Part shown: one piece after another, positions 1-64,000 of the stretch
How the letters are laid out: each line of letters opens with the position of its first letter
Numbering within the stretch: position 1 is the stretch's first letter
Origin: Lentisphaeria bacterium
GTDB taxonomy: Bacteria > Verrucomicrobiota > Lentisphaeria > Victivallales > UBA1829
Length of the DNA: 64,000 nucleotides
Reading direction: 5' to 3'
NCBI GenBank assembly: GCA_003526375.1
Contig: DPDG01000052.1
Span: 4,139 to 68,138, forward strand
Notes under the pieces: generated by a model
The model's input: only the letters and a program-made list of their open reading frames with translations
Database searches by the model: none
Told to the model about the DNA's origin: nothing
Position numbers and translations under genes: made by a program

Positions 1-1
1 A

Positions 2-694
2 GATCGGATTGTCTTTTATCCCGTAGATGAACCAAGTGGAGACATCAACGATCCCAAGAGTCGGATGTATCAGGCATATTTACAAGGCGCCATCATCAAA
101 GAAGCTGGTAAGGATTACCGGACAATGGTCAATCCCCTGCCAGATGTATTGAGAGATTTTGCAAAAAAGAAAAGTGATTTGACAAAACTGCTGGATGTTT
201 ATGACATCATCGAACTCTATCGTCCAGGGATAACTCCGGCAATCGCCAAATGGGCAAAAGAAAGCGGCAAAACGATTTGGACCTACGGCATCTACGCGAC
301 TACCGTCCAGCCTGATGTTTACCGTCGGGAATACTGGCAGAGCTTGCGCGACGGATTCACGGAAGTTATAACTTACTGGCACTTGGAATCTCATGCCGGC
401 GGAGATGGTTTTAATCCGCAGGATGGAACAACTTCACGTGCTGATTACGGCAGTATTTATGCTGATCTGAATCAGGGAACTGTCCTGTCCAGCCGCAGAC
501 ACGAGGCACATGATCTCGGACGCGAGGATTTCCGTCTGGCAGAATATTGCCGCCGCCTGCTGAAAAAGAAAAACAATCTGTCACTGACGGCAAAATTTGA
601 TATGATCATAAAGAAAGCCGCCGGAGGCAATATGGAAGATATGGAAAAAGCGCGCCTTGAATTGTTGCAACTCGCGGAAGCACTGCAACAGTAA
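2..694 (+). CDS. 3' part of a gene entering from upstream of the window; hypothetical protein
   Basis: The frame is open from base 2 (DRIVFYPVDEPSGDINDPKSR precedes the first Met at 65); stop at 692-694. I cannot name any motif confidently. Confidence 0.5.
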   Translation, partial: DRIVFYPVDEPSGDINDPKSRMYQAYLQGAIIKEAGKDYRTMVNPLPDVLRDFAKKKSDLTKLLDVYDIIELYRPGITPAIAKWAKESGKTIWTYGIYATTVQPDVYRREYWQSLRDGFTEVITYWHLESHAGGDGFNPQDGTTSRADYGSIYADLNQGTVLSSRRHEAHDLGREDFRLAEYCRRLLKKKNNLSLTAKFDMIIKKAAGGNMEDMEKARLELLQLAEALQQ

Positions 695-1056
695 ATGGCG
701 TTACTCCGGTAAATCAAATTTGCACATCGCAAAAGATAATCGGAGTCGCGGTCTGGGATACCGCCAATATGCTCGCGGCAACCTTTGAATCCTTCTACCG
801 TCCGGCGCTGATCGCTCTCGGTGAATCCGTCTCCTTTTCTGCGGAGTTCCGGATGGAATAGACCGGATATTTGCGGTATTTCCGGCAGCGGCGGCTCCTC
901 CGAGTCTCTTGACAGGCGGGAGATACCGCTGTTTTTTTCTCTTTTTCCGTTTTTTCGGTGCTTTTTTGTGGAAAAGTGTCATGAGACATGTATATTCCGT
1001 AAATGTAGGTATGGAAATCGCTTTTTGCATTAAAAAATGGACATCAGGGATAAAAT

Positions 1057-1857
1057 ATGAAACAGAAACTCCTGCTTCTCGGAGCCGTGTTATTCGGCGT
1101 GTTGGCTTTCATGTTCACGTTCAGCCAGATCAATAAGGAAAAGGCGCGTCTGCAGGGGGAGACCTATAAAATCTATCTGATTCAGGTCGCCAGGGATATC
1201 CCGGAGGGGGAAAAGATCACGGAGGATATGATACAGAAGAAACTGGTCCAGCGTTTCCGCAACGCCAGATATGAGCGTGAAATCCCCTATGACAGACGTT
1301 CTCTGGTGATCGGGCGCGAGGCGCAGTCCCTGATCCGCGCCGGAACCCTGCTTCAATGGAGCGACCTCAAAGTGTCTCTTACATCCGGGAAGACCGGGCT
1401 GACCTCCCTGATCCGCCCCGGCTACCGCGCGATCTCGATTTCCGTCGATGCGACCAGCTCCGTGACGGGCCTTGTCCAGCCCAACAATTATGTGGACCTG
1501 ATCGGGACGTTCCGTTTTCCCGACACCCGCGGCGATTCCTCGCTGGATACGATTACCCTTACGATTCTCCAGCGGGTCCGTGTGATCGCAACCGGAACCG
1601 ATATGGGTTTTCTTGCATCCTCCGCCGGGCAGAACTATGCGGCGCGGAGTTACAGCACCGTGACGCTGGAACTGACGCCGAAAGAGGTCGAGATGATTAT
1701 CTTTGCCTCGCAGAAAGGGCGCCTGACCATGAGCCTGCGCAACTATGAGGAGTCCGCAATTACCCAGAAACTGCAGAGCGTCAACTGGAACTTCCTCCAG
1801 AAAAATATCATGAATTACAATGCCGAGCGTGAAAAGATGATGAGAGCCGGAAGATAA
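1057..1857 (+). CDS. cpaB: Flp/Tad pilus assembly protein CpaB (RcpC family)
   Basis: N-terminal TM helix (LLLLGAVLFGVLAFMF), a SAF-like segment, then the CpaB/RcpC block LIRPGYRAISISVDATSSVTGLVQPNNYVDLIGTF. Lies directly upstream of cpaF. Confidence 0.85.
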   Translation: MKQKLLLLGAVLFGVLAFMFTFSQINKEKARLQGETYKIYLIQVARDIPEGEKITEDMIQKKLVQRFRNARYEREIPYDRRSLVIGREAQSLIRAGTLLQWSDLKVSLTSGKTGLTSLIRPGYRAISISVDATSSVTGLVQPNNYVDLIGTFRFPDTRGDSSLDTITLTILQRVRVIATGTDMGFLASSAGQNYAARSYSTVTLELTPKEVEMIIFASQKGRLTMSLRNYEESAITQKLQSVNWNFLQKNIMNYNAEREKMMRAGR

Positions 1858-1874
1858 GGACGGAGGGAGTTCTT

Positions 1875-3629
1875 ATGTATGATATCGTAATCAGAATCCC
1901 GGAGAATGAACCCGTTACCGGACAGCTCGGCAACGGAATTTATATTGTCGGTTCCGGCGCCGATTCCCATATCCAGCTCGATGCGGACGGCATTTCTCCG
2001 CGCCACTGCCAGTTGACGGTGGAGGACGGCGGGATCAAAGTCATGGATCTGGGATCGAATACGGGCACTTATCTTGACGGAGAGCGTCTCGGTGTCGGTG
2101 CGAAAGAGGTTCTGCCCGGTGACGAAATCCGTATCGGGGGGATTGTCATCGAGTTTCCGATGAAGGACCCGGAACCCATTGACGCCCGGCCGCTGGTCAA
2201 TGCGGAGCCCGAACCGCCGAAAGGAGAGACTCCGCCGCCGACAGTGAGTTCAATCGAAAGCAGACTGGAGACGATTTCCGCACCCGGACATGGCGGTGTG
2301 GAGATTCTGTCCGTTTCCGGCGTGCCGTTCGAACACCGCCCCCTTCTGCAGGAGATCAAGAAGCGTGCCCATGCGGAACTGATCAAACGCCTGAACCTGA
2401 AACGGCTCGTCATGAGCGGCGCTTCGGAAAACGACCTGAACAAAAGAGCGGCGAATACGATTCATGAGATCATTGAGGAAATTTCAATTCCTCTGCCGGA
2501 AGGCATTACCAAGGAACTGATCGAACGGGAGCTGCTTCACGAGGCGATCGGGCTGGGACCGCTGGAAGAGTTGATCGCGATGCCGTCCATTACGGAAATC
2601 ATGGTGAACGGCCCCGACCATATTTATGTGGAATACAAGGGAAAGCTGCACCGGACGGATATGGCGTTCGCGGACAATAATCAGGTGATTGCGGCGATCG
2701 AGCGCATTGTATCGCCCCTCGGCAGGCGCATTGATGAAAGCTCCCCGATGGTGGATGCCCGTTTGAAGGACGGTTCCCGTGTGAATGCGATCATTCCGCC
2801 GCTTTCTCTCGTGGGGCCTTCCATTACGATCCGTAAATTCTCGAAGGTTCCGCTGAAAGTGGATGACCTGATCCGGTTCGGCTCCATTTCCGCGGATATT
2901 GCCCATTTTCTTGATATCTGCGTGAAACTGCGCAAGAATATCGTGATTTCAGGCGGAACCGGTTCCGGAAAGACGACCCTTCTGAACATTCTGAGCGGAT
3001 TCCTGCCGGATACGGAACGCATTCTGACGATTGAAGATGCCGCCGAACTCCAGTTGAGGCAGGATCATGTCGTGAGGCTGGAGGCGCGTCCGGCGAACAT
3101 CGAAGGCAAAGGCGAGATCAGTATCCGCGATCTAGTGAAGAACGCGCTGCGAATGAGACCGGACCGCATTGTGATCGGCGAGTGCCGCGGCGGCGAGGCG
3201 CTGGATATGCTTCAGGCGATGAATACCGGTCATGACGGTTCGCTGACGACCATTCACGCGAACTCGCCGCGCGACGCTCTTTCCCGTCTTGAAACGCTGG
3301 TTCTGATGGCGGGATTCGACCTGCCGCTGCGTGCGATCCGCGAGCAGATTGCCTCGGCGATTGCAATCATCGTGCAGATTTCCCGTGAAAAGGACGGCTC
3401 CCGCAAGGTGACTCATGTCAGCGAGATTACGAAAATGGAGGGTGAGATCATCACCATGCAGGATATTTTCGTATTCAAGCAGGACGGCTGGGACAAAGAC
3501 GGGAAGATGACCGGGCGCTATGTGCCGACGGGCAGCATCCCGACCTTTATGGACGATATCAGGCGTGCAGGAATGGATCTGGATATTTCCATGTTCAATA
3601 AAGGCGCCGGAAATGGAGGGTTCCGATGA
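1875..3629 (+). CDS. cpaF: FHA-domain-fused CpaF/TadA-type secretion ATPase
   Basis: N-terminal FHA ([32 protein letters not shown]). C-terminal T2SS-E/VirB11-type ATPase with Walker [13 protein letters not shown] and His box [12 protein letters not shown]. Confidence 0.9.
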
Positions 3630-4507
3630 ACCTGACGGTTTTAGCCAGTCTCTGCGCGGGAATTGCCGTAACCTGCACCGCGCTTGTGTTTGTGGAATTC
3701 TTCTCGGCGCTTTCCGCCCGCTACCGGGAACGTTTCATTCAGGAAACTTCCGTGGAAATGGACGATGTCCTCCTGAACATGCCGCCGTCCAAGATTCTGG
3801 ATGTGAGTCTGGCGCTTGCCGCCGCATGTGCCGCGGCCGCCGTATTTGCCGTAGGTTTTCTGGTGGAGAACATGACCGTGATGAAAGGCGTGGTCGCGGC
3901 GCTGCTTGCCGCGGGGCTCGCGTTTCCTGCGCCGCGTCTGCTGCTGCGTCATCTGCGGAAACAGCGGCTTGCGAAATTCAATGAACAGCTGGAGGATGCC
4001 CTGCTGTCGATCAGCGGGTCTCTGAAGGCGGGATTCAGCATCAATCAGGCGCTGGAGGTGATCGCGAATGAAAACCGCAAGCCGCTTTCCTCCGAATTCA
4101 GCCTGCTGATGCATGAAATTCATCTGGGGGTGTCTCTGGATGAAGCTTTGGACAAGATGGTGGCGCGCTTGAACTGTCCGGATTTCGAGCTCGTTGCAAT
4201 TTCGATCATTACGGCGCGGCAGACCGGCGGCGAACTGACTTCAATCCTTGAGCGCCTGGCGTCCGTGATTCGCGAACGTGTGCGCATTACCGGCAGGATC
4301 AAGGCTCTGACGGCGCAGGGGCGGATGCAGGCTGTGATCATCGGGCTCATGCCCTGGGCGCTTTTCATTGCCATGATGTATATTGCGACGGACATGATGA
4401 CGAATTTCTTTTCCAGCCTGCCCGGCATTCTCTGCATTATCGTCGTGATTGTGCTTGACGTATCCGGTTTTCTGCTGATCCGTAAAATAACTTCCATCGA
4501 TATCTGA
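3626..4507 (+). CDS. tadB: TadB-like platform protein (T2SS-F family)
   Basis: Start overlaps the cpaF stop (ATGA). TM helices at both ends flank a T2SS-F type cytoplasmic domain (SGSLKAGFSINQALE..). Confidence 0.8.
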   Translation: MNLTVLASLCAGIAVTCTALVFVEFFSALSARYRERFIQETSVEMDDVLLNMPPSKILDVSLALAAACAAAAVFAVGFLVENMTVMKGVVAALLAAGLAFPAPRLLLRHLRKQRLAKFNEQLEDALLSISGSLKAGFSINQALEVIANENRKPLSSEFSLLMHEIHLGVSLDEALDKMVARLNCPDFELVAISIITARQTGGELTSILERLASVIRERVRITGRIKALTAQGRMQAVIIGLMPWALFIAMMYIATDMMTNFFSSLPGILCIIVVIVLDVSGFLLIRKITSIDI

Positions 4508-4521
4508 AGGAGAATACGTTT

Positions 4522-5400
4522 ATGGTTCTTACATTGCTCGCTTCTCTCTGCGCCGCGATTGCCGCGGGATGTGTTTTTCTCCTTTTTTTCGATCTGCTCC
4601 GCATGATTGAAATTGAAAAACAGGAAGATGAGATGCATGAATACAAGCGGCTTCCGCTGGTGTTCCGTTTTTTTCTGCCGCTGGTTTCCAATGTGGGTTT
4701 TATAGCGAACCTGCCGCTGTTTGACGTTTCGCGCAGGAATACTGAGGAGATGGTTCAGATGGCGAGTCTTGACCAGGCGGTTTCCGGGCAGCGGTTCTTT
4801 GCTTTGAAAATATTCATGGCACTTTTCGGTTTTCTTCTGTTCATTGTGTTTGCGGCAATGGACAATGCCCTTTCCGGACTGCTTCTCGGCGTTGCATTTG
4901 CATTCTATCCCACCTTGTGGCTGAAACAGATTGTCGCCAGGCGCCATCTTTCGATTCTGAAAGCTTTGCCGAATGTATTGGATCTGCTGACGCTGTCCGT
5001 CGAAGCCGGAAAAGATTTCCTGACGGCGCTCCGGGATATCATGGCGCGGCGCAAGGTGGACCCGCTCGGAGAGGAATTGAACCGCGTGCTTCATGAAATC
5101 CAGCTTGGCAAAGGGCGGCAGACGGCTTTGAAGGAGATGAGCGAACGGGTGCGCCAGCCGGAACTTTCATCGGTCGTGAATGCGATTGTCCAGGCGGATG
5201 AACTGGGCGTGAGCATCGGGCAGCTGCTGCGGATTCAGGGGGACCAGCTCCGGAACAAGAGATTTGTCCGTGCGGAGAAACTCGCGAACGAGGCGCCGGT
5301 CAAGATTCTGTTTCCGGTGGTGGTGTTTATTTTTCCCTCGGTATTCATTATCCTGATCGGCCCGATCGTTTATCAGGCGTTGAGAACACTGGCAAGGTAG
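4522..5400 (+). CDS. tadC: TadC-like platform protein (T2SS-F family)
   Basis: Second T2SS-F domain protein (LDLLTLSVEAGKDFLTALRDI), TM helices at both ends, 14 nt after tadB. Confidence 0.8.
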   Translation: MVLTLLASLCAAIAAGCVFLLFFDLLRMIEIEKQEDEMHEYKRLPLVFRFFLPLVSNVGFIANLPLFDVSRRNTEEMVQMASLDQAVSGQRFFALKIFMALFGFLLFIVFAAMDNALSGLLLGVAFAFYPTLWLKQIVARRHLSILKALPNVLDLLTLSVEAGKDFLTALRDIMARRKVDPLGEELNRVLHEIQLGKGRQTALKEMSERVRQPELSSVVNAIVQADELGVSIGQLLRIQGDQLRNKRFVRAEKLANEAPVKILFPVVVFIFPSVFIILIGPIVYQALRTLAR

Positions 5401-5407
5401 GAGCCGC

Positions 5408-5833
5408 ATGATCTGCAATCTGACGAAAAAGACCGTGATTTCCTCCCGGACCGAATGCGCCGTGGGGCTCTGGCAGAGGGCGAGGGGGATGATCGGGCGG
5501 GATTTTGACTGTTTCGATGCGATGGTGTTCGATCATTGCAGTTCGATCCATACCTGTTTCATGTCGATCCCGCTGGATGTGATTTTTGTCAGCCGTGACC
5601 ATAAAATTCTGAAAACAGTGCGGAATTTAATGCCGTGGCGGCTGTTTGTCTGTTGCAAAAAGGCATTTTATGTGATAGAATTACCTTCCGGTACAATAGA
5701 ACGGACGCGCAGTGCATGCGGTGATATCGTGGATCTGGCGGCGGTGATGGATGCCGGAACGGAAAAAGAGTTCGGCAGTGCTTTGCTCCGGCGGAAAGCG
5801 GAGAGCGCGGTCCGGTGTGAAAAAAAGGATTGA
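5408..5833 (+). CDS. DUF192-like small protein
   Basis: 141 aa. The GLWQRARGMIGR...HTCFMSIPLDVIFVSRDHKIL pattern matches my memory of DUF192/COG1430. Lies 7 nt after tadC. Confidence 0.55.
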   Translation: MICNLTKKTVISSRTECAVGLWQRARGMIGRDFDCFDAMVFDHCSSIHTCFMSIPLDVIFVSRDHKILKTVRNLMPWRLFVCCKKAFYVIELPSGTIERTRSACGDIVDLAAVMDAGTEKEFGSALLRRKAESAVRCEKKD

Positions 5834-5836
5834 GAT

Positions 5837-7345
5837 ATGGTGAAACTTTATTTTCTGAATGGTCCCCGGACCGGCGAATCGAAAGAGATTCCGGCGTCCG
5901 GAGTCTGTATCGGCAGGGAGACGGACAATGATGTTCAGCTTCTTGTCGGCGGCGTTTCGCGTTATCACGCGAAAATCAGCCTGAATCCCGCAGGGAAATG
6001 GCGTGTCGAAGATCTGGGCAGCACCAACGGGACGAAACTCAACGGCAATCCGCTGACGATGCCTGCGCTTTTGAAAGACGGTGACCTGATTGTCGTTGGC
6101 GATCAGGTTCTGCGTTTCGGCGAGGAGAATGCCGGAACTGCGGATAAGACAGCGGAGGTATTGGAGGAACAGGCGCAGAAGAAGAAAAAGCCGCAGGTGA
6201 TTTTCCATACTTCGCGCCCTGCTTCCGCACCTGCGCAAAGCCCCGCACCGGCGGAAAGCGAACCGTCCGACGTGACGCAGAGGGCGGTTCCCCCGAAGAA
6301 ACTGGTGACGATTTCGATTCCTCCGGCAAAAACGGCGCCCGCTCCGGAAAAGACCGCCGCACCGTCTGCCGCGCCGGATATCAATAATCTCTTTTCAAAG
6401 AAGAAAGCGGAGAAAAACGTTCCGGAGCGCCGTTTCCTGCGGCGCGGGAATATCCTGTTCACCATAGGCGTGATCGGGATTGCCGTGATCTTCGTCAGCC
6501 TGTTTCTGCTTTTCGATACAGCGTCTGACAAAAATACCGCCCCGGCGGTGCCTGTTTCCCTGTCGGACCGCAACCCGTTTTATCTGAATTATGAAAAACA
6601 GATTGTCTCAAAGGACAACGTCTTCCGGTTTGCGTTGAAAATCGAGGATAATTCTGCGGTTTTCATGCTGGACGACCTGAAACACCGGCGGCATTTCGTC
6701 CGTAAGTTCGGCGAGATCAACAAGGATTACATGAAGACTCTGCTCAGTTCAATCAAAGAGACCGATTTCATGAAACTGGAGGAGGAACCGCCGTCTCCGT
6801 CCGCTGACGGCGTGGACGAAACACGTTCCCTGACGGTCAGTTATGGACCTTACCTGAACAGCATTACGGTGCGCAACAATTATCCGAAAAGCTCTTTTGA
6901 AGCGATTGAAATGGCGGTGGACCGTTTCGCCGAGGATTACGGACTGAAAACGGTTTCGCTGTCTGCCGTGGAAATGCGGGAGGAGGCGGAGAAGGCGTTC
7001 CTGAAAGCGGAGGATCTGTTTGCCAATTATCAGGCGCGCCCGGACAATCTGCGCAATGCGATTCTGCGTTATCAGATTGCCGTTGAGTTTTATGAACAGT
7101 TCGATCCGCCGCCGAAAGAGTTGAATCTTGCCTCCAGGCATCTGAAAGAAGCGGAGGGGATTCTCAGGAAAATGATCAAGGATGCGGAAACGAACATCAA
7201 TATTCTGTTCCGCCGGAAACAGTATGCGGAGGCTGCGCAGGAGTGCCGGAAACTGATGGAGTATCTGGACCCGGACAGCAAGCCTTATCAGAAAGCGCGT
7301 GCCAATAAGATCAAACTTGAAACTTTAGCGAGCGGAAAGAGATGA
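5837..7345 (+). CDS. FHA-domain single-pass membrane protein with a large extracytoplasmic C-terminal domain
   Basis: N-terminal FHA (CIGRETDNDVQL..VSRYHAKI..EDLGSTNGTKLNG), Pro/Ala-rich linker, one TM helix (ILFTIGVIGIAVIFVSLFLLF), and a ~270-aa C-terminal domain. Confidence 0.7.
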   Translation: MVKLYFLNGPRTGESKEIPASGVCIGRETDNDVQLLVGGVSRYHAKISLNPAGKWRVEDLGSTNGTKLNGNPLTMPALLKDGDLIVVGDQVLRFGEENAGTADKTAEVLEEQAQKKKKPQVIFHTSRPASAPAQSPAPAESEPSDVTQRAVPPKKLVTISIPPAKTAPAPEKTAAPSAAPDINNLFSKKKAEKNVPERRFLRRGNILFTIGVIGIAVIFVSLFLLFDTASDKNTAPAVPVSLSDRNPFYLNYEKQIVSKDNVFRFALKIEDNSAVFMLDDLKHRRHFVRKFGEINKDYMKTLLSSIKETDFMKLEEEPPSPSADGVDETRSLTVSYGPYLNSITVRNNYPKSSFEAIEMAVDRFAEDYGLKTVSLSAVEMREEAEKAFLKAEDLFANYQARPDNLRNAILRYQIAVEFYEQFDPPPKELNLASRHLKEAEGILRKMIKDAETNINILFRRKQYAEAAQECRKLMEYLDPDSKPYQKARANKIKLETLASGKR

Positions 7346-8688
7346 GGAAGAATATGAAGAAATTATTTTCCGTATTGTCAGTTCTTTCTCTGGCGTTCTT
7401 CTTTGCTGTTGGATGTCTGGAGAAGAAAGCGGAAGTGAAGAAACCGAAACTGGATATCACATCGGCGCCGGCGGGAGCGACGGTGTCGCTGCTCGGAAAA
7501 GAGCGGGGCGTAACGCCGTTCCATTGTTCTCTGCTCCCGTCTACTTACATCGTCAAACTTGAGAAATCCGGATACCGGGCGGAGTTGATCAGGGTGGAAA
7601 TCAAGCAGGGGACGGACAGAAAGATCGATGCGAAGCTGAAGCCTGTCACCGCGTCCGTGATGCTGACCAGTGTTCCTGCCGCGGCGCCGGTGATTTTTCA
7701 AGGTAAAAAGATCGGCGAGACTCCGTTGGTGATCAAAGACCTGCCTTACGGGGAATATTCCGCAGAGCTTGCCAAGAGCGGTTATACGAAGCGGACCGTT
7801 TCGTGGAAAATGAATGAAGACGGGCGCCCGGTTCAAGTTAAGACGGACCTCGCTTCCAATGTCGGCACATTGAAGATTACCTCCAATCCCGCCGGGGCGA
7901 CCGTTACCTTGAACGGTACTGTGATGGGACGCACTCCCTTTTCCGAGCGGATCGAGGAGGGCAAACACAATCTGGAGATCTCCAGAGACGGTTACGTTAC
8001 TCTGAAACAGGTCGTGACAGTGGTGCGCCGTCAGGAGACTTCGCTGAAGGACGTGAAGCTTGAGATCATCCCCAGCACGCTGAAGATTACCTCGACGCCG
8101 TCCGGTGCGCGGGTTTTTGTGAATGACAAACAGTATTCGGATACCCCGATGGAGCTCAGGCAACTGAGTCCCGGCGTATATAAGATCCGCCTGGAAAAGG
8201 ACGGTTATGATCCTGCGACGCGCGATGTCACGGTCACGGCGGGCAACGAGCTCGAAGTCGCCCTGAATCTGGACAGCAATACCGGCGGAATTGATCTGGT
8301 GACGGTTCCCAGCTACATCACGATTTATCTGGACGGCAAAATGGTGGGGACAAGCGAGCCGGACCCTGCCAATCCCGGCATGTCCAAACTGCTTTCTCTG
8401 CGCAACCTGAGCATGGGAAAACATGTCGTCACAATCGCCCATAAGCGCGCCCGCCCGGAGAAACGTTCTTTCTCGGTCGAGATTAAAAAGGGCGAGGTCA
8501 AGCGCCTGCCGAATCTCACACTCTGGATCCCGAATGTCAAGCTGACTCTGAAATCCGGCCTGACGCGTGTCGGGCGTCTCGCCTCGAATCTGAAAGAGGA
8601 AATCATGTTCGAACCGGAACCCGGCGTGAAGCAGTCCTATAAAAAAGCGGCGATCAGCGACATTGAATATCTGAAAGCCAACGAATAA
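7342..8688 (+). CDS. PEGA-repeat lipoprotein
   Basis: Lipoprotein signal (LSLAFFFAVGC) followed by repeated PEGA-type modules (ITSAPAGATVSLLGKERGVTPF; ITSNPAGATVTLNGTVMGRTPF; ITSTPSGARVFVNDKQYSDTPM). Start overlaps the upstream stop. Confidence 0.75.
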   Translation: MRKNMKKLFSVLSVLSLAFFFAVGCLEKKAEVKKPKLDITSAPAGATVSLLGKERGVTPFHCSLLPSTYIVKLEKSGYRAELIRVEIKQGTDRKIDAKLKPVTASVMLTSVPAAAPVIFQGKKIGETPLVIKDLPYGEYSAELAKSGYTKRTVSWKMNEDGRPVQVKTDLASNVGTLKITSNPAGATVTLNGTVMGRTPFSERIEEGKHNLEISRDGYVTLKQVVTVVRRQETSLKDVKLEIIPSTLKITSTPSGARVFVNDKQYSDTPMELRQLSPGVYKIRLEKDGYDPATRDVTVTAGNELEVALNLDSNTGGIDLVTVPSYITIYLDGKMVGTSEPDPANPGMSKLLSLRNLSMGKHVVTIAHKRARPEKRSFSVEIKKGEVKRLPNLTLWIPNVKLTLKSGLTRVGRLASNLKEEIMFEPEPGVKQSYKKAAISDIEYLKANE

Positions 8689-8709
8689 GCATTACGAAGA
8701 AGGAATAAA

Positions 8710-9252
8710 ATGATTTTAGCGGTTTCTCTGATTGCCTGTATTCTCATTTCCCTGTTGATCGCGGTGGTGACGGGATACTTTATCCGGTCTGCAAGCCTGA
8801 AAAAATGGGAGGAGCTCCCCCGGAAGCGCGGCGCGGGAGCGGTGCTCGGGCTTCTTGCACTTCTTTTTTTCATTCCGAACGTGGAACCGATGTTTTCCGC
8901 GAAGGAAAATCTGACGGTTCTCGTCATTGCCGCCATTGTCCTGACCGTGCTCTGCTATCTGTATCTGGATTACCTGTTTTCCCGCGCTTTTGCGGGTGCA
9001 TTGATCCTGGTCGCGCACTTCATGCTCAATGCCTCTTATGCCGCGGACTTGAAATTCTCATCTTTTTTCGCGTTCATGTGTTTTGTGGTCGGAACGATCG
9101 GAATTTTCATTTCAGCCAAGCCGCACTGGATGCGTGACTGGATCCGCAAAATTGCCGCCAGCACAAAGTGGCGCATTGTTTCGACGGCGGTTCCGCTGCT
9201 TTTCGCAATCGCTTCGCTGATTCTTGTGATCCAACTGAAAGGGGTATTATGA
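8710..9252 (+). CDS. polytopic membrane protein of unknown function
   Basis: 180 aa with about five hydrophobic helices and no recognisable motif. Stop overlaps the rsmG start. Confidence 0.5.
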   Translation: MILAVSLIACILISLLIAVVTGYFIRSASLKKWEELPRKRGAGAVLGLLALLFFIPNVEPMFSAKENLTVLVIAAIVLTVLCYLYLDYLFSRAFAGALILVAHFMLNASYAADLKFSSFFAFMCFVVGTIGIFISAKPHWMRDWIRKIAASTKWRIVSTAVPLLFAIASLILVIQLKGVL

Positions 9253-9911
9253 TTCCGCTTCCGCCTGAAGGTGTGACGGCGTTTCTTCGTGCCTGCAATC
9301 CCGTGGATTACAGTGGTTTTATGGAGAAGATGACACTTCTCGGAGAGCTGCTTTACGAGACGAATGAATCTTTCAACCTGACGGCGATCAAACCGGACGG
9401 ATTCTGGTGCAGGCATGTCGCCGACTCGCTTTCCCCGGCGTTTGCGATGCCGGATTTTTTCAAGACGCCGAAGCATATCTGCGATCTCGGCTGCGGCGCG
9501 GGTTTTCCATCGCTGGTGCTTGCGGCGGCGTTTCCGCACTGTTCCTTCACTCCGGTGGATTCCACCCGCAAGAAAGTCGATTATGTGAATTCAGCCGCGG
9601 AGAAACTGGGGTTGAAAAATCTGAAAGCGATCCATGCGCGCGGAAATGAACTGGGACGCAAGGTGCCGTATCGGCATGCTTATGACTGCGTGACTGCGCG
9701 CGCCGTCGCTTCCTCGGAGATACTGATCCGTGAAAGCGCGGGGCTTCTGAACCGCAACGGTTGTCTGATGGTTTACCGGACTCCTTTGCAGTATGAGGAA
9801 GAACTTGCATTTCTTGAAAAGAATAAAAAAACGGTTTTTGAAACGACGGACACCTTTGCGCTTCCCGAAGACGCCGGCATCCGTCTGTTCCTGCTGATCC
9901 GTTTCAGATAG
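9249..9911 (+). CDS. rsmG: 16S rRNA (guanine527-N7)-methyltransferase RsmG/GidB
   Basis: SAM-binding block DLGCGAGFPSLVLA and GidB-like length. ATG 9249 overlaps the upstream stop (9250-9252), so I prefer it to the ORF-track start at 9168. Confidence 0.85.
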   Translation: MIPLPPEGVTAFLRACNPVDYSGFMEKMTLLGELLYETNESFNLTAIKPDGFWCRHVADSLSPAFAMPDFFKTPKHICDLGCGAGFPSLVLAAAFPHCSFTPVDSTRKKVDYVNSAAEKLGLKNLKAIHARGNELGRKVPYRHAYDCVTARAVASSEILIRESAGLLNRNGCLMVYRTPLQYEEELAFLEKNKKTVFETTDTFALPEDAGIRLFLLIRFR

Positions 9912-10674
9912 CCGAGAGCCTGCGGAACTCCTCCCAGTAGCGGCGTCCGAGTTCATGCTGGCTTTCCGTGGAAAAGTGAAGCCTGTCGCCTCTGTCGGCA
10001 AGATCGGAGGTCGGAACCCATCCCGTATGAGGGAGTTCTTCGGAGACCTCTCTGATCATGCGGTTGTAATCCGCCACGGGCCATGAGGGATTCAGAAAAC
10101 TTCCGAGTTCCCCCAGAATGAACGGAATTTCCGGCAGATCAAGGTCTTTCCGGAAATTCATCACGACCTGTTTCAGCTTATCCTTGTAACCGGGAGTCTG
10201 CTGGCTGGCGTCGGTCTCCCCCTGATGCCAGAGGACTGCGGCAATCCGCCCGCTTTTCATTGCCTCCCGGGCGAGCTTGAGGCTGTCGTCATAAGGATGT
10301 GCTTCGCTGTAAGGATCTTTCCCACCGGGCAGCCATGCCGCGATCGGGGTGCCGCCGATGGACGCGGGGATCAAGCCGATTTCGTATTCGGGAAAAAATT
10401 GTTTCATGTATTTCCCGAATGTCCGCCCCGGACCGACTCCCGCGCGCCGCCGGTCTCCGATGGTAAGCCCTTTTTCTTCAAACGGATCCCTGGAATCGAC
10501 AAGGCCGAGCATATTCAAGCGGTCGTAATTGAACGGATCAACGGCGGGAATCCATTTGAAATCGCGCCGGATTGCGGTCAGTCCGGGGATTTCCGTAATG
10601 TCTTCCTGTGTAAGATAACCGCGCCCGGACATATTGGACTGCCCTGCAAGCAGCACCAGTAGCTTGTGATTCAT
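9904..10674 (-). CDS. SGNH/DUF303-type carbohydrate (sialate-like) O-acetylesterase
   Basis: LLVLLAGQSNMSGRG nucleophile block and a WHQGETD block. Start taken at the internal Met (MNHKLLVLL). Confidence 0.75.
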   Translation of the reverse strand: MNHKLLVLLAGQSNMSGRGYLTQEDITEIPGLTAIRRDFKWIPAVDPFNYDRLNMLGLVDSRDPFEEKGLTIGDRRRAGVGPGRTFGKYMKQFFPEYEIGLIPASIGGTPIAAWLPGGKDPYSEAHPYDDSLKLAREAMKSGRIAAVLWHQGETDASQQTPGYKDKLKQVVMNFRKDLDLPEIPFILGELGSFLNPSWPVADYNRMIREVSEELPHTGWVPTSDLADRGDRLHFSTESQHELGRRYWEEFRRLSAI

Positions 10675-10743
10675 CTTGTGCTCCCGTAAAAAGAAAAACC
10701 GGACTTTTCCAAGCCCGGCTTTCTGTTGATTCAAATGCTTTGT

Positions 10744-11763
10744 TCAGTCCGCCCATTCCGTGATGGCGGCGACACATGCGCAGTCGACGATGTCATCGGC
10801 GGAGCATCCGCGGGAAACGTCCATGAAAGGCCTGCGGAGTCCCTGTGCCAGCGGTCCGATGGCAGTTGCGCCGGCGAGACGCTCGGTGGCTTTGTAAATG
10901 CTGTTGCCGCAGTTCAGATCGGGGAACACAAGCACGTTGCAGTGCCCGGCGATTTTGGAATCCGGCGCTTTTTTTGCGGCGATTTCAGGAAGAATGGCGG
11001 CGTCGAACTGAAGCTCGCCTTCGATTGCGAGATCGGGCGCGAGGGCTTTGGCTTTCGCGGTCGCTTCTACGACTTTTTCGATGATCGGGTCATGCGCGGA
11101 GCCTTTCGTCGAGCAACTGATCATACCGACTTTGGGTTCGCCGCCGACAAGGTCCTTGAATGTCTTGGCGGTCGTGACGGCGATCTCCGCAAGCTGATCC
11201 GCATTCGGGTTGATGTTCATGCCGCAGTCCGCATAGACGAATACACCGTTGTAGCCCCATTTGGTGTCAGGCATCTGCATGATGAAGCAGGAGGACGCCG
11301 TCTTGATGCCGGAAGCCGTCTTGAAAAGCTGGAGCGCGGGGCGTGTCTTGGACGCCGTGTTGTGATTGTACCCCTTGGGATTGCCGCCGCCGGAAACATA
11401 TCCGTGCGCATCGCCCGCCATGACCATGGTTGCGGAGAAGAAGCAGGTGTCCTTGAGAGCCGTGCGCGCCTGTTCCGGGGTCATGCCTTTTTTCTTGCGG
11501 AGTTCGCATACGAGATCGATATATTTCTGAAGATCGGGGGTTTTTTCTACATCGACGATTTCGACGCCGTCAAGGTTGATTCCGTTTTCAGCGGCGAGCT
11601 TGACGATTGCATCTGCGTCGCCGACGAGGATGGGTTTTGCATAGCCGGTCTGCACAAGCTTTTCAGCGGCTTTGAGGTTTCTCGGATCATCACTTTCCGT
11701 GAGACAGATTTTTTTTCCGAGCGTTTTCGCTTTCGCGCGGATTTGTTCCAGGACATTCGCCAT
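10744..11763 (-). CDS. pta: phosphate acetyltransferase (short form)
   Basis: 339 aa. N-terminal LTESDDPRNLKAAEKLVQTGYAKPILVGD and C-terminal RPFMDVSRGCSADDIVD are typical of the PTA_PTB family. Confidence 0.85.
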   Translation of the reverse strand: MANVLEQIRAKAKTLGKKICLTESDDPRNLKAAEKLVQTGYAKPILVGDADAIVKLAAENGINLDGVEIVDVEKTPDLQKYIDLVCELRKKKGMTPEQARTALKDTCFFSATMVMAGDAHGYVSGGGNPKGYNHNTASKTRPALQLFKTASGIKTASSCFIMQMPDTKWGYNGVFVYADCGMNINPNADQLAEIAVTTAKTFKDLVGGEPKVGMISCSTKGSAHDPIIEKVVEATAKAKALAPDLAIEGELQFDAAILPEIAAKKAPDSKIAGHCNVLVFPDLNCGNSIYKATERLAGATAIGPLAQGLRRPFMDVSRGCSADDIVDCACVAAITEWAD

Positions 11764-12104
11764 TTTTCAATTCCTTTGTTTTTATGTGAAAAGTTAGAAT
11801 ATTCCGTCCTATAACTTAACACATTTTTCCGGGGATTAAAGCCGGAAAACTCTCTTTTTGAGCAAAAAACATCAAAATCGAGCAAAAGATCGCAAAAATG
11901 AACTGCTTCGGGACGGTTCATCTTTTTCCGCATATTCGCTGCGTCGCAGCCATAAGTTCCCCGGAAAGGACAGAAAGAACGGGAAGACAGGAAAATTCAG
12001 CCTTGTTACGGTGTCCGGAGATGGCAGATTCTCTTTTTTTTGAAAGAAAATCAGATTTTCTTCCGCTTTCCCTATTGCAATTTTTCTGAATTTGATTATA
12101 ATTA

Positions 12105-12120
12105 AATATAACGTTATATT
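12105..12120. promoter_or_regulatory. candidate LacI-family operator
   Basis: Perfect 16-bp palindrome AATATAACGTTATATT with a central CG, ending 18 nt upstream of the LacI start at 12138. Confidence 0.5.
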
Positions 12121-12137
12121 AAACCTGTGAAAAGATA

Positions 12138-13166
12138 ATGAGACAGCAGAACGGAAAAGTGAGACTGGCTGATATCGCCGCTGAGGTGGGGGTATCGGTA
12201 ATGAGCGTGGCAAGCGTGGTCAACAGTGCCGGGAAGAATTCAGTCAAGGTCAGCGAGGCGACCGCCCGGCGGATTCTGGAAGCCTGTAAACGGCTGAACT
12301 ACCAGCCGAATATGAACGCGCGTGCTTTGCGGGGAACCCCGTTGAAGCTGATCGGTGTGCTGGTTGACAGTCAGGCGGGGCAGGCTGTTCGTCTGCTGGT
12401 CTCGGAACTGGAGCGCGTGACCGCCGCCGAAGGTTATCTTCTGCTGGTCGCACAGGCGCATGACAATATTGAACAGCTCTACAAAGCGTATCAGGTTCTG
12501 CTGCAGCATGGCGTTTCCGGCGTGATCTGCCTCAGCCATGATTATCCGAACGGGCATGACGAGCTGGAGAAGTATTTCGGGAATGCGGAAAAGATCGTCT
12601 TTCTGGCGGACCCCGGACTGGAGGGGCAGCCTTTTGTGGCTCTGGATCGTATTTCCGCCGTTTCCGCTGCCGTTTCCGCCATGCGTGAAAACGGTTCGGA
12701 CCGGATCGGATTGTGCATTGCCGATGATAATCTGAATTACAGTGTGGCAGTGGTGGAGGGATACCGGAAAGGGCTTGCCTGCCTGCCCGAATATATTTAC
12801 CGTTATACGCCGCCGTTCTGCGACGCGGCAGCCATTGAGCGGCTTATGTGCGGTATGATTGACGGTTTCATCCTGCCGAATGGACTGAACGGAATCATCG
12901 GCATGAATGATTATTGCATTGCCGCGCTTCTTCAGCAGTTGACCGGACGCGGAATACGGGTTCCCGGGGAGATCCAGTTATGCGGATATGACAACGAATT
13001 GTTCTGTAATTTCACGGTGCCCGCCTTGAGTTCCATTTCGGGAAACATCCGTGGGCGCGCGGATGCGTTGCTCAGGACTCTGCTGGAGCTGCTGGAGGGG
13101 AAAAAGCCGGAGAAACGGATCGTGAAGGCGGAATTTATTCCCAGGGGAAGCATGAGAAATGTCTGA
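12138..13166 (+). CDS. LacI-family transcriptional regulator
   Basis: N-terminal HTH (VRLADIAAEVGVSVMSVASVVN) plus a periplasmic-binding-protein-like sugar-binding core; 342 aa. Confidence 0.85.
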   Translation: MRQQNGKVRLADIAAEVGVSVMSVASVVNSAGKNSVKVSEATARRILEACKRLNYQPNMNARALRGTPLKLIGVLVDSQAGQAVRLLVSELERVTAAEGYLLLVAQAHDNIEQLYKAYQVLLQHGVSGVICLSHDYPNGHDELEKYFGNAEKIVFLADPGLEGQPFVALDRISAVSAAVSAMRENGSDRIGLCIADDNLNYSVAVVEGYRKGLACLPEYIYRYTPPFCDAAAIERLMCGMIDGFILPNGLNGIIGMNDYCIAALLQQLTGRGIRVPGEIQLCGYDNELFCNFTVPALSSISGNIRGRADALLRTLLELLEGKKPEKRIVKAEFIPRGSMRNV

Positions 13167-13246
13167 CTTATGGAAAATACTGAATATGAATTCAAAGGAG
13201 GCTGCCATGAGGAAAAAAGAGAAATTAAAACAGGGAGGAAACTGAG

Positions 13247-14161
13247 ATGAGCTGTTTCAAGATGAAATTCACATTGATAGAGTTCTTGATGAGTAAAATC
13301 TGTAAAAGGAGTGTTCCGCTCCGGCATTGTCGATTTGCGCCCTGCGAGGCTTTTTCTTTCTTTATTCGATGGATCAAATGTCTGCCCGGTTCTTCCACCC
13401 TCCATGTCCCCTCTCCGATATTCTTATTTCGCAGGATAGGAACAGGAATTTTCACCCTGATAGAGCTCTTGATTGTAATTGCGATCATTGCGATTCTTGC
13501 GGCGCTGCTTCTGCCTGCATTGGGGAAGGCGCGGGACAAAGCGCAGTCGATCCGGTGTGTCGGCAATCTGAAACAGCTTGGAACCGCCTGTACTGTATAT
13601 ACCGTTGATTATAATGATTATCTGCCTTTGGCGATGGTGAGGAAACCGCACGTGCTGACCGGTTCCGGCTATGAGGGCACCGGCTGGATGGTCTACATCT
13701 ATGAATATGCCACCGGAAAAAGTTTTCCGTGGCCGCTTGCCGCCGGTGAAGCTTTTTCGAAGATTTATATCTGCCCGAGCGGACCGGAACAGGTGGTCAA
13801 ACAGCTCGGCAATGCCCAATGCGATTTCACCAATTACTGTTACAGCGCGCATATCGGAAAGGAACCCGGAGGAGGGTTCTTTTCTTCCGGCGCCGAGTGG
13901 TACAACCCGCTCAAAGTGACGAACTCCAAAATAACCTCGAAACTGGTCGTCATTGCCGATGGGCGTTCGCGCTCGAAAGCGCAGTGGTGGATGTGTTTCG
14001 AGACGAATCAGGCGCTGGAACGGGGGCTGGACGGGCATCTTGACAAGCGGCACAATAAAGCCGTCAACCAGCTGTATGTCGATGGACGGGTCGGCACGGA
14101 GCGTCCCGCCCAGTTGGATGCTGAGACGTTTAATGCAATGTATTTGTTTGTCAAACACTGA
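13247..14161 (+). CDS. prepilin-type N-terminal cleavage/methylation domain protein (DUF1559-like pseudopilin)
   Basis: [46 protein letters not shown] at residues 67-112. Carries an unusually long leader containing a second, degenerate FTLIEFL motif. Start uncertain (13247, 13262 or 13289). Confidence 0.8.
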
Positions 14162-14181
14162 ATATATGAAAGGATGATGGA

Positions 14182-16170
14182 ATGAAAAAACTGTTCACCG
14201 TATTGATGCTCCTTCTTGCGGGAGCCGTAACCGTCTCTGCCGGAAATCTGTTCCCTGATCCGGGAATCCGGCAGAAACAGAAATGGAGCCTGCCGGAGGG
14301 ATTCAGGATTACAGCCGATGCGTCCCGCCCCGGAGACAATATGATGATGGCGGAACGGTCGGATTCTGCAAAATACACGGTTGCAAGGTATTATCTGAAG
14401 CTGAAACCAGGTGCGTATAAGTTGACTTTAGAGGCACGTTCGGAGAATCTGAAAGGCAGCATGGCGGCATGTGCCGAGTTCCATTCCCGGGACGGGAAGT
14501 ATCTCGACGGCGGCATTTATCCTGGAAAAGGACACAGCCCGAAGTGGACGGAGATCAGCGGCGAGTTTCAGGTGCCGGAGAATGCCGCGAGCGTCACCGT
14601 GGGATTGTATCTGTGGCGGGCAAGCACCGGCAGGGCATGGTTCCGGAACATTCGTATCGAACCGATTACCCAGACTTCCGTCTATCTGCTGGTCCCGGCC
14701 CAGCCGAATATCATCCGGGAGGGTGGGAATGAGCTGATTTTCGGTGCGTTTCATTCCACGCCTGGGCTTAAGCTGAACAGTGTTGTGGAATTCTTTGCCG
14801 GTGGAAAGAAGGCTGCGGAATTTACGGCTCCCGTAAAAGGGGAACGCATCTCCGGCGTGATGAATCTGCCGGCGACGAAGCAGGGAATGTTCAAAGTGAC
14901 CATGAGAGATGCGGACGGAAAAACGGTGGATGTCACAAAGATTCCTGCGCAGGTGCTTCCGGCGTCATTCAAAGCGCCTGCGAACGCTTCCGTTCTGGAC
15001 CGGCGGGGACGTCTCCGGGTGAACGGCAGAAAGTTTTTTCCGCTTGGCCTGTTCATGAACCATTATGACGCGCGTTTCCTGAAAAACGATCATAATCTGT
15101 TGCCGAAGGATCTGGAAATTATCGGAAAATCACCTTTCAACTGCATCATGCCTTACGATGCCCTGCGCTGGAAAGAGGGGGAGATCGTCGGCAGAACGAC
15201 CACCCGTGAACAGATCCGCGGAATCATGGATCTTTGCAGTAAAAACGGCATAAAGGTGATCTTTTCCGTGATGGATGTGGTGCAGAAGAAGCCGTGGTGG
15301 ACGAATTACGGCGGCGCGGGCGGGGAAAAGGAGGCGCTTGAAAAGATCATCGGCGACTTCAAGGATCATCCGGCGCTGCTGGCATGGTATACGTTTGACG
15401 AAGCGCCGCTTTCGCAGCGGGATTACCAGCGGGGACGCTGCCGGCTCATCAACCGCCTTGACCCGTGGCATCCGACGTGGATGGTGCACTGCAATCCGGC
15501 GCGTAACAGCGCGATGCTCGGAGGTGTCGCCAATGTTTACGGAACTGATCCCTATCCGATCAACCGGGGCAGTGCCGATACGAACCATCAGAATGCCTTG
15601 ATCGCATGGACGGAGCTGACGATGAACATCTGCAGGGTTCCCCGCGGCGGAGCGCTCTGGAACTGTCCGCAGATTTACAACGACGGCCATTACAAAGCCG
15701 CCGGAGACAAAGTGAAAGACCATCATCTGTACCAGTATCCGACGGAACAGGAGATGCGTTCCATGGTGCTCATGCAGCTGATCATGGGAGTGAAAGGCAT
15801 GATCATGTATTCCTATTTTGATCTTTTCAGCGGACCGGAGGGCAGGAAGGAATTTGACCGGCGCTGGCCTGAGATATGCCGTGTTGCAAAACTGGTTTCG
15901 GAGCTGGGGGATTATGTGCTGGGGGATGAGGACGGATGCCGTTTCACATGGAAGCAGACTGCCGGAACAGTGAAGGCGGCGTCATTCAAGGCGGATGACG
16001 GACGTGAGGCGGTATTGATTTCCGCTTCCGGTCCCGGAACGTCCGGCGCCGAGTTGGAGTTGCCGGGACGCTGGGCATCCCGTTACGGCAGAACGGTGCG
16101 GAATGCGCGGGGAGTCTGGGTGTTCCACGGTAAAAATATGGATGGCGATGTGCTGTTCAGAATCAGGTAA
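14182..16170 (+). CDS. secreted putative glycoside hydrolase (CBM-like beta-sandwich plus TIM-barrel-like region)
   Basis: Signal peptide MKKLFTVLMLLLAGAVTVSA and an N-terminal CBM4/9-like segment. The LLAWYTFDEAP block resembles TIM-barrel GH catalytic strands. The family is not identified. Confidence 0.5.
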   Translation: MKKLFTVLMLLLAGAVTVSAGNLFPDPGIRQKQKWSLPEGFRITADASRPGDNMMMAERSDSAKYTVARYYLKLKPGAYKLTLEARSENLKGSMAACAEFHSRDGKYLDGGIYPGKGHSPKWTEISGEFQVPENAASVTVGLYLWRASTGRAWFRNIRIEPITQTSVYLLVPAQPNIIREGGNELIFGAFHSTPGLKLNSVVEFFAGGKKAAEFTAPVKGERISGVMNLPATKQGMFKVTMRDADGKTVDVTKIPAQVLPASFKAPANASVLDRRGRLRVNGRKFFPLGLFMNHYDARFLKNDHNLLPKDLEIIGKSPFNCIMPYDALRWKEGEIVGRTTTREQIRGIMDLCSKNGIKVIFSVMDVVQKKPWWTNYGGAGGEKEALEKIIGDFKDHPALLAWYTFDEAPLSQRDYQRGRCRLINRLDPWHPTWMVHCNPARNSAMLGGVANVYGTDPYPINRGSADTNHQNALIAWTELTMNICRVPRGGALWNCPQIYNDGHYKAAGDKVKDHHLYQYPTEQEMRSMVLMQLIMGVKGMIMYSYFDLFSGPEGRKEFDRRWPEICRVAKLVSELGDYVLGDEDGCRFTWKQTAGTVKAASFKADDGREAVLISASGPGTSGAELELPGRWASRYGRTVRNARGVWVFHGKNMDGDVLFRIR

Positions 16171-16182
16171 GGGAATGGGATT

Positions 16183-17082
16183 ATGGAGATTTTGATTTGC
16201 GGGAGTGCGGCAGGCGAGGGTATTCCGTCGGCATTCTGCCGGTGCCGGGTCTGCCGGAATGCGAGAAAATCAGGCGGGTTCGACGCCCGGACCCGGACTG
16301 CCTACCAGATCGGGGAAGAAGTCCGGATTGATTTCGGTCCTGATTTTCTGGCGCAGGAGATCAGGCTCGGGTTTGATTCGGAAAAAATCCGGCATCTGTT
16401 CATTACGCATGATCATGCGGATCACTTTTACCCGGAGACCCTGAATCACCGCCGCCCGGCTTACTCCAAAGTTGCGCCGGGGCGGATTCTGAAAGTATAC
16501 TGCAATGAAGCCGTGGAGCGTGCGGCTATGGCGCATCCGGTCATCGGGGAGGGGATTGAAATCCTGCAGATGGAATTTGTCCGCCTGAAAGCCTGGGAGC
16601 CTGTCGTGTTGAGGGAGGAGAGAATGACATTGACTCCGCTTCCGGCTTATCATGCGCCGGAGCAGGAGGCGTTTTTCTTCGATGTGCGGAGCGATTCCGG
16701 CGAGGAATGGCTCATTGCCAACGATACCGGATTTTTTTCCGAACCTGTCTGGGAGTGGCTTGGGAAACGGAAGTTCGACGGAGTGATCCTGGACTGTACG
16801 TTCGGGCTCCTGCCGGATGACTATCCTTACCACATGGGTGCGGGAAAGAACCTGCTTGTTCTGCGGAGAATGCGGGAATGCGGCATGTTGAAACCGGATG
16901 CACGGGTTGTTGCAAACCATTTTTCCCATAACTGCGGCAATACGCACCGTGAATTGTACGAGTTTTTCAAACCATATGGAATTGAGACGGGATATGACGG
17001 TATGAGACTGGAAAGCCTGTGCCGCTGTCTTGCCGGAGAGAGCGTTCCGCATCCAGCCGTTGCGTATGAGGTTGAAACCTGA
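16183..17082 (+). CDS. MBL-fold metallo-hydrolase (PhnP/PqqB-like)
   Basis: HxHxDH motif (ITHDHADH) and an N-terminal CRCRVC cysteine cluster. Confidence 0.7.
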   Translation: MEILICGSAAGEGIPSAFCRCRVCRNARKSGGFDARTRTAYQIGEEVRIDFGPDFLAQEIRLGFDSEKIRHLFITHDHADHFYPETLNHRRPAYSKVAPGRILKVYCNEAVERAAMAHPVIGEGIEILQMEFVRLKAWEPVVLREERMTLTPLPAYHAPEQEAFFFDVRSDSGEEWLIANDTGFFSEPVWEWLGKRKFDGVILDCTFGLLPDDYPYHMGAGKNLLVLRRMRECGMLKPDARVVANHFSHNCGNTHRELYEFFKPYGIETGYDGMRLESLCRCLAGESVPHPAVAYEVET

Positions 17083-17083
17083 A

Positions 17084-17245
17084 TTACTTTTTGTGCCTGA
17101 TTGTCCGGGGAAAGGTGGAATCGCGGAGGATCAGGCGGGTCGGGATTTTCAGAATTGTTTTATGGGAAGGCGCATCGTTGATTTCCGTGAGAAGCTGTCT
17201 GATCGCAACGGAAATCATGTCGCGTCGCTTCTTCATCTTGAATAA
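17084..17245 (-). pseudogene. C-terminal fragment of a LacI-family regulator
   Basis: The minus-strand translation RRDMISVAIRQLLTEINDAPSHKTILKIPTRLILRDSTFP* looks like a LacI-family C-terminus (..L.P.LI.R.ST). No upstream remainder exists; AT-rich DNA starts at ~17246. Confidence 0.4.
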
Positions 17246-17316
17246 GTGATATTCAAAATATTTTCCAATTTTTATTGTTTTTGATTTGCAAAATGGAAAA
17301 ACAGGAATATTATTTA

Positions 17317-17334
17317 TAATAAAGCGTTTTATTA
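17317..17334. promoter_or_regulatory. candidate LacI-family operator
   Basis: 18-bp near-palindrome TAATAAAGCGTTTTATTA (one mismatch), ending 12 nt upstream of the LacI start at 17347. Confidence 0.45.
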
Positions 17335-17346
17335 AAAGAGGAAGAT

Positions 17347-18480
17347 ATGAGGACATCCCGTACAGCGAGATTGATTGATGTTGCAAAGGCTGCCGGCGTA
17401 TCGTTAGGTGCGGCATCTACCGTAATTAATGGCGGCAAGACGTCCATTCAGGTAGGAGAAGAAAGCAGACGGCGTATTCTGGAGGCTGCAAGACAGCTTA
17501 AATACCGTCCAAACTTGACAGCACGGGCTCTTTCCGGAAAGTCAACCCGGCTGATTGGAATCGTCAATGCGGTTATTTCGCAATATTCCAGCGCCGTTTT
17601 TGTAAATCATATTCTTTCTGTTGCAGCAAATTATGACTATCATACTTTACTGGATATTGTTCACGTCGGTAATCATGTTATATTTGACAAGGGAGTAGAA
17701 GGGCTTGAGAATCTGCTGGCACGGCATCCGGATGGCCTGATTTTCATGGGAATACCGGATCAGGAGGTAATGAAGCATACTACCGTTCCGAATGTCACAA
17801 TCGGCTTCAAAGATAATCGGCATTCTGATTTTTCCTTTGATTTGGAGGCTGGCGGATATATGGCGGGACTTCATCTTGCAAAACACGGACGGAGGCGGGT
17901 TCTTTTTATCTGCACCAGTCAGGACGCCAATAAGGAAAAACTGTTTGGTTTGCGGCGTGCCTGGCAGGAGTCCGGTTTTGCCCCGGATGCCGTTGTTGTG
18001 ATAGAGAGAGTGTTGAATGATATTTATGGCGTTGAAGATCTTATCCTTCGGGAGATTGAGAATGGCGCCGATGCCGCGTTTTGTTCCAACGACTTTCTTG
18101 CGGCACGTCTTCTTGCATTCCTGCATGACAGGAAAATTCATGTGCCGCAAGAGATTGCTGTTATCGGTTTTGACGGTGATATTTTCAGCAGTATTATTAC
18201 CCCCTCGCTTACAACTGTTGTACAGCCTTTTCAGGAATGTGCGGAGCGTGCGGTAAAATTGTTAATTGAACGAATTGAAGGAAAGGAGAGTGGAAGGAAA
18301 AGAAGGAAGAATATTAAATTATTGCCCGGTTTCTTTACCGGACAAAGCTGCGGTTGCGAGACAGGAGTATTGCCAATTGCAGGCTGGAGTCGGGATATGC
18401 TCTTTTTAGAGGAGTTTTTCGGGAAACGTATCAGTAAATATGAGGATTTCATTTTGCAGCACCAGATGAAAAAGGAGTGA
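17347..18480 (+). CDS. LacI-family transcriptional regulator
   Basis: [26 protein letters not shown] plus a sugar-binding core; 377 aa. Confidence 0.85.
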
Positions 18481-18484
18481 TGAT

Positions 18485-19192
18485 ATGAGACGGATTCATC
18501 TTAGATATTTTACATTGATTGAATTGTTAATCGTTATCTCAATTCTTGCAATTCTTGCGGCAATGCTGCTGCCGGCATTATCAAAGGCGCGGGCAAAGGC
18601 AAGACAGGTTGCCTGTCAGGGAAATCTGCGGCAGATCGGGATGGTAAACCATCTCTATACACTTTCCTATGACGGTTTCATTCCGGGATATCTGGAGGAT
18701 GTCTACCGTGCATCGGGGACCAATGCCAGAAGCTGGATTGATATGCTTTATGATTATCAGCTTCAAAATGAAAAAATATTTGAATGCAACGGAATGGAGA
18801 GCGTTATTCCCGGTGGTGTCAAGGGGATCAATTATGGTTTCAGGCGCGATGAAGGCGGAACCGGTAAACGTTTGGGGGACTATGGAGTCAATATTACCAA
18901 TGTAACCGGAAATGTCACGAAAGATAATAAACTTGTCCTGTACTATTACCGAAGGATTGACAGACTTCGGAATTCCTCCGGAACACTGATGGCATCAGAA
19001 GCAAGAAGCAGTGCCAACAGTACCTATCACATAAGCCGTGCCAAAGATAAGAAAACAGTCAATAATATTCGTATCGTGCATGGTAGATATATCAATCTCC
19101 TTTTCTTTGATGCACATGTCGTTCCTCGTTTATATAGTGATCTCCGCGTCCGGGCACAACAGGAAACAGCGATGTGGGAAGGACAATGGTAA
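18485..19192 (+). CDS. prepilin-type N-terminal cleavage/methylation domain protein (DUF1559-like pseudopilin)
   Basis: [52 protein letters not shown]. Starts 4 nt after the LacI stop. Confidence 0.8.
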
Positions 19193-22119
19193 TGATGATG
19201 CAGATATTGCCGACGCTCTTCTTGGGTTCGCTTATATTGGGAACATCTGAGATTTCATGGAATCGAGTGGAAGATTCTCGAAGATGCCGGCCCTGGCGAA
19301 CTCAACGTATTTTGCCGCGTCCGCTCTTTTTTGCTGAAATTCAAAACTATCGGTTAGTCGAGAATTATCTGCATTACTGGATTGACCGTCCTCTTTACCA
19401 TGACAGCTCTCTGCGCGGCAAAAACAGTTATATGGAGAGTATGCGGCGCAATATTGCCATTGCCCGTGAGTATGGATTGGATGGCTTTACGATTTTAGGC
19501 AATGCTCCATCACTCAGGAATGATTGGCGTTTGCTGTTGAGTGTGCTTGCTGAAGAAAAAGGGATTGGCTTTGCCGGAATGGCAGGGGCTGTTTATTCTC
19601 GTGTTCCCGATGCTCAATGGTATGAGAATTTTCTTGACAATTATCGAATCGCTGCTTCTTCTCCTCATTCCCTGCGAATTGGAGGGAAGATTGTGGTTTG
19701 GGCTTATCATGCTCAGTTTTTCCCTGTTGAACTGTTTTCCAGACTCAGACTGCTGATTGAAAAAGAAAATCTGCCTGAACCATTTCTCTTTACTATTGTT
19801 AATGATCTTGAGATGCAGAAAAAGTTTCAGGAAAAAGGTTTTCTTTCCAAAGACGAGGAAGCGCAGTTCCGTGCTTTATTGGAGGAGCAATTGTACAATG
19901 CTGACGGGATTATGGTTTATCCCGCAGGTAAAAATCGTCCTGAGCATGGAGAATATGCCGCCCGTCCTGTTCAGGATCCTTTTTACCGACGTTATACCCT
20001 GCCGTTTCTGTTGGAGTTACTGGCAGAAGAACGATTTTCAAATAAGGCTGTAGGTGCTTATGTGTATAAGGGGTATGTGAACCATCTTTCTGGAAATATT
20101 GCAGGTGAATACGGTTCTTCCGCATTTCGTCTGGCAATGGAGGAACTCATGCTTCTGAATCCGGATATCATCACTTTTTTTGAGTGGAATGAGGCAAATG
20201 AGAATACCCATTACCAACCGACGGTAGCCAATGGGAATGCCATGAAGAGAATTGTAAGAAACTATATGAGTCTGTTGCGCGGAGAGCCGTCGCTTCCGGA
20301 AAAAAATGACAATACAGCGATACCGAACCTGATTGTATCCAGCCGCATGGTATTGCGTCTTGGCGAAAATATTGAATATGAATTTTTGAATCTGCCCGAT
20401 ACGGAGAAAACGAGCTTATATTCGGTCGAACTGAGATTGAAGGATGTTTCCGGTGCGGTATTGAAAAGATTTCCAGCGGAACACTTTAACCGTGCTGAAT
20501 TCAAGTCCGTTACCATTTCCGTTCCAAGTCTGCAATTTTCCGTTGAAAGTATTCTGATACCGGAGATTACGATTACCGGGCCGGATGGGAAGATGTGTCA
20601 TTATGAACTTCGGCATATGCGGATTGATCCGAGCGTGTGTTCCAATTATAAGGAAATTATGCAACCTGTGCGGGAACAGCTGGCATGTGATTTCCGGTAT
20701 TTCTGGACGGGGGATACCCTGAAAGCCGAAGTGAATTCAAAGATTCCACTCAGGTCTTTTGAACTATTGCTGAACGAAGATGAAGTCGCTGCCGCCGGGG
20801 ATGTCCAAGCCAATGGTGATTTATCCAGGACCGTCACCATACGCGGGCATTTTGCCGCATTTGAACCCGTTATGAAACAGATAAGTTTTGAAATTTCCGG
20901 TTCTCCTGAGTGGTATTTCTGTCGTGACCACTATCGCAATGCGCCGGATCAACTCAGACAATTTGAAAACAAAAAAGTATTGATCAACTATAGAATCCCT
21001 TTTTACTATCCGGAATATTTTTTTATTCGGTATCTGCCGGCAAAAAATGCAAGATTGAAAATTGCTGTTGATGGTTTTCTGCCATTGGAATTCAAATGTT
21101 CGGATTTGGAAAAGAAGGGTAAATTTGCTCAGGCTTTCCCCGGAGCGATCCGGCTGGATCTTGAAATCGTGCGGAACCTTGCGGATATTCCAACGCCATT
21201 GAATCGTAGAAAGGCACAACTGCAATATCGCCTTGCACACGGAATATCAGATTACCCGCAGGCTGCGGAACTGCGCGCTGTCAGCATGGATGGAAAAATC
21301 AGGCGTATGTTTATTGATATCATGAATCCGTCCTGTAAAAGCACCTTGAAGCTGCCGGTTCTTGATGTGAATGCGAAGAGAGCTGTGAATGTCGATATTC
21401 CGCAGCGGATGCAGCGCGATATCGTTTATCGTTTCTCTCCTGAACATGGCGCATTGCTTTATGCGCCGCGCTATCCTGAGTTCACAGGTGAGCTTGGGGG
21501 TGGTTTTCAGTATCTGGAACCGTTCAACCGTCCACGTCCCGAGTTATTGAAACATCTTGGGGGTGCTTCTGCCGCTCCGCAGTGGTTTTACGAAGATAAG
21601 CGCTGGGGACTTCATTTTGATGGAAATGCCAATTATGTGAATTTTCCTCGTGAGGCATTGCCTTATGGAGCCTTTACACTGCAATTTGAAATTCGCCCGT
21701 CTGAAGCGGGGCGCAGTGAGGTGCTGTTTCGCAATTTCAGCCATCATGACGGATCATTGAACCTGTTCCGGCATAATGATAAACTGATGATGATTTTTAC
21801 CCGCCGCACGGCTCAAAATAAAAGTGAGCTGATCAGGATCACTACCTCGTTGGAACTTCCCGCCGGCAGTTGGTCGAATGTCAGCGTTGCAATGGACTTG
21901 GAAAATATTACATTTACTGTCAATGGGAAAAGTGAGAAAAAAGCGTTTCCATACCAGGGATATTTTTTTAAGCCGTCCATTTTCGGCGGTCATGTTTATC
22001 CGGCATTTGCAATGCCGTCTTCAAATACAAAATTTTTCAAAGGGGATTTACGCTTTATACGGATTCTTCATGGGATTGAAAATAAAAAACAGATATCAAA
22101 AAAGGAGACTTTGAAATGA
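19174..22119 (+). CDS. large exported protein: GH71/GH99-like N-terminal region plus C-terminal LamG/ConA-like lectin domain
   Basis: Hydrophobic N-terminus. [16 protein letters not shown] resembles the WNE..E block of GH71/GH99-type barrels. C-terminal [14 protein letters not shown]...[11 protein letters not shown] resembles Laminin_G_3. The start could instead be 19186. Confidence 0.5.
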
Positions 22120-23975
22120 AAAGATTTTTTTCCGTTCTCTTATTCTGCCTGGGGGCAGCAATTTCCGGTTCGGAGCTGCAACTGTCATCGCCTCGTGCCA
22201 TCAAAGTAGATGATCCGGAAGATCCTGTCCAGATATTTGCGGCGCAGGAGCTGCAGAGACATCTGAAAATGATTTCCGGTATTGAGCATCCGGTCGGAGA
22301 AACGGAGCCTGCCACCTTTGTGATTGGACGAAAAGCTCCGTCCGATATGGAAAGAATGAATACGGGTGAAGGACGTTATACGTTTGAGAACAATGTGCTT
22401 TACTTTTACGGGGAGGATTATTATGACAGGAAGCGTTCCCTTGACAAGATTCTGGCTGACCGCGACAATCGGACGGGCACTTTGAACAGTGTTTATACAT
22501 TCCTTGATCAAGAATGCGGGGTCCGTTGGACGGCGCCAGGCAATGATCGCATTGTATTTATCCCGCGGAACTCAGTTGTTCTGAAGGAAAAGAAAGTAAA
22601 TAAGTGGAGATTGCCTTTGGAGTTTGCCTTCGTGCGTCCTTACTTCTGGAATCCCAAGCTGATTGCCGGAAACAATAAGAGGGTTCCTGAAGAGCTCCGT
22701 TTTTCCTCCTCTGAAGTTTACCGGAAACGTTTGGAACATATTGTCTGGACACGCCGTATGAGGCTGGGGGCTAATGAAATCATCCGTTTCGGACATGCCT
22801 TTACAGATTACCAGGATCGTTTTCTGAAGACTCATCCGGAATATCTTGGAATGAATCAGGATGGTTCCCGCGGTCTTCCTGATCAACTTAAAACCCGTGT
22901 TAAACTTTGCGTTTCCAATGAGGCTGTCGTTGATCAGATTATTTCTGATTGGCAAGCGAACGGTGCAAAAAAGTATCTTAATGTATGTCCGAACGATGGA
23001 ACTCCCGGCTTTTGCAGATGCCCGCGGTGTCTCGCTCTTGACGAACGCAGGGAGAATGAAAGATTTCTTGATCATTTGACGGACCGTTACGTCAATTTCT
23101 GGAATCGAATTGCAGCCAAAGCCGTGAAGATTCGTCCGGATGTGACGCTGGTGACTTATGCATATAGCTATTATCGTTTTGCACCGCGTCGGGAAAAGAT
23201 TCAGTATCCGGAAAATATCTTGCTGGGGCTTGTCCCGATGCTGATGGAGGATAATCGCCGGATTATGGAGGAATGGCGGAAGGCTGGAGTCCGGCACTTT
23301 TTTCTGAGGCCAAACGATCTCTGCTATGAAGCTGTTTATTTCCGGGGATTTGAAAGAGGCATTTGGGAACAATTCTCCGCTGCAAGAGATATTGGACTCA
23401 ACGGCATGGATTTCGATGCCTGTATCGGCAATCCGGCTACAGAATTGGATTTTTATATCGCAGCACGGGCTATGGCAAAACCGCAGATGAGTTTTGAGGA
23501 AATTGAAAAAGAATATCTTTCCATCTATGGCGCCGCAGCGCCGGCAGTAAAAAAATTCTATGAACTTTACCGCAGGAACGGAGATAAAATGATGAGAAAA
23601 GTCTACCGGAAACTGAAGCAGGAGAAGCGTTATCTGCTGGATTCCGGGCAGATTCCGATCGTCATACAGGAGAAGATTAATTTTTATTACCCGGTTTCTC
23701 TGATGCGGGAGGCATCCGCACTGCTTGAAGAAGCTTTACAGTACGCCTCAGAACTCAATGAATCGGAACGCAGGCATCTTGCACGCCTGAAGTCCTTGAA
23801 TGATCACAGTATCATGACATTTGAACTGGTTGAAGCTTTGAACCGGAAAGCTGCCGACATTGAGGAGAAGCGGAATAAGCTTCTGAAATATAGAATTCAA
23901 CATAAAGATCTGGGGTTTTGCTGGCCTCTTCTGTTTACTCGTCCACGGGCTGAAGGCAATCTGAAAATCCGGTGA
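22116..23975 (+). CDS. DUF4838-like exported protein (glycan-active, GH20-related fold suspected)
   Basis: Signal peptide [18 protein letters not shown] and Cys cluster CPNDGTPGFCRCPRCLALD, as I recall for DUF4838. Start overlaps the upstream stop. Confidence 0.55.
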   Translation: MKRFFSVLLFCLGAAISGSELQLSSPRAIKVDDPEDPVQIFAAQELQRHLKMISGIEHPVGETEPATFVIGRKAPSDMERMNTGEGRYTFENNVLYFYGEDYYDRKRSLDKILADRDNRTGTLNSVYTFLDQECGVRWTAPGNDRIVFIPRNSVVLKEKKVNKWRLPLEFAFVRPYFWNPKLIAGNNKRVPEELRFSSSEVYRKRLEHIVWTRRMRLGANEIIRFGHAFTDYQDRFLKTHPEYLGMNQDGSRGLPDQLKTRVKLCVSNEAVVDQIISDWQANGAKKYLNVCPNDGTPGFCRCPRCLALDERRENERFLDHLTDRYVNFWNRIAAKAVKIRPDVTLVTYAYSYYRFAPRREKIQYPENILLGLVPMLMEDNRRIMEEWRKAGVRHFFLRPNDLCYEAVYFRGFERGIWEQFSAARDIGLNGMDFDACIGNPATELDFYIAARAMAKPQMSFEEIEKEYLSIYGAAAPAVKKFYELYRRNGDKMMRKVYRKLKQEKRYLLDSGQIPIVIQEKINFYYPVSLMREASALLEEALQYASELNESERRHLARLKSLNDHSIMTFELVEALNRKAADIEEKRNKLLKYRIQHKDLGFCWPLLFTRPRAEGNLKIR

Positions 23976-24242
23976 TGCCGATGCAGACAAGAATACGCTG
24001 AAACAGCCTCGGGGCATTCCTTTGATCTCTTTCAGAGCCCCCTGGCTGAGTTGTTCCTGATGTCGTGAGAGATGTATTTTCAGGAGGTGCCGGATCACCG
24101 TGGACTCCGTTTTACTGTCTTGCCGACAACCGTTCCCATGTCACATGGTGCAACCGGTATCACGAACTGGCAACCACATTGCATATACATTTGATTCCAA
24201 AGAGTTTTATCAGATGAAAAATATACTGACGGGGTGAATAAA

Positions 24243-24319
24243 TGGTGGGTATAACTGGACTCGAACCAGTGACCTTCACGATGTCAACGTGACGCTCTAA
24301 CCAACTGAGCTATACACCC
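24243..24319 (-). tRNA. tRNA-Val (anticodon GAC), CCA encoded
   Basis: The reverse complement GGGTGTATAGCTCAGTTGGTTAGAGCGTCACGTTGACATCGTGAAGGTCACTGGTTCGAGTCCAGTTATACCCACCA folds as a cloverleaf: 7-bp acceptor stem, GCTC/GAGC D stem, TCACG/CGTGA anticodon stem, loop TTGACAT, and a TTCGAGT T loop. Confidence 0.95.
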
Positions 24320-24606
24320 TTGTTTTGTTGATGCGTTTAATATAACAGCTGTCTTCGTTATTTCAAGCTGAAAAAATAAAAAAATGTTATTTTTATATTT
24401 GCCGGCGATGGAGATGCATGGCTTCCGAAAGTGTGGAAAGCAAGGTTTTGAAGGATAGAAAAGACTGGAAGACCAAAAATATGAGCACAAGTCGATTCTT
24501 TCCGGTTTACTGTATTTGTCTGACGGCTGTATTACTGTGATTTGACAATGTCCCGTTTCCGTCTTATATTGACTCATGACTCAGAAACGAGGGGAGGAAA
24601 CAACGG

Positions 24607-25305
24607 ATGATAGGTATCATTTCACTGCTTTTAATCATATATACTTTGCTTTTCATTACCAGAATTGCCGCCATTATTCTGGAATACACGGGACTGTCGC
24701 AGGAATCGGCGCGTTTTCAGGCCCGTTCCGCTGTAACCGGATGCGGTTTCACCACGTCGGAATCGGAGGAGATCATGAACAATGCGATTCGCCGGAAAGT
24801 GGTCGGGAATCTGATGCTGATCGGGAATGTCGGGCTGGTTGCGTCGCTTTCCTCCATGCTCATGAGTTTCATTCATGTGAATATGGACAACCTGCCTTAT
24901 GAAGTTGCAATCCGTGGGATTCTGCTGGGCGGCGGACTTCTGATTCTCTGGGGATTGTCAAAGAGCCGTTCGTTTGAACGGCTGGTGATCCGCATTTTTG
25001 AGATTGCCGTGCGAACTCCGATGGAACTCAGCACTTACCATTACGGTTCTCTCTGCCATCTTTCAGACGGTTTTCAGGTGAGTGAATTTCTCGTGGAGCA
25101 TGGAATGCATCTGGCGGGGAAAAGTGTCTCGGAATGTTCTTCATTGTTCGGGAATGTCAAACTGCTGGGTATTCAGCGTTCCCCCTCAGAGTATGTGGGA
25201 TATCCGGACGGCGCCGTTTTGATTGAGGAAAGTGATCTCCTGATTCTTTATGGAGCCAAAAATGACCTTAACCTGATGGAAAAGAAAGTGAAAATATCCG
25301 CTTGA
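24607..25305 (+). CDS. membrane protein with a C-terminal TrkA-C (RCK_C)-like domain
   Basis: N-terminal TM helices plus a C-terminal VSEFLVEHGMHLAGKSVSE..LLGIQRS..VLIEESDLLILYG pattern typical of TrkA-C. Confidence 0.6.
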   Translation: MIGIISLLLIIYTLLFITRIAAIILEYTGLSQESARFQARSAVTGCGFTTSESEEIMNNAIRRKVVGNLMLIGNVGLVASLSSMLMSFIHVNMDNLPYEVAIRGILLGGGLLILWGLSKSRSFERLVIRIFEIAVRTPMELSTYHYGSLCHLSDGFQVSEFLVEHGMHLAGKSVSECSSLFGNVKLLGIQRSPSEYVGYPDGAVLIEESDLLILYGAKNDLNLMEKKVKISA

Positions 25306-25454
25306 TTTTTTATGACATCTGTGTAAACGGAAAATGAAAATAATTTTCGTATTTTTTATATTCAGATTCTTGTATTCTGGAAAGATGGTGTTATTATAGC
25401 TTATGGAAGATGCCCGTTTTGCTTTGAAATTGCTGAAGGGAGAGTATTGAAATA

Positions 25455-27743
25455 ATGGTCGATACTGTTTATTATGCTCATACTTTGCCGGACAAAGGAC
25501 CGGAATCCTGGCAATATTTGAAAGATCATTTGTGTAATGTTGCAAAAATGGCGGCGCAGTTCGCTGCGTCTTTTCATGGAGAGAATTTCGCAAAAGCCGC
25601 AGGGTTTGCACATGATTTCGGTAAATTCAGCTCTGAATTTCAGGCGAGGCTGATGGATGCGGAGCTTGATATGAGTTCGCGTGACAAAGATCACTCTTCC
25701 GCCGGAGCGCAGATCCTGTATGAGAAATTCCTGATGGCAGGGCATTTATGCGCTTATGCCGTGGCGGGGCATCACAGCGGTTTGCTGGATCACTGTTCCA
25801 AAACCGGAAACGGCTGTATGGAGGCGCGGCTCAAAAAGAAATTGCCGCCGTGGAAAACAGCCGAGGCGGAACAAATCCTTGCCGGGATTGATTTGAATTT
25901 TGAACGCGATATTCCGCGAACTCTTTTTGCATCGTCTTCAAGGGAGTTTTCCCTGTCGCTTTTCTGCCGCATGATCTATTCTTGTCTTGTGGATGCGGAT
26001 TTTCTGGATACGGAGGCATTCGTCCTGCCGGAGCAGGCGGCGCAGCGCCCGAAATGGGATTCCGATATTCTTATAAGAATGAACAAACTGCTGGATGAGC
26101 ATCTGGACGGTTTCAAAGAAGAGAACCGGAAGAAAAGATTTAATGAACGTGAAATGAGAGTCCGCGAGTTGAGAAACGGAATTCTGGAGGATTGCCGGAA
26201 TGCCGCGGAGCATGAGCCCGGGCTTTTTACGCTGACTGTTCCGACGGGCGGCGGCAAGACGCTTTCCTCGCTCTCTTTTGCTTTGCGGCATGCCGTAAAA
26301 TATCGGAAAAAGCGGATTGTTTATGTGATTCCGTTCATCTCCATCATTGAACAGACCGCCGGACAGTTTCACGACATCTTCAAGACACTGGAACCGAACC
26401 CCGTATTGGAGGTTCACAGCAATATCCCGCTGGAAAATGAATCCGGCGGCGAGGTGGACGAACTTGCTGACGAAAGACGTATGAAGCGTCTTGCCGGCGA
26501 GAATTTCGATGCGCCGCTTGTTGTGACGACAGCCGTTCAGTTTTATGAATCCCTGATGGGGAACCGTTCTTCGCAATGCCGCAAGCTTCACAACCTGACC
26601 GATGCCGTAATTATTCTTGATGAAGTCCAGAAAATCCCGGTGGAATACATTCACGTGATCCTGACGCTTTTCAAGGAACTGAGTACAACTTACCGGGATA
26701 CGGTCGTAATGTGCACCGCGACTCAGCCTGCACTGGTCGAGAACCGTTATTTCCCGATCGGACTCAAAGAACCGCCTTATGAAATGATCCGTGACCCGCA
26801 AAAACTTTACGAAGCCCTGAAACGGGTCAGGATCGTGAACCTCGGAAAGCAGAGCGATGAAGAACTGCTGCTGCGCTTTGAGGCGGAGGAACAAATGTTG
26901 TGTATTGTCAATACGCGCGGTCATGCTTCAAAGCTGTTTCTCGGACTGAAGCGCAGGAAAGGGGATTATCATCTGAGCACGATGATGTGTGCGGTTCACC
27001 GTGCCGAAGTTCTGAAAGCGATTCGGGAGCGGGTGGCAGCAGGACTTCCCTGCCGCGTGATCAGCACGCAGTTGGTCGAGGCGGGAGTCGATATTGATTT
27101 TCCTGTTGTTTTCCGGTCGTCCGCCGGACTTGATTCCATTGCGCAGGCGGCGGGGCGCTGCAACCGGAACGGCGCTCTGGAAATTGGCAATGTCTATGTT
27201 TTTGAGTCGGAACATCGCCGTTCCGAGCGTTTTCAGCAGTCGGCGGCGAATATCGGCGCGGAGGTGCTGGATGTATACCGGGAAGACCCTCTGGGTTTGA
27301 ATGCCGTGGAGCGTTTCTTCGGTCTTTATTATAACCGGGAGAATGCAAAGTGGGACAGCCGGGATCTGTTGAAAAAGCAGTTTTGGGACTTTCCGCCGGC
27401 GATTGACGGAAAGCGCATAGAGCTTCAGTTCATGTTTGCGTCGGCGGCAGAAAAGTTCAAACTGATCGAACAGGACACGGTTGCCGTGATCGTGGAATAT
27501 GACAGTGACAGCATTGCTCTATGCGCGGAACTGCGAAAGAATCCGATCATGAATTATGGGATTCTCCATCGTTTGCAGCGTTATACGGTTCAACTGCACC
27601 GGCAGGTGTTTCTGCGTCATGCCGGACGGGAAATCGAGCTGCTTCACGGTGATATTCCCGTATTGATTTCAGCATGGACAAATTACAGTAAAGAGGTCGG
27701 ATTGACCTTTGATGATTGTGCAAGTGATCTTTTGGAAGCTTAA
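25455..27743 (+). CDS. cas3: CRISPR-associated helicase/nuclease Cas3 (type I-C)
   Basis: HD nuclease block (HDFGKFS), helicase motif I VPTGGGKT and motif II ILDEVQ. 762 aa; first gene of the cas operon. Confidence 0.9.
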   Translation: MVDTVYYAHTLPDKGPESWQYLKDHLCNVAKMAAQFAASFHGENFAKAAGFAHDFGKFSSEFQARLMDAELDMSSRDKDHSSAGAQILYEKFLMAGHLCAYAVAGHHSGLLDHCSKTGNGCMEARLKKKLPPWKTAEAEQILAGIDLNFERDIPRTLFASSSREFSLSLFCRMIYSCLVDADFLDTEAFVLPEQAAQRPKWDSDILIRMNKLLDEHLDGFKEENRKKRFNEREMRVRELRNGILEDCRNAAEHEPGLFTLTVPTGGGKTLSSLSFALRHAVKYRKKRIVYVIPFISIIEQTAGQFHDIFKTLEPNPVLEVHSNIPLENESGGEVDELADERRMKRLAGENFDAPLVVTTAVQFYESLMGNRSSQCRKLHNLTDAVIILDEVQKIPVEYIHVILTLFKELSTTYRDTVVMCTATQPALVENRYFPIGLKEPPYEMIRDPQKLYEALKRVRIVNLGKQSDEELLLRFEAEEQMLCIVNTRGHASKLFLGLKRRKGDYHLSTMMCAVHRAEVLKAIRERVAAGLPCRVISTQLVEAGVDIDFPVVFRSSAGLDSIAQAAGRCNRNGALEIGNVYVFESEHRRSERFQQSAANIGAEVLDVYREDPLGLNAVERFFGLYYNRENAKWDSRDLLKKQFWDFPPAIDGKRIELQFMFASAAEKFKLIEQDTVAVIVEYDSDSIALCAELRKNPIMNYGILHRLQRYTVQLHRQVFLRHAGREIELLHGDIPVLISAWTNYSKEVGLTFDDCASDLLEA

Positions 27744-27759
27744 CAGGGAGGTGAAAGGA

Positions 27760-28461
27760 ATGGGATACGGAATCAAACTGCTTGTATGGGGAGACCGGGC
27801 GTCGTTTAACCGCCCGGAAATGAAAGTGGAAAGAGTGACTTACGATGTCATGACTCCCAGTGCCGCGCGCGGGATTCTTGAAGCGATTTACTGGAAGCCG
27901 CAGATGAAGTGGGTCATCGACCGGATTCATGTGCTGAACCCGATCCGCTTCAGCAATATCCGCCGGAATGAACTGGGAGGAAAGATTGCGGTGAATATGA
28001 AGAATACTTCGGACGGCAGCGAGATGGGGGTTCTGATTGCGGAGAACCGTCAGCAGCGCGCCGGAATTATCCTGCTGAATGTGAAATATGGGATCGAAGC
28101 GCATATTGACGTCGTTGAAAAGGACCGGACCAACGAACATTCGGGAGCAAAGCATCTGGAGATGTTCAAACGCCGCGCCTCCAACGGCCAGTACTTCCAT
28201 CATCCCTATTTCGGGAATCGCGAGTTCCCGGTCAATTTTGAACTCGTGGAGGAATTTCCGAAACCGCACGAGGAGTTGAAAGATACTGACTTCGGTTATA
28301 TGCTGAATGATATGGTGTTCACACCGGATAAGAAGGGACGGGTTGTTGAAAGCAGTCAGGGGCGCCGTTTAAGTGCGACTCCGGTCTTTTTCCGCGCAAA
28401 AATGAAGAATGGCGTGATTGAGGTTCCTCCCGCTGTTGCGGAAATGGAGGCGGCGGTATGA
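27760..28461 (+). CDS. cas5: Cas5c (Cas5d) pre-crRNA endoribonuclease
   Basis: MGYGIKLLVWGDRASFNRPEMKVERVTYDVMTPSAARGILEAIYWKP is the hallmark Cas5d N-terminus. SD GGGAGG lies 8 nt upstream of ATG 27760. Confidence 0.9.
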   Translation: MGYGIKLLVWGDRASFNRPEMKVERVTYDVMTPSAARGILEAIYWKPQMKWVIDRIHVLNPIRFSNIRRNELGGKIAVNMKNTSDGSEMGVLIAENRQQRAGIILLNVKYGIEAHIDVVEKDRTNEHSGAKHLEMFKRRASNGQYFHHPYFGNREFPVNFELVEEFPKPHEELKDTDFGYMLNDMVFTPDKKGRVVESSQGRRLSATPVFFRAKMKNGVIEVPPAVAEMEAAV

Positions 28462-30233
28462 TACTTCAATCTCTGGATAAATTATATGACCGTATAAAAA
28501 ATGAATCGGAATATAATGTCTCCGAACCCGGTTACAGCCTTCAGAAAATCGCTTTTGCCGTGGTGCTCAATCCGGATGGATCTCTGTTCCAGATTGAGGA
28601 TATCCGCACTTTGAACGGGAAAAAGATGGAACCCCGTCAGCTTCAGGTGTTTGGTGCGACTAAACCCCCCGGAAATGGTTATAATCCTTCATTTCTTTGG
28701 GATAAAACCAGCTATATGCTTGGTTATGTACCGGAGTCTGCAACTGAAAAAGAACTGAAACGCGCGGCACCCTCTTTCAACTCTTTCCGGGAACTGCATC
28801 TTGCGTGTGAAAAAGAGGTCAATGATCCCGCTTTCTCGGCAGTCTGCCGTTTTTTGGAAAAGTGGGAGCCCCGGGAAGCGGCAAACTATCCGTTCCTGGC
28901 GGAAGCAACCGGATATGGTGTATTCAGGATCAAGGCGGAACCGGGATATGTGCATGAGCGTCCGGCAATTGTCGATTACTTCAAACGGACCCGGATGAAG
29001 ACTGCGGATCAGAATGCGGTGACGGGGCAGTGCCTGATCTCGGGGCAGACTGTCCCGATTGCGCGTCTGCAGGCATTGATCAAAGGAATCGGTGCGAAAC
29101 CTGCCGCGCTGGTCGGCTTTAACGACAAGGCTTATGAGTCATATGGCAAGGAGCAGGCGTTCAACGCTCCGGTCGGCGAGGAACAGGCGTTCCGTTATAC
29201 GGTCGCACTGAATGCTCTGACCGATGGCCCGATGAAGCGGCATCACTGCATTTCGATGGGAGACCTGAAAGTGATTTTCTGGGCGGGGAAAAAGAGTCTT
29301 GCCGAAGATTTTGTCGGCGGGTTTTTTGATACGCCCCGTGATTCCGGAGATGATTCGACCCGTAAGAAAATCGCTCTGCTTTTCGAGTGTTTCCGGGAGG
29401 GCAGGATTCCGGACCGGATGCCGGATTTTGACCCCGATGTGCCCTTTTATGTGCTGGGTTTGTCTGTCAATGTGACCCGTTGTGTGGTTCGCTTCTTCTA
29501 TACTTCGACAGTCGGGGTGCTGTTTGAACACTTCAGCCGTCACTTCCGCGATATGGCTTTGGAGCGCCGTTTCGAGACAGATTCTGAGTTCCCGACGGTC
29601 CGGCAGATTCTGGATCAGACCTGTGTTCTGAAAGGCAGTTTCCCTGACCGGGACAGCATTCCGAAGAATCTGCCCGGCACACTGTTTGACTCGATTCTGC
29701 GCGGGATTGATTACCCGGCGGGTGTTTACAACCGGATACTTCAACGTATCAAGCACGACCAGTATCAGGATTATATCAAGGTATCTTTTCTCAAGGCATT
29801 TTTAATACGTAACCATAATAAGGAGTATAGTATGAGTCTGGACAAAAACATTGCGGATCCGCCTTATCTCTGCGGGCGTCTGTTGGCGGTGCTTGACAAA
29901 ACGCAGCGCGACGCTCTCGGCGATACCAATACAAACATTCGTGAAAGTTTTTATGCCGCAGCTTCAAGCCGTCCCGGCGTCGTTTTCCCGCGGCTTCTCC
30001 GGCTTTACTCGCATCATCTCGGCAAACTTCCCACAGGCGCCAGGATTGCCCGCGATTCCCTGATGCAGGAGATCATCGATAAACTGGGACATACCTATCC
30101 TATGAATCTGAATCTTGTGGATCAGGGCACTTTTTCGATCGGTTATTATCAGCAGATGCAGGCTTTCTTCCAGAAAGCGGATAAAAAAGAGACCGGCTCC
30201 GAAGATGAGAATACAAAAGAAGAAACAAAGTAA
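28458..30233 (+). CDS. cas8c: Cas8c (Csd1) large subunit
   Basis: MILQSLDKLYDRI N-terminus, 591 aa, positioned between cas5 and cas7. Start overlaps the cas5 stop. Confidence 0.85.
   Translation: MILQSLDKLYDRIKNESEYNVSEPGYSLQKIAFAVVLNPDGSLFQIEDIRTLNGKKMEPRQLQVFGATKPPGNGYNPSFLWDKTSYMLGYVPESATEKELKRAAPSFNSFRELHLACEKEVNDPAFSAVCRFLEKWEPREAANYPFLAEATGYGVFRIKAEPGYVHERPAIVDYFKRTRMKTADQNAVTGQCLISGQTVPIARLQALIKGIGAKPAALVGFNDKAYESYGKEQAFNAPVGEEQAFRYTVALNALTDGPMKRHHCISMGDLKVIFWAGKKSLAEDFVGGFFDTPRDSGDDSTRKKIALLFECFREGRIPDRMPDFDPDVPFYVLGLSVNVTRCVVRFFYTSTVGVLFEHFSRHFRDMALERRFETDSEFPTVRQILDQTCVLKGSFPDRDSIPKNLPGTLFDSILRGIDYPAGVYNRILQRIKHDQYQDYIKVSFLKAFLIRNHNKEYSMSLDKNIADPPYLCGRLLAVLDKTQRDALGDTNTNIRESFYAAASSRPGVVFPRLLRLYSHHLGKLPTGARIARDSLMQEIIDKLGHTYPMNLNLVDQGTFSIGYYQQMQAFFQKADKKETGSEDENTKEETK
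29832..30233 (+). CDS. cas11: probable internally translated Cas11c small subunit (nested in the cas8c frame)
   Basis: In-frame ATG 29832 is preceded by a strong SD AAGGAG (29820-29825, 6-nt spacer) and yields 133 aa. Internal Cas11c translation is described for I-C systems. Confidence 0.5.
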   Translation: MSLDKNIADPPYLCGRLLAVLDKTQRDALGDTNTNIRESFYAAASSRPGVVFPRLLRLYSHHLGKLPTGARIARDSLMQEIIDKLGHTYPMNLNLVDQGTFSIGYYQQMQAFFQKADKKETGSEDENTKEETK

Positions 30234-30268
30234 TGTTCAGATAACACAAAAAAAGAGGAGATAGAGCC

Positions 30269-31126
30269 ATGACACGTTACGATTTCATGTTCGTTTTCGA
30301 TGCGAAGAATGCAAATCCGAATGGAGATCCCGATGCCGGGAACATGCCGAGAATTGATCCGGAAACAGGAAAAGGCGTAATTACGGATGTCTGCCTGAAA
30401 CGCAAGATCCGTAATTATGTTCAACTGAAATATCAGGATGGCGTGAATCACCGGATCTACTTCAAGGATGCCGTTGTTTTGAATAACCTGAACAAGGAAG
30501 CTTATGATGCCGCCGGATTGTCTCCTGCCAAAGAACTCCCGAAAGAGCTGAAAAAGGCGCGCGAACTGACGGCTTTCATGTGCCGGAATTTTTACGATAT
30601 CCGTACATTTGGCGCAGTCATGACAACGGATGTCAATTGCGGGCAGGTCCGTGGTCCGGTTCAGTTGTCTTTTGCGAATTCGCTGGACCCGATTTTCATT
30701 GCGGAACATGCCATTACCCGCAGTTCCGTCACGAATGAAAAGGACGTTGCCAAGGTGCGTACGATGGGGCGCAAATATACGATTCCCTATGGCCTGTATG
30801 TTGCTTATGGATTCGTGAATCCCCGTCTTGCGGCTGAGACCGGATTCAATGAGGACGATCTGGCTCTGCTGTGGGAGGCACTGGGAAAGGCATTCGAGTT
30901 TGACCAGTCTGCGGCGCGTCCTGCCGGCAGTATGGCAGCACGCAAACTGATTGTGTTCAAGCATGAAAGCGAACTCGGAAATGCGCCGTCCCATAAACTG
31001 TTCGAGCTTGTGAGAATTGCACGTGCGAACGACCCGAAAGCACCTCCGAGAGCTTTTGAAGATTATACGGTTGCAATCGACCGGGAACATTGTCCGAAAG
31101 GCGTGACGATCGAAGAACTGGTCTGA
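30269..31126 (+). CDS. cas7: Cas7c (Csd2) backbone subunit
   Basis: YDFMFVFDAKNANPNGDPDAGNMPRIDPETGKGVITDVCLKRKIRNY is the hallmark Csd2 N-terminus. Confidence 0.9.
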   Translation: MTRYDFMFVFDAKNANPNGDPDAGNMPRIDPETGKGVITDVCLKRKIRNYVQLKYQDGVNHRIYFKDAVVLNNLNKEAYDAAGLSPAKELPKELKKARELTAFMCRNFYDIRTFGAVMTTDVNCGQVRGPVQLSFANSLDPIFIAEHAITRSSVTNEKDVAKVRTMGRKYTIPYGLYVAYGFVNPRLAAETGFNEDDLALLWEALGKAFEFDQSAARPAGSMAARKLIVFKHESELGNAPSHKLFELVRIARANDPKAPPRAFEDYTVAIDREHCPKGVTIEELV

Positions 31127-31146
31127 TTGACTGTTTTTTGCTTCAT

Positions 31147-31187
31147 AAGGGGAAGGCGTGTCCGGGTGATGTGTCTTCCCTTTTTTT
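31147..31187 (+). terminator. intrinsic terminator-like hairpin between cas7 and cas4
   Basis: AAGGGGAAG (31147-55) pairs with CTTCCCTT (31175-82) across a 19-nt loop, running into a T7 tract (31181-87). Confidence 0.5.
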
Positions 31188-31207
31188 GCCTGTAGCAGAG
31201 GTGTGCC

Positions 31208-31825
31208 ATGTATTCTGAAGATGATTATATCATGATCTCCGCGCTTCAGCATTATCTGTTCTGTCCGCGACAGTGTGCTTTGATTCATCTGGATCAGTAT
31301 TGGAGTGAAAATCTGCTGACTGCTTCGGGGCGCGTCATGCATGAGCGCGTGGATACTCCCGGCACGCGTCATAACCCGGATTGCAGGATTGAATATTCCG
31401 TTCCGCTTTGCTGTCGCCGCCTCGGAATCAACGGGATTGCCGATCTGGTGGAGTACCATAAAAAGGGAAATGGAGTCTTTGAACCGTCCGTTGTAGAGTA
31501 TAAATTCGGGAGACCGAAGGAAAATCGTTGCGACGAGGTTCAGCTTTGCGCCCAGATGTTCTGCATGGAGGAGATGATGGACTGTTCCATTGCATCCGGG
31601 GTTATTTATTACGGCCGTACAAAGAAACGCCATGATGTGATCTTTGACCCGGAACTGCGTGCATTGACCGAACAGATCGTCGGTGCGGTTCATTCTCTGA
31701 TTTCTTCGGGGAAGATACCCCCGCCCGCTTACCGGAAACATGCCTGTGAAAGCTGTTCCCTGTTTGAATACTGCCGTCCGCTGGACTCCCTGCAGGTGGA
31801 ACAATATCTGGAGACGATCGAATGA
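31208..31825 (+). CDS. cas4: Cas4 (RecB-like exonuclease with an Fe-S cluster)
   Basis: N-terminal Cys (YLFCPRQCAL) and a C-terminal CESCSLFEYC cluster; 205 aa. Confidence 0.9.
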   Translation: MYSEDDYIMISALQHYLFCPRQCALIHLDQYWSENLLTASGRVMHERVDTPGTRHNPDCRIEYSVPLCCRRLGINGIADLVEYHKKGNGVFEPSVVEYKFGRPKENRCDEVQLCAQMFCMEEMMDCSIASGVIYYGRTKKRHDVIFDPELRALTEQIVGAVHSLISSGKIPPPAYRKHACESCSLFEYCRPLDSLQVEQYLETIE

Positions 31826-32856
31826 GAAAATTATTGAATACTCTGTTTGTCACCACGCAGGGAACGTATCTGCGGAAAGAGGGACAGGCGATTGCGGTTA
31901 ATCGGGACAAGAGAACGATCATGCGTCTGCCGCTGCATAATCTGAGCTCGATTGTCGTTTTCGGGCGGGTTCTGGTCTCTCCTTATCTGATGCATTTCTG
32001 TTCCGAAAATAATATCTTTATCGCGTTTCACCGGGAGGACGGACGTTTCCTCGCACGTGTGGATGGACCGGTTTCCGGTAACGTCCTGCTGCGTCGCGAA
32101 CAATTCCGTGTGGCTGATTCTCCTGTGCGTTCCGCCGCTGTGGCACGCAATATTCTGCTTGCGAAGCTGGCAAACAGCAAACAGGTGCTCCTGCGTTTCC
32201 TGCGCGATCATCCTTCGCCGGAAAATCAGGCGATTGAGGATGCCGCATCTTATTTGAAAGCGCTGATGCGGAAGCTTGCACACGGACACGAATGGGATCT
32301 TGAGCTGCTGCGAGGAATGGAGGGCAGTGCGGCGGAACGTTATTTTTCCGTTTTTGACGCTCTCATCAGGAATGAAGAAGCCGGATTCCGGTTTTCCGGG
32401 CGCAGCAGACGCCCTCCGATGGACCCTGTCAATGCGCTGTTGTCTTTTGCATATACTTTGCTCGGCAATGAAATGGAATCTGCTCTGGAGTCCGTTGGAC
32501 TGGACCCTGCGGTCGGTTTTCTGCATCGTGACCGCCCGGGGAGGGCGTCGCTGGCATTGGATCTGCTGGAGGAATTCCGGGCTTTTCTGGGGGATCGCCT
32601 GGTGCTCTCCTTATTGAATCTGAAGCAGTTGAAGCCCGGCGATTTTGAGCATGGCGGCAACGGCGCGGTCAAACTGAAGGATCATGGGCGCAAAACATTT
32701 CTGAGCGCTTATCAGGCTCGTAAGAAAGAGCTGATCGTTCATCCCTTTACGGGAGAAAAAGTTGAGATAGGCCTGTTGTTCTTCATTCAGGCGCGTCTGC
32801 TTGCCAAACACCTGCGTGGAGAATTGCCGCAGTATCCGCCGTTTGTCTGGAGGTGA
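31822..32856 (+). CDS. cas1: Cas1 integrase
   Basis: NALLSFAYTLL and DPAVGFLHRDRPGRASLALDLLEEFR blocks; 344 aa. Start overlaps the cas4 stop. Confidence 0.95.
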   Translation: MRKLLNTLFVTTQGTYLRKEGQAIAVNRDKRTIMRLPLHNLSSIVVFGRVLVSPYLMHFCSENNIFIAFHREDGRFLARVDGPVSGNVLLRREQFRVADSPVRSAAVARNILLAKLANSKQVLLRFLRDHPSPENQAIEDAASYLKALMRKLAHGHEWDLELLRGMEGSAAERYFSVFDALIRNEEAGFRFSGRSRRPPMDPVNALLSFAYTLLGNEMESALESVGLDPAVGFLHRDRPGRASLALDLLEEFRAFLGDRLVLSLLNLKQLKPGDFEHGGNGAVKLKDHGRKTFLSAYQARKKELIVHPFTGEKVEIGLLFFIQARLLAKHLRGELPQYPPFVWR

Positions 32857-32859
32857 ACG

Positions 32860-33153
32860 ATGTTGGTTATCGTGAGTTATGATGTTTCGACGCTGACGAA
32901 AGAGGGACGCAAACGTCTGCGTCATGTCGCCAAAATCTGCCAGAGTTACGGACAGCGAGTTCAGAATTCCGTTTTTGAGTGCGAACTGGACCATTCTCGG
33001 TGGGTGAAAGTGAAAGCGGAACTTCTGAATGAGATCAATTTGCAGGAGGACAGTTTGCGCATCTATTTGCTGGGGAATCACTGGCATGGTCATAAAGAGC
33101 ATTTCGGCACGAAAAAGACCTTTGATATTGCTGAGGATGTCTTGCTGATCTGA
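32860..33153 (+). CDS. cas2: Cas2
   Basis: MLVIVSYDVSTLTKEGRKRLRHVAKICQSYGQRVQNSVFEC; 97 aa. Confidence 0.9.
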   Translation: MLVIVSYDVSTLTKEGRKRLRHVAKICQSYGQRVQNSVFECELDHSRWVKVKAELLNEINLQEDSLRIYLLGNHWHGHKEHFGTKKTFDIAEDVLLI

Positions 33154-33273
33154 GAAACCGCGGGCTGTCTGGTGAAAAGATGAGTGTCCTTCCAGTCTTT
33201 CACTTATGGCTTGAAACTGACCTCCGGGCACGAACAACCGGCAAGCCTGGTCATGAAAGAAAGATTGAAAATG

Positions 33274-33300
33274 CACTGCCGCGCGGGTGACGCGGCAGTG
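33274..33300 (+). other. GC-rich perfect hairpin 120 nt downstream of cas2
   Basis: CACTGCCGCG / CGCGGCAGTG form a 10-bp stem with a 7-nt loop CGGGTGA. It is followed by TTGAGCAG and has no U-tract. Confidence 0.6.
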
Positions 33301-33482
33301 TTGAGCAGCCTCAAATCCTCGACAGGTGCAGGAGAATGTAATTGGCAGAAGTCAGTAGAGGGAGTAAACTGTGCTTCCGTCCAAAACATCTTTTATAGCC
33401 TGTCGTCCCCCCCGATCAATGGGTGAAGGAAGTTGAGGTTACGCATATTATACATTGAAAAAGCAGAATGTCAAGCATGTTT

Positions 33483-33498
33483 TGTGAATAAAAACACA
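33483..33498. promoter_or_regulatory. CRP/FNR-type palindrome, site 1
   Basis: TGTGA-ATAAAA-ACACA: one mismatch to TGTGA-N6-TCACA. Confidence 0.4.
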
Positions 33499-33523
33499 AT
33501 TTATTTTTGATATTTTATTTAAT

Positions 33524-33539
33524 TGTGAATAAAATCACA
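33524..33539. promoter_or_regulatory. CRP/FNR-type palindrome, site 2
   Basis: TGTGA-ATAAAA-TCACA: a perfect match to the TGTGA-N6-TCACA architecture, 41 nt from site 1. Confidence 0.45.
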
Positions 33540-33770
33540 GTTTAACTGCCGAAGAAATAAGATTTTTTGCATTGCCTTTGATGAAATGTTGTATTTGACA
33601 GGATTTTCAATATTGAATCTGCTGTCGGCTGTGCCGGTAATCCCGTTTGCCGGGTGAGATGTCGCAGGGCATACCGGAAACGCAAAATGGTTCGACCGGA
33701 CTTGCGGGGGAATATTCCATTGGTGAAGTTCCCTGTCCGCTGGGGGCGGAAACGGTTCCGTTATATAAGA

Positions 33771-33806
33771 AATGACCTTATTGCTGCAGATAGCCATAAG
33801 GTCATT
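33771..33806 (-). terminator. hairpin 20 nt downstream of the ferritin-like gene stop
   Basis: AATGACCTTAT / ATAAGGTCATT form an 11-bp stem with a 14-nt loop. On the minus strand it is followed by TTCTTATATAA. Confidence 0.45.
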
Positions 33807-33825
33807 CTCCAAGCGGAATTTTGCT

Positions 33826-34131
33826 TCAGTTCTTCTGCCTGGCAAGAAGTTCTTCCACTTCTCTGGCGCCGCTTTCATAGAATTTACATTCTTCGGGTTC
33901 CAGCTCACGAAGCAGCCGCAGGAATTCGCCGGCGTGGACACGTTCTTCATCGGCGATATCCAGCAGGACGGCTTTGGCTTTTTCGCAGTCGATGGAATCG
34001 ACAAGTTGCGTGTACAGTCCGACAGCCTCATATTCGGCAGCAATCATGAAACGGATTGCACGGATCAATTCGCTTTTTGTGAGCTTTGCCCCGGCTTTGG
34101 ACGATGGCAGTGATGAACAGAATTCAGGCAT
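33826..34131 (-). CDS. small ferritin-like/rubrerythrin-family protein (EncFtn-like)
   Basis: 101 aa. AAEYEAVGLY and DEERVHAGEF supply a Glu ... ExxH di-iron type pattern. Has its own promoter and terminator. Confidence 0.6.
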   Translation of the reverse strand: MPEFCSSLPSSKAGAKLTKSELIRAIRFMIAAEYEAVGLYTQLVDSIDCEKAKAVLLDIADEERVHAGEFLRLLRELEPEECKFYESGAREVEELLARQKN

Positions 34132-34199
34132 GATATTACCCCCCTTTTTATATCTTTGACATACTCCGGCGGTTCCGGAGCATTTTTATCCCCGTTATT

Positions 34200-34227
34200 A
34201 TTATAGCCGTTCTGAATCATTTTGCAA
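34200..34227 (-). promoter_or_regulatory. sigma70-type promoter of the ferritin-like gene
   Basis: The minus strand reads TTGCAA-16 nt-TATAAT. A downstream 5'UTR hairpin CTCCGG..CCGGAG and SD AAGGGGGG precede the ATG. Confidence 0.45.
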
Positions 34228-34388
34228 GCTGGAAAATGTGAAAACAGTCATATTTTATTTGAAATCAAAAGATTATGCTGATCTTTATGCGATGCTTTTT
34301 TCTTTGCCGCCGATTTGAAAAAAAAGATTGCGCGAGTAAATTAACAGCGTTATGGAAATTTGAAAAACTCAACAGGAAGGAAAACAAT

Positions 34389-35600
34389 ATGTTCTTTGAA
34401 GAAACATTCAGGTGGTATGGACCGGAAGATCCGGTTTCTCTTGCATACATCCGCCAGGCTGGCGCAACGGGTGTCGTGAACGCGCTGCATTCCCTTGCCC
34501 CGGGAATTGTATGGACCGAGGACGCGATCCGCGAACGCTGCCGCATCATTGAGGATGCCGGGCTTACATGGAGCGTGATTGAAAGTCTGCCGGTTCACGA
34601 GGACATCAAGACCGGTGCGCCGTCCGCCGCTCAGCTTATTGAGAACTACAAGACCTCCATCCGCAATCTCGGCAAAGTGGAGAACGGCCCCCGCGTCATT
34701 ACCTACAATTTCATGCCCGTTCTTGACTGGATCCGCACCGATCTTCATCACAAACTGCCGGATGGTTCCGAGACTCTTTATTATGACCAGAAGCAGTTTG
34801 CCGCGTTTGAAGTCTTCATTCTTCAGCGTAAAGGCGCAGAGAATGATTATACGCCCGAACTGCTCAGGAAAGCCGAGGAGTATTACAAAGGTCTTTCCAA
34901 AGCTGAAATTGATGATCTGACAAGCACATTGATCGATAATTTCCCCGGCTTCAAAGGGGTCAAGCTGGATGATATCCGCGCGATGCTCGGAAAATATGAA
35001 GGGTTTACGAGAGAACGTCTTGAGGAGAACCTTCATAACTTCCTCAGTGCGGTTGTGCCTGTCGCGGAAGAAAACGGCTGTTATATGGTGATTCATCCCG
35101 ATGATCCGCCGCGCTCCATCCTCGGACTGCCGCGCATCTTCAGCAATATCAAGGATGTCCGCAGGTTGCTCAAGGATGTGGACAGCCCTGCGAACGGTGT
35201 CTGTTTCTGCTCCGGCAGTTTCAGCGCAAGCAAGGACAACGATGTCGTGGCGATGTTCAAAGAGTGTGCCGACCGCGTTCATTTCATGCATATGCGCAGC
35301 ACGCAGCATGAGGGTGACGGCAACTTCTTCGAGGCGAATCATCTGGAAGGCAGAGTCGATATGTATGAACTGATGAAGGCTCTCTGCGATGAGCAGGTCC
35401 GGCGGAAAAAAGCCGGACGGAAGGATTGGCGCATTCCGGTGCGCCCCGATCACGGGCACCGCATGATGGACGATCTGGAGAAGCCGGATTCCCCGAACCC
35501 CGGTTATACCTGTCTCGGACGTATGCGCGGACTTGCCGAGCTTCGCGGCCTGGAGCTTGGCGTCATGCGCGCGTTCCATCCGGAACAGCTTGAAAAGTAA
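34389..35600 (+). CDS. uxuA: mannonate dehydratase
   Basis: FRWYGPEDPVSLAYIRQAGATGVV, YNFMPVLDWIRTDL, VHPDDPPRSILGLPRI and RPDHGH are collinear with E. coli UxuA as I remember it. Start at the internal Met (MFFEETFRWYG), not 34275. Confidence 0.92.
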   Translation: MFFEETFRWYGPEDPVSLAYIRQAGATGVVNALHSLAPGIVWTEDAIRERCRIIEDAGLTWSVIESLPVHEDIKTGAPSAAQLIENYKTSIRNLGKVENGPRVITYNFMPVLDWIRTDLHHKLPDGSETLYYDQKQFAAFEVFILQRKGAENDYTPELLRKAEEYYKGLSKAEIDDLTSTLIDNFPGFKGVKLDDIRAMLGKYEGFTRERLEENLHNFLSAVVPVAEENGCYMVIHPDDPPRSILGLPRIFSNIKDVRRLLKDVDSPANGVCFCSGSFSASKDNDVVAMFKECADRVHFMHMRSTQHEGDGNFFEANHLEGRVDMYELMKALCDEQVRRKKAGRKDWRIPVRPDHGHRMMDDLEKPDSPNPGYTCLGRMRGLAELRGLELGVMRAFHPEQLEK

Positions 35601-35614
35601 ACACATTCCTTGTT

Positions 35615-35667
35615 CCCCGCGTCAAGCTGTGATTCCTGTCCGGGGCATGGCTTGACAGGAAGCGGGG
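35615..35667 (+). terminator. bulged GC hairpin after uxuA
   Basis: CCCCGCGTCAAGC pairs with GCTTGAC..GCGGGG (5-nt bulge). The U-tract is weak (GCATAAAATCC). Confidence 0.3.
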
Positions 35668-35784
35668 GCATAAAATCCGGTTCGGGAACGGCTTTACAGC
35701 GAAGTTTTCATTCCCTTGCTTGAAAAATTCTGGTTTGACTGTATATTCTATATCCGGTTATGAATCTGCAAAGGCGTGAAGAAT

Positions 35785-36201
35785 ATGTCGAAACTGGTCA
35801 GATTGAGTCTTTCTCTGGAAGATACCTTGCTGGACAAGCTGTCCGCTCTGGTTCAGGACGGCGGTTACGAAAACCGTTCGGAGTATATCCGTGACCTGAT
35901 TCGTGACGAAATTGCCCGCAAGCAGTGGAGTTCCGGCGGAGAAGTGATCGGCACATTGACGCTGATCTACAATCATCACCGGCGCGGGTTGACGGAAAAG
36001 CTGGTGGATTTGCAGCATCATTGCCACTGCCGTGTCCTGGCTTCGACGCATGTGCACTTGAGCCATGAGATCTGCGCGGAAATGATTATGATGAAAGGGC
36101 GCGGAAGCGAGATTGAAGAACTTGCCAATGCGATGAAGCGCCTGAAGGGAGTGCTCAAGGCTGAGCTTGCGGCGGGAGCTGCGGGAGAATCCATATCCTG
36201 A
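35785..36201 (+). CDS. nikR: nickel-responsive regulator NikR
   Basis: N-terminal ribbon-helix-helix (VRLSLSLEDTLLDKLSALV..GYENRSEYIRDLIR) and a C-terminal His/Cys-rich metal site (NHHRRG..DLQHHCHCRVLASTHVHLSHEIC). Confidence 0.85.
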   Translation: MSKLVRLSLSLEDTLLDKLSALVQDGGYENRSEYIRDLIRDEIARKQWSSGGEVIGTLTLIYNHHRRGLTEKLVDLQHHCHCRVLASTHVHLSHEICAEMIMMKGRGSEIEELANAMKRLKGVLKAELAAGAAGESIS

Positions 36202-36221
36202 ATTATTTTTTTGTCTTTGTG

Positions 36222-36248
36222 GTATTACGAAAATAAAAAATGTAATAA
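36222..36248. promoter_or_regulatory. predicted NikR operator
   Basis: GTATTAC-N13-GTAATAA inverted repeat lying 20 nt after the nikR stop and just upstream of the -35 of the downstream operon. It resembles the GTGTTAC-N13/14-GTAACAC class of NikR boxes as I recall it. Confidence 0.55.
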
Positions 36249-36264
36249 TTTTTTGAAAAACGGT

Positions 36265-36292
36265 TTGACTTACAGTTACTCTAAGGTATATC
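36265..36292 (+). promoter_or_regulatory. candidate promoter of the pilin-like/CobN operon
   Basis: TTGACT-16 nt-TATATC, 12 nt upstream of ATG 36304 (SD AGAGGA). Confidence 0.35.
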
Positions 36293-36303
36293 TTAGAGGA
36301 AAA

Positions 36304-37185
36304 ATGATAGAGCAAAAGGAGTTAACAGGGAACATGAACGGTGAACAGGGAAAAGTTCTAATCCAGAGGAACAGAAATTGGGTGGAAATGGGGGTGTTCA
36401 CCTTGATAGAGCTCCTCGTCGTGATTGCGATCATCGCGATTCTTGCAGGGATGCTTCTGCCTGCTCTGGGAGCGGCGCGGGAAAAGGCGAGGAGCATTCT
36501 CTGCCTGAACAATCTGAAACAGATCGGAATTGCCAATAATATGTATGCCGACGATAACGATGACCACTGCGTCCCCTACACGACGGTTCCCGGCACCGGG
36601 CGGCAGAAACTCGGCGACTACTGGTGCGGAGTGCTGACCACCGATGGCTATGACCTGACCGACAGTCCTTTGCTGGGGTCTTATTATGGAAATACGACCG
36701 GAGTCATGATCTGTCCCTCATCCTATGAGAAGATCGCCGATATGACAAGGGCGGAAAACGGCGGCGGATACGGATATAATGCCAAATGGTTCGGCGGGTA
36801 TGACTGGTACCGGGGTGATGACATTCCGTATTACAAACGCTCCTCCATGCGGAACATCGGCAATACCATTGTGTTCGGTGACTGTGCGAGTTCCGGGAAA
36901 TCCAGTTCCGCTTACGACACTGCCCGGTATACGGCATACATGTACGGCAAGGTCATGCCGGACGGCGTCACGCAGTGGTCGAATAAAACCAGTGGGACGG
37001 CCCATTTCAGGCATGCCAGGCGCAGTAATGTCACCTGGGGAGACGGACACGCCGGCAGTGAGCCGATCGGAACCTTAAATATGAGTCATCCCTGCGCCAT
37101 TGCCTCAAAGGTCGGTTTTGTCGGCGTCGCGACGACGGATTTGTATAACCCGATGCGTGCCGGCGATGAATGCGCCGATATGTAA
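36304..37185 (+). CDS. prepilin-type N-terminal cleavage/methylation domain protein (DUF1559-like pseudopilin)
   Basis: [46 protein letters not shown]. Start moved to ATG 36304 because the ORF-track start at 36211 lies upstream of the predicted promoter and operator. Confidence 0.8.
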
Positions 37186-37205
37186 TCTGTGGGGAAATTG
37201 TCTTC

Positions 37206-37985
37206 ATGCCTGAACTGAAACCTGAAATCATCGGTCTGCTGATCGGATTGAGTTTTTCAATCGCGGTATTTGCATTCAAAACGGCGGTCGGGGAGTTTTA
37301 CTTCCTGACCGGGAATTTCCGGCGGAAAGAGAAATTTCTTTTCCTTTCCGTGTCCACGCTCATTTACGGAATTCTTTTCGCCGCGGCATTTGCGGTCAAT
37401 TCCCTGTTGCGGGAGAAATCACTGTTTCTGATTCAGAATCATAATTTCTTTCAGACGGGGATTGTACTTCACCTGATCGTTGCCGCGGGCTTTTTTCTGT
37501 GGGGAGTGCTTTTGCTGACGGCGGAACGAGAGCATCACAGAAGTCGCGGCTGGTGGTTTCTGGTGATTCCGTGTCCGGTTTGCGCCTCCGCGATTTTTCT
37601 TGCGTCGGCGTTTGCGGAACTGCTTCTGCCGGAGTCCGGATGGCTGGTCCGCCTGTTTGTGCCCGGCGTGTTTTTTCTGGTCAATTTCTCCGTTCTCGGG
37701 ATTTTGAGCGCCGCAGTTCGGAAAGGCGGCCTGGAGGCGCGCGGCCTGACGGGGAGGTTGATGTTGTTTGTGGGGCTTTACTTTGCAGGGCTTCTTCTGC
37801 TGGTTCCGAATTTCGACCGTGTGGAACAGATGTACCGTGTCGTGGCTGGAAATGAGAGCCGGGGCGATGTAAATTATTGGCTTGTCATTTTTCTCGGAAT
37901 CCTGCTGCTTGCCGGCTGGCTGTTTCAGGTTTACAGAAATGCAAAACAACAGAGATGCGGCTCTGTCCGCAGAGGAGTGGAATAA
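37206..37985 (+). CDS. polytopic membrane protein, DUF2162-like predicted transporter
   Basis: About 259 aa, 7-8 hydrophobic helices, and a CPVC motif in a helix (VIPCPVCASAIFL). The family assignment is from memory of the DUF2162 + MotA + DUF2149 + CobN gene neighbourhood. Confidence 0.45.
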   Translation: MPELKPEIIGLLIGLSFSIAVFAFKTAVGEFYFLTGNFRRKEKFLFLSVSTLIYGILFAAAFAVNSLLREKSLFLIQNHNFFQTGIVLHLIVAAGFFLWGVLLLTAEREHHRSRGWWFLVIPCPVCASAIFLASAFAELLLPESGWLVRLFVPGVFFLVNFSVLGILSAAVRKGGLEARGLTGRLMLFVGLYFAGLLLLVPNFDRVEQMYRVVAGNESRGDVNYWLVIFLGILLLAGWLFQVYRNAKQQRCGSVRRGVE

Positions 37986-38548
37986 TGGTGTTTTTCGATC
38001 TGCTGAAAACGTTTATCTTTCTGGTGTCAAGCGTGTTGCTTTACCCGGTGCTGATTCTGTTGAGTGCTTCGGCTGTCTATATCATCTGGAGTGCGGGGCG
38101 TTTTCTCGGCGAGTGGATGGAGCGCGCGCGGTGCGGCGGGTTCGATCCGGCGAAGGACTCCCCGCAGGAGTTCCGTTTCCCGCTTCCTGTCCGCCGTTAC
38201 AGGGAAATGTTGAAACACCTGGATCTGCATGACGATGCGGCAGTGGCGTATCTGATGCGGCAGGCTGTTGCCGAGAGGCAGGGGGCGTTGGAAAAATATA
38301 AAATTCTGATCCGCCTGGCGCCTGCGCTCGGGCTTCTCGGGACTTTGATTCCGATGGGAACGGCGCTGGCAAGTGTCGGAAACGGGGAGATCAATCTGGT
38401 CAGCGCGGAACTTGTCGTTGCGTTTACGACAACCGTAGTCGGGCTTGCTGTGGGAAGCATTGCCTTTCTGATTCATTCCGTGAAGCGCCGCTGGACCGCT
38501 TCCGATATTCGCCAGATCGAATACATCACGGAGGTCATGACGCGATGA
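37985..38548 (+). CDS. MotA/TolQ/ExbB-family proton channel protein
   Basis: Three TM helices and the C-terminal APALGLLGTLIPMGTAL block typical of ExbB/TolQ. Start overlaps the upstream stop (TAATG). Confidence 0.75.
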   Translation: MVFFDLLKTFIFLVSSVLLYPVLILLSASAVYIIWSAGRFLGEWMERARCGGFDPAKDSPQEFRFPLPVRRYREMLKHLDLHDDAAVAYLMRQAVAERQGALEKYKILIRLAPALGLLGTLIPMGTALASVGNGEINLVSAELVVAFTTTVVGLAVGSIAFLIHSVKRRWTASDIRQIEYITEVMTR

Positions 38549-38868
38549 AATTCATGAGGAATACGGAACACGGCGATGATTCCTTCGATGACGATCCGAT
38601 GTCGTCGGTCGGCAATCTTTTCGACATTGCGCTGGTATTTATCGTCGCTTTGCTGTTTGCACTGATGGCGACATTCGGCAAAGAGTTTTTTGAAGGAAAG
38701 ACTGCGGCAAAAGTGGATTCCTCCGGAAAGATCGAGATCATCACGCGGCAGGGCAGGGAGGTGAAGTCCCTGAAGCAGTCGGATGAAAAATCCGAAGGCA
38801 GAGGCGTGCGCCTCGGAACTGCATACCGTCTGGAGGACGGCACCACAATTTATGTTCCGGAGGAGTGA
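38545..38868 (+). CDS. ExbD-topology small protein (DUF2149-like)
   Basis: 107 aa. An acidic N-terminus, one TM helix (LFDIALVFIVALLFALMA), then a small periplasmic domain. ATGA overlap with the upstream gene. Confidence 0.5.
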   Translation: MKFMRNTEHGDDSFDDDPMSSVGNLFDIALVFIVALLFALMATFGKEFFEGKTAAKVDSSGKIEIITRQGREVKSLKQSDEKSEGRGVRLGTAYRLEDGTTIYVPEE

Positions 38869-41800
38869 TGAGAACTCTGCTGGTATTGCTGATGCTGTTT
38901 GCCTTTTCTCTCTGCGCCGCGGAAAAGCGTGTCCTATACCTTGCGGGGGAGTCGAATGCCGCGGCGGCGAAACGCGCATTCCGCGATATGAAACTGCCGG
39001 AGCCGATTCGTTTTCTTGTGATTCCCGACGCCTCGGACCGCCGGTTGCTTGAAACGGAAATCGCCGGAGCCGACCTGATCATCGCAAACGGGCTCGTCCC
39101 CGAATTCCGCGATGCACTTGCCGCCTCGGCACGTCTCGGCAAAACGAAAATCCATCTGCTGGGAACGGAGCATCTCCGTCCGAGGATTCCGCAGAAACTG
39201 CTGGGGCATATCGTTTTCCCGATGGAGAAAGGTGTGGCGGAATACCGCAGTAATCTTTCCCCGCGGAATATGCGGAACCTGATTCTTTACCTGATTCATA
39301 AAGAGCTTGATTCCACCGTGGCTTTCGAGCCGCCGCAGGTCAGGGCAAAAGCGGGGCTGATTGACCCGTTTACCGGGAAATCTTATTCTTCTTATCGCGC
39401 TTACCGGAAAGAGCGTCCCGAAGTGAACAGGAACGGGCGTGCGGTCGTGATGATTTATTCCGCCGGAAATACGCCGGAGGAGACCGCCCTTCTGCGTCCG
39501 CTGGCGGATGCGCTGGAAAAACGCGGCATTGAGACGACTTATGCGTTCGGCGACGAAGTGATGCTGATCCGTAATTTCCTGCTGGACGGGAACGGCAAGT
39601 CCCGTTTCGATATTGCAATTGCATTTTCCTTCAAGTTCAAAGCCGGGCTCGGCGAGCCGTTGAAGAAAGCGCTTTCCGATCTGGATATTCCCGTCGTCAA
39701 TGCGCTGAAACTCTACCGCCAGACCTCGGAGGAATGGGAGAGATCCGTGCAGGGAATGAACAATTTTTCCGTGGCTTTCGCCATGATCGCGCCGGAAGTG
39801 TCGGGACTCATTGAACCTACGCTTCTTACCGGGCGGAGAATGGAAAACGGAGTGATGAAGGATTTTCCGATGTCCGGCAACATGGAGCGGCTGGCTGACC
39901 GCGTGGCAAAATGGGTTTCTCTGCGGAAGAAGGCGAACCGGGAAAAGCGTGTGGCGCTGTTTTTCTATCACCCCGAGGGAGGCAAACAGTCGATCGGTGC
40001 AAGCTATCTGAATGTGCCGCGCTCGATTGTCAATATTGTTCGCGCACTCCATCGGAACGGCTATCATTCGGGCGGACTCGAAACATTGGACGAAAAAGCA
40101 TTGACGGATCGCCTGATCGCCGGAGTCCGCAATGTCGGAAGCTGGGCGCCGGGGGAGCTTGACGAACTGCTGAAAGCCGGAACCTATGCCGAAGTCCCGT
40201 TTGAGCAATATCGACGCTGGTTTTCGGAATTACCGCAGGCGTTTCGGGATTCCGTGGTTCAGGAGTGGGGCACGCCGGAAGATTCAACGATCATGACGAA
40301 AAACGGCAGGTTCATAATCCCTGTCCTGCTTCGCGGAAATCTGGCTGTCCTGCCGGAACCGATGCGCGGATACCTCGGCGATGTCAATAAACTCTACCAT
40401 TCCAGAACACTTGCTCCTCCGCACCAGTATGTGGCGGTTTACCTCTATCTGCGGCATGTGTTCCGCGCCGATGCCGTGATTCATCTCGGACGGCACGGTT
40501 CGCAGGAATGGCTTCCCGGAAAACAGCTCGGACTTTCCGAAGCCTGCGCTCCGGCGGTTCTCGGCGGCGACATGGTAAGCCTCTATCCTTATATTTCCGA
40601 CGGCATCGGGGAGGGCATTCTGGTGAAACGGCGCGGCGCGGGGGTGATCCTTTCCCATTTGACTCCTGTGCTCGGCAGTGCCGGAATGCAGTCGGAACAG
40701 CGGAAACTGGCGGCTCTGATTCAGGATTATCAGAGTGCCGATCCCAACAGGAAAAACGCAGTTTTCGCGGAATTGAAAAAAGCCGCGGAATCCGGCGGCT
40801 TTCTCCGTGATGCGGGAATTGCGAGGCTGAATACGGAAAACCTTCATCAGTTGCAGCATTATCTGGAAGACCTGCTCCAGTCCGCGCTTCCGTTCGGACT
40901 GCACAGTTACGGCGCTTCACCCGACAGGAAAGAGCTGGAACGCATACTGGAGCTTTCCGGGAAGAAGGGAAAAGAGCGGGAGCGTCTGCGCTCTCTGCTG
41001 CTGCGTTCCGGTTCCGATGAATTGGATTCCCTGCTTGCCGGCCTCGCAGGGCGTTTCATTCCGCCGGGACTTTCGGGCGATCCGGTCCGTTCTCCTGAAT
41101 CCCTGCCTGTCGGACGCAACTTTTACGGTTTTGACCCCGATAAATTTCCGACCCGCGCCGCTTTTGCAAATGCGCGGAAAGCAGTGGAAAAGCTGATTGC
41201 GGATTACCGTGCGGCACATGACGGGGCTTATCCTGCGAATACGGCGATTGTGCTCTGGGCGGGAGAGAGCGTGCGGACCGGCGGGCTCAACGAGAGCATT
41301 TTCCTGCATCTGATCGGCATGGAACCGGAGTGGGATGAGAACGGCAGAATCCGTAATTTCCGTCCGGTTCCCGCAGCTCGATTGAAGCGTCCGCGTCTGG
41401 ATGTGACCGTCACGACATCGGGCGCTTACCGTGACCAGTTTGCCGGATTGCTGGCGAAGCTGGATGCGGCGCAGAGAGCCGCGGCGAAATTGACGGATGT
41501 GGAAAACTTTCTTGCCGCTCATAACCGTGCGTCCGTCCGGGAGCTGGTGCGTCAGGGGGCTGCGGAAGCGGAGGCGGTCCGGCAGGCTTCGCGCAGGATT
41601 TATTTCCCTGCTCCGGGGACTTACGGCGTGGGCGTCAACCGGCTGGCGGGAGCTTCCGGCGTGTGGGAGTCGAACACGGAAATTGCACAGGTTTATCTGG
41701 AGCGGATGAGCCATGGCGTCAATGCCGATGGGACACTCGGGGAAGCCGGAAACGGATTGAGGGCACAGTTGAAAACCGCTTCGGTTGTTCTGCACTCCCG

Positions 41801-42692
41801 CAGTTCCACGCTTTACGGCGTGACGGATATCGACGACATGTTCCAGTATCTCGGCGGTCTTTCTCTCGCGGTCCGCACACAGAGCGGCAGGGCGCCGGAG
41901 CAACTGATCCTCGACAACCGGAATGCGTCGTCCGTCCGTCTGACTCCGCTGAAACGCTTTATCGCGGCGGAGCTCCGGACCCGTTCCCTGAATCCCGACT
42001 GGATCGCCGCCCAGCAGAATGAGAATTATGCGGGGGCGCGGATGATTGCGCGAACGGTTGACAATCTCTGGGGCTGGCAGTCGGTGACGCCGGAGAATAT
42101 CGATCCTTCTCAATGGAACGAGCTGTATGAGGTGTATCAGAAGGACCGTTACCGGCTTGGGCTCCGCAGGTTTTTCCAGCAGGAGAACGCATGGGCGGAA
42201 CAGTCGGTTTCCGCGCGGATGCTGGAAGCGGTCCGAAAAGAGTTCTGGAATGCCCCGCAGCAAATCAGGACGGAGCTGGCACGGAATTATGCACAGAGCG
42301 TGATCGACAACGGCGTTGCCTGCTGCGATCACACCTGCAACAATCCGCTTCTGCATCAGATGGTGGTCAACCTGATCTCGGTCCCCGGAGTAATGACGCC
42401 GGAAAGTGTCGCGAAGTTCCAGATTGCCGTGGAACGTGCGGCTGCGCGGGAGCTTTCGGAGCAGATACGGGAACGCCGCAGCCGGCAGGCTGGTTTGAAA
42501 CAGTCACCGCCGCAGCAGGAGAGTGCGCCCCGCCGGAGCCCGGAACTGCATCCGGTCAAAGGGTATAAGATGAAAGAGGCGCATGATGACAAAACGCGGA
42601 TGAGTTCTTCCGGCATCCGCTGGGCGTCCATTCTGGCATTGCTGGCGCTGACAGGAGTCTTTCTTGCCGGGACACGGCAGGAAAGACAATAA
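38868..42692 (+). CDS. CobN/BchH-family (class I chelatase large subunit-like) protein with a signal peptide and C-terminal TM anchor
   Basis: HLGRHGSQEWLPGKQLGLSEACAPAVLGG..YPYISDGIGEGILVKRRGAGVILSHLTP and LPVGRNFYGFDP...RPRLDVTVTTSGAYRDQF are CobN hallmark blocks. N-terminal MRTLLVLLMLFAFSLCAA; C-terminal WASILALLALTGVFLAG. Confidence 0.85.
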   Translation: MRTLLVLLMLFAFSLCAAEKRVLYLAGESNAAAAKRAFRDMKLPEPIRFLVIPDASDRRLLETEIAGADLIIANGLVPEFRDALAASARLGKTKIHLLGTEHLRPRIPQKLLGHIVFPMEKGVAEYRSNLSPRNMRNLILYLIHKELDSTVAFEPPQVRAKAGLIDPFTGKSYSSYRAYRKERPEVNRNGRAVVMIYSAGNTPEETALLRPLADALEKRGIETTYAFGDEVMLIRNFLLDGNGKSRFDIAIAFSFKFKAGLGEPLKKALSDLDIPVVNALKLYRQTSEEWERSVQGMNNFSVAFAMIAPEVSGLIEPTLLTGRRMENGVMKDFPMSGNMERLADRVAKWVSLRKKANREKRVALFFYHPEGGKQSIGASYLNVPRSIVNIVRALHRNGYHSGGLETLDEKALTDRLIAGVRNVGSWAPGELDELLKAGTYAEVPFEQYRRWFSELPQAFRDSVVQEWGTPEDSTIMTKNGRFIIPVLLRGNLAVLPEPMRGYLGDVNKLYHSRTLAPPHQYVAVYLYLRHVFRADAVIHLGRHGSQEWLPGKQLGLSEACAPAVLGGDMVSLYPYISDGIGEGILVKRRGAGVILSHLTPVLGSAGMQSEQRKLAALIQDYQSADPNRKNAVFAELKKAAESGGFLRDAGIARLNTENLHQLQHYLEDLLQSALPFGLHSYGASPDRKELERILELSGKKGKERERLRSLLLRSGSDELDSLLAGLAGRFIPPGLSGDPVRSPESLPVGRNFYGFDPDKFPTRAAFANARKAVEKLIADYRAAHDGAYPANTAIVLWAGESVRTGGLNESIFLHLIGMEPEWDENGRIRNFRPVPAARLKRPRLDVTVTTSGAYRDQFAGLLAKLDAAQRAAAKLTDVENFLAAHNRASVRELVRQGAAEAEAVRQASRRIYFPAPGTYGVGVNRLAGASGVWESNTEIAQVYLERMSHGVNADGTLGEAGNGLRAQLKTASVVLHSRSSTLYGVTDIDDMFQYLGGLSLAVRTQSGRAPEQLILDNRNASSVRLTPLKRFIAAELRTRSLNPDWIAAQQNENYAGARMIARTVDNLWGWQSVTPENIDPSQWNELYEVYQKDRYRLGLRRFFQQENAWAEQSVSARMLEAVRKEFWNAPQQIRTELARNYAQSVIDNGVACCDHTCNNPLLHQMVVNLISVPGVMTPESVAKFQIAVERAAARELSEQIRERRSRQAGLKQSPPQQESAPRRSPELHPVKGYKMKEAHDDKTRMSSSGIRWASILALLALTGVFLAGTRQERQ

Positions 42693-42712
42693 TGTTCTTT
42701 TTTTGAACGGTC

Positions 42713-43618
42713 TTATTTGACGGCAAGCATTCTTTCAATCGGCAGGACTGCACGTGCCATCAGTTCCGGCGGCAGTTCGATCACATTGCGCATCTCCGCA
42801 AGTGCGTCTGCGACCTCCTGAAGCGTGATTTTCTTCATGTTCGGGCAGAGCATTTCCGGTTTCAGCGGGAAAAATTCCTTTTCCGGATTCTCTTTTGCAA
42901 GACGGTGCAGAATCCCGGTTTCCGTGCCGATGATGAACTGCCTGTCCGCCGATTCGCGCACGAAACGGAGAATTCCGCCGGTGCTGAGCGCTTCATCCGC
43001 CTCCGCCACGATTTCCGGACGGCATTCCGGATGCACCAGGACTTTTGCCTCCGGATGCATCCTGCGCGCCTCGCGGATCATTTCCACGGTCACTTTATTG
43101 TGCGTCGGGCAGAATCCCTGCCAGAGCTCCATGGGGCGGTTCAGCTTGTTCATCATGTTTGCACCGAGATTGCGGTCCGGCAGGAACATGATTTTTTTGT
43201 CCGCGGGAATGGAGCGGATGATTTTTTCCGCATTGCCGGATGTGCAGCAGATATCGACCTGCGCCTTGACTTCGGCGGTGCTGTTCACATACGCCACGAG
43301 AACCGTGTCCGGATTCGCCTTTTTGTATGCGGCGACTTCCGACGGGTCCGCCATATCCGCCATCGGACAGCCGGAATAGAGATTGGGCAGGAGAACGGTG
43401 GAGTGCGGAGAGAGCAGTTTTGCGGTTTCCGCCATGAAACGGACTCCGCAGAAAACGATGACCCCTGCCTTGAGTTCTTTGGCTTTGATGCTCAGTTCAA
43501 GGGAATCGCCCGTGAAATCGGCAATGTCCTGAATATCGCTGGTGACATAATTGTGGGCGAGTATGACGGCATTGCGCTCCTTGCGCAGTGTCGCAATTTC
43601 TTCTGCAAGTGTCAACAT
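42713..43618 (-). CDS. nadA: quinolinate synthase
   Basis: NAVILAHNYVTSDIQDIADFTGDSLELS..VFCGVRFMAETAKLL, with NadA-typical length (301 aa). Confidence 0.9.
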   Translation of the reverse strand: MLTLAEEIATLRKERNAVILAHNYVTSDIQDIADFTGDSLELSIKAKELKAGVIVFCGVRFMAETAKLLSPHSTVLLPNLYSGCPMADMADPSEVAAYKKANPDTVLVAYVNSTAEVKAQVDICCTSGNAEKIIRSIPADKKIMFLPDRNLGANMMNKLNRPMELWQGFCPTHNKVTVEMIREARRMHPEAKVLVHPECRPEIVAEADEALSTGGILRFVRESADRQFIIGTETGILHRLAKENPEKEFFPLKPEMLCPNMKKITLQEVADALAEMRNVIELPPELMARAVLPIERMLAVK

Positions 43619-43734
43619 GGTTCATTCCCCTGCATTGTTTACGGTTTTCCGGTAATATACTCCTTGAAAAGAAAATTAAAAGCTGTATTTTATATTTCAC
43701 GACTATTTCGGTAATATTTGGAAGGAGGTGCCCC

Positions 43735-44784
43735 GTGACCGATCATGAACTCGAAAGACTGCTCAGCCTGACTGATCCCGGCGAGCTTCGCCGTCTTTAT
43801 GACGACGCCTATCAGATGAAACTGAAATACATCGGGAAGAAAGTAAGCATCCGCGGCCTGATCGAGATCAGCAACATCTGCCGGAAAAACTGTTATTACT
43901 GCGGTATCCGCAGCGGAAACCGGAATGTGAAGCGGTTTCAGATTTCCAGAGAGGAAATCATCGAAACCGCATTGTGGGCATACCGTCACCGTTTTGCGTC
44001 TCTCGTTCTGCAGTCGGGAGAGATGATGTCGGACGAGTTCACGGAATTTATTGAAAGCATTGTGCGGGAAATCTGCGCAAAGACGGATCATCAGGCGGGA
44101 ATCACGCTCTCTCTCGGAGAACAGTCTCCCGAGACCTACCGCCGCTGGAGGGAGGCGGGCGCGACGCGTTACCTGCTCCGTATCGAGGCGTCCGATCCGG
44201 AACTCTATGCGAAACTGCATCCGGCGGATCACAGTTATGAGGCGCGTGTGGCGTGCCTGCGTTCTTTGCGCGAACTGGATTATCAGGTCGGGACGGGTGT
44301 CATGATCGGGCTGCCCGGACAGACCGTGAAGCATCTGGTGAAAGATCTGCGTTTCTTCCAGGAGCATGATATTGACATGATCGGCATGGGACCTTATATC
44401 CCGCATGAAGATACGCCCCTCGGCGCCGGAATGACCCTCGCGGATGAATACCGGAAACATCAGTTGGAACTCGGGTTGAAGATGATTGCCTGTGCGAGAC
44501 TGCTGCTGGAGGATGTGAATATCGCTTCGACGACCGCGCTTCAGGCGCTGGACCCGAAAGGGCGGGAGCTCGGGCTTCTCGCGGGCGGGAACGTCATCAT
44601 GCCGAATGTCACGGATACTTCATACAGAAAAAGTTACCAGCTTTACGCCGGAAAGCCTGGAATCAATGAAAGTTCGGATCAGAGTATTGCCGCACTGACC
44701 CGGAGTATTGACGCCGTCGGGGAAACGATCCTGTGGGATGTCCGGGGGGACTCAAAACACTACTTCCGCAGGCATGGAAGATAG
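43735..44784 (+). CDS. radical SAM protein, HydE/BioB-like
   Basis: CxxxCxxC (CRKNCYYCG) preceded by IRGLIEISNIC. GTG start 43735 sits behind SD GGAGG (43725-29); the ORF-track start at 43588 is rejected. Confidence 0.65.
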   Translation: MTDHELERLLSLTDPGELRRLYDDAYQMKLKYIGKKVSIRGLIEISNICRKNCYYCGIRSGNRNVKRFQISREEIIETALWAYRHRFASLVLQSGEMMSDEFTEFIESIVREICAKTDHQAGITLSLGEQSPETYRRWREAGATRYLLRIEASDPELYAKLHPADHSYEARVACLRSLRELDYQVGTGVMIGLPGQTVKHLVKDLRFFQEHDIDMIGMGPYIPHEDTPLGAGMTLADEYRKHQLELGLKMIACARLLLEDVNIASTTALQALDPKGRELGLLAGGNVIMPNVTDTSYRKSYQLYAGKPGINESSDQSIAALTRSIDAVGETILWDVRGDSKHYFRRHGR

Positions 44785-44790
44785 GCGGAG

Positions 44791-45237
44791 TCAGATGCAG
44801 TAATCGAAATACTCGCTTCCTTCGTGTTTCTCCCTGTATTTTTCGATGATGTCCTGAAGTGTGATTTTCGCCATGCTCCGGCGGATTTCCTCGTTCAGGG
44901 TACACCAGATTTCCCGCGCGGCGCACTCCTCTGTGACGTTGCATGATTTCGGGTGGCAGACGCAGTTGACGATGGATACGGGGCCCTCCATGACTTCAAG
45001 TATTTCAAGGAGAGTCAGGTTCTTCGGATACCGTGCGATCCGGTATCCGCCTTTTGCGCCGCGAATGGATTTGACCATTCCCGCTTTGCGTAATTTGATG
45101 ATGAGGCGGCTGATATATTTTTCGGATATCTGCTGCGAGTCCGCGATCTGGTGGATCATGCGCGGTTTTGCACCGGCATTCAGAGCCAGGTCCAGCATAA
45201 TGCGCAGCCCGTATCTTCCCTTCGTTGAAATTTTCAT
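44791..45237 (-). CDS. Rrf2-family (IscR-like) transcriptional regulator
   Basis: MKISTKGRYGLRIMLDLA..ISEKYISRLIIKLRKAGMVKSIRGAKGGYRIAR plus a Cys cluster CVCHPKSC...EEC. Confidence 0.85.
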   Translation of the reverse strand: MKISTKGRYGLRIMLDLALNAGAKPRMIHQIADSQQISEKYISRLIIKLRKAGMVKSIRGAKGGYRIARYPKNLTLLEILEVMEGPVSIVNCVCHPKSCNVTEECAAREIWCTLNEEIRRSMAKITLQDIIEKYREKHEGSEYFDYCI

Positions 45238-45395
45238 GAATGCACTCCCCGGTAAATCATGCTTTTCCGGCTGTTAATATGGCTGGAATCCATGATTTTG
45301 CAACCGGAATGTGAAATAAAAACAGGAATAAAATCTCTGTGGCGGCACGCTGTTTCCGCTTCCGGTATGGAGCGGGCTCGAAATGCGGCATGAAA

Positions 45396-47366
45396 TCAGC
45401 CGGCATTGCCGAGCAGGGCGGCAAACTTGTGACGGTCCTCATCCGGCGCAATGACCGCAAGCAGGTCGCCGTCAAGGAAAATGAATTTTTCATCCGGATT
45501 CGGGATCATGTCATTGCCGCGGATCACGCCCACGATATGTATGTTGCCGATCTCTTTGAATTTGCCGGAGAATGTGCGGTTGGCAAGCTCGGAATCCCTG
45601 CCGATCTCCATCCACTTGAAATCCACCATGCTGACGAAAGAACTCAGATTGTCGCTCCGCTTTGCATCGCTTTGGCTCAGCATCAGCGGCGTGGAATACT
45701 GATCGCGCATCTTCTGAAGATTGTTCTGTATCTGGACCATGGAATAATCGAGTTTGTGAAGCGCAAGACGCGAGAGGTCCAGCCCGAGCTCAAAGACGGG
45801 GCGCATGACATCGAATACCTTATATTCATGCATTGCGTCCGCCTCTTCCTGAGAGTAAGCCTGCGAGACGATCTTGATATCGGGATTCAGAAGGCGCGCA
45901 TTGCGTATGATATCCGTATTGACTTTGAATTCCTGTGCTGCCGCGATAATCATTCTGGCTCGTCCGACCGCCGCCGCTTTCAGGATCACCTCCTCCGATG
46001 GAGAGCCGAAAATACATTCAAAGCCGTCTTTGCGCATGTCGTTGAACAGGAAATAATTCGGTTCTATGATGATGTAAGGCAGCTCGAAATGTTCCATCAC
46101 CTTTGCAACCACACGCTGGACACGCCCGCCTCCGGCGAGTATGATGTGATTCGTCAAAGCCGGTTCCGGCATGTTGAATGTGTTCATGACTGCGGTCGGG
46201 AAATGTTTCCGGAGGTATTCATACGCGGGAGTCGTGAGTGAGGAGACCGGCGGACCGAGCACCATGGAGCAGATCACGGTGCAGAGCATCAGCATATAAA
46301 GATCCTGCGTAAGAATTCCCGCCGCATAACCGGAGCTGAGGACGATGAATGCGATTTCCGAGGTCGGGAACATGCCGAAGAACATGGCGGCGGGGATTAC
46401 ATTGCGGTATTTGAACAGCCATGCGAGAACCGCAAGGAAAAACGTGCGACTGAGCCCCGTGAGCACGACCAGCAGCAGGATCATCCAGAAATGTTTCATC
46501 AGGAACGGGACATTCATCAACATGCCGATGGAAACGAAAAACAGCATGCTGAACAGGTCACGCACCGGGAGCATCTCGTAAAGCGCTTTCTTGCCGTAAT
46601 CGGAACCGTTCAGCAGAATTCCCGCCATGAATGCGCCGAAAGAGAATGTCAGGCACATCTTGTCCGCAAGAAAACCGATTCCCAGGCTGATGACCGTCAC
46701 GCAAAGCAGGAACAGCTCCTGTGAATTCCACGAGGAGACGTGCCGCAGGATTGGCGGAATGATGCGCGGTCCGACCAGAAACAGCACCGTGACGAATGCA
46801 GCGCCGATCCCGACCGGTTTCAGGGCGTTCATGAAGCCTTCGTTCAGGTTGTTGGCGTTCATGAGGAGCACCATCAGAGGAATGACGATCAGGTCCTGAA
46901 CCAGCGAAACACCGATCATGGAGCGTCCGGAGAGCGTCATCATACGGTTGTGCATGGTCAGGCTCTTGAGCACGACTGCGGTACTGGTGGAAACGAATGC
47001 GGCGCTGGCGAACAATGCAGGGTAGCCGGCAATACCGAAAAAGCCTTTCAGAATGCCGAAAACACACAGGAGCGTGGCGAAAACCTGAATGATCGAACCC
47101 CAGACCGCCAGCTTCCTGACAGGGCGGATGTCGTCAAGCGAGAACTCAAGCCCCATGGAGAAAAGAAGCAGCGCCACGCCGATATCGGAGAGCCCCTGCA
47201 ACTGATTCTGGTCGATGACGACCCCGTTTGCCCCGCTGTTGATGAGGCTGATCGTGACTCCGGCGAGGATATATCCGAGCAGGAGAGGCTGTCCGAGGCG
47301 TTTTGCGATCCCGCCTCCGATCAGCCCTCCGATCAGGATTGCCAGAAGTGCCGTTACGATGCTCAT
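45396..47366 (-). CDS. CPA2-family cation:proton antiporter with C-terminal RCK/TrkA domains (Kef-type)
   Basis: About 12 TM Na+/H+ exchanger core (LGYILAGV...) followed by two TrkA-like soluble domains; 656 aa. Confidence 0.85.
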   Translation of the reverse strand: MSIVTALLAILIGGLIGGGIAKRLGQPLLLGYILAGVTISLINSGANGVVIDQNQLQGLSDIGVALLLFSMGLEFSLDDIRPVRKLAVWGSIIQVFATLLCVFGILKGFFGIAGYPALFASAAFVSTSTAVVLKSLTMHNRMMTLSGRSMIGVSLVQDLIVIPLMVLLMNANNLNEGFMNALKPVGIGAAFVTVLFLVGPRIIPPILRHVSSWNSQELFLLCVTVISLGIGFLADKMCLTFSFGAFMAGILLNGSDYGKKALYEMLPVRDLFSMLFFVSIGMLMNVPFLMKHFWMILLLVVLTGLSRTFFLAVLAWLFKYRNVIPAAMFFGMFPTSEIAFIVLSSGYAAGILTQDLYMLMLCTVICSMVLGPPVSSLTTPAYEYLRKHFPTAVMNTFNMPEPALTNHIILAGGGRVQRVVAKVMEHFELPYIIIEPNYFLFNDMRKDGFECIFGSPSEEVILKAAAVGRARMIIAAAQEFKVNTDIIRNARLLNPDIKIVSQAYSQEEADAMHEYKVFDVMRPVFELGLDLSRLALHKLDYSMVQIQNNLQKMRDQYSTPLMLSQSDAKRSDNLSSFVSMVDFKWMEIGRDSELANRTFSGKFKEIGNIHIVGVIRGNDMIPNPDEKFIFLDGDLLAVIAPDEDRHKFAALLGNAG

Positions 47367-47427
47367 TTGCTATGGGGTGTTCATTTCTGCCGTTTGCAAT
47401 AAAACAACGGGGGGAAGCTCATGCTTC

Positions 47428-49386
47428 TCATCCCACGGCGATTCCGCTGGGGAAATCGCCGCCGTCGATGGTCGCAAGCTTGAGCGTGTCGCCGGTTTTT
47501 GCAGCGAGAAGCATTCCGAATGACTCGATGCCGCGGATTTTCGCCGGTTTGAGGTTTGCCACGACAATGATGATCTTGCCGACCAGTTCCTCCGGCCTGT
47601 AATGTTTCGCAATACCGGAAACGATTTGGCGGGTTTCATTGCCGAGCTCGATTTTGAGCTTGAGAAGCTTGTCCGCGCCTTCCACCTTTTCCGCCTCCAG
47701 GACTTTTGCCGTCTTCAGCTGCGTCTTGAAGAATTCGTCAATCGTGACCATATTTTCTCCGACGGCAACGGTTTCCGTCCTGACCGCCTCCGGTTTCGGC
47801 TTTGCCTTCTTGCCTTCCGCCTTGAGCTGTGCCATCGGATCTTCGATGACGATTCTCGGAAAGAGCGCCTCGATGTCATGCACCTGCGTGCCGAATTCGA
47901 GTGTGCCCCACTTTTCGAGACGCCCGCTGAAATCGGATTTTGCCGCGATGTCTTCGGGCAGTCCGAGTTTCATGCGGAACTCTTTCATTTTGCAGGGCAT
48001 GACCGGAAGCAGGAGGCCCGATACAATGCGCAGGGTTTCGGACGCAGTGTAAAGAACCGTCGCCAAACGCTCCATGTTGCCCTGTTTGGCAAGGGTCCAC
48101 GGAGCGGTTTTCTCCATATAGCGGTTTGCCGCGCGGACTACGTTCATGACGTGTTCAAGCCCGCGGTCGATTTTCATGTTTTCGACCGCATTGCGCATGA
48201 GCCCGATGGAGGCGATCGCCTGATCCTTGAGTTCCAGATCGACGTCCTCAAGATTGCCCGGCCTGGGCACGCGCCCGTCGAAATATTTGATCGTGAGCTT
48301 GACTGCGCGGCTCAGCATGTTGCCGAGGTCGTTGGCAAGATCGCTGTTGTAACGCTTGATGAAAGACGCCTGCGTGAACGAGGCGTCGCTTCCGAGCACC
48401 ATTTCCGCCATGAGGCAGTAACGGAACGCGTCCACGCCGAAAAGATTCATCATGTCCATCGGGTTGACGACGTTGCCGAGCGACTTGCTCATTTTGTCCT
48501 GTCCGCTGAGCCACCAGCCGTGTGCGAAAATGGATTTCGGCATCGGGAGTCCCATTGCCTTGAGCATCGTGGGCCAGTAGACGGTATGCGTGGTCAGGAT
48601 GTCCTTGCCGATCAGGTGATGTGCGCCGGACCACCATTTGCGGAACTTCTCATCGTCCGTGCCGTAGCCGATGGCGGAAATGTAGTTGATCAGCGCGTCG
48701 AACCAGACGTAGCAGACATAATCCTTGTCGAACGGGAGCTCAATTCCCCAGGACAGACGCGATTTCGGGCGCGAGATGCAGAGGTCTCCCAGCGGTTTGC
48801 GGAGAAAGCCGAGGGTCTCGTTGGAACGGTATTCCGGCATGATGAATCCCGGATGCGTCTTGATGTAATCAATAAGCCAGTCCTGATACTGACTCATTCT
48901 GAAGAAATAGTTGGATTCTACCAGTTTGGTCGTCGGGCGCCTGCATTCGGGGCAGAGCCCGCCTTCGAGCAGATCCTTTTCCGTGAAATAACGCTCGCAG
49001 GGGACACAGTAATGACCGGTGTACTCCGCCTTGTAGATGAGCCCCTTGTCGAAAAGCTCCTGAAGAATCTTGCAGACGATTTTCTTATGGCGCTCCTGAG
49101 TCGTGCGGATGAAGTCGCTGTTATGGATGCCGAGGCGTTTCCAGAGTTCCTGGAAACGGACCACGGTTTCGTCGCAGTGCGCGAGAGGAGCCATGTGGCG
49201 CTGTTCCGCTGCTTTCTGTACCTTCTGCCCGTGTTCGTCGGTTCCGGTCAGGAAGAAAGTGTCCTCTCCCATTGCCGCATGGAAACGGGTCAGGACATCC
49301 GCCAGCATGGTTGTGTAGGAGTGTCCTATATGCGGTTTGTCATTGACATAATAGATCGGTGTGGTTACATAATAGTTTTCAGACAT
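47428..49386 (-). CDS. metG: methionine--tRNA ligase with a C-terminal tRNA-binding domain
   Basis: HIGH block (PHIGHSYTT), KMSKS (DKMSKSLGN), and a C-terminal EMAP/Trbp111-like domain. Start at MSENYYVTTPIYY behind SD AGGAG. Confidence 0.95.
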   Translation of the reverse strand: MSENYYVTTPIYYVNDKPHIGHSYTTMLADVLTRFHAAMGEDTFFLTGTDEHGQKVQKAAEQRHMAPLAHCDETVVRFQELWKRLGIHNSDFIRTTQERHKKIVCKILQELFDKGLIYKAEYTGHYCVPCERYFTEKDLLEGGLCPECRRPTTKLVESNYFFRMSQYQDWLIDYIKTHPGFIMPEYRSNETLGFLRKPLGDLCISRPKSRLSWGIELPFDKDYVCYVWFDALINYISAIGYGTDDEKFRKWWSGAHHLIGKDILTTHTVYWPTMLKAMGLPMPKSIFAHGWWLSGQDKMSKSLGNVVNPMDMMNLFGVDAFRYCLMAEMVLGSDASFTQASFIKRYNSDLANDLGNMLSRAVKLTIKYFDGRVPRPGNLEDVDLELKDQAIASIGLMRNAVENMKIDRGLEHVMNVVRAANRYMEKTAPWTLAKQGNMERLATVLYTASETLRIVSGLLLPVMPCKMKEFRMKLGLPEDIAAKSDFSGRLEKWGTLEFGTQVHDIEALFPRIVIEDPMAQLKAEGKKAKPKPEAVRTETVAVGENMVTIDEFFKTQLKTAKVLEAEKVEGADKLLKLKIELGNETRQIVSGIAKHYRPEELVGKIIIVVANLKPAKIRGIESFGMLLAAKTGDTLKLATIDGGDFPSGIAVG

Positions 49387-49535
49387 GTTGGACTCCTCTC
49401 TTTTTTCATTGGGCCATAAGTGTTTAATATACTCCTCTTTTGTGTCAGGGGCAAATGAAAAAGCTTGAAGATTTGGAAACAAACGGTTATATTTCATGAA
49501 AATCAATCAGTAATCTAACGAAAGACGGTGAAATA

Positions 49536-51323
49536 ATGGATCATACGGCAAAGTCTCGCAATGAAATCGACCGGAACATGACATGGGATCTTTCCCGGCT
49601 TTATGCCGACGACGCCCAGTGGGAAAAGGATTTTGCGGAAATCGACGACGGAGTGAAGGCGTTCCTGAAGTTCAAGGGGCGTCTTGCCGAAAGCCCGGAG
49701 ACTCTGCTTGCGGCGTTTCAGGCGGATGACGAACTCGGGCTTGTGCTGGAGCGTCTCTATGTTTATGCGCATCTGAAGGCGGACGAGGATACCGGAAATT
49801 CCGCAAACAGGGCGCGTCTCGACCGCATCAGCGCAAAACATGCCGAAATCGGCGGCGAATGCGCCTGGTTCCAGCCGGAGCTGATTGCGATGGACGAAAA
49901 GGTCTTTGAACATTACTGCAACTCTCCTGTGCTGGCATTTTACAAACGCACGCTTGACGAAATCGGCAAGGAACGCAAACATACGCTTTCCGCCGCGGAG
50001 GAACGTATTCTCAGTATGAGTTCTGACGTGCTCGGCACTCCGTATAAGACGTTCTCCCTGCTGAATGACGCCGATCTCCGTTTCGGTGAAATTACCGGCG
50101 AGGACGGCGTGAAAACGGAACTGACTCACGGCAACTACATCAAGTTTCTGGAATCCCCGAAACGCGAAGTCCGCAAGGCGGCTTTTGAAGCGACTTATGA
50201 TACTTATGCCAGGTTTAAGAATACCTTTTCTTCGCTGCTTGACGCGAACTTCAAGACTTCCGCCCTGAGCGCGGAACTTCACAAGTTCCCGTCTGCTCTG
50301 GAGGCTTCGCTGTTTGAAGACAACGTGCCGCTTTCCGTTTACAACGGGCTGATTGACACGGTCCATGAGAATATGGGGTCCATTCATAAGTATTTCCGCC
50401 TGCGCGCCGAAAAGCTCGGACTGGAAACGCTGGATATGTATGACATTCATACGCCGCTCCTGCCGGAATGCAAGATGGAGGTCGAATGGAAGGATGCCGT
50501 CCGATATGTGAAGGATTCTCTGACGGTGCTCGGAGAGGAGTATCATTCCGCGATCGACAACGCATTTGAACAGCGCTGGATTGACATTCCCGAATGCCGC
50601 GGCAAGCGTTCCGGTGCCTATTCCAGCGGTTGTTACGGCAAGCCGCCCTATATCCTGCTGAATTATTCCGGCACACTGGACAGCGTTTTCACGCTTGCGC
50701 ATGAGCTCGGACACTCCATGCACTCCTACTTTTCCGATCGCTGCCAGGCGTTTCATTACGCATCCTATAAGATTTTCGTCGCAGAAGTCGCGTCAACCAC
50801 GAATGAACTGCTGCTGCATCATCACCTGATGGAAAACGCGCCGGACGACAGCATCCGCGCATATCTCCTGAACCATCTTGCCGATGAGGTGCGCGGGACG
50901 GTTTTCCGCCAGACCATGTTCGCGGAATTCGAGCGAGACATGTCCGCACTCTCCGAAGCCGGAACGCCGCTGACCGCCGATCTCCTGTCCGAAAAATATT
51001 TTGCCCTGAATGCCCGGTATCACGGCGACGCCGTCCGGCCGGATGACCGGATCCGCTGGGAGTGGGCGCGCATTCCGCATTTCTATTATGATTTCTATGT
51101 CTATAAATATGCGACCGGTTTTTCCGCCGCCGTCGCATTGTCGAAAAAGATTCTTGCCGGAGAGATCGAGCCCTACATGGGATTCCTGAAAGCCGGTGAT
51201 TCCAAAGATGTGCTCGACATCATGAAGGATGCGGGTGTTGATTTTTATACAGGGAAACCGGTTGAGGCGTGTATGCGTTTCTTCGACGGGACAGTCGACC
51301 GGCTTGCAGAGATCATGAAATGA
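49536..51323 (+). CDS. pepF: oligoendopeptidase F (M3B)
   Basis: Zinc motif HELGHSMH; 595 aa. Confidence 0.85.
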   Translation: MDHTAKSRNEIDRNMTWDLSRLYADDAQWEKDFAEIDDGVKAFLKFKGRLAESPETLLAAFQADDELGLVLERLYVYAHLKADEDTGNSANRARLDRISAKHAEIGGECAWFQPELIAMDEKVFEHYCNSPVLAFYKRTLDEIGKERKHTLSAAEERILSMSSDVLGTPYKTFSLLNDADLRFGEITGEDGVKTELTHGNYIKFLESPKREVRKAAFEATYDTYARFKNTFSSLLDANFKTSALSAELHKFPSALEASLFEDNVPLSVYNGLIDTVHENMGSIHKYFRLRAEKLGLETLDMYDIHTPLLPECKMEVEWKDAVRYVKDSLTVLGEEYHSAIDNAFEQRWIDIPECRGKRSGAYSSGCYGKPPYILLNYSGTLDSVFTLAHELGHSMHSYFSDRCQAFHYASYKIFVAEVASTTNELLLHHHLMENAPDDSIRAYLLNHLADEVRGTVFRQTMFAEFERDMSALSEAGTPLTADLLSEKYFALNARYHGDAVRPDDRIRWEWARIPHFYYDFYVYKYATGFSAAVALSKKILAGEIEPYMGFLKAGDSKDVLDIMKDAGVDFYTGKPVEACMRFFDGTVDRLAEIMK

Positions 51324-51368
51324 AAATTGTGCTTTGCATACTAATAAAGTCGCAGCAGAATCGTCTGA

Positions 51369-51902
51369 ATGAATAGAGGTACTTACAGCGAGGAAGAAAT
51401 TGAGGCGCTGATCACGGGAACCGAACGCGGGCTGATCCGTTTTGCCATGCGTTACCTGAAAGACCACGCGGGTGCGTGCGATGCCGTGCAGGATGCCTAT
51501 ATCAGGTATGTGAGGTTCCTGCAGGGACCTCCGCCGGGCGTGGTGGAGAATCCCGGCGCATGGCTGTTCCGGACGACACGGAATATCTGTCTTGACATTC
51601 TCAAGTCGGCGCGGATGCGTCTGAACGTGAGTCTGGATGCAGAGCCTGATTCCGGGGGCGGAGCCGTGACGCCGGGGGCGGATGCGGCATCGGTCCGCAA
51701 GGATGATGTTGCGCTGGCGCGTTCCCTGTTTGAATCGTTGAATGAGCGGGAACGGGAAATTGTCATTCTGAAAATGGAACATGATAAGTCTTATAAGGAG
51801 ATCGCTGAGATCATGAACCTGACCGTCTCAAACGTCGGTTTCATTCTGCACGGAGCCTTGAAAAAATTGCGGAACGCTTACAGGGAGAAGGAGCTCCTAT
51901 GA
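51369..51902 (+). CDS. ECF-type RNA polymerase sigma factor
   Basis: Region 2 (DAVQDAYIRYV..WLFRTTRNICLD) and region 4 HTH (KSYKEIAEIMNLTVSNVGFILHGALKKLR). Confidence 0.85.
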   Translation: MNRGTYSEEEIEALITGTERGLIRFAMRYLKDHAGACDAVQDAYIRYVRFLQGPPPGVVENPGAWLFRTTRNICLDILKSARMRLNVSLDAEPDSGGGAVTPGADAASVRKDDVALARSLFESLNEREREIVILKMEHDKSYKEIAEIMNLTVSNVGFILHGALKKLRNAYREKELL

Positions 51903-52732
51903 AAGAGTGTGAGAAAATCAGGGAATGGATGACGGCGTATCTTGCCGGAGAACTTTCGCCGGAGGATGCAGCGGTTCTGCGCGTCCATCTGGAGACCTGT
52001 CCGGCGTGCCGTGAAGAATGGAAGGAGCTTTCCGCCGCATGGAATCTGACGAAGTCTATGTTGGATTCGACTGCGTATGACGGAACTCTGCCGGACGGAA
52101 ACCGTGCGGAAATCCGCCGTGCGATGAATCCCCGCAGGGAGTTCCGTATTGCGCCTGCACTCTGGAAGATCGCCGCAATGTTCATGGTTTGCGGAGTGAT
52201 CCTGGCTGTTGCGGTCTATTCCGGCAGAAAGGATATCCCGCGAACAAAAATGGACGTGTTCATGAGCGCCGACGAGGTGAGGGAAAATGTCGCGGCGGCA
52301 AAGAAAGCGGCTTTGAACAGGGCGGAAGCGTCTGTTCCTGCTCCGCAGGTGAAGCAGGAAACGAAAATAAAAACTGTTTTCAGGAATAAAGCTGAGAAGC
52401 CGCTGTCGGAGCCGGAAGCCGCAGCCTGTGAGTCCATACCGGCTGAGCAGGTGCGTTCCGCCGAAAATGTGAGACGTTTCAAATCGAAGGCGTTGGTTGC
52501 AGGTGTTGCATCGCTGCAGCCGGAAAAGCTGACCTTGTGTTTCAAAGATTTACCGGAGATTGTCCGAAAAGACAAGATCGGCGTGGCGGATTTCTTCAAA
52601 CGGATGAAGATTGAATTGAATGTGGATGAAATCACCGTGAAAGGGGATTCTTTTGAAATCCGGACAACCCCCGAAACACGCTTGAAGATAGAATCTGTTC
52701 TGAAAAAAAAACGGGATAAACTGCGTCAATGA
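51899..52732 (+). CDS. anti-sigma factor (zf-HC2)
   Basis: The H..C..C motif (LRVHLETCPACREEW), one TM helix, and a start overlapping the sigma gene stop. Confidence 0.7.
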   Translation: MKECEKIREWMTAYLAGELSPEDAAVLRVHLETCPACREEWKELSAAWNLTKSMLDSTAYDGTLPDGNRAEIRRAMNPRREFRIAPALWKIAAMFMVCGVILAVAVYSGRKDIPRTKMDVFMSADEVRENVAAAKKAALNRAEASVPAPQVKQETKIKTVFRNKAEKPLSEPEAAACESIPAEQVRSAENVRRFKSKALVAGVASLQPEKLTLCFKDLPEIVRKDKIGVADFFKRMKIELNVDEITVKGDSFEIRTTPETRLKIESVLKKKRDKLRQ

Positions 52733-52981
52733 CAGCCTGTCCGTCATGAAGAAAATACCCCAAAACCGAATTGAAATCAATCGTTATCCCACCGCAGAAT
52801 GTAACGCCCGGTGTTATCGTTACATCACCCCACAAAAAAGTAAAATTGAAGAGGCAATATTCCTATTGAAAATATAGAGAGAAAGACAAGGATTTTTCTC
52901 TTTTATGCAGTTATATTTATGCAGTTGTATTTTGTGGTAAGAATGTTATATTATAGGCAATAGCAAATAAGGATTACGCGT

Positions 52982-53896
52982 ATGCCGGAAAACTTTGAAG
53001 TTTTATCTTCTGCCTCAGTGCAGACATTAAAACGCATAATCTACACCATTCGAGGTTTTCAGGTAATGCTGGACAGTGATTTGGCCGCGTTGTATAAAGT
53101 TGAAACAAAAGCTTTCAATCAGGCTGTAAAACGAAATATTGAGCGTTTTCCTGAATCCTTCCGCTTTCAGCTTACAACTGAAGAGTATCAAAACTTGAGG
53201 TCACAATTTGTTACCTCAAGTGGAGAAAGGGCTGGAGATGGGCAGCATGGTGGACGCAGATACCTGCCATATGTGTTTACAGAACAAGGTGTTGCAATGC
53301 TTTCAAGTGTTCTGCACAGTGAATTTGCTATTCAAACCAGCATCAAAATAATGAATGCTTTTGTGGAAATGCGTCATGTTATTGCTTCAACATCTACATT
53401 GTTCTCCCGCCTTGAAACCTTGGAACGGCGGCAAATAGCAGATCAATATGAAAATGATAAAAAGTTTGATCTGATTTTTGAAGCTTTGGACCGCAAACCG
53501 GAACCAGCTCATGGAATATTCTTTGACGGACAAATTTACGATGCATATACTTTTGTCAATAATCTAATATCCAAGGCTACATCTGAAATTGTGCTGATTG
53601 ATGGATATGTAGATCTTTCTGTGTTGGATATGCTTGCAAGAAAAAAATCCAGTGTTGATGTTATGATCGTTACTCATCCTAAAAACAGTTTGACAGTACA
53701 GGATATTCAAAAATTCAATGCTCAATACCCGACTCTGAAAGTGCTCCGGTCGAACAAATTTCATGATCGTTTCTTTATTATAGACCAACAGGAACTTTAT
53801 CATATCGGAGCATCTTTGAAAGATCTTGGCATCCGTTGTTTCGGCTTTTCAAAAATGGATGCCAGTCTGATTCCTGAAATACTGGCAAAACTCTAA
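52982..53896 (+). CDS. ORF6N (KilA-N-like) DNA-binding domain protein with a C-terminal HKD-like (HxRxxxxD) domain
   Basis: IYTIRGFQVMLDSDLAALYKVETKAFNQAVKRNIERFPESFRFQLT..LPYVFTEQGVAMLSSVL is an ORF6N domain. The C-terminus carries FHDRFFIID...GASLKDLG (53762-53785). Confidence 0.7.
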   Translation: MPENFEVLSSASVQTLKRIIYTIRGFQVMLDSDLAALYKVETKAFNQAVKRNIERFPESFRFQLTTEEYQNLRSQFVTSSGERAGDGQHGGRRYLPYVFTEQGVAMLSSVLHSEFAIQTSIKIMNAFVEMRHVIASTSTLFSRLETLERRQIADQYENDKKFDLIFEALDRKPEPAHGIFFDGQIYDAYTFVNNLISKATSEIVLIDGYVDLSVLDMLARKKSSVDVMIVTHPKNSLTVQDIQKFNAQYPTLKVLRSNKFHDRFFIIDQQELYHIGASLKDLGIRCFGFSKMDASLIPEILAKL

Positions 53897-54017
53897 TTTT
53901 TAAACTTACTCAACACGGTTTTACAAAATCAATAAGGTTATTTTCTATACCTAAATGCTTCTTGATAATTCCAAACGAAAAAATAGACCCAAGGTTACCA
54001 AATATTGTGATTTAAGA

Positions 54018-54046
54018 TTGAAAAAAACATCATCTGCGTGATATAT
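54018..54046 (+). promoter_or_regulatory. candidate promoter of the R-M-S gene
   Basis: TTGAAA-17 nt-ATATAT, about 50 nt upstream of the SD-preceded ATG at 54096. Confidence 0.3.
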
Positions 54047-54191
54047 TACCAACGATAAGGTGTAAAAGCTTGGCAATTGACATAGGAGCGTGATAATGAA
54101 CAACAGCAAATCGGTTGAACCAAACATCGCGGATCTGGCGAATGGTTGGTTGAAAGAATACAAGTAGGATTATAAACTTGAGCAGGAGTCT

Positions 54192-57100
54192 TTGAATTCT
54201 GATATAGACAAAGCTCTTGCAGATTACTATTCAAAAAGCGGTGGCAAGGGTGGTAATCGTCTAGATGCAAAGTTGCTGTTGAGAGATAAGAATTTGGATT
54301 TCTATCCGATTCTTATTGAATACAAAGGATACAAAGACAAACTGGTCAAACTTGATGCCAATGGTCAAGTCGATAACCGAACTGCCAAAAACGAGCCTAA
54401 TTTAAACAACATCAATTCTTATGCTGTCAACGGAGCTGTTCATTACGCCAATGCTATTCTGCACCATACTGATTATAGCGATGTCATTGCAATTGGTGTA
54501 ACCGGTTTCAAAGATGAAACTGGCAAACTTCAGTATGAGATAGGTGTATACTACGTTTCAAAAAGCAACTTTGGTATTGGGCAAAGTGTTGGAAAATACA
54601 GCGACCTGTCTTTTCTGAAAGCAGATCACTTTGATGCTTTTATTGAAAAAGTCAAAAATCTGCAATTAACTCCTGAGCAACTTGAAAAGCTCAAAGAGCA
54701 GCGGGAACGCGAAATCAATATCAGTCTTGTGAAGCTGAATAATGATATTTACCAAAATGAAAAAGGCTTGGGTGAAAACGACAGAGTCTATCTTGTCGCA
54801 GCTTCAATCATTGCGACTTTAGGTATTCCAGGTAAGGTCAGACCGCTTGAAAAATCAGATTTGAAATCATCAATCGAAAGCGGTGATACTGATGGTGAAA
54901 TTATGATCCGGAAGATCAAAGCATTTCTGGAATATAAATCTTTACCAAAAGATAAGATGAATTTCATTGTTCGAACACTTGAAAACACGTTGACCACCGC
55001 CAATATAAATAAGGTCGAGAAAGGCGAAAGCCAGTTGAAGCGTGTGTTCATAAAGATTGTTGATGATCTCGGTATTTACTACAAGATCGGATTGACCACC
55101 GACTTTACAGGCAAGCTTTTCAATGAAATGTACGGCTGGCTCGGTTTTACTCAAGACAAGCTGAATGATGTGGTGCTTACACCGTCCTATGTTGCAATAT
55201 TGCTTGTCAAGCTCGCAAAGGTCAACAAAGATTCCTATGTTTGGGACTTTGCGACCGGTTCGGCAGGCTTGCTTGTTGCAGCAATGAATGAAATGCTGAT
55301 TGATGCCAGAGATAAAATCAAATCTCCGGAAGAATTGGCGAATGCGGAGATTAAAATCAAAGCGCAACAGTTGCTTGGTATTGAGTTGCTGCCAAGTATT
55401 TATATGCTTGCAATTCTCAATATGATTTTGATGGGTGACGGTAGTTCGAATATTTTGAATAAAGACTCTTTGACCGAATTTAACGGACTTTATGGATCTG
55501 GCGAAACCAACAAAAAGTTTCCTGCAACTGCATTTGTTCTTAATCCGCCATATTCAGCACCGGGTAACGGAATGAACTTTGTTGCCAAAGCTCTTTCTAT
55601 GATGGAGAAAGGATATGCTGCAATCATTATTCAAAATTCGGCTGGTTCTGGTAAGGCTGTCAGCTATAACACTGAGATTTTGGGAAGCAATACTCTCTTA
55701 GCAAGTATCAAAATGCCGATAGATTTGTTTATCGGCAAATCGAGCGTTCAAACCAATATTTACGTTTTCAAAGTTGGCGAAGCTCACCACAAGGACAATA
55801 TTGTCAAATTTATTGACTTCTCCAATGACGGTTATACCAGAACGAATCGTAAAAAAGCCAGTATCAATCTCCGGGATACAGACAGAGCAAAAGAGCGTTA
55901 TCAAGAGGTAGTCGACCTTGTCCACTTCGGGAAACACAAACTGAATATCCTTACTGAAAAAGAGTATTACGAAGGTCATATAGATCCTAACAGTGGTAAA
56001 GATTGGAATCAAACAGCTCCTGTTGATACCAAACCAACCCTTGCAGATTTCAAAAAGACAGTCAGTGACTATCTCGCATGGGAAGTGTCAAATCTATTAA
56101 AACAAGCAGGGGAGTCTGACCGCCTTAACAAATTGTTAAGTCAGGTTGAGTGGGGCGAATATAAAATCACAGATATTTTTAGCGTAAGAAACACTCAATG
56201 TATTTTATCCCGCGATGTATTACCAAAAGTGAATGGGATTCCATACCTTTGTGCAGGTTCAGAAAACAATGCAGTATCTACCTATATAGAGTATGACACC
56301 AAGTATTTAGACAGTGGGAACTGTATTTTTATCGGGGGAAAGACTCTTGTCGTGACATATCAAAAAGACGACTTTTATTCTAATGACAGTCACAATTTAG
56401 CGTTATATTTGAAATCCACCACAAACGCCACGCGTGCAACGTATCTATTCCTTACTTCTTGTGTATATCAAGGACTAAAGCATAAATATACTTGGGGAGA
56501 CAGTATAAGTTATAAAAAAATACAATCTGACAAAATCAGGCTTCCGACTAAAAACGGAAAAATAGATTTTGATTTCATGGAGAGGTTTGTAGCTGAGCTG
56601 GAGGCTCAGCGTGTAGCTGAGCTGGAAGCTTATCTCACCGCTACAGGATTGAAGGATTATGAGTTAACCGTTGCTGAGCAGAAAGCTCTGGATGATTTTG
56701 AAAAGCAGAATGTTGCTTGGAAAACCGTGACTTATCAAGCTGTCTTCGACCATATAAAGCAAGGTCGCAGATTAAAAAAAGAAGATCAGCTTCCGGGGGA
56801 GATTCCATTCGTTATGGCAGGAACAACCAATACCGGCGTGGTCAATTGCATTTCAAATCCAGTTGCAAGCTTTCCGGAAAATTCAATAACCATTGACATT
56901 TTTGGTAATGCTTTCTATCGCAGCTACGCTTTCGGTGCCGGTGATGATACCGGTGTGTATTGGGATACCCAAGCTGACTATACCAGTAAACAAATGTTGT
57001 TCTTTACTTCATCTATGGAAAAATCCATTGCTGGCAAGTTCTCTTATGGCAAGAAATTGAGAAGTTCCCAAAGCCTGAACATTGAAATGTATGTCCCTGC

Positions 57101-57239
57101 AGATGGTGATAATATTGATCTCAACTTTATGGATACCCTGATTTCAGCAATTCAAAAACTGGTCATCAAAGATGTCGTAAAGTACAGCGACAGAAAAATC
57201 GCAGCAACAAAACAGTGTTGCAAGAGTAAATATAGATAA
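54192..57239 (+). CDS. single-polypeptide restriction-modification-specificity enzyme (type IIB/IIG-like: PD-ExK nuclease + gamma-class N6-adenine MTase + two HsdS-type TRDs)
   Basis: Nuclease-like D..(P)ILIEYK, MTase motif I VWDFATGSAGLLV and motif IV LNPPYS. Two TRDs are separated by the HsdS coiled-coil FMERFVAELEAQRVAELEAYL. The frame continues upstream to ATG 54096 but is interrupted by TAG 54165-54167. Confidence 0.8.
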   Translation: MNSDIDKALADYYSKSGGKGGNRLDAKLLLRDKNLDFYPILIEYKGYKDKLVKLDANGQVDNRTAKNEPNLNNINSYAVNGAVHYANAILHHTDYSDVIAIGVTGFKDETGKLQYEIGVYYVSKSNFGIGQSVGKYSDLSFLKADHFDAFIEKVKNLQLTPEQLEKLKEQREREINISLVKLNNDIYQNEKGLGENDRVYLVAASIIATLGIPGKVRPLEKSDLKSSIESGDTDGEIMIRKIKAFLEYKSLPKDKMNFIVRTLENTLTTANINKVEKGESQLKRVFIKIVDDLGIYYKIGLTTDFTGKLFNEMYGWLGFTQDKLNDVVLTPSYVAILLVKLAKVNKDSYVWDFATGSAGLLVAAMNEMLIDARDKIKSPEELANAEIKIKAQQLLGIELLPSIYMLAILNMILMGDGSSNILNKDSLTEFNGLYGSGETNKKFPATAFVLNPPYSAPGNGMNFVAKALSMMEKGYAAIIIQNSAGSGKAVSYNTEILGSNTLLASIKMPIDLFIGKSSVQTNIYVFKVGEAHHKDNIVKFIDFSNDGYTRTNRKKASINLRDTDRAKERYQEVVDLVHFGKHKLNILTEKEYYEGHIDPNSGKDWNQTAPVDTKPTLADFKKTVSDYLAWEVSNLLKQAGESDRLNKLLSQVEWGEYKITDIFSVRNTQCILSRDVLPKVNGIPYLCAGSENNAVSTYIEYDTKYLDSGNCIFIGGKTLVVTYQKDDFYSNDSHNLALYLKSTTNATRATYLFLTSCVYQGLKHKYTWGDSISYKKIQSDKIRLPTKNGKIDFDFMERFVAELEAQRVAELEAYLTATGLKDYELTVAEQKALDDFEKQNVAWKTVTYQAVFDHIKQGRRLKKEDQLPGEIPFVMAGTTNTGVVNCISNPVASFPENSITIDIFGNAFYRSYAFGAGDDTGVYWDTQADYTSKQMLFFTSSMEKSIAGKFSYGKKLRSSQSLNIEMYVPADGDNIDLNFMDTLISAIQKLVIKDVVKYSDRKIAATKQCCKSKYR

Positions 57240-57267
57240 TTGAATGATTAAAAATTAGGCTATTGAG

Positions 57268-57500
57268 ATGAATACAAAAATATCTAAAAAAGATCCCAGA
57301 GATGTCTTCCCTGTTTATTCTCGTAGCAAATATCATTCTACAGCAAAACGTATTAGGCGTGCATTAAATGACAAGCAAAATCCATCAGATGATGATATTG
57401 ACATCGTAGAAAATTGGCGTGCTTCGCATAGGCATATTTTGAATGTTTGGCAAGTTATTTTGAGAAAGCGAGCAACCGCAGAGCAGAGTTTTATGTCCTG
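57268..57500 (+). pseudogene. 5' fragment of a RelA/SpoT-domain (small alarmone synthetase-like) gene
   Basis: YSRSKYHSTAKRIRRAL....DIDIVENWRASHRHILNVWQVILRKR matches the N-terminal YS.S...A....NWRa.H..l..fq..Lr pattern I recall for stand-alone RelA/SpoT proteins. The synthetase domain is absent. Confidence 0.5.
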
Positions 57501-57513
57501 TATGTACAAAAAA

Positions 57514-57540
57514 ACTCCGCACGGAAAAATGCGGAGTTTT
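57514..57540. terminator. bidirectional intrinsic terminator (ends rpsT)
   Basis: ACTCCGCA / TGCGGAGT stem flanked by A7 on the left and T4 on the right. On the minus strand the stem is followed by TTTTTTT, 23 nt after the rpsT stop. Confidence 0.7.
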
Positions 57541-57562
57541 ACAACAGTCAGACTGTGCGGAT

Positions 57563-57868
57563 TCAGGAAGCGGGAGCTTCGGCTTTCTTTGCAGCGCTGT
57601 TGACAAGAGAAGCGAGACGGGATTTCTTTCTGTCCGCTTTGTTCTTGTGGAACGTGCCGGATTTGACTGCTTTGTCAAGAGCCGCATACTGAGTCTTGAG
57701 GAGTTCCGCGGCGGAATTTTTGTCTCCGGCTTCGACGGCGGCACGGAGTTTCTTTTCCATTGTGCTGATCGTGTTTCTGCGGGATTTATGTCTGACGCGG
57801 GCTTTTTCGCTCTGCTTGTGGGTTTTGACCGCAGACTTTCTCACAAGTACTTTTTTCTTTTCTGCCAT
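57563..57868 (-). CDS. rpsT: 30S ribosomal protein S20
   Basis: KSAVKTHKQSEKARVRHKSRRNTISTMEKKL...ALDKAVKSGTFHKNKADRKKSRL. Confidence 0.95.
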   Translation of the reverse strand: MAEKKKVLVRKSAVKTHKQSEKARVRHKSRRNTISTMEKKLRAAVEAGDKNSAAELLKTQYAALDKAVKSGTFHKNKADRKKSRLASLVNSAAKKAEAPAS

Positions 57869-58109
57869 TTAAAGATCCTTTCAATTATGATAAGATTGCA
57901 TTATTGCTATTTCAAAATATATAATATAACTTGCAGTTGCACTGCTTTTCAAGTCGGAAAGACTAAATTTTGCGGAAAAAAAGTTCTGCATTTCCATGAA
58001 AAGTATAAAATCCCTCTAAAAGAGCTTGAAGAAAACACGGAAAGGATGTAGATTATAATTGTAATTTTATTGGTTGCCTGTCCCCGCTTGCTGAATACGG
58101 GGAGGATCA

Positions 58110-58143
58110 GGCGGGTTTCGCCAAAAGACCCGCCTTATTTTTT
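58110..58143 (+). terminator. intrinsic terminator in the nusA leader (possible attenuator)
   Basis: GGCGGGT / ACCCGCC stem followed by TTATTTTTT, 44 nt upstream of the nusA ATG. It is preceded by a second hairpin, CCCCG..CGGGG (58082-58102). Confidence 0.55.
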
Positions 58144-58187
58144 GGCACCGTTTGGGTAAAAATTTTAACAGCCTGGAGGCGGTAATT

Positions 58188-59465
58188 ATGAACAATGAAC
58201 TTCTGGCAACTCTTGAGTATATCGAACAGGAACGCGGAATCAGTAAAGAGCAGCTCGTGGACGCCGTCGAAAAGGCTATTTTGACAGCGTCGCGCAAAAG
58301 CATTCATCCTGCTTCCAATCTGGCTGTGAAGCTGGACCGCCAGACCGGCGAAATCAGAGCCTGGGCGCAACTCGAAGTCGTCGATACTTTCCCGAACAAT
58401 GACCAGATCACAATCGAAAAGGCGAAGGAGAAGTATCCCGATGTCCAGCTCGGAGACGTGGTGGAATGGGAAGTGACCCCGAAAAACTTCGGGCGCATTG
58501 CCGCGCAGACTGCGCGCCAGGCGATTCTCCAGCAGCTCCGCAAAGCGGAAAAAGCCATTGTGAAAGAGGAATATGACGAGAAAGTCGGGGAGATCGTCAA
58601 CGGCACCGTGAAACGTATCGAAGCCGGCGCGATTATTGTTGACCTTCAGAAATCCGAGGGTATCATTGCCGCGAAGGACAAGGTTCCCGGAGAGCAGTAT
58701 ATGGTCGGGGAGCGCATCAACGCATTGCTGGTCAAAGTGGATACGCTGGTGTCCGGACCGAGTCTGATTCTGTCGCGCTCGAATCCGGGTTTTGTCAAAA
58801 AACTGTTTGAACGCGAGGTTTCCGAGATTCACGACGGTGTCGTTGAGATCGCCGGAATCGCCAGAGAAGCCGGAATGCGCACGAAGATCGCGGTCCGGAG
58901 CAACGATCCCCGCATCGACCCGGTCGGCGCGTGTGTCGGAATGCGCGGCATGAGGGTCCGCAATATTACAAGCGAGCTCGGCAATGAGCGTGTTGACATC
59001 ATCCGTTATGAGGATGATATCAAGGTGTATGCCGCGAATGCCCTGCATCCTGCGAAGCTCGAATCAATCAGCGTGGATGAGAACCGCAGAATGCTGACGA
59101 TCCGCGTCAATTCCGAGAATTCCCGTCTGGCGTTCGGCAAGAAAGCGCAGAATGTGCGTCTTGCGCAGAAACTCATCGGCTGGAACATCAATTTTGTAAC
59201 GGACGACGCGGTGAAAGAAGACTCTTTCGAGGAGAAGAAGACGCAGTATATTTCGCAGCTTTCCTCCGAACTTTCCATTTCTCCCGCCAAGGCGGAAATA
59301 CTGGTGAACAACGGTTATCTGACGGTGGAAGGGCTGAGGAGCGCGGGAATTTCCGATATCGCTGCGATCAAGGGAATGGATGAAGAAACCGTGAATGCGA
59401 TTTCAGAAGGGCTGGCAAAGATCAATCAAACATCGGACGGTGCTTCCGACGGGGAGCAGCAGTAA
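58188..59465 (+). CDS. nusA: transcription termination/antitermination factor NusA
   Basis: MNNELLATLEYIEQERGISKEQLVDAVEKAIL N-terminus with S1 and KH regions. SD GGAGG upstream of ATG 58188. Confidence 0.95.
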   Translation: MNNELLATLEYIEQERGISKEQLVDAVEKAILTASRKSIHPASNLAVKLDRQTGEIRAWAQLEVVDTFPNNDQITIEKAKEKYPDVQLGDVVEWEVTPKNFGRIAAQTARQAILQQLRKAEKAIVKEEYDEKVGEIVNGTVKRIEAGAIIVDLQKSEGIIAAKDKVPGEQYMVGERINALLVKVDTLVSGPSLILSRSNPGFVKKLFEREVSEIHDGVVEIAGIAREAGMRTKIAVRSNDPRIDPVGACVGMRGMRVRNITSELGNERVDIIRYEDDIKVYAANALHPAKLESISVDENRRMLTIRVNSENSRLAFGKKAQNVRLAQKLIGWNINFVTDDAVKEDSFEEKKTQYISQLSSELSISPAKAEILVNNGYLTVEGLRSAGISDIAAIKGMDEETVNAISEGLAKINQTSDGASDGEQQ

Positions 59466-59538
59466 TCGTCTGCCGGACGGATTGCCGCACATTTCGATTT
59501 CAGGTTCCGGCAAAAAGTGAATTGTCAAAGGGATTTTC

Positions 59539-61584
59539 ATGGGAACAAAAAGTGTAAAAGTCAAAACTCTTGCGGATAAGTATGGCGTTTCCGTAAAGGA
59601 GATCATTAAAGAATTGGAGTCGCAGGGATTCGGGGATGACGTGAAGAGCGCCAGCTCTGTGATTCCGCCTGATGCTGTTGAGCTTGTGAAATCTTATCTT
59701 GACGAACTGATGGCGAAAAGAGGCGGGGAGCCCGGACGCGGAGCCGGAAACCGGGACGGTGGAGGAGCGGTTTCCGCCGCATCTGCCGGACAGCAGGAGG
59801 TTCATATCAAGGGACCGGTCATTGTCAAGAGCCTTGCCGAAGCCCTTGGTAAGCGCCCGAATGAGGTGATTACCAGTCTCATGATGATGAATGTCCTTGC
59901 GAGCATCAACCAGATGCTGGAGCCCGCCGTAGCCGTCGAACTTGCCGCGAAGATGGGATTCACGCTCGTGATTGACAAGCGCGGAAAAGAGGAGCATGTT
60001 CAGAAAGATGCCGGCAGCCAGAGTGCCGATGCTCCGGAGGAAATTGAATTTGCGGATAACCCGAAAGATATCATTGCACGTCAGCCGATCGTGACTTTCA
60101 TGGGACATGTCGATCACGGCAAGACCTCATTGCAGGACGCGATTCGCAAAACGCGTGTCGCGGCGGGGGAAGCCGGTGGAATTACACAGCATATCGGCGC
60201 ATCGATTGCGCACTGCGGCAATAAGTCGGTTACATTTGTCGATACCCCGGGGCACGAAGCGTTTACCGCAATGCGTGCCCGCGGCGCCAATGTGACGGAT
60301 ATCGTAGTGCTTGTTGTTGCCGCGGATGACGGTTTCATGCCGCAGACCATCGAAGCCATGAATCATGCCAAAGCGGCGAAAGTGCCGATCATTGTGGCTA
60401 TGAATAAGATCGACCTGCCGAATGCCAATCCGGACAAGGTGCTTCTGAATATGCAGCAGAACGGTTTGATGCCGGAAGACTGGGGCGGAACGATCGGCGT
60501 CGTCAAAGTGTCTGCAAAGACAGGGCAGGGGATCGACGATCTTCTTGAGCGCATCCTGCTGGAGGCGGAGATGCTGGAGCTCAAAGGCAATCCGAAGCGT
60601 CCAGCCGAGGCGTTTGTTCTGGAATCCCAGCTCGAACAGGGATACGGGCCGACCGCCAGCATCGTGGTCAAGAACGGGACGCTTCATGTGGGCGATCCGA
60701 TCATCTGCGGTGAATATTACGGCAAAGTCAAGGGGCTGATTGATCATCGCGGACAGCGTATCAAGTCCGCCGGGCCGAGCACTCCGGTGAAGATTGTTGG
60801 TCTGAGCGGTGTGCCGGATGCCGGAACGAAGCTTGTTGTCTGCAAGAGCGAGAAGGAAGCCAAAGAGATCGGCGAAGCGAGAAGCGCCAGCAAACGTGTG
60901 GAGACGCTCTCCGGCAAAGGCGGCGGCATGACGCTTGACGATCTGTTCTCGCAGATGGAGAACGGCAAACGCAATACGCTCAAAGTGGTGGTGAAGACTG
61001 ACGTCTGCGGCTCCTCCGAAGCTATTGTGGAGTCTCTCAAGAAACTGCCGTCCGAAAAAATCAGCGTGGAAGTGCTTCACGCCGCTGTCGGGGCGATTAC
61101 GGAAAGCGATGTCCAGCTTGCGGCTTCTTCCAATGCCATTGTGATCGGATTCCACGTCCGCGTCAATCCCGGCGTGAACGACCTGGCGAAGAAAGAGAAT
61201 GTCGAAATCCGTCTTTACAGTATCATTTACGAGCTGCTGGAAGACATCAAGGACGCTATGGCGGGTCGTCTTGAGCCGGATAAACGCGAGAAAGAACTCG
61301 GCGTAGCTCATATCCTGAAGATTTTCGAGCTGTCCAGAGGTCCGAAGATCTGCGGCTGCATGGTGGATAAGGGAGTGGTCAAGGTCGGCAGCAAATCGCG
61401 CGTATTCCGGAAAGGCGAGCTGATCTTCAACGGGGAAGTGCGTTCCCTCCGCCGTTTTCAGGACGATGTCAAGGAAGTGCGTCAGGGCATGGAATGCGGC
61501 ATCAAGCTGGACAACTTCCTCGACTTCGATGTCGGCGATGTGATCCAGTTCTATGAAATCGAGCTGAAAAAAGCGACACTCTGA
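59539..61584 (+). CDS. infB: translation initiation factor IF-2
   Basis: G domain [18 protein letters not shown] and NKID; 681 aa. Confidence 0.95.
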
Positions 61585-61694
61585 TCTGTTATCATCGAAC
61601 ATTTGCCTGCCGGCGCGACTCTATGAATCTGCCGGCAGGTTGCGAAAAGCCTGTTCCGTAAATCCGGAAAAATCCTTAAGAAGGAGGTGTGCAA

Positions 61695-62048
61695 ATGGCT
61701 CAGTCTCACGACAGAATTGCCCGTGTCAACGAAATCCTGAAACGGGAAATTGCAGATATCATCGAGAAACGCGGGGTCGGCGGAGGCGATACCCTTGTTT
61801 CCGTAACCAAAGTCCATGCGTCGGAATCGCTCCGCAATGCGACGGTGTATGTCAGTGTTTTCGGATCGAAGCCGCCGGAGGAGATTCTCAGGGCTCTGAA
61901 CAAGCTCCGCCCGGATATCCAGCACAATGTTTCCAGGCATGTGATCCTGAAATATACGCCGGTGCTTCATTTTGTCCACGATATGAACCTTGAGGAAGGC
62001 GACAAGGTCCTTTCACTGATTCGGGAACTGGAAGAAAATGAGCAATGA
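61695..62048 (+). CDS. rbfA: ribosome-binding factor A
   Basis: RIARVNEILKREIADII...LKYTPVLHFVHD. SD AGGAGG lies 7 nt upstream of ATG 61695. Confidence 0.9.
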   Translation: MAQSHDRIARVNEILKREIADIIEKRGVGGGDTLVSVTKVHASESLRNATVYVSVFGSKPPEEILRALNKLRPDIQHNVSRHVILKYTPVLHFVHDMNLEEGDKVLSLIRELEENEQ

Positions 62049-63036
62049 CATCACTCTTGCCGAGGTAAAGGACCGTCTTGAACAGCTTCGCGGCAAGGGG
62101 CGGATTCTGCTGATGACCCATGAGCGTCCCGACGGCGATGCGGTCGGTTCGCTCTGCGGCATGTATTTCATCCTGCGCGAAAACGGTTTTTTCGTGGATG
62201 CGCTGATTCCCGAATCGGTGCCTGACATGTATCAGGATTTTGTCCCGAGCGGGCTGATCACTTCCATTACGACGCTTGGCGTTGAATGTTATTCGCTCCT
62301 GATCACACTGGATGCTTCGACCAGAATGCGCGTGTCCGCTCCCTGTATCAAGGAGGACGGTATTACAATACCATGCCTGAATATTGATCATCATCCGGAC
62401 AATGAGCGTTACGGCGACGCGAGTTATGTGGTGCCGACGGCGTGTTCGACTGCCGAGATTGTTCTTTCGATCGCGAAAGCCGCGACTCTGATGATCAGCC
62501 CCGTTTCCGCGACTCTGCTGATGCTGGGGATCATTACGGATTCCGGCTGTTTCCGGTTCGACAACACGACGCCGGAGGCTCTGCGTGCCGCGGCGCGGTT
62601 GCTGGAGCTTGGCGCGGACCGTCGGCACATCATCAGGAACTGTTTTCTTTCCAAACCGGAAAATATGGCGCGTTTTGAAGCGGACCTGCTTTGCAATCAC
62701 ATGAAGAAAGAGTTCGGCGGAAAGTTCGCGTGGTTCTATCTGGATCCTGATTTATTGAAAAAATATGAGGTGGACCTGCGCAATACGGAGCAGGTCATCG
62801 AGTCGCTGCGCGCGATTGACGGCGTTGTTGTCGCGGCGGTGATCCGGAAGGAGAAAGAAGGCTTCAAGGTCTCGCTCCGTTCCAAGGCGAGACAGATATC
62901 CGTCGGCAGGATCGCGAGACGGCTGAACGGGGGCGGTCATGAGATGGCTGCGGGCTGTTCTATCTCCGCGCCGACGATTGAAGAAGCTGAAAAGATACTT
63001 GCAAACAACGTGGAGATGGAGCTCAATGAGAAATAA
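62038..63036 (+). CDS. nrnA: DHH-family phosphoesterase (NrnA-like oligoribonuclease/pAp phosphatase)
   Basis: HERPDGDAVGS, NIDHHPDN and GGGHEMAAG (DHH/DHHA1 motifs). Confidence 0.8.
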   Translation: MSNDITLAEVKDRLEQLRGKGRILLMTHERPDGDAVGSLCGMYFILRENGFFVDALIPESVPDMYQDFVPSGLITSITTLGVECYSLLITLDASTRMRVSAPCIKEDGITIPCLNIDHHPDNERYGDASYVVPTACSTAEIVLSIAKAATLMISPVSATLLMLGIITDSGCFRFDNTTPEALRAAARLLELGADRRHIIRNCFLSKPENMARFEADLLCNHMKKEFGGKFAWFYLDPDLLKKYEVDLRNTEQVIESLRAIDGVVVAAVIRKEKEGFKVSLRSKARQISVGRIARRLNGGGHEMAAGCSISAPTIEEAEKILANNVEMELNEK

Positions 63037-63787
63037 TCCCGCCCGGCACCGCCTGCCGATTTTCGACCGCAGCGGCGTGCTTCTTGTCAACAAACCGACG
63101 GAATGGACGAGTCACGACGTCGTGGCGTTTGTGCGTTCCCGTTTCAATGTCCCGAAAGTGGGGCACTGCGGAACCCTGGACCCTGCCGCGACCGGACTGC
63201 TTGTCGTCGTGCTCGGAAAATTTACGAAGCTGAGCCAGAAGTTCAGCGGCGAAGACAAAGTTTACGAAGGAACGATCCTGCTCGGCAGAGAGACCGATTC
63301 GCAGGACATGGACGGCAATGTGATCCGTGAAAGCGATCCTTCCGGTGTGACGGAACAGATGCTGCGCGATACTTTCGCGGGATTTGTCGGTGATATCGAA
63401 CAGATCCCGCCGATGGTGTCCGCGGTGAAAAAAGGCGGAGAGCGTCTTTACGAGCTTGCGCGCAAGGGGCAGGAGATCGAGCGTGAAGCGAAACCGATCA
63501 CGATTCATTCCATCACGATGGACCGGATTGAACTGCCCTACGCCGATTTTACGGTTTCCTGTTCCAAGGGAACCTATATCCGCACCCTCTGCGCGGATGT
63601 CGGCGCGAAGCTCGGATGCGGGGCGTGCCTGTACCGCCTGAACCGGATCAGAAGCGGCGAGTTCGATCTTGAAAACGCCGTGACGGTTGAGGAGATGAAA
63701 AACTGGACGCAGGACGATCTGAATGATTATATTTCCGGTTTTCTGCACCGGAAACTGGCGCAGATGAATCATTTTACAAACTTTTGA
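63026..63787 (+). CDS. truB: tRNA pseudouridine(55) synthase
   Basis: GVLLVNKPTEWTSHDVV and GHCGTLDPAATGLLVV (catalytic Asp). Start at the internal Met 63026, overlapping the nrnA end. Confidence 0.92.
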   Translation: MRNNPARHRLPIFDRSGVLLVNKPTEWTSHDVVAFVRSRFNVPKVGHCGTLDPAATGLLVVVLGKFTKLSQKFSGEDKVYEGTILLGRETDSQDMDGNVIRESDPSGVTEQMLRDTFAGFVGDIEQIPPMVSAVKKGGERLYELARKGQEIEREAKPITIHSITMDRIELPYADFTVSCSKGTYIRTLCADVGAKLGCGACLYRLNRIRSGEFDLENAVTVEEMKNWTQDDLNDYISGFLHRKLAQMNHFTNF

Positions 63788-63808
63788 CACAGGAAAGGAC
63801 GGGGGTGT

Positions 63809-64000
63809 ATGTCAGAGCAGGTCAGTGTAAGTGTGGTTGAGGACGCCGTCGGGAAGTTTCTGAAATCCATGGAGAATGCGGAATCGTTTTCCGTGAACGA
63901 CGTCGTTGCTTTCGTGAACCAGAACGCGGCTCTGCCTCCCGCCGAACGCAAGGAGCGGGTCGAACGTGATATCGAGTTGATTCTGGAAGGGCGTTCGGAT
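63809..64000 (+). CDS. 5' part of a hypothetical gene running off the window
   Basis: ATG 63809 opens a frame (MSEQVSVSVVEDAVGKFLKSMENAESF...) with no stop up to base 64000. No motif recognised. Confidence 0.3.
   Translation, partial: MSEQVSVSVVEDAVGKFLKSMENAESFSVNDVVAFVNQNAALPPAERKERVERDIELILEGRSD

Follow-up and report, generated by a model that had tools for sequence, protein, structure and literature searches.

Our analysis suggests, with a probability of about 0.6, that the locus encodes the core, in the inner membrane, of a type IVc (Tad-type) filament machine. The machine would belong to the FHA-CpaF/Kil-related clade and represent a PVC-specific form with its pilins encoded at a separate locus. 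Judged by its sequence, the block forms an operon that is conserved and functional in gut Lentisphaeria, and in which a Tad-type inner-membrane motor is accompanied by three uncharacterised partners: a DUF192 protein, an FHA protein with one transmembrane segment (FHA-TM) and a multi-PEGA lipoprotein. The pilin genes most likely lie elsewhere in the genome, and we therefore regard the locus as a so far undescribed version of a machine that is already known, and not as a new kind.

A densely packed operon and its motor

Seven genes, cpaB, FHA-cpaF, tadB, tadC and those of the DUF192 protein, the FHA-TM-periplasmic protein and the multi-PEGA lipoprotein, are densely packed on the plus strand of the window (the whole 64-kb stretch of DNA that was analysed). 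Their successive spacings are 17, -4, 14, 7, 3 and -4 (or +5) nt, where the last value reflects a start of the PEGA gene at 7342 versus 7351, the position given by the gene callers; a 21-nt gap lies between the PEGA gene and the next gene at 8710. The inventory of seven genes given in the initial annotation proved correct in Pfam and NCBIfam HMM searches. A consensus scan alone reported, on the plus strand at 915-996, a terminator-like hairpin with a T-run (915-930) and a sigma70-like promoter match (969-996); the hairpin probably ends the upstream gene and the promoter match probably marks the operon start. Reading of every small ORF in 690-1060 revealed no pilin-like ORF in the 362-nt gap before cpaB.

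The first gene, cpaB/rcpC (1057-1857; Pfam RcpC 2e-26, and SAF), encodes an N-terminal membrane anchor followed by periplasmic SAF and RcpC domains. The protein passes the NCBIfam equivalog TIGR03177 (148 bits vs. a cut-off of 71), is 43-95% identical to its relatives and evolves with a dN/dS of 0.04. It is followed by the motor ATPase gene (1875-3629; Pfam FHA 4e-15, T2SSE 2e-64), whose product has the FHA-linker-CpaF/TadA arrangement of class III, in which an FHA domain (aa 23-88) and a Pro-rich segment (about aa 95-150) precede the T2SSE domain (aa 226-512); by inspection of the sequence the Walker motif and the His box are intact. The platform is encoded by tadB (3626-4507; T2SSF 1e-21), which overlaps cpaF by 4 nt, and tadC (4522-5400; T2SSF 7e-14), two adjacent half-size T2SSF proteins of 293 and 292 aa.

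Over 233 conserved columns the ATPase shares 57% identity with KilF and 44% with CpaF of Caulobacter. In a rough neighbour-joining tree, built on 240 columns taken from the supermatrix columns of the authors of PMC8460266, it fell on the Kil/FHA-type side, which was split from canonical CpaF with a bootstrap of 96/100. The fusion of FHA to CpaF, pointed out in the initial annotation, is not in itself unusual: such fusions are already known, both as class III CpaF (PMC12019362) and as KilF of Myxococcus, an FHA-fused CpaF-type ATPase (PMC8460266).

Two more genes follow on the same strand. The first (8710-9252) encodes an orphan six-helix membrane protein, M180 (AF2 pLDDT 90), that by synteny is co-conserved with the block in Victivallales; its family is small (18 clusters; dN/dS 0.15). 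M180 had no Pfam, NCBIfam or PDB sequence match, and a fold search with its AF2 model found no match, none to the A24 peptidase in particular. A role as the prepilin peptidase is ruled out, as the protein is not A24-like in sequence or fold. M180 is possibly part of the operon. The second, rsmG (gidB; 9249-9911; Pfam GidB 4e-32), overlaps M180 by 4 nt and encodes a 16S rRNA methyltransferase. It follows M180 in all Victivallales loci, as well as among the genes called on contigs with an identical CpaF, and is a housekeeping gene that is probably co-transcribed with the block.

Conservation of the accessory proteins

The seven genes stay together in 17 species-level genomes of Lentisphaeria and in further metagenome contigs, and the synteny of the block across Lentisphaeria/Victivallales, the complete WC36 genome included, persists down to 30% FHA-TM identity. 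The case made in the initial annotation depended on the three accessory genes being syntenic with cpaF in relatives, and this was found in about 19 lineages. Even in remote members of the family, with profile E-values of 1e-29 to 1e-41, the order T2SSF-DUF192-FHATM-PEGA is still seen.

The DUF192 (COG1430) protein (5408-5833; Pfam DUF192 1e-14; match to PDB 3pjy at 8e-4) is predicted to be cytoplasmic, since it has no signal peptide. In distant relatives its gene stays tied to the FHA-TM/PEGA pair even when inverted. The initial annotation had placed DUF192 outside the canonical Tad complement; yet the gene is not foreign to Tad loci, as it also follows tadC on a plasmid of Moraxella bovis, at a locus equipped with a secretin and TadE. 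DUF192 would be an accessory factor that recurs in type IV filament loci, to which we assign no biochemical role.

The FHA-TM protein (5837-7345; Pfam FHA 8e-18) consists of an FHA domain (aa 1-95), a Pro/Ser/Thr-rich linker, one transmembrane segment at about aa 206-228 preceded by basic residues, and a periplasmic C-terminal part of 260 aa that matches no Pfam family. In the AF2 model of the periplasmic part (pLDDT 87.9) a Mago-nashi-like beta4-alpha-beta2-alpha domain, matched in Foldseek by 1p27_A (E 5e-6, TM 0.63), is joined to a helical TPR-like domain with weak matches to consensus TPR (CTPR). The family comprises 523 clusters at 50% identity. Its partner, the PEGA lipoprotein (7342-8688; Pfam PEGA 4e-57), carries a lipobox and, behind it, four PEGA beta-sandwich domains detected by Pfam, as well as a fifth stretch that resembles PEGA and a short tail. 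Of 20 homologues, 19 retain the Cys of the lipobox, and wherever the sequence of a locus is available the gene comes immediately downstream of FHA-TM. The two proteins are best read as a PVC-specific envelope adaptor pair.

The presence of two FHA domains had led to the proposal that assembly or activity is gated by phospho-threonine, a proposal that is weakened and tenable only in part. The FHA domain of FHA-TM keeps the canonical GR/SxxH/STNG residues for phospho-threonine binding in Victivallales, with their loss in strain WC36, but the alignment shows that the CpaF FHA domain of every Lentisphaeria member, and also that of Moraxella, is without the canonical Arg/Ser/Asn residues for phosphate binding. 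No Ser/Thr kinase of the Pkinase family was found in the window or in any flank, nor was a conserved phosphatase; the sole SpoIIE/PP2C gene, 7 kb away in L011, is not conserved. The lack of a linked kinase also counts against our main reading.

These data also bear on an alternative, which we consider unlikely, that FHA-TM and PEGA (perhaps with DUF192) form an autonomous envelope-sensing or signalling module that is co-regulated with the Tad motor or regulates it, and is not a structural part of it. The two genes are the tightest unit of the locus, always adjacent, and in four lineages (L009, L020, L021 and L041, the last grouped with L036) no Tad genes lie within 9-10 kb of them, which counts against our main reading and means that the pair may be independent of the motor. 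The canonical phospho-threonine-binding residues of FHA-TM are typical of signalling FHA proteins, and its architecture is like that of GltG and T6SS TagH-type FHA membrane proteins (weak NCBIfam matches). However, in about 19 of the 24 lineages with enough context the pair comes straight after tadC/DUF192, either overlapping or a few nt apart, and no kinase or phosphatase is co-conserved with it. In L041 the pair adjoins GspK/PilN/GspD genes instead of Tad genes; as it is then found beside another type IV filament system, its role appears to be tied to such machines.

Missing Tad components and the likely location of the pilins

By the definition attributed to Denise et al. 2019 and TXSScan, the Tad (type IVc) pilus is said to include an ATPase of the CpaF/TadA family, a TadB and TadC pair and CpaB/RcpC, and reportedly also Flp, TadV/CpaA, a secretin encoded by cpaB, TadZ/CpaE and TadE/F/G. 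The ATPase, the TadB/TadC pair and CpaB/RcpC are present at the locus, and Flp, TadV, the secretin and TadZ are absent locally. Absence was evaluated by the small-ORF reading, by Pfam searches of essentially all large ORFs of the window, and by HMM and regex scans that were built for secretin, A24 peptidase, TadZ, TadE, TadG and class III signals of the Flp type and that recovered the control loci. Pfam, HMM and regex searches of the 64-kb window found no Flp, TadE/G, A24 peptidase, TadZ or secretin. Contigs that encode the identical CpaF carry no Tad genes in the 9 kb upstream of base 1, where a gene for a 1208-aa protein without a Pfam match is followed by PGA_cap, GntR, AraC and RhaA. The local lack of pilin, peptidase, secretin and TadZ reported in the initial annotation was thereby upheld, also just upstream of base 1.

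The same picture was obtained for the related loci. Within 10 kb on either side of the Lentisphaeria loci no Flp-type prepilin (G/XXXXEY) was detected by regex and phmmer, which recovered control Flp and TadE, and 600 kb of related loci together with the window contained no A24 (TadV/CpaA) HMM match. TadZ/CpaE yielded no HMM match, and no ParA-type Pfam family appears in the gene lists of the contigs with an identical CpaF or of the relatives. RcpA/CpaC secretins were missing from the window and the related loci, save for a secretin-HlyD-ABC-FtsX cluster in a single MAG, which is unrelated to the block. None of the examined family members' loci, L040 and L042 included, has TadZ, TadV or a CpaC-type secretin beside cpaB; this counts against our main reading, in which a filament would have to cross the outer membrane.

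Pilin genes are nevertheless found next to the module in more distant relatives. TadE/TadG genes lie beside it in L040 and L042. One of these distant relatives has the order TadE-TadG-x-x-CpaB-FHA-CpaF-TadB-TadC-FHATM-PEGA, with DUF192 inverted; the other encodes a canonical Flp (GAQAMAEY...), a second Flp-like protein, TadE, TadG and CpaB-FHA-CpaF, with FHATM-PEGA 7 kb off. In addition, a Victivallales relative, whose NadA is 72.8% identical at the nucleotide level to that of the window, has a stand-alone TadE-TadG-pseudopilin trio. A partner locus elsewhere, which by the terms of the initial annotation counts against its reading, was seen in relatives, in the form of this trio, and not in this genome.

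These findings disfavour the suggestion that the machine serves something other than an Flp pilus. In its explicit form, this would mean that motor and platform have a pilin-independent function, such as export or envelope remodelling, and that pilin, peptidase and secretin were lost. The absence of Flp, TadE/G, A24 peptidase, TadZ and secretin from the window and from the 10 kb on either side of every Lentisphaeria locus, the unusual accessory set and the lack of a dedicated secretin in all examined family members fit such a function, but we regard it as improbable: the relatives' module is adjoined by Flp, TadE and TadG, and the isolated pseudopilin trio would be without purpose if there were no such motor. 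Homologues of the trio's TadG-like protein are, moreover, abundant in metagenomes (118 and 139 member sequences).

Another possibility is that the motor polymerises PilD-type (G|FTLIEL, DUF1559) pseudopilin-like proteins, which are abundant in Lentisphaeria, and acts as a T2SS-like secretion or display engine for polysaccharide-utilisation loci. Three DUF1559/N_methyl genes are found in the window beside LacI regulators and glycan-active genes, and several related loci are flanked by similar genes. Yet these genes are not syntenic with the block, and Tad-clade machines use prepilins of the Flp/TadE type that are cleaved by TadV-type peptidases. As the genes beside the module in PVC relatives are of the Flp/TadE type and not DUF1559, and GspD/GspK-type genes exist separately in relatives, this possibility seems very unlikely. 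Finally, the local absence of four canonical components might indicate a decaying Tad remnant from which the genes for pilin, peptidase and secretin have disappeared, a reading that is close to refuted by the intact ORFs and catalytic motifs of the block, the purifying selection on all nine genes (dN/dS 0.04-0.16) and the same architecture across the entire class.

In the Tad-type filament machine that we favour, the CpaF hexamer would turn the TadB/TadC platform and assemble, possibly also retract, a filament of Flp/TadE/TadG-type subunits, whose genes would in this lineage lie apart from the block, much as the kil clusters of Myxococcus are split. FHA-TM, a bitopic protein, could stand in for the TadZ/GspL-type adaptor that is missing: in the cytoplasm its FHA domain would dock a phosphorylated protein, such as CpaF through its Ser/Thr-rich linker, and its periplasmic Mago-like/TPR part would bind the PEGA lipoprotein, contacts that we infer from gene adjacency only. 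The lipoprotein would form a string of about five Ig-like domains with an estimated length sufficient to span the periplasm, and CpaB together with the FHA-TM/PEGA pair may anchor the motor to the outer envelope or signal that contact with the envelope has been made.

Comparison with known systems

Canonical Tad/Flp systems (tad of A. actinomycetemcomitans, cpa of Caulobacter, Burkholderia plasmid loci) share with our locus CpaB/RcpC, CpaF/TadA and the TadB/TadC pair. They differ in that Flp, TadV, secretin, TadZ, TadE/F/G and usually TadD are encoded in a single locus, all of which are locally absent here, and in that CpaF is here fused to FHA and lies outside the canonical clade.

In its arrangement of a cytoplasmic FHA-type domain, one transmembrane segment, a periplasmic domain and a lipoprotein neighbour, FHA-TM resembles PrgH/YscD with PrgK/YscJ of the T3SS, TagH of the T6SS and GltG of the Glt system. 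The Pfam Yop-YscD_cpl model matches both FHA domains of the locus, and matches to GltG and TagH-type proteins are weak. We rejected a PrgH/YscD-type ring protein as the identity of FHA-TM, as ring-building motifs are absent; unlike in the T3SS inner ring, the periplasmic part is modelled as Mago-like with TPR-like helical repeats, and the lipoprotein is made of PEGA repeats and is not YscJ-like. The resemblance to these systems is best described as an analogy of architecture only.

Class III (FHA-IDR) CpaF proteins belong to Tad loci of beta/gamma-proteobacteria, e.g., Achromobacter CpaF E3HIW0, and their N-terminal FHA, linker and CpaF core are all present here (PMC12019362). The plasmid of Moraxella bovis (NZ_CP087831) shows the order cpaB ... 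FHA-cpaF - tadB - tadC - DUF192, with a CpaF that is 51% identical over 525 aa and whose FHA is degenerate at matching positions, and a DUF192 that is 27% identical (E 1e-13). In contrast to our locus, a gene for a CpaC-type secretin separates cpaB from cpaF there, DUF192 is succeeded by TadE and then by an RHS toxin gene, and the FHA-TM and PEGA genes are absent.

In Myxococcus xanthus, the genes of the Kil system occupy two separate loci, which encode many FHA proteins and lipoproteins (Seef et al. 2021, PMC8460266). There, KilC, a short secretin, and KilA, a prepilin peptidase, adjoin kilF, and Flp and pseudopilins are encoded in cluster 2; HMM and regex scans found no counterpart of KilC, KilA or the KilK/L/M pilins at our locus. 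Conversely, no DUF192, PEGA lipoprotein or Mago-like/TPR periplasmic FHA-TM protein is reported in Kil, and Kil acts in contact-dependent predation (PMC8460266), to which nothing ties these anaerobic gut Lentisphaeria. The two systems nevertheless share an ATPase with an N-terminal FHA, extra FHA proteins beside TadB/TadC/CpaB (one of them PrgH-like in Kil, and one here, FHA-TM), predicted lipoproteins without an assigned role, the lack of TadZ and the distribution of components over separate loci (PMC8460266). The likeness of the accessory proteins is one of description, and that of the ATPases is seen in the sequence itself, with CpaF and KilF on the same side of the tree.

Gene content and conservation of the locus

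The seven-gene inventory of the initial annotation was confirmed by Pfam searches, and for CpaB (1057-1857; RcpC and SAF domains) also by a match above the NCBI equivalog cut-off. CpaB is followed by FHA-CpaF (1875-3629; FHA and T2SSE), TadB and TadC (3626-4507 and 4522-5400; T2SSF each), a DUF192 protein (5408-5833), FHA-TM (5837-7345), in which an FHA domain precedes a stretch without a Pfam family, and a lipoprotein with four PEGA stretches (7342-8688). The intergenic spacings within this block are 17, -4, 14, 7, 3 and -4 nt. Reading of the sequences revealed a transmembrane (TM) anchor at the N-terminus of CpaB, an intact Walker A motif and His box in CpaF, a single TM segment (approximately residues 206-228) with basic residues in FHA-TM, no signal peptide in the DUF192 protein, and a lipobox in the PEGA protein, the Cys of which is kept in 19 of 20 homologues. 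The 362-nt gap 5′ of cpaB holds a terminator-like hairpin and a promoter-like match, both consensus matches only. We identify the locus as a Tad-like system of the clade of Kil, the Tad-like apparatus of Myxococcus xanthus, and of other FHA-type motors, with a PVC-specific FHA-TM/PEGA/DUF192 accessory module.

One genome for each GTDB species was scanned, which yielded 17 loci, all from Lentisphaeria/Victivallales and including the complete genome of the Lentisphaerae strain WC36. The accessory genes are syntenic with cpaF in relatives: in a tblastn synteny table the order CpaB-CpaF-TadB-TadC-DUF192-FHATM-PEGA was held wherever the contig was long enough, down to 30% FHA-TM identity. Next come rsmG and, before it, the gene of a 180-residue membrane protein (M180), in all the Victivallales loci but not in WC36. 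Three loci (L009, L020 and L021) carry the FHA-TM and PEGA genes with no Tad genes within 9-10 kb. Contigs on which CpaF is identical stem from metagenome assemblies (one bears the label human gut), and a word-seeded search with the C-terminal domain of FHA-TM retrieved 68 clusters, of which the few with a named source were all Lentisphaerae/Lentisphaeria. In two comparisons dN/dS was 0.04-0.16 for all nine genes; therefore the module is functional, and we rejected the possibility that the block is a remnant.

The region 5′ of cpaB (65-694 in the window) encodes a protein without a Pfam match, the size of which on the contigs with identical CpaF (L001-L006) is 1208, 1052, 1046, or 823 + 215 amino acids; a strain-variable region thus lies beside a highly conserved operon.

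Tad parts missing from the locus, and pilin genes in relatives

The initial annotation had reported that pilin, prepilin peptidase, secretin and TadZ are absent locally, and several scans agree with it. Among all ORFs of at least 20 amino acids read in 690-1060 none was pilin-like, and Pfam, run on nearly every large ORF in the window, detected no Tad partner and no Ser/Thr kinase. HMMs for secretin, A24 peptidase, TadZ, TadE and TadG were built from control Tad loci, and strict and broad regular expressions for the class III signal of Flp/TadE were applied to the window and to every locus; all controls were recovered. Apart from one secretin in a related locus, these scans found none of these proteins and no Flp in the window or in about 600 kb of related loci. 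A hidden pilin in the window was rejected, as the regular expressions returned only PilD-type DUF1559 genes and the small ORFs were not pilin-like. The partners do not lie just upstream of base 1 either, since on contigs encoding the identical CpaF the 9 kb before that base hold unrelated genes only. The one secretin was rejected as a conserved partner because it belongs to a secretin-HlyD-ABC-FtsX cluster found in one MAG only.

That cluster (L015, a Lentisphaeria MAG, 13538-19380) lies directly 3′ of rsmG and encodes a Zn-ribbon protein, the 543-residue secretin, an HlyD-like membrane-fusion protein, an ABC ATPase and a MacB/FtsX permease, an unusual combination of a secretin with a MacAB-type pump. 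The other window genes recognized by Pfam include a sialate esterase, Pta, LacI regulators, CobN, MetRS, NusA/IF2 and similar housekeeping genes, as well as DUF1559/N_methyl pseudopilin-like proteins. The latter (13247-14161, 18485-19192 and 36211-37185; G|FTLIEL) adjoin LacI-type regulators and glycan-active genes; they represent an expanded PVC pseudopilin-like family and show no synteny with the Tad block. A type I-C CRISPR-Cas operon (25455-32856; Cas3, Cas5d, Csd1/Cas8c, Cas7, Cas4, Cas1) showed no repeat array in the 1.5 kb downstream of cas1. DUF2162 transporter-like and MotA/ExbB-like genes directly 5′ of a 1275-residue CobN-type chelatase (37170-42692) may form a CobN-linked, energised uptake module, and a low-GC island (52000-58000; 39-43% vs. 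about 53% elsewhere), probably acquired horizontally, encodes an ORF6N-domain protein and a 1015-residue fused N6-methylase/type I specificity-subunit protein.

Searched with full HMMER profiles, the periplasmic domain of FHA-TM gave 523 clusters at 50% identity, in nearly all of which the domain sits C-terminally in proteins of 420-600 residues. This large family, undescribed in the literature searched, occurs in Lentisphaeria and in relatives annotated Verrucomicrobiae. Its gene contexts vary: T2SSF-DUF192-FHATM-PEGA in L039, FHATM-PEGA with an inverted DUF192 gene adjoining GspK/PilN/GspD genes in L036 and L041, and TadE-TadG-two conserved unknowns-CpaB-FHA-CpaF-TadB-TadC-FHATM-PEGA, again with DUF192 inverted, in L042. 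In L040, a MAG with the label Verrucomicrobiae, CpaB-FHA-CpaF is preceded by two Flp-like genes (one with the canonical ...G/AQAMAEY plus hydrophobic signature), TadE, TadG, an additional pseudopilin and a periplasmic protein, and FHATM-PEGA is 7 kb away. Given Flp, TadE and TadG beside the module in L040, and TadE and TadG in L042, the FHA-TM/PEGA family as a whole is a pilin-using Tad system, and the earlier proposal that the machine may serve something other than an Flp pilus is disfavoured.

A PVC-type TadG profile found homologues named in Kiritimatiellia and Verrucomicrobia and two abundant clusters, one with 118 member sequences and the other with 139. One of these clusters is part of a stand-alone TadE-TadG-pseudopilin trio flanked by housekeeping genes (L043, 9503-12659), in an organism whose NadA has the best DNA identity to that of the window among all loci (72.8%). 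This Victivallales relative thus demonstrates a split organisation resembling the kil clusters. The called start of the first gene of the trio omits an upstream class III signal (RRQRG/ASLLEAM...).

Accessory proteins and FHA domains

DUF192 had been placed outside the canonical Tad complement, but it also occurs in other loci of such machines. On a Moraxella bovis plasmid it follows tadC in a locus that includes secretin and TadE (cpaB-secretin-FHA-cpaF-tadB-tadC-DUF192-TadE-RHS), and on an Alkaliphilus plasmid it follows a prepilin peptidase; canonical Burkholderia plasmid Tad loci have all parts together, without DUF192. The Moraxella locus (L031, NZ_CP087831, 2099-13869) is directly followed by a gene for a 1516-residue RHS-repeat toxin, a neighbourhood that hints at Tad-linked toxin delivery or killing. 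In the literature searched, we found no papers on Tad systems in Lentisphaerae, and none tying DUF192/COG1430 or the PEGA domain to Tad, pili or FHA.

The periplasmic part of FHA-TM gave a confident AlphaFold2 model (pLDDT 87.9), in which a beta4-alpha-beta2-alpha domain matching Mago nashi (E 5e-6, TM 0.63) is followed by helical TPR-like repeats. This predicted Mago-like and TPR-like composition led us to reject ring-building motifs.

M180, the orphan six-helix membrane protein encoded after the PEGA gene (8710-9252; with rsmG, 8710-9911), overlaps rsmG by 4 nt and is represented by just 18 clusters among 5.8 billion proteins. It had no Pfam, NCBIfam or PDB match, and its confident AlphaFold2 model had no fold match. 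Two invariant Asp residues lie 56 residues apart; an A24 prepilin peptidase was rejected, as there is no GxGD motif and neither sequence nor fold matched.

From the two FHA domains, the initial annotation had also suggested phospho-threonine gating of assembly or activity. The FHA domain of FHA-TM keeps the phosphothreonine-binding GR...SxxH...STNG residues in Victivallales (they are lost in WC36), whereas in the CpaF-fused domain the Arg, Ser and Asn are missing from all Lentisphaeria sequences and from Moraxella. Judged by these residues, of the two domains only that of FHA-TM could plausibly act as a phosphothreonine switch, and Pfam scans of the window ORFs found no Ser/Thr kinase linked to the locus.

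Proposed mechanism and relation to Kil

The analysis shows which genes are present, how they are conserved and selected, how their domains fold and where they fall phylogenetically; how the machine might work is inferred. CpaF, TadB and TadC would build a filament from Flp/TadE/TadG-type subunits encoded elsewhere. FHA-TM would act as a membrane adaptor replacing TadZ or GspL, docking a phosphorylated partner (e.g., the Ser/Thr-rich CpaF linker) on its cytoplasmic side and the PEGA lipoprotein on its periplasmic side. The PEGA lipoprotein, with about five Ig-like domains, and CpaB would reach the outer envelope, and DUF192 would serve as a cytoplasmic accessory factor. As the FHA-TM/PEGA pair can occur away from Tad genes, it may be structural or only regulatory.

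Alternatively, the locus could represent a PVC secretin-independent Tad-like subclass, in which FHA-TM (Mago-like/TPR), the multi-PEGA lipoprotein and CpaB form the trans-envelope part in place of both TadZ and the CpaC secretin, and the filament driven by the motor is confined to the periplasm or unconventional in some other way. In the loci examined, the FHA-type motor of this family comes with the membrane FHA protein and the PEGA lipoprotein, and a dedicated secretin, TadZ or TadV is absent from the locus of every member. We consider this architecture unlikely, and less likely than the Kil/FHA-clade Tad-like system. Instead of being extruded as an adhesive pilus, such a filament might function in secretion, in sensing of the envelope or in contact.

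Adhesive Flp pili are what Tad-type machines are usually taken to be. The bacteria with this locus are common anaerobes of human and animal guts. If the pair is the envelope-spanning or gating part, it would provide a second way in which the motor of a type IV filament is coupled to the outer envelope, and the first functional context for DUF192 and the PEGA domain. Since WC36, and thus at least one relative, has been sequenced completely, this may be open to test.

The placement in the Kil/FHA clade comes from the motor. FHA-CpaF has the 'class III' CpaF architecture (PMC12019362), and KilF, the Kil ATPase, has the same FHA-ATPase architecture (PMC8460266). Over 240 columns of the supermatrix of PMC8460266, the window CpaF shares 57% identity with KilF and 44% with Caulobacter CpaF. 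In a rough neighbour-joining tree it falls on the Kil/FHA-type side (96/100 bootstrap), within a Lentisphaeria clade with bootstrap 100 whose link to the PVC relative L042 has 76. Kil showed that Tad-type machines can be turned to different contact-dependent tasks, and FHA proteins are suspected to exert the control. Like the window locus, Kil has many FHA proteins and lipoproteins, and its genes are divided between two loci (PMC8460266).

Follow-up and report, generated by a model that had tools for sequence, protein, structure and literature searches.

Why does a bacterium keep a complete set of type I-C cas genes when no CRISPR array lies beside them? The question is raised by an operon within a 64 kb stretch of DNA (the window). 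The host of this operon is an uncultured human-gut Lentisphaeria (Victivallales) species, and the locus is part of the chromosomal backbone. Our preferred reading, which we consider probable at roughly 65%, is that of an "isolated" cas locus of type I-C that is functional and draws on a distant array.

The operon (25455-33153) comprises cas3, cas5c, cas8c, cas7, cas4, cas1 and cas2, all on the + strand and all without internal stop codons. The genes were identified with NCBIfam models, and the subtype I-C models scored above their curated cut-offs. Cas3 (25455-27743, 762 aa) contains the HD nuclease and the superfamily 2 helicase (TIGR01596, 88 bits, and TIGR01587, 108 bits, both above cut-off), and its GGGKT and DEVQ motifs are common to array-bearing relatives. 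The signature subunits of the type I-C interference complex are all present: cas5c, which encodes the pre-crRNA endonuclease subunit (27760-28461, 233 aa from the ATG; TIGR01876, 144 bits), cas8c/csd1 (28458-30233, 591 aa; TIGR01863, 429 bits) and cas7/csd2 (30269-31126, 285 aa; TIGR02589, 364 bits). The type I-C adaptation module is also complete, with cas4 (31208-31825, 205 aa; TIGR00372, 133 bits), cas1c (31822-32856, 344 aa; TIGR03640, 493 bits against a cut-off of 385) and cas2 (32860-33153, 97 aa; TIGR01573, 66.7 bits). Cas5c matches the solved Cas5c chains 3KG4 and 8DEX over its full length and keeps the catalytic KH dyad. This gene could alternatively start at a TTG (27709). The intergenic gaps along the operon are, in order, 16, -4, 35, 81, -4 and 3 nt; with no gap above 81 nt, the operon holds no extra ORF and no Cas6. 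The initial annotation had described seven intact and tightly packed I-C genes, and the family matches, the lack of internal stops and the short gaps bear this out.

It had also stated that no array adjoins the operon, and every search pointed the same way. Tandem Repeats Finder and a direct-repeat search found no CRISPR array in the full 64 kb window, and autocorrelation at lags of 50-85 nt gave a single chance-level match, distant from the operon. In Hamming scans with the I-C repeats of relatives, the best hits matched 20-23 of 33-34 positions and none was close to the operon, while an nhmmer profile of the relatives' leader and first repeat reached a best E value of only 1.9, at an unrelated site. 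Flanks taken from other assemblies (about 8-10 kb past each end) extended the array-free zone from -8.1 kb to +71.6 kb in window coordinates. On the cas3 side this leaves about 33 kb of upstream DNA without an array, and on the cas2 side 38 kb of downstream DNA; the statement thus covers about 80 kb of the genome. In the interval upstream of cas3 that had been scanned by eye (24320-25454), the absence of an array stands, although most of that interval is a gene. This gene (24607-25305, + strand) encodes a membrane protein of 232 aa that ends in a C-terminal TrkA_C domain (Pfam, 28.4 bits). It belongs to the backbone and not to the known cas genes; in a sister lineage (L011) it keeps its synteny with the cas operon, and its dN/dS against that lineage is 0.07.

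The array-less layout is not an assembly artefact, because in about 30 independent ENA, Logan and NCBI contigs of the species cas2 leads straight to the rubrerythrin gene without an array. That gene (33826-34131, - strand, 101 aa; Pfam Rubrerythrin), which is rubrerythrin/ferritin-like, is the next gene beyond the operon in all strains. The layout is also present in the sister lineage. Identical or near-identical cas1c alleles occur in hundreds of metagenome blocks. The array-less arrangement is fixed in the species across hundreds of metagenome observations. An origin of the operon from an island or mobile element was considered and rejected. A strain-variable island does adjoin the locus on its left, but it ends at the 3' end of a tRNA-Val(GAC) gene (24243-24319, - strand; ARAGORN and Rfam), around position 24240; homology among strains begins exactly at 24239-24241, and the operon is on the conserved side.

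The relatives indicate where an array would be expected. In all those examined (L012, L016, L017, L018 and L019, with Cas1 62-69% identical), a leader of about 180 nt and an array directly follow cas2, and the repeat has the form GTCGCC.CCC..GGG.GGCGTGGATTGAAAC. In our species the place of the leader is taken by fast-evolving spacer DNA (33154-33261; 41-59% identity to the sister lineage), in which an nhmmer profile of leader plus repeat detected no leader or repeat homology. Several strings had been picked by eye as a decayed handle, leader motif or repeat: ATGGCTTGAAAC (33206-33217), GATTGAAAA (33263-33271), AATCCCGTTT...GGAAACGCAAAA (33639-33688) and GTCCGCTGGGGGCGGAAAC (33735). All four proved to be at chance level in shuffled alignments and against the nhmmer profile, and the last is deleted in the sister lineage. 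The comparison with relatives thus supports the view that leader and array were lost from their canonical place after cas2, with no detectable remnant. This loss is old, as it is common to two lineages at a dS of about 0.4. The earlier suggestion of array loss therefore holds in part: the layout of the relatives and the missing remnant support loss from the canonical site, but the intact genes and their dN/dS of 0.03-0.12 speak against a loss of function.

Between the two array-less lineages, dN/dS was 0.029-0.115 for all seven cas genes at a dS of 0.25-0.54 (cas3, 0.083; cas5c, 0.029; cas8c, 0.091; cas7, 0.055; cas4, 0.115; cas1c, 0.087; cas2, 0.033). All seven genes, including those for adaptation, have been under strong purifying selection since the two lineages split, and we therefore regard the system as being in use. 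Purifying selection shows that there is a function, not which function it is. Within the species, cas8c is the most polymorphic cas gene, with a synonymous diversity about 10-fold above that of cas3 or cas1 and with clustered amino-acid changes. This pattern fits an interference complex in an arms race.

On the sequence evidence, the interval from cas2 to the next gene is not CRISPR-related and appears to hold an independent small-RNA gene. The candidate RNA (33264-33440, - strand, about 177 nt) is convergent with cas2. Together with its promoter block it is 97% identical to the sister lineage (8 differences in 272 nt), as compared with about 90% in neighbouring genes and 41-67% in the flanks. 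Its fold has a z-score of -4.98, three compensatory pairs are present, and the predicted apical loop UUUACUCCCUCU is CU-rich; the loop segment ACUCCCUCU is found in the same element. A sigma-70 promoter, TTGACA-16-TATAAT (33447-33474, - strand), matches the consensus at 12 of 12 positions and is kept in the sister lineage and in L162 (TTGACA / TATTAT), a contig free of cas genes that carries a 79% homologue of the whole unit. The 3' end is a putative intrinsic terminator (33274-33300, - strand; terminator scan), with an 11-pair stem including eight GC pairs, followed by CATTTTCAAT on the minus strand and identical in sequence in both of these comparisons. The initial annotation had hinted that a hairpin at 33274-33308 might be related to a CRISPR repeat; it is instead the terminator of this conserved candidate RNA. 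The hairpin is not a dispersed repeat either, occurring only once in the window and once per fetched locus and having no match in IMG/VR; in metagenomes it was found in only four contigs, three of which represent the same locus.

Upstream of the promoter lie two TGTGA-N6-TCACA boxes 41 nt apart (33483-33498 and 33524-33539), both at conserved positions in L162, which from their consensus we take to be candidate binding sites of a regulator of the Rex or CRP/FNR type. The small-RNA gene may thus be under redox or catabolite control. A protein-coding reading of the conserved block was rejected: its ORFs of 61, 80 and 92 aa had no Pfam match and the substitution pattern was non-coding, all changes in the 61-aa ORF that overlaps the candidate RNA being nonsynonymous. 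No Rfam 15 family was found for 33264-33440, where the best matches in E-value mode had E of at least 0.24 and bit scores far below gathering; tRNA-Val alone passed a gathering score in the window. With promoter, intrinsic terminator, conservation above neutral and non-coding substitutions, the element has the features of a bacterial trans-acting small-RNA gene, which is as yet unannotated and strongly conserved in gut Lentisphaeria, and it offers a concrete target for metatranscriptomic validation.

Could an array nevertheless have been overlooked, either missed or collapsed by assembly, or reduced to a degenerate mini-array or guide RNA of the CreA/CreR kind after cas2? Some details invite the idea. 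GATTGAAAA and ATGGCTTGAAAC resemble the 3' end of an I-C repeat, a stretch of 17 nt in the hairpin matches part of a relative's repeat at 15 positions, contig L009 stops at window position 33316 and L008 has a scaffold gap near 33247. However, the local alignment scores lie inside the range of shuffles, handle-like matches of 10 in 12 occur four times on the + strand alone, and the handle-like strings are kept neither in L011 nor in L162. The element runs as one unit from promoter to terminator on the other strand and is present elsewhere without any cas gene, and about 30 assemblies are identical base for base. We find this explanation barely credible. It is also very improbable that the operon is a remnant whose array is gone and whose genes are heading to pseudogenisation. 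Leader and array are indeed wholly gone, and arrays do collapse among the relatives: L015 has one repeat whereas L016, with an identical Cas1, has at least six, and L013 has two against about 143 in L012. Disrupted cas genes were seen in three contigs, as frameshifts in cas8c or cas4; however, two of these have 1.5-3x coverage, which makes assembly error likely, and the third (L004) has a 1-nt frameshift in cas8c. In nearly all strains the cas genes are intact. Two array-less lineages at a dS of about 0.3-0.5, with no stop codons and a dN/dS of at most 0.12 in every cas gene, are hard to reconcile with decay, and the dN/dS result largely refutes it.

Another alternative to a remote array is that the species has no array at all, and that its I-C genes serve a non-canonical role or are armed in trans by crRNAs from arrays or mini-arrays that come and go with mobile elements. 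We regard this as rather unlikely, and the full form of the proposal, a complete type I-C system held under purifying selection in a widespread human-gut species without a resident array and armed only by transient mobile arrays or mini-arrays or kept for a non-immune function, as decidedly unlikely. No array was seen in about 80 kb, in any strain or in the sister lineage, and the integration hotspot beside tRNA-Val adjoins the locus. When genome contigs were scanned with the repeat pattern GTCGCNNNCCN{4,6}GGNNNGCGTGGATTGAAAC, a clade-level and overly general pattern, the at least 120 matches listed included arrays from many phyla and none from the species. Many viral contigs in IMG/VR carry I-C-type repeats, often in single copy. 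On the other hand, 76 such contigs were considered as suppliers in trans and none could be linked to the host; neither a viral nor a genomic array contig related to the species was recovered. The absence of an array is based on about 80 kb, a very small fraction of the genome. Cas5c retains its catalytic dyad, and the adaptation genes cas1, cas2 and cas4 are constrained (dN/dS 0.03-0.12) in a module whose established role, spacer insertion at the leader-proximal repeat, needs a resident array.

Since the cas genes are constrained and intact in nearly all strains, we infer that an array at a distance is the favoured explanation. The initial annotation had listed this as one of its options, beside array loss and crRNAs that are supplied in trans or independent of an array; the state of the genes lends it weight, while no such array was located in the roughly 80 kb examined. 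Under the remote-array reading, Cas5c would still process pre-crRNA from at least one CRISPR array elsewhere in the genome, Cas1-Cas2-Cas4 would still add spacers to the remote array or arrays, and the crRNAs would be used in trans by Cascade and Cas3. As predicted from relatives at 62-69% Cas1 identity, the remote arrays probably have a repeat of the GTCGC...GTGGATTGAAAC type.

Such an arrangement is not new in itself. Here no array with leader lies within 10-20 kb of the cas genes, as it does in a complete CRISPR-Cas locus, and the cluster, with seven cas genes where at least three are required, falls into the isolated or distant class under both published thresholds (no CRISPR within 10 kb, PMC5294841; more than 20 kb, PMC7145637). 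For about 12% of type I cas loci no CRISPR is present within 10 kb, and some of these loci have been shown to function with arrays at a distance (PMC5294841); array-less layouts are a minority because 88% of cas clusters are within 20 kb of an array (PMC7145637). Isolated cas loci, roughly one in every eight of type I, are thus already known as a minority class. The present species is a clean natural example, in which leader and array were lost from the canonical site long ago and the cas genes, cas1, cas2 and cas4 included, are still tightly constrained. It is well suited to show whether remote arrays support efficient adaptation and interference. If no array exists, it could show instead what other purpose maintains a complete type I-C system; the strain-variable island at tRNA-Val would then be one place where guides could arrive.

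The candidate small RNA differs from known RNAs that it resembles in position or build. CreTA/CreR-type degenerate mini-arrays reportedly lie beside cas operons (Li et al. 2021; Liu et al. 2023), and here too a conserved candidate small-RNA gene is directly beside a type I operon. However, the locus has no psi-repeat elements, the RNA lies on the strand opposite to the operon, has a sigma-70 promoter and a terminator of its own, and also occurs without cas genes; a mini-array of this kind was rejected since the nhmmer repeat and leader profile, the Hamming scans and local alignment were all at chance level. RoxS/RsaE of Firmicutes are Rex-controlled riboregulators with C-rich loops. Like them, the candidate is a stand-alone RNA in the size range of about 100-200 nt, with a strong promoter, upstream boxes of the TTGTGAA..TCACAA type and an intrinsic terminator, and by analogy its exposed C/U-rich loop could pair with ribosome-binding sites. 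Unlike them, it comes from another phylum, and it resembles no Rfam family, RsaE included, in sequence or by covariance model.

The operon itself has the same seven genes in the same order, without cas6, as canonical type I-C systems (Dvulg; Desulfovibrio vulgaris, Bacillus halodurans) and the Victivallaceae loci L012, L016 and L018, and its Cas5c is closely similar to the solved Cas5c endonucleases. It differs from these systems in that the leader of about 180 nt and the array after cas2 are missing. Zymomonas mobilis has known remote arrays that share a repeat, whereas none was located here in about 80 kb; in its other features the locus is like the isolated type I-F loci of that bacterium (PMC5294841), with a complete set of cas genes including cas1-cas2, no array within 10-20 kb, and conservation across strains.

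The window carries a type I-C cas gene set on the plus strand (25455-33153), comprising cas3 (25455-27743), cas5c (27760-28461, with an alternative TTG start at 27709), cas8c (28458-30233), cas7 (30269-31126), cas4 (31208-31825), cas1 (31822-32856) and cas2 (32860-33153). Subtype I-C NCBIfam models for Cas5c, Cas8c/Csd1, Cas7/Csd2 and Cas1c scored above their curated cut-offs, as did the generic models for the Cas3 HD and helicase domains, Cas4 and Cas2. The intergenic gaps from cas3 to cas2 are 16, -4, 35, 81, -4 and 3 nt, and no internal stop was present in the seven genes. Cas5c aligns end to end with the solved type I-C Cas5c endonucleases 3KG4 and 8DEX and retains the K-H pair of the KHLEMF motif, which we take to be catalytic from the Cas5d literature. 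Helicase motif II of Cas3 is DEVQ, not DExH. Since all array-bearing relatives examined share it, DEVQ is the normal state for this clade.

The initial annotation had reported that no array adjoins this operon, and our repeat, autocorrelation and Hamming scans, together with the fetched flanks, confirmed it. Tandem Repeats Finder returned only short low-copy repeats, and a search of the whole window for direct repeats spaced by up to 120 nt gave two unrelated families of two copies each, with no array-like pattern. Autocorrelation at lags of 50-85 nt (at least 20 of 28 matches) gave a single chance-level match at 1317; shuffled sequence yields as much. The best window matches to the relatives' repeats covered 20-23 of 33-34 positions and were dispersed over coding sequence. 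The sole Rfam match at gathering score in the window is tRNA-Val(GAC) (24243-24319, minus strand). The 8-10 kb past each window end, read from same-species assemblies (L167 and L164), contain dense genes and no repeats, so that the array-free zone reaches at least 33 kb beyond cas3 on the upstream side and at least 38 kb beyond cas2 on the downstream side. An array or mini-array that escaped these scans is very unlikely.

The layout is a property of the species. Exact-sequence look-up traced the window proteins to MAGs at NCBI that bear the name "Lentisphaeria bacterium" or "Victivallales bacterium" (HCG25540-HCG25550, HCG49240-50, MBP3393076 and MEI3004695), as well as to hundreds of assemblies from ENA and Logan; contigs found by DNA pattern were labelled human gut. 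The Cas1 allele of the window was present in 45 blocks of the collection, compared with 472 for the commonest allele (P0123). In every region-spanning contig (L001-L010, L020-L024, L150-L161 and L163), cas2 is followed after 603 or 672 nt by the rubrerythrin gene (33826-34131, minus strand), the two lengths being due to a 70-nt indel (33538-33607), and none of these contigs has an array within 10 kb of the operon. An assembly artefact was ruled out as the cause, because about 30 independent assemblies agree base by base. One scaffold (L008) has an N-gap near window position 33247-33254 and one contig (L009) ends at 33316, both less than 40 nt from the terminator hairpin of a candidate small RNA described below; no other assembly showed an alternative junction at this site.

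The closest Cas1 outside the species, from the sister lineage L011 (95% amino-acid identity), also belongs to an array-less locus. In all of the next relatives, a leader of about 180 nt and then an array directly follow cas2. Their Cas1 identities to the window are 68% (L017), 66% (L012, L016 and L019) and 62% (L018, Victivallis sp. Marseille-Q1083), and their repeats are GTCGCCACCCCACGCGGGTGGCGTGGATTGAAAC in L012 (some 143 copies within the 10 kb that were read), GTCGCCGCCCCCACGGGCGGCGTGGATTGAAAC in L016, GTCGCGGCCCCCACGGGCCGCGTGGATTGAAAC in L019 and CACCCAGTTCTCGCCTGGGTGTGAATTGAAAC in L018. An nhmmer profile of four relatives' leader-plus-first-repeat sequences, run with all filters off, had no match in either the window or L011; the best E was 1.9 and fell on an unrelated site. 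Several handle-, leader- or repeat-like strings 3' of cas2 were considered as decayed remnants and rejected, being at chance level and not conserved in L011. The parsimonious reading is that leader and array were lost here before the two lineages split. Array loss, one of the explanations first offered, is supported for the canonical site and dates from long ago; a loss of function is not supported, and the operon is still functional.

Array sizes differ between relatives with identical Cas1: L015 has a leader and one repeat (7930-7962) and L016 at least six repeats (8041-8404), while L013 has two (7472-7565) against about 143 in L012 (11514-21000). This is suggestive only; the arrays of these Victivallaceae may still be eroding, and quickly, or short-read assembly may have collapsed them. 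The leaders of the related I-C arrays in L012 (11450-11480), L016 (7975-8005) and L017 (7450-7480) have in common the motif CGTTTCGCGCAATACGRAACGTAA, some 40 nt ahead of the first repeat, and a GCGCGAAC...TTCGCGC hairpin that directly follows cas2; both may be leader-recognition elements of this Cas1-Cas2 clade.

Homology between strains has a sharp border at the 3' end of tRNA-Val, starting precisely at 24239-24241. On the left of it lies strain-specific cargo, namely serine-recombinase elements, glycoside hydrolases or, in the window, Laminin_G_3/DUF4838 genes. The cas operon is on the conserved side of this border and therefore belongs to the backbone, not to an island. The left side (17000-24240) has a GC content of about 45%, and large serine-recombinase elements with ORF6N genes occur there in some strains (L003, L151, L152 and L158); the tRNA-Val 3' end looks like an integration hotspot adjoining the cas locus. 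A low-GC (38-40%) island at 52982-57239 carries genes for an ORF6N protein and for a restriction-modification-like fusion of N6_Mtase and Methylase_S (1015 aa). At the same site, one strain (L165) has a 675-aa HSDR_N_2/N6_Mtase/Eco57I protein with a 491-aa S-like protein and another (L166) short ORFs, and the island, which is flanked by an anti-sigma gene and rpsT, looks like a variable defence islet.

The hairpin at 33274-33308, first raised as possibly related to a repeat, has another identity. Both ends of the cas2-rubrerythrin spacer are only 41-67% identical to L011, whereas about 33264-33545 differs from it at just 8 of 272 nt (97% identity), compared with about 90% identity for the flanking genes. 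This minus-strand block contains two TGTGA-N6-TCACA boxes (33524-33539 and 33483-33498), a perfect sigma-70 promoter (TTGACA-16-TATAAT, 33474-33447), a body of about 177 nt and an 11-pair GC-rich hairpin followed by CATTTTCAAT, an intrinsic terminator (33300-33274). The predicted transcript folds more stably than shuffles (z = -4.98), and no Rfam family matched. An overlapping 61-aa ORF has no Pfam match, and its differences to L011 are all nonsynonymous. Among metagenome contigs, the hairpin 27-mer gave four matches, of which three are this locus. The fourth, the cas-free contig L162 (ERZ779737, 3900-4180), has a copy of the complete unit at 79% identity, with both boxes, the -35/-10 elements and the body present and the terminator unchanged. 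This copy follows amidase, ThiD and TatD genes, and there is no cas2 close to it. Across the three sequences, RNAalifold kept 51 pairs, three via compensatory changes, and the loop UUUACUCCCUCU is invariant save one flanking base. Together, the promoter, body, terminator and cas-free copy identify the hairpin as a small-RNA terminator, and 33264-33440 is a candidate for an independent, conserved and previously unannotated small RNA. By analogy with RoxS/RsaE, it may be a Rex- or CRP/FNR-controlled riboregulator whose CU-rich loop would act on ribosome-binding sites. The 70-nt polymorphism lies just upstream of the boxes, with the distal box re-formed across the deletion junction, and a poly-C tract inside the RNA (33407-33413) varies between C7 and C8. 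A third TGTGA-N6-TCACA-like site with one mismatch, TGTGAAAACAGTCATA, is located at 34237-34252, in the promoter region from which the rubrerythrin gene and uxuA diverge; three of the four such sites of the window are within 800 nt.

The cas genes do not behave as a decaying remnant. A Nei-Gojobori comparison of the window with L011, at 0.25-0.54 synonymous divergence per site, gave dN/dS values of 0.083 for cas3, 0.029 for cas5c, 0.091 for cas8c, 0.055 for cas7, 0.115 for cas4, 0.087 for cas1 and 0.033 for cas2, on par with the housekeeping neighbour uxuA (0.042). All but three contigs of the species have intact genes; two of the three are at 1.5-3x coverage, and the third (L004) has a 1-nt cas8c frameshift. 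The low ratios and intact genes indicate that selection has kept the system in both array-less lineages, and decay is very improbable. Synonymous diversity of cas8c within the species is about ten times that of cas3 or cas1. Its amino-acid changes are grouped at residues 65-109, 205-227 and 374-408, many strains have a 1-codon deletion, and the pattern is mosaic and recombination-like, as would result if the large subunit, which reads the PAM, were subject to recombination and diversifying pressure.

Cas1-Cas2-Cas4 insert spacers at the leader-proximal repeat, and Cas5c cleaves repeats. Given these roles and the selection on the genes, the most economical inference is that an array lies elsewhere in the genome, and we put the probability that this is an isolated type I-C locus served by a remote array at roughly 65%. 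The rival, a selected system that is genuinely array-less, is unlikely given those roles. In species-representative genomes, a pattern spanning the four nearest relatives' repeats, used as a stand-in for the species' cognate repeat, gave no array of the species' own among the matches listed (at least 120, from many phyla); the DNA these loci share with the species is distant cas homology only. The same pattern in IMG/VR gave 76 viral contigs (L170-L245), about half with a single solitary repeat and none linkable to this host. A remote array would have precedent: about 12% of type I cas loci have no CRISPR within 10 kb, and some of the cas loci lacking a nearby CRISPR, such as the Zymomonas I-F locus, clearly operate with remote arrays (PMC5294841).
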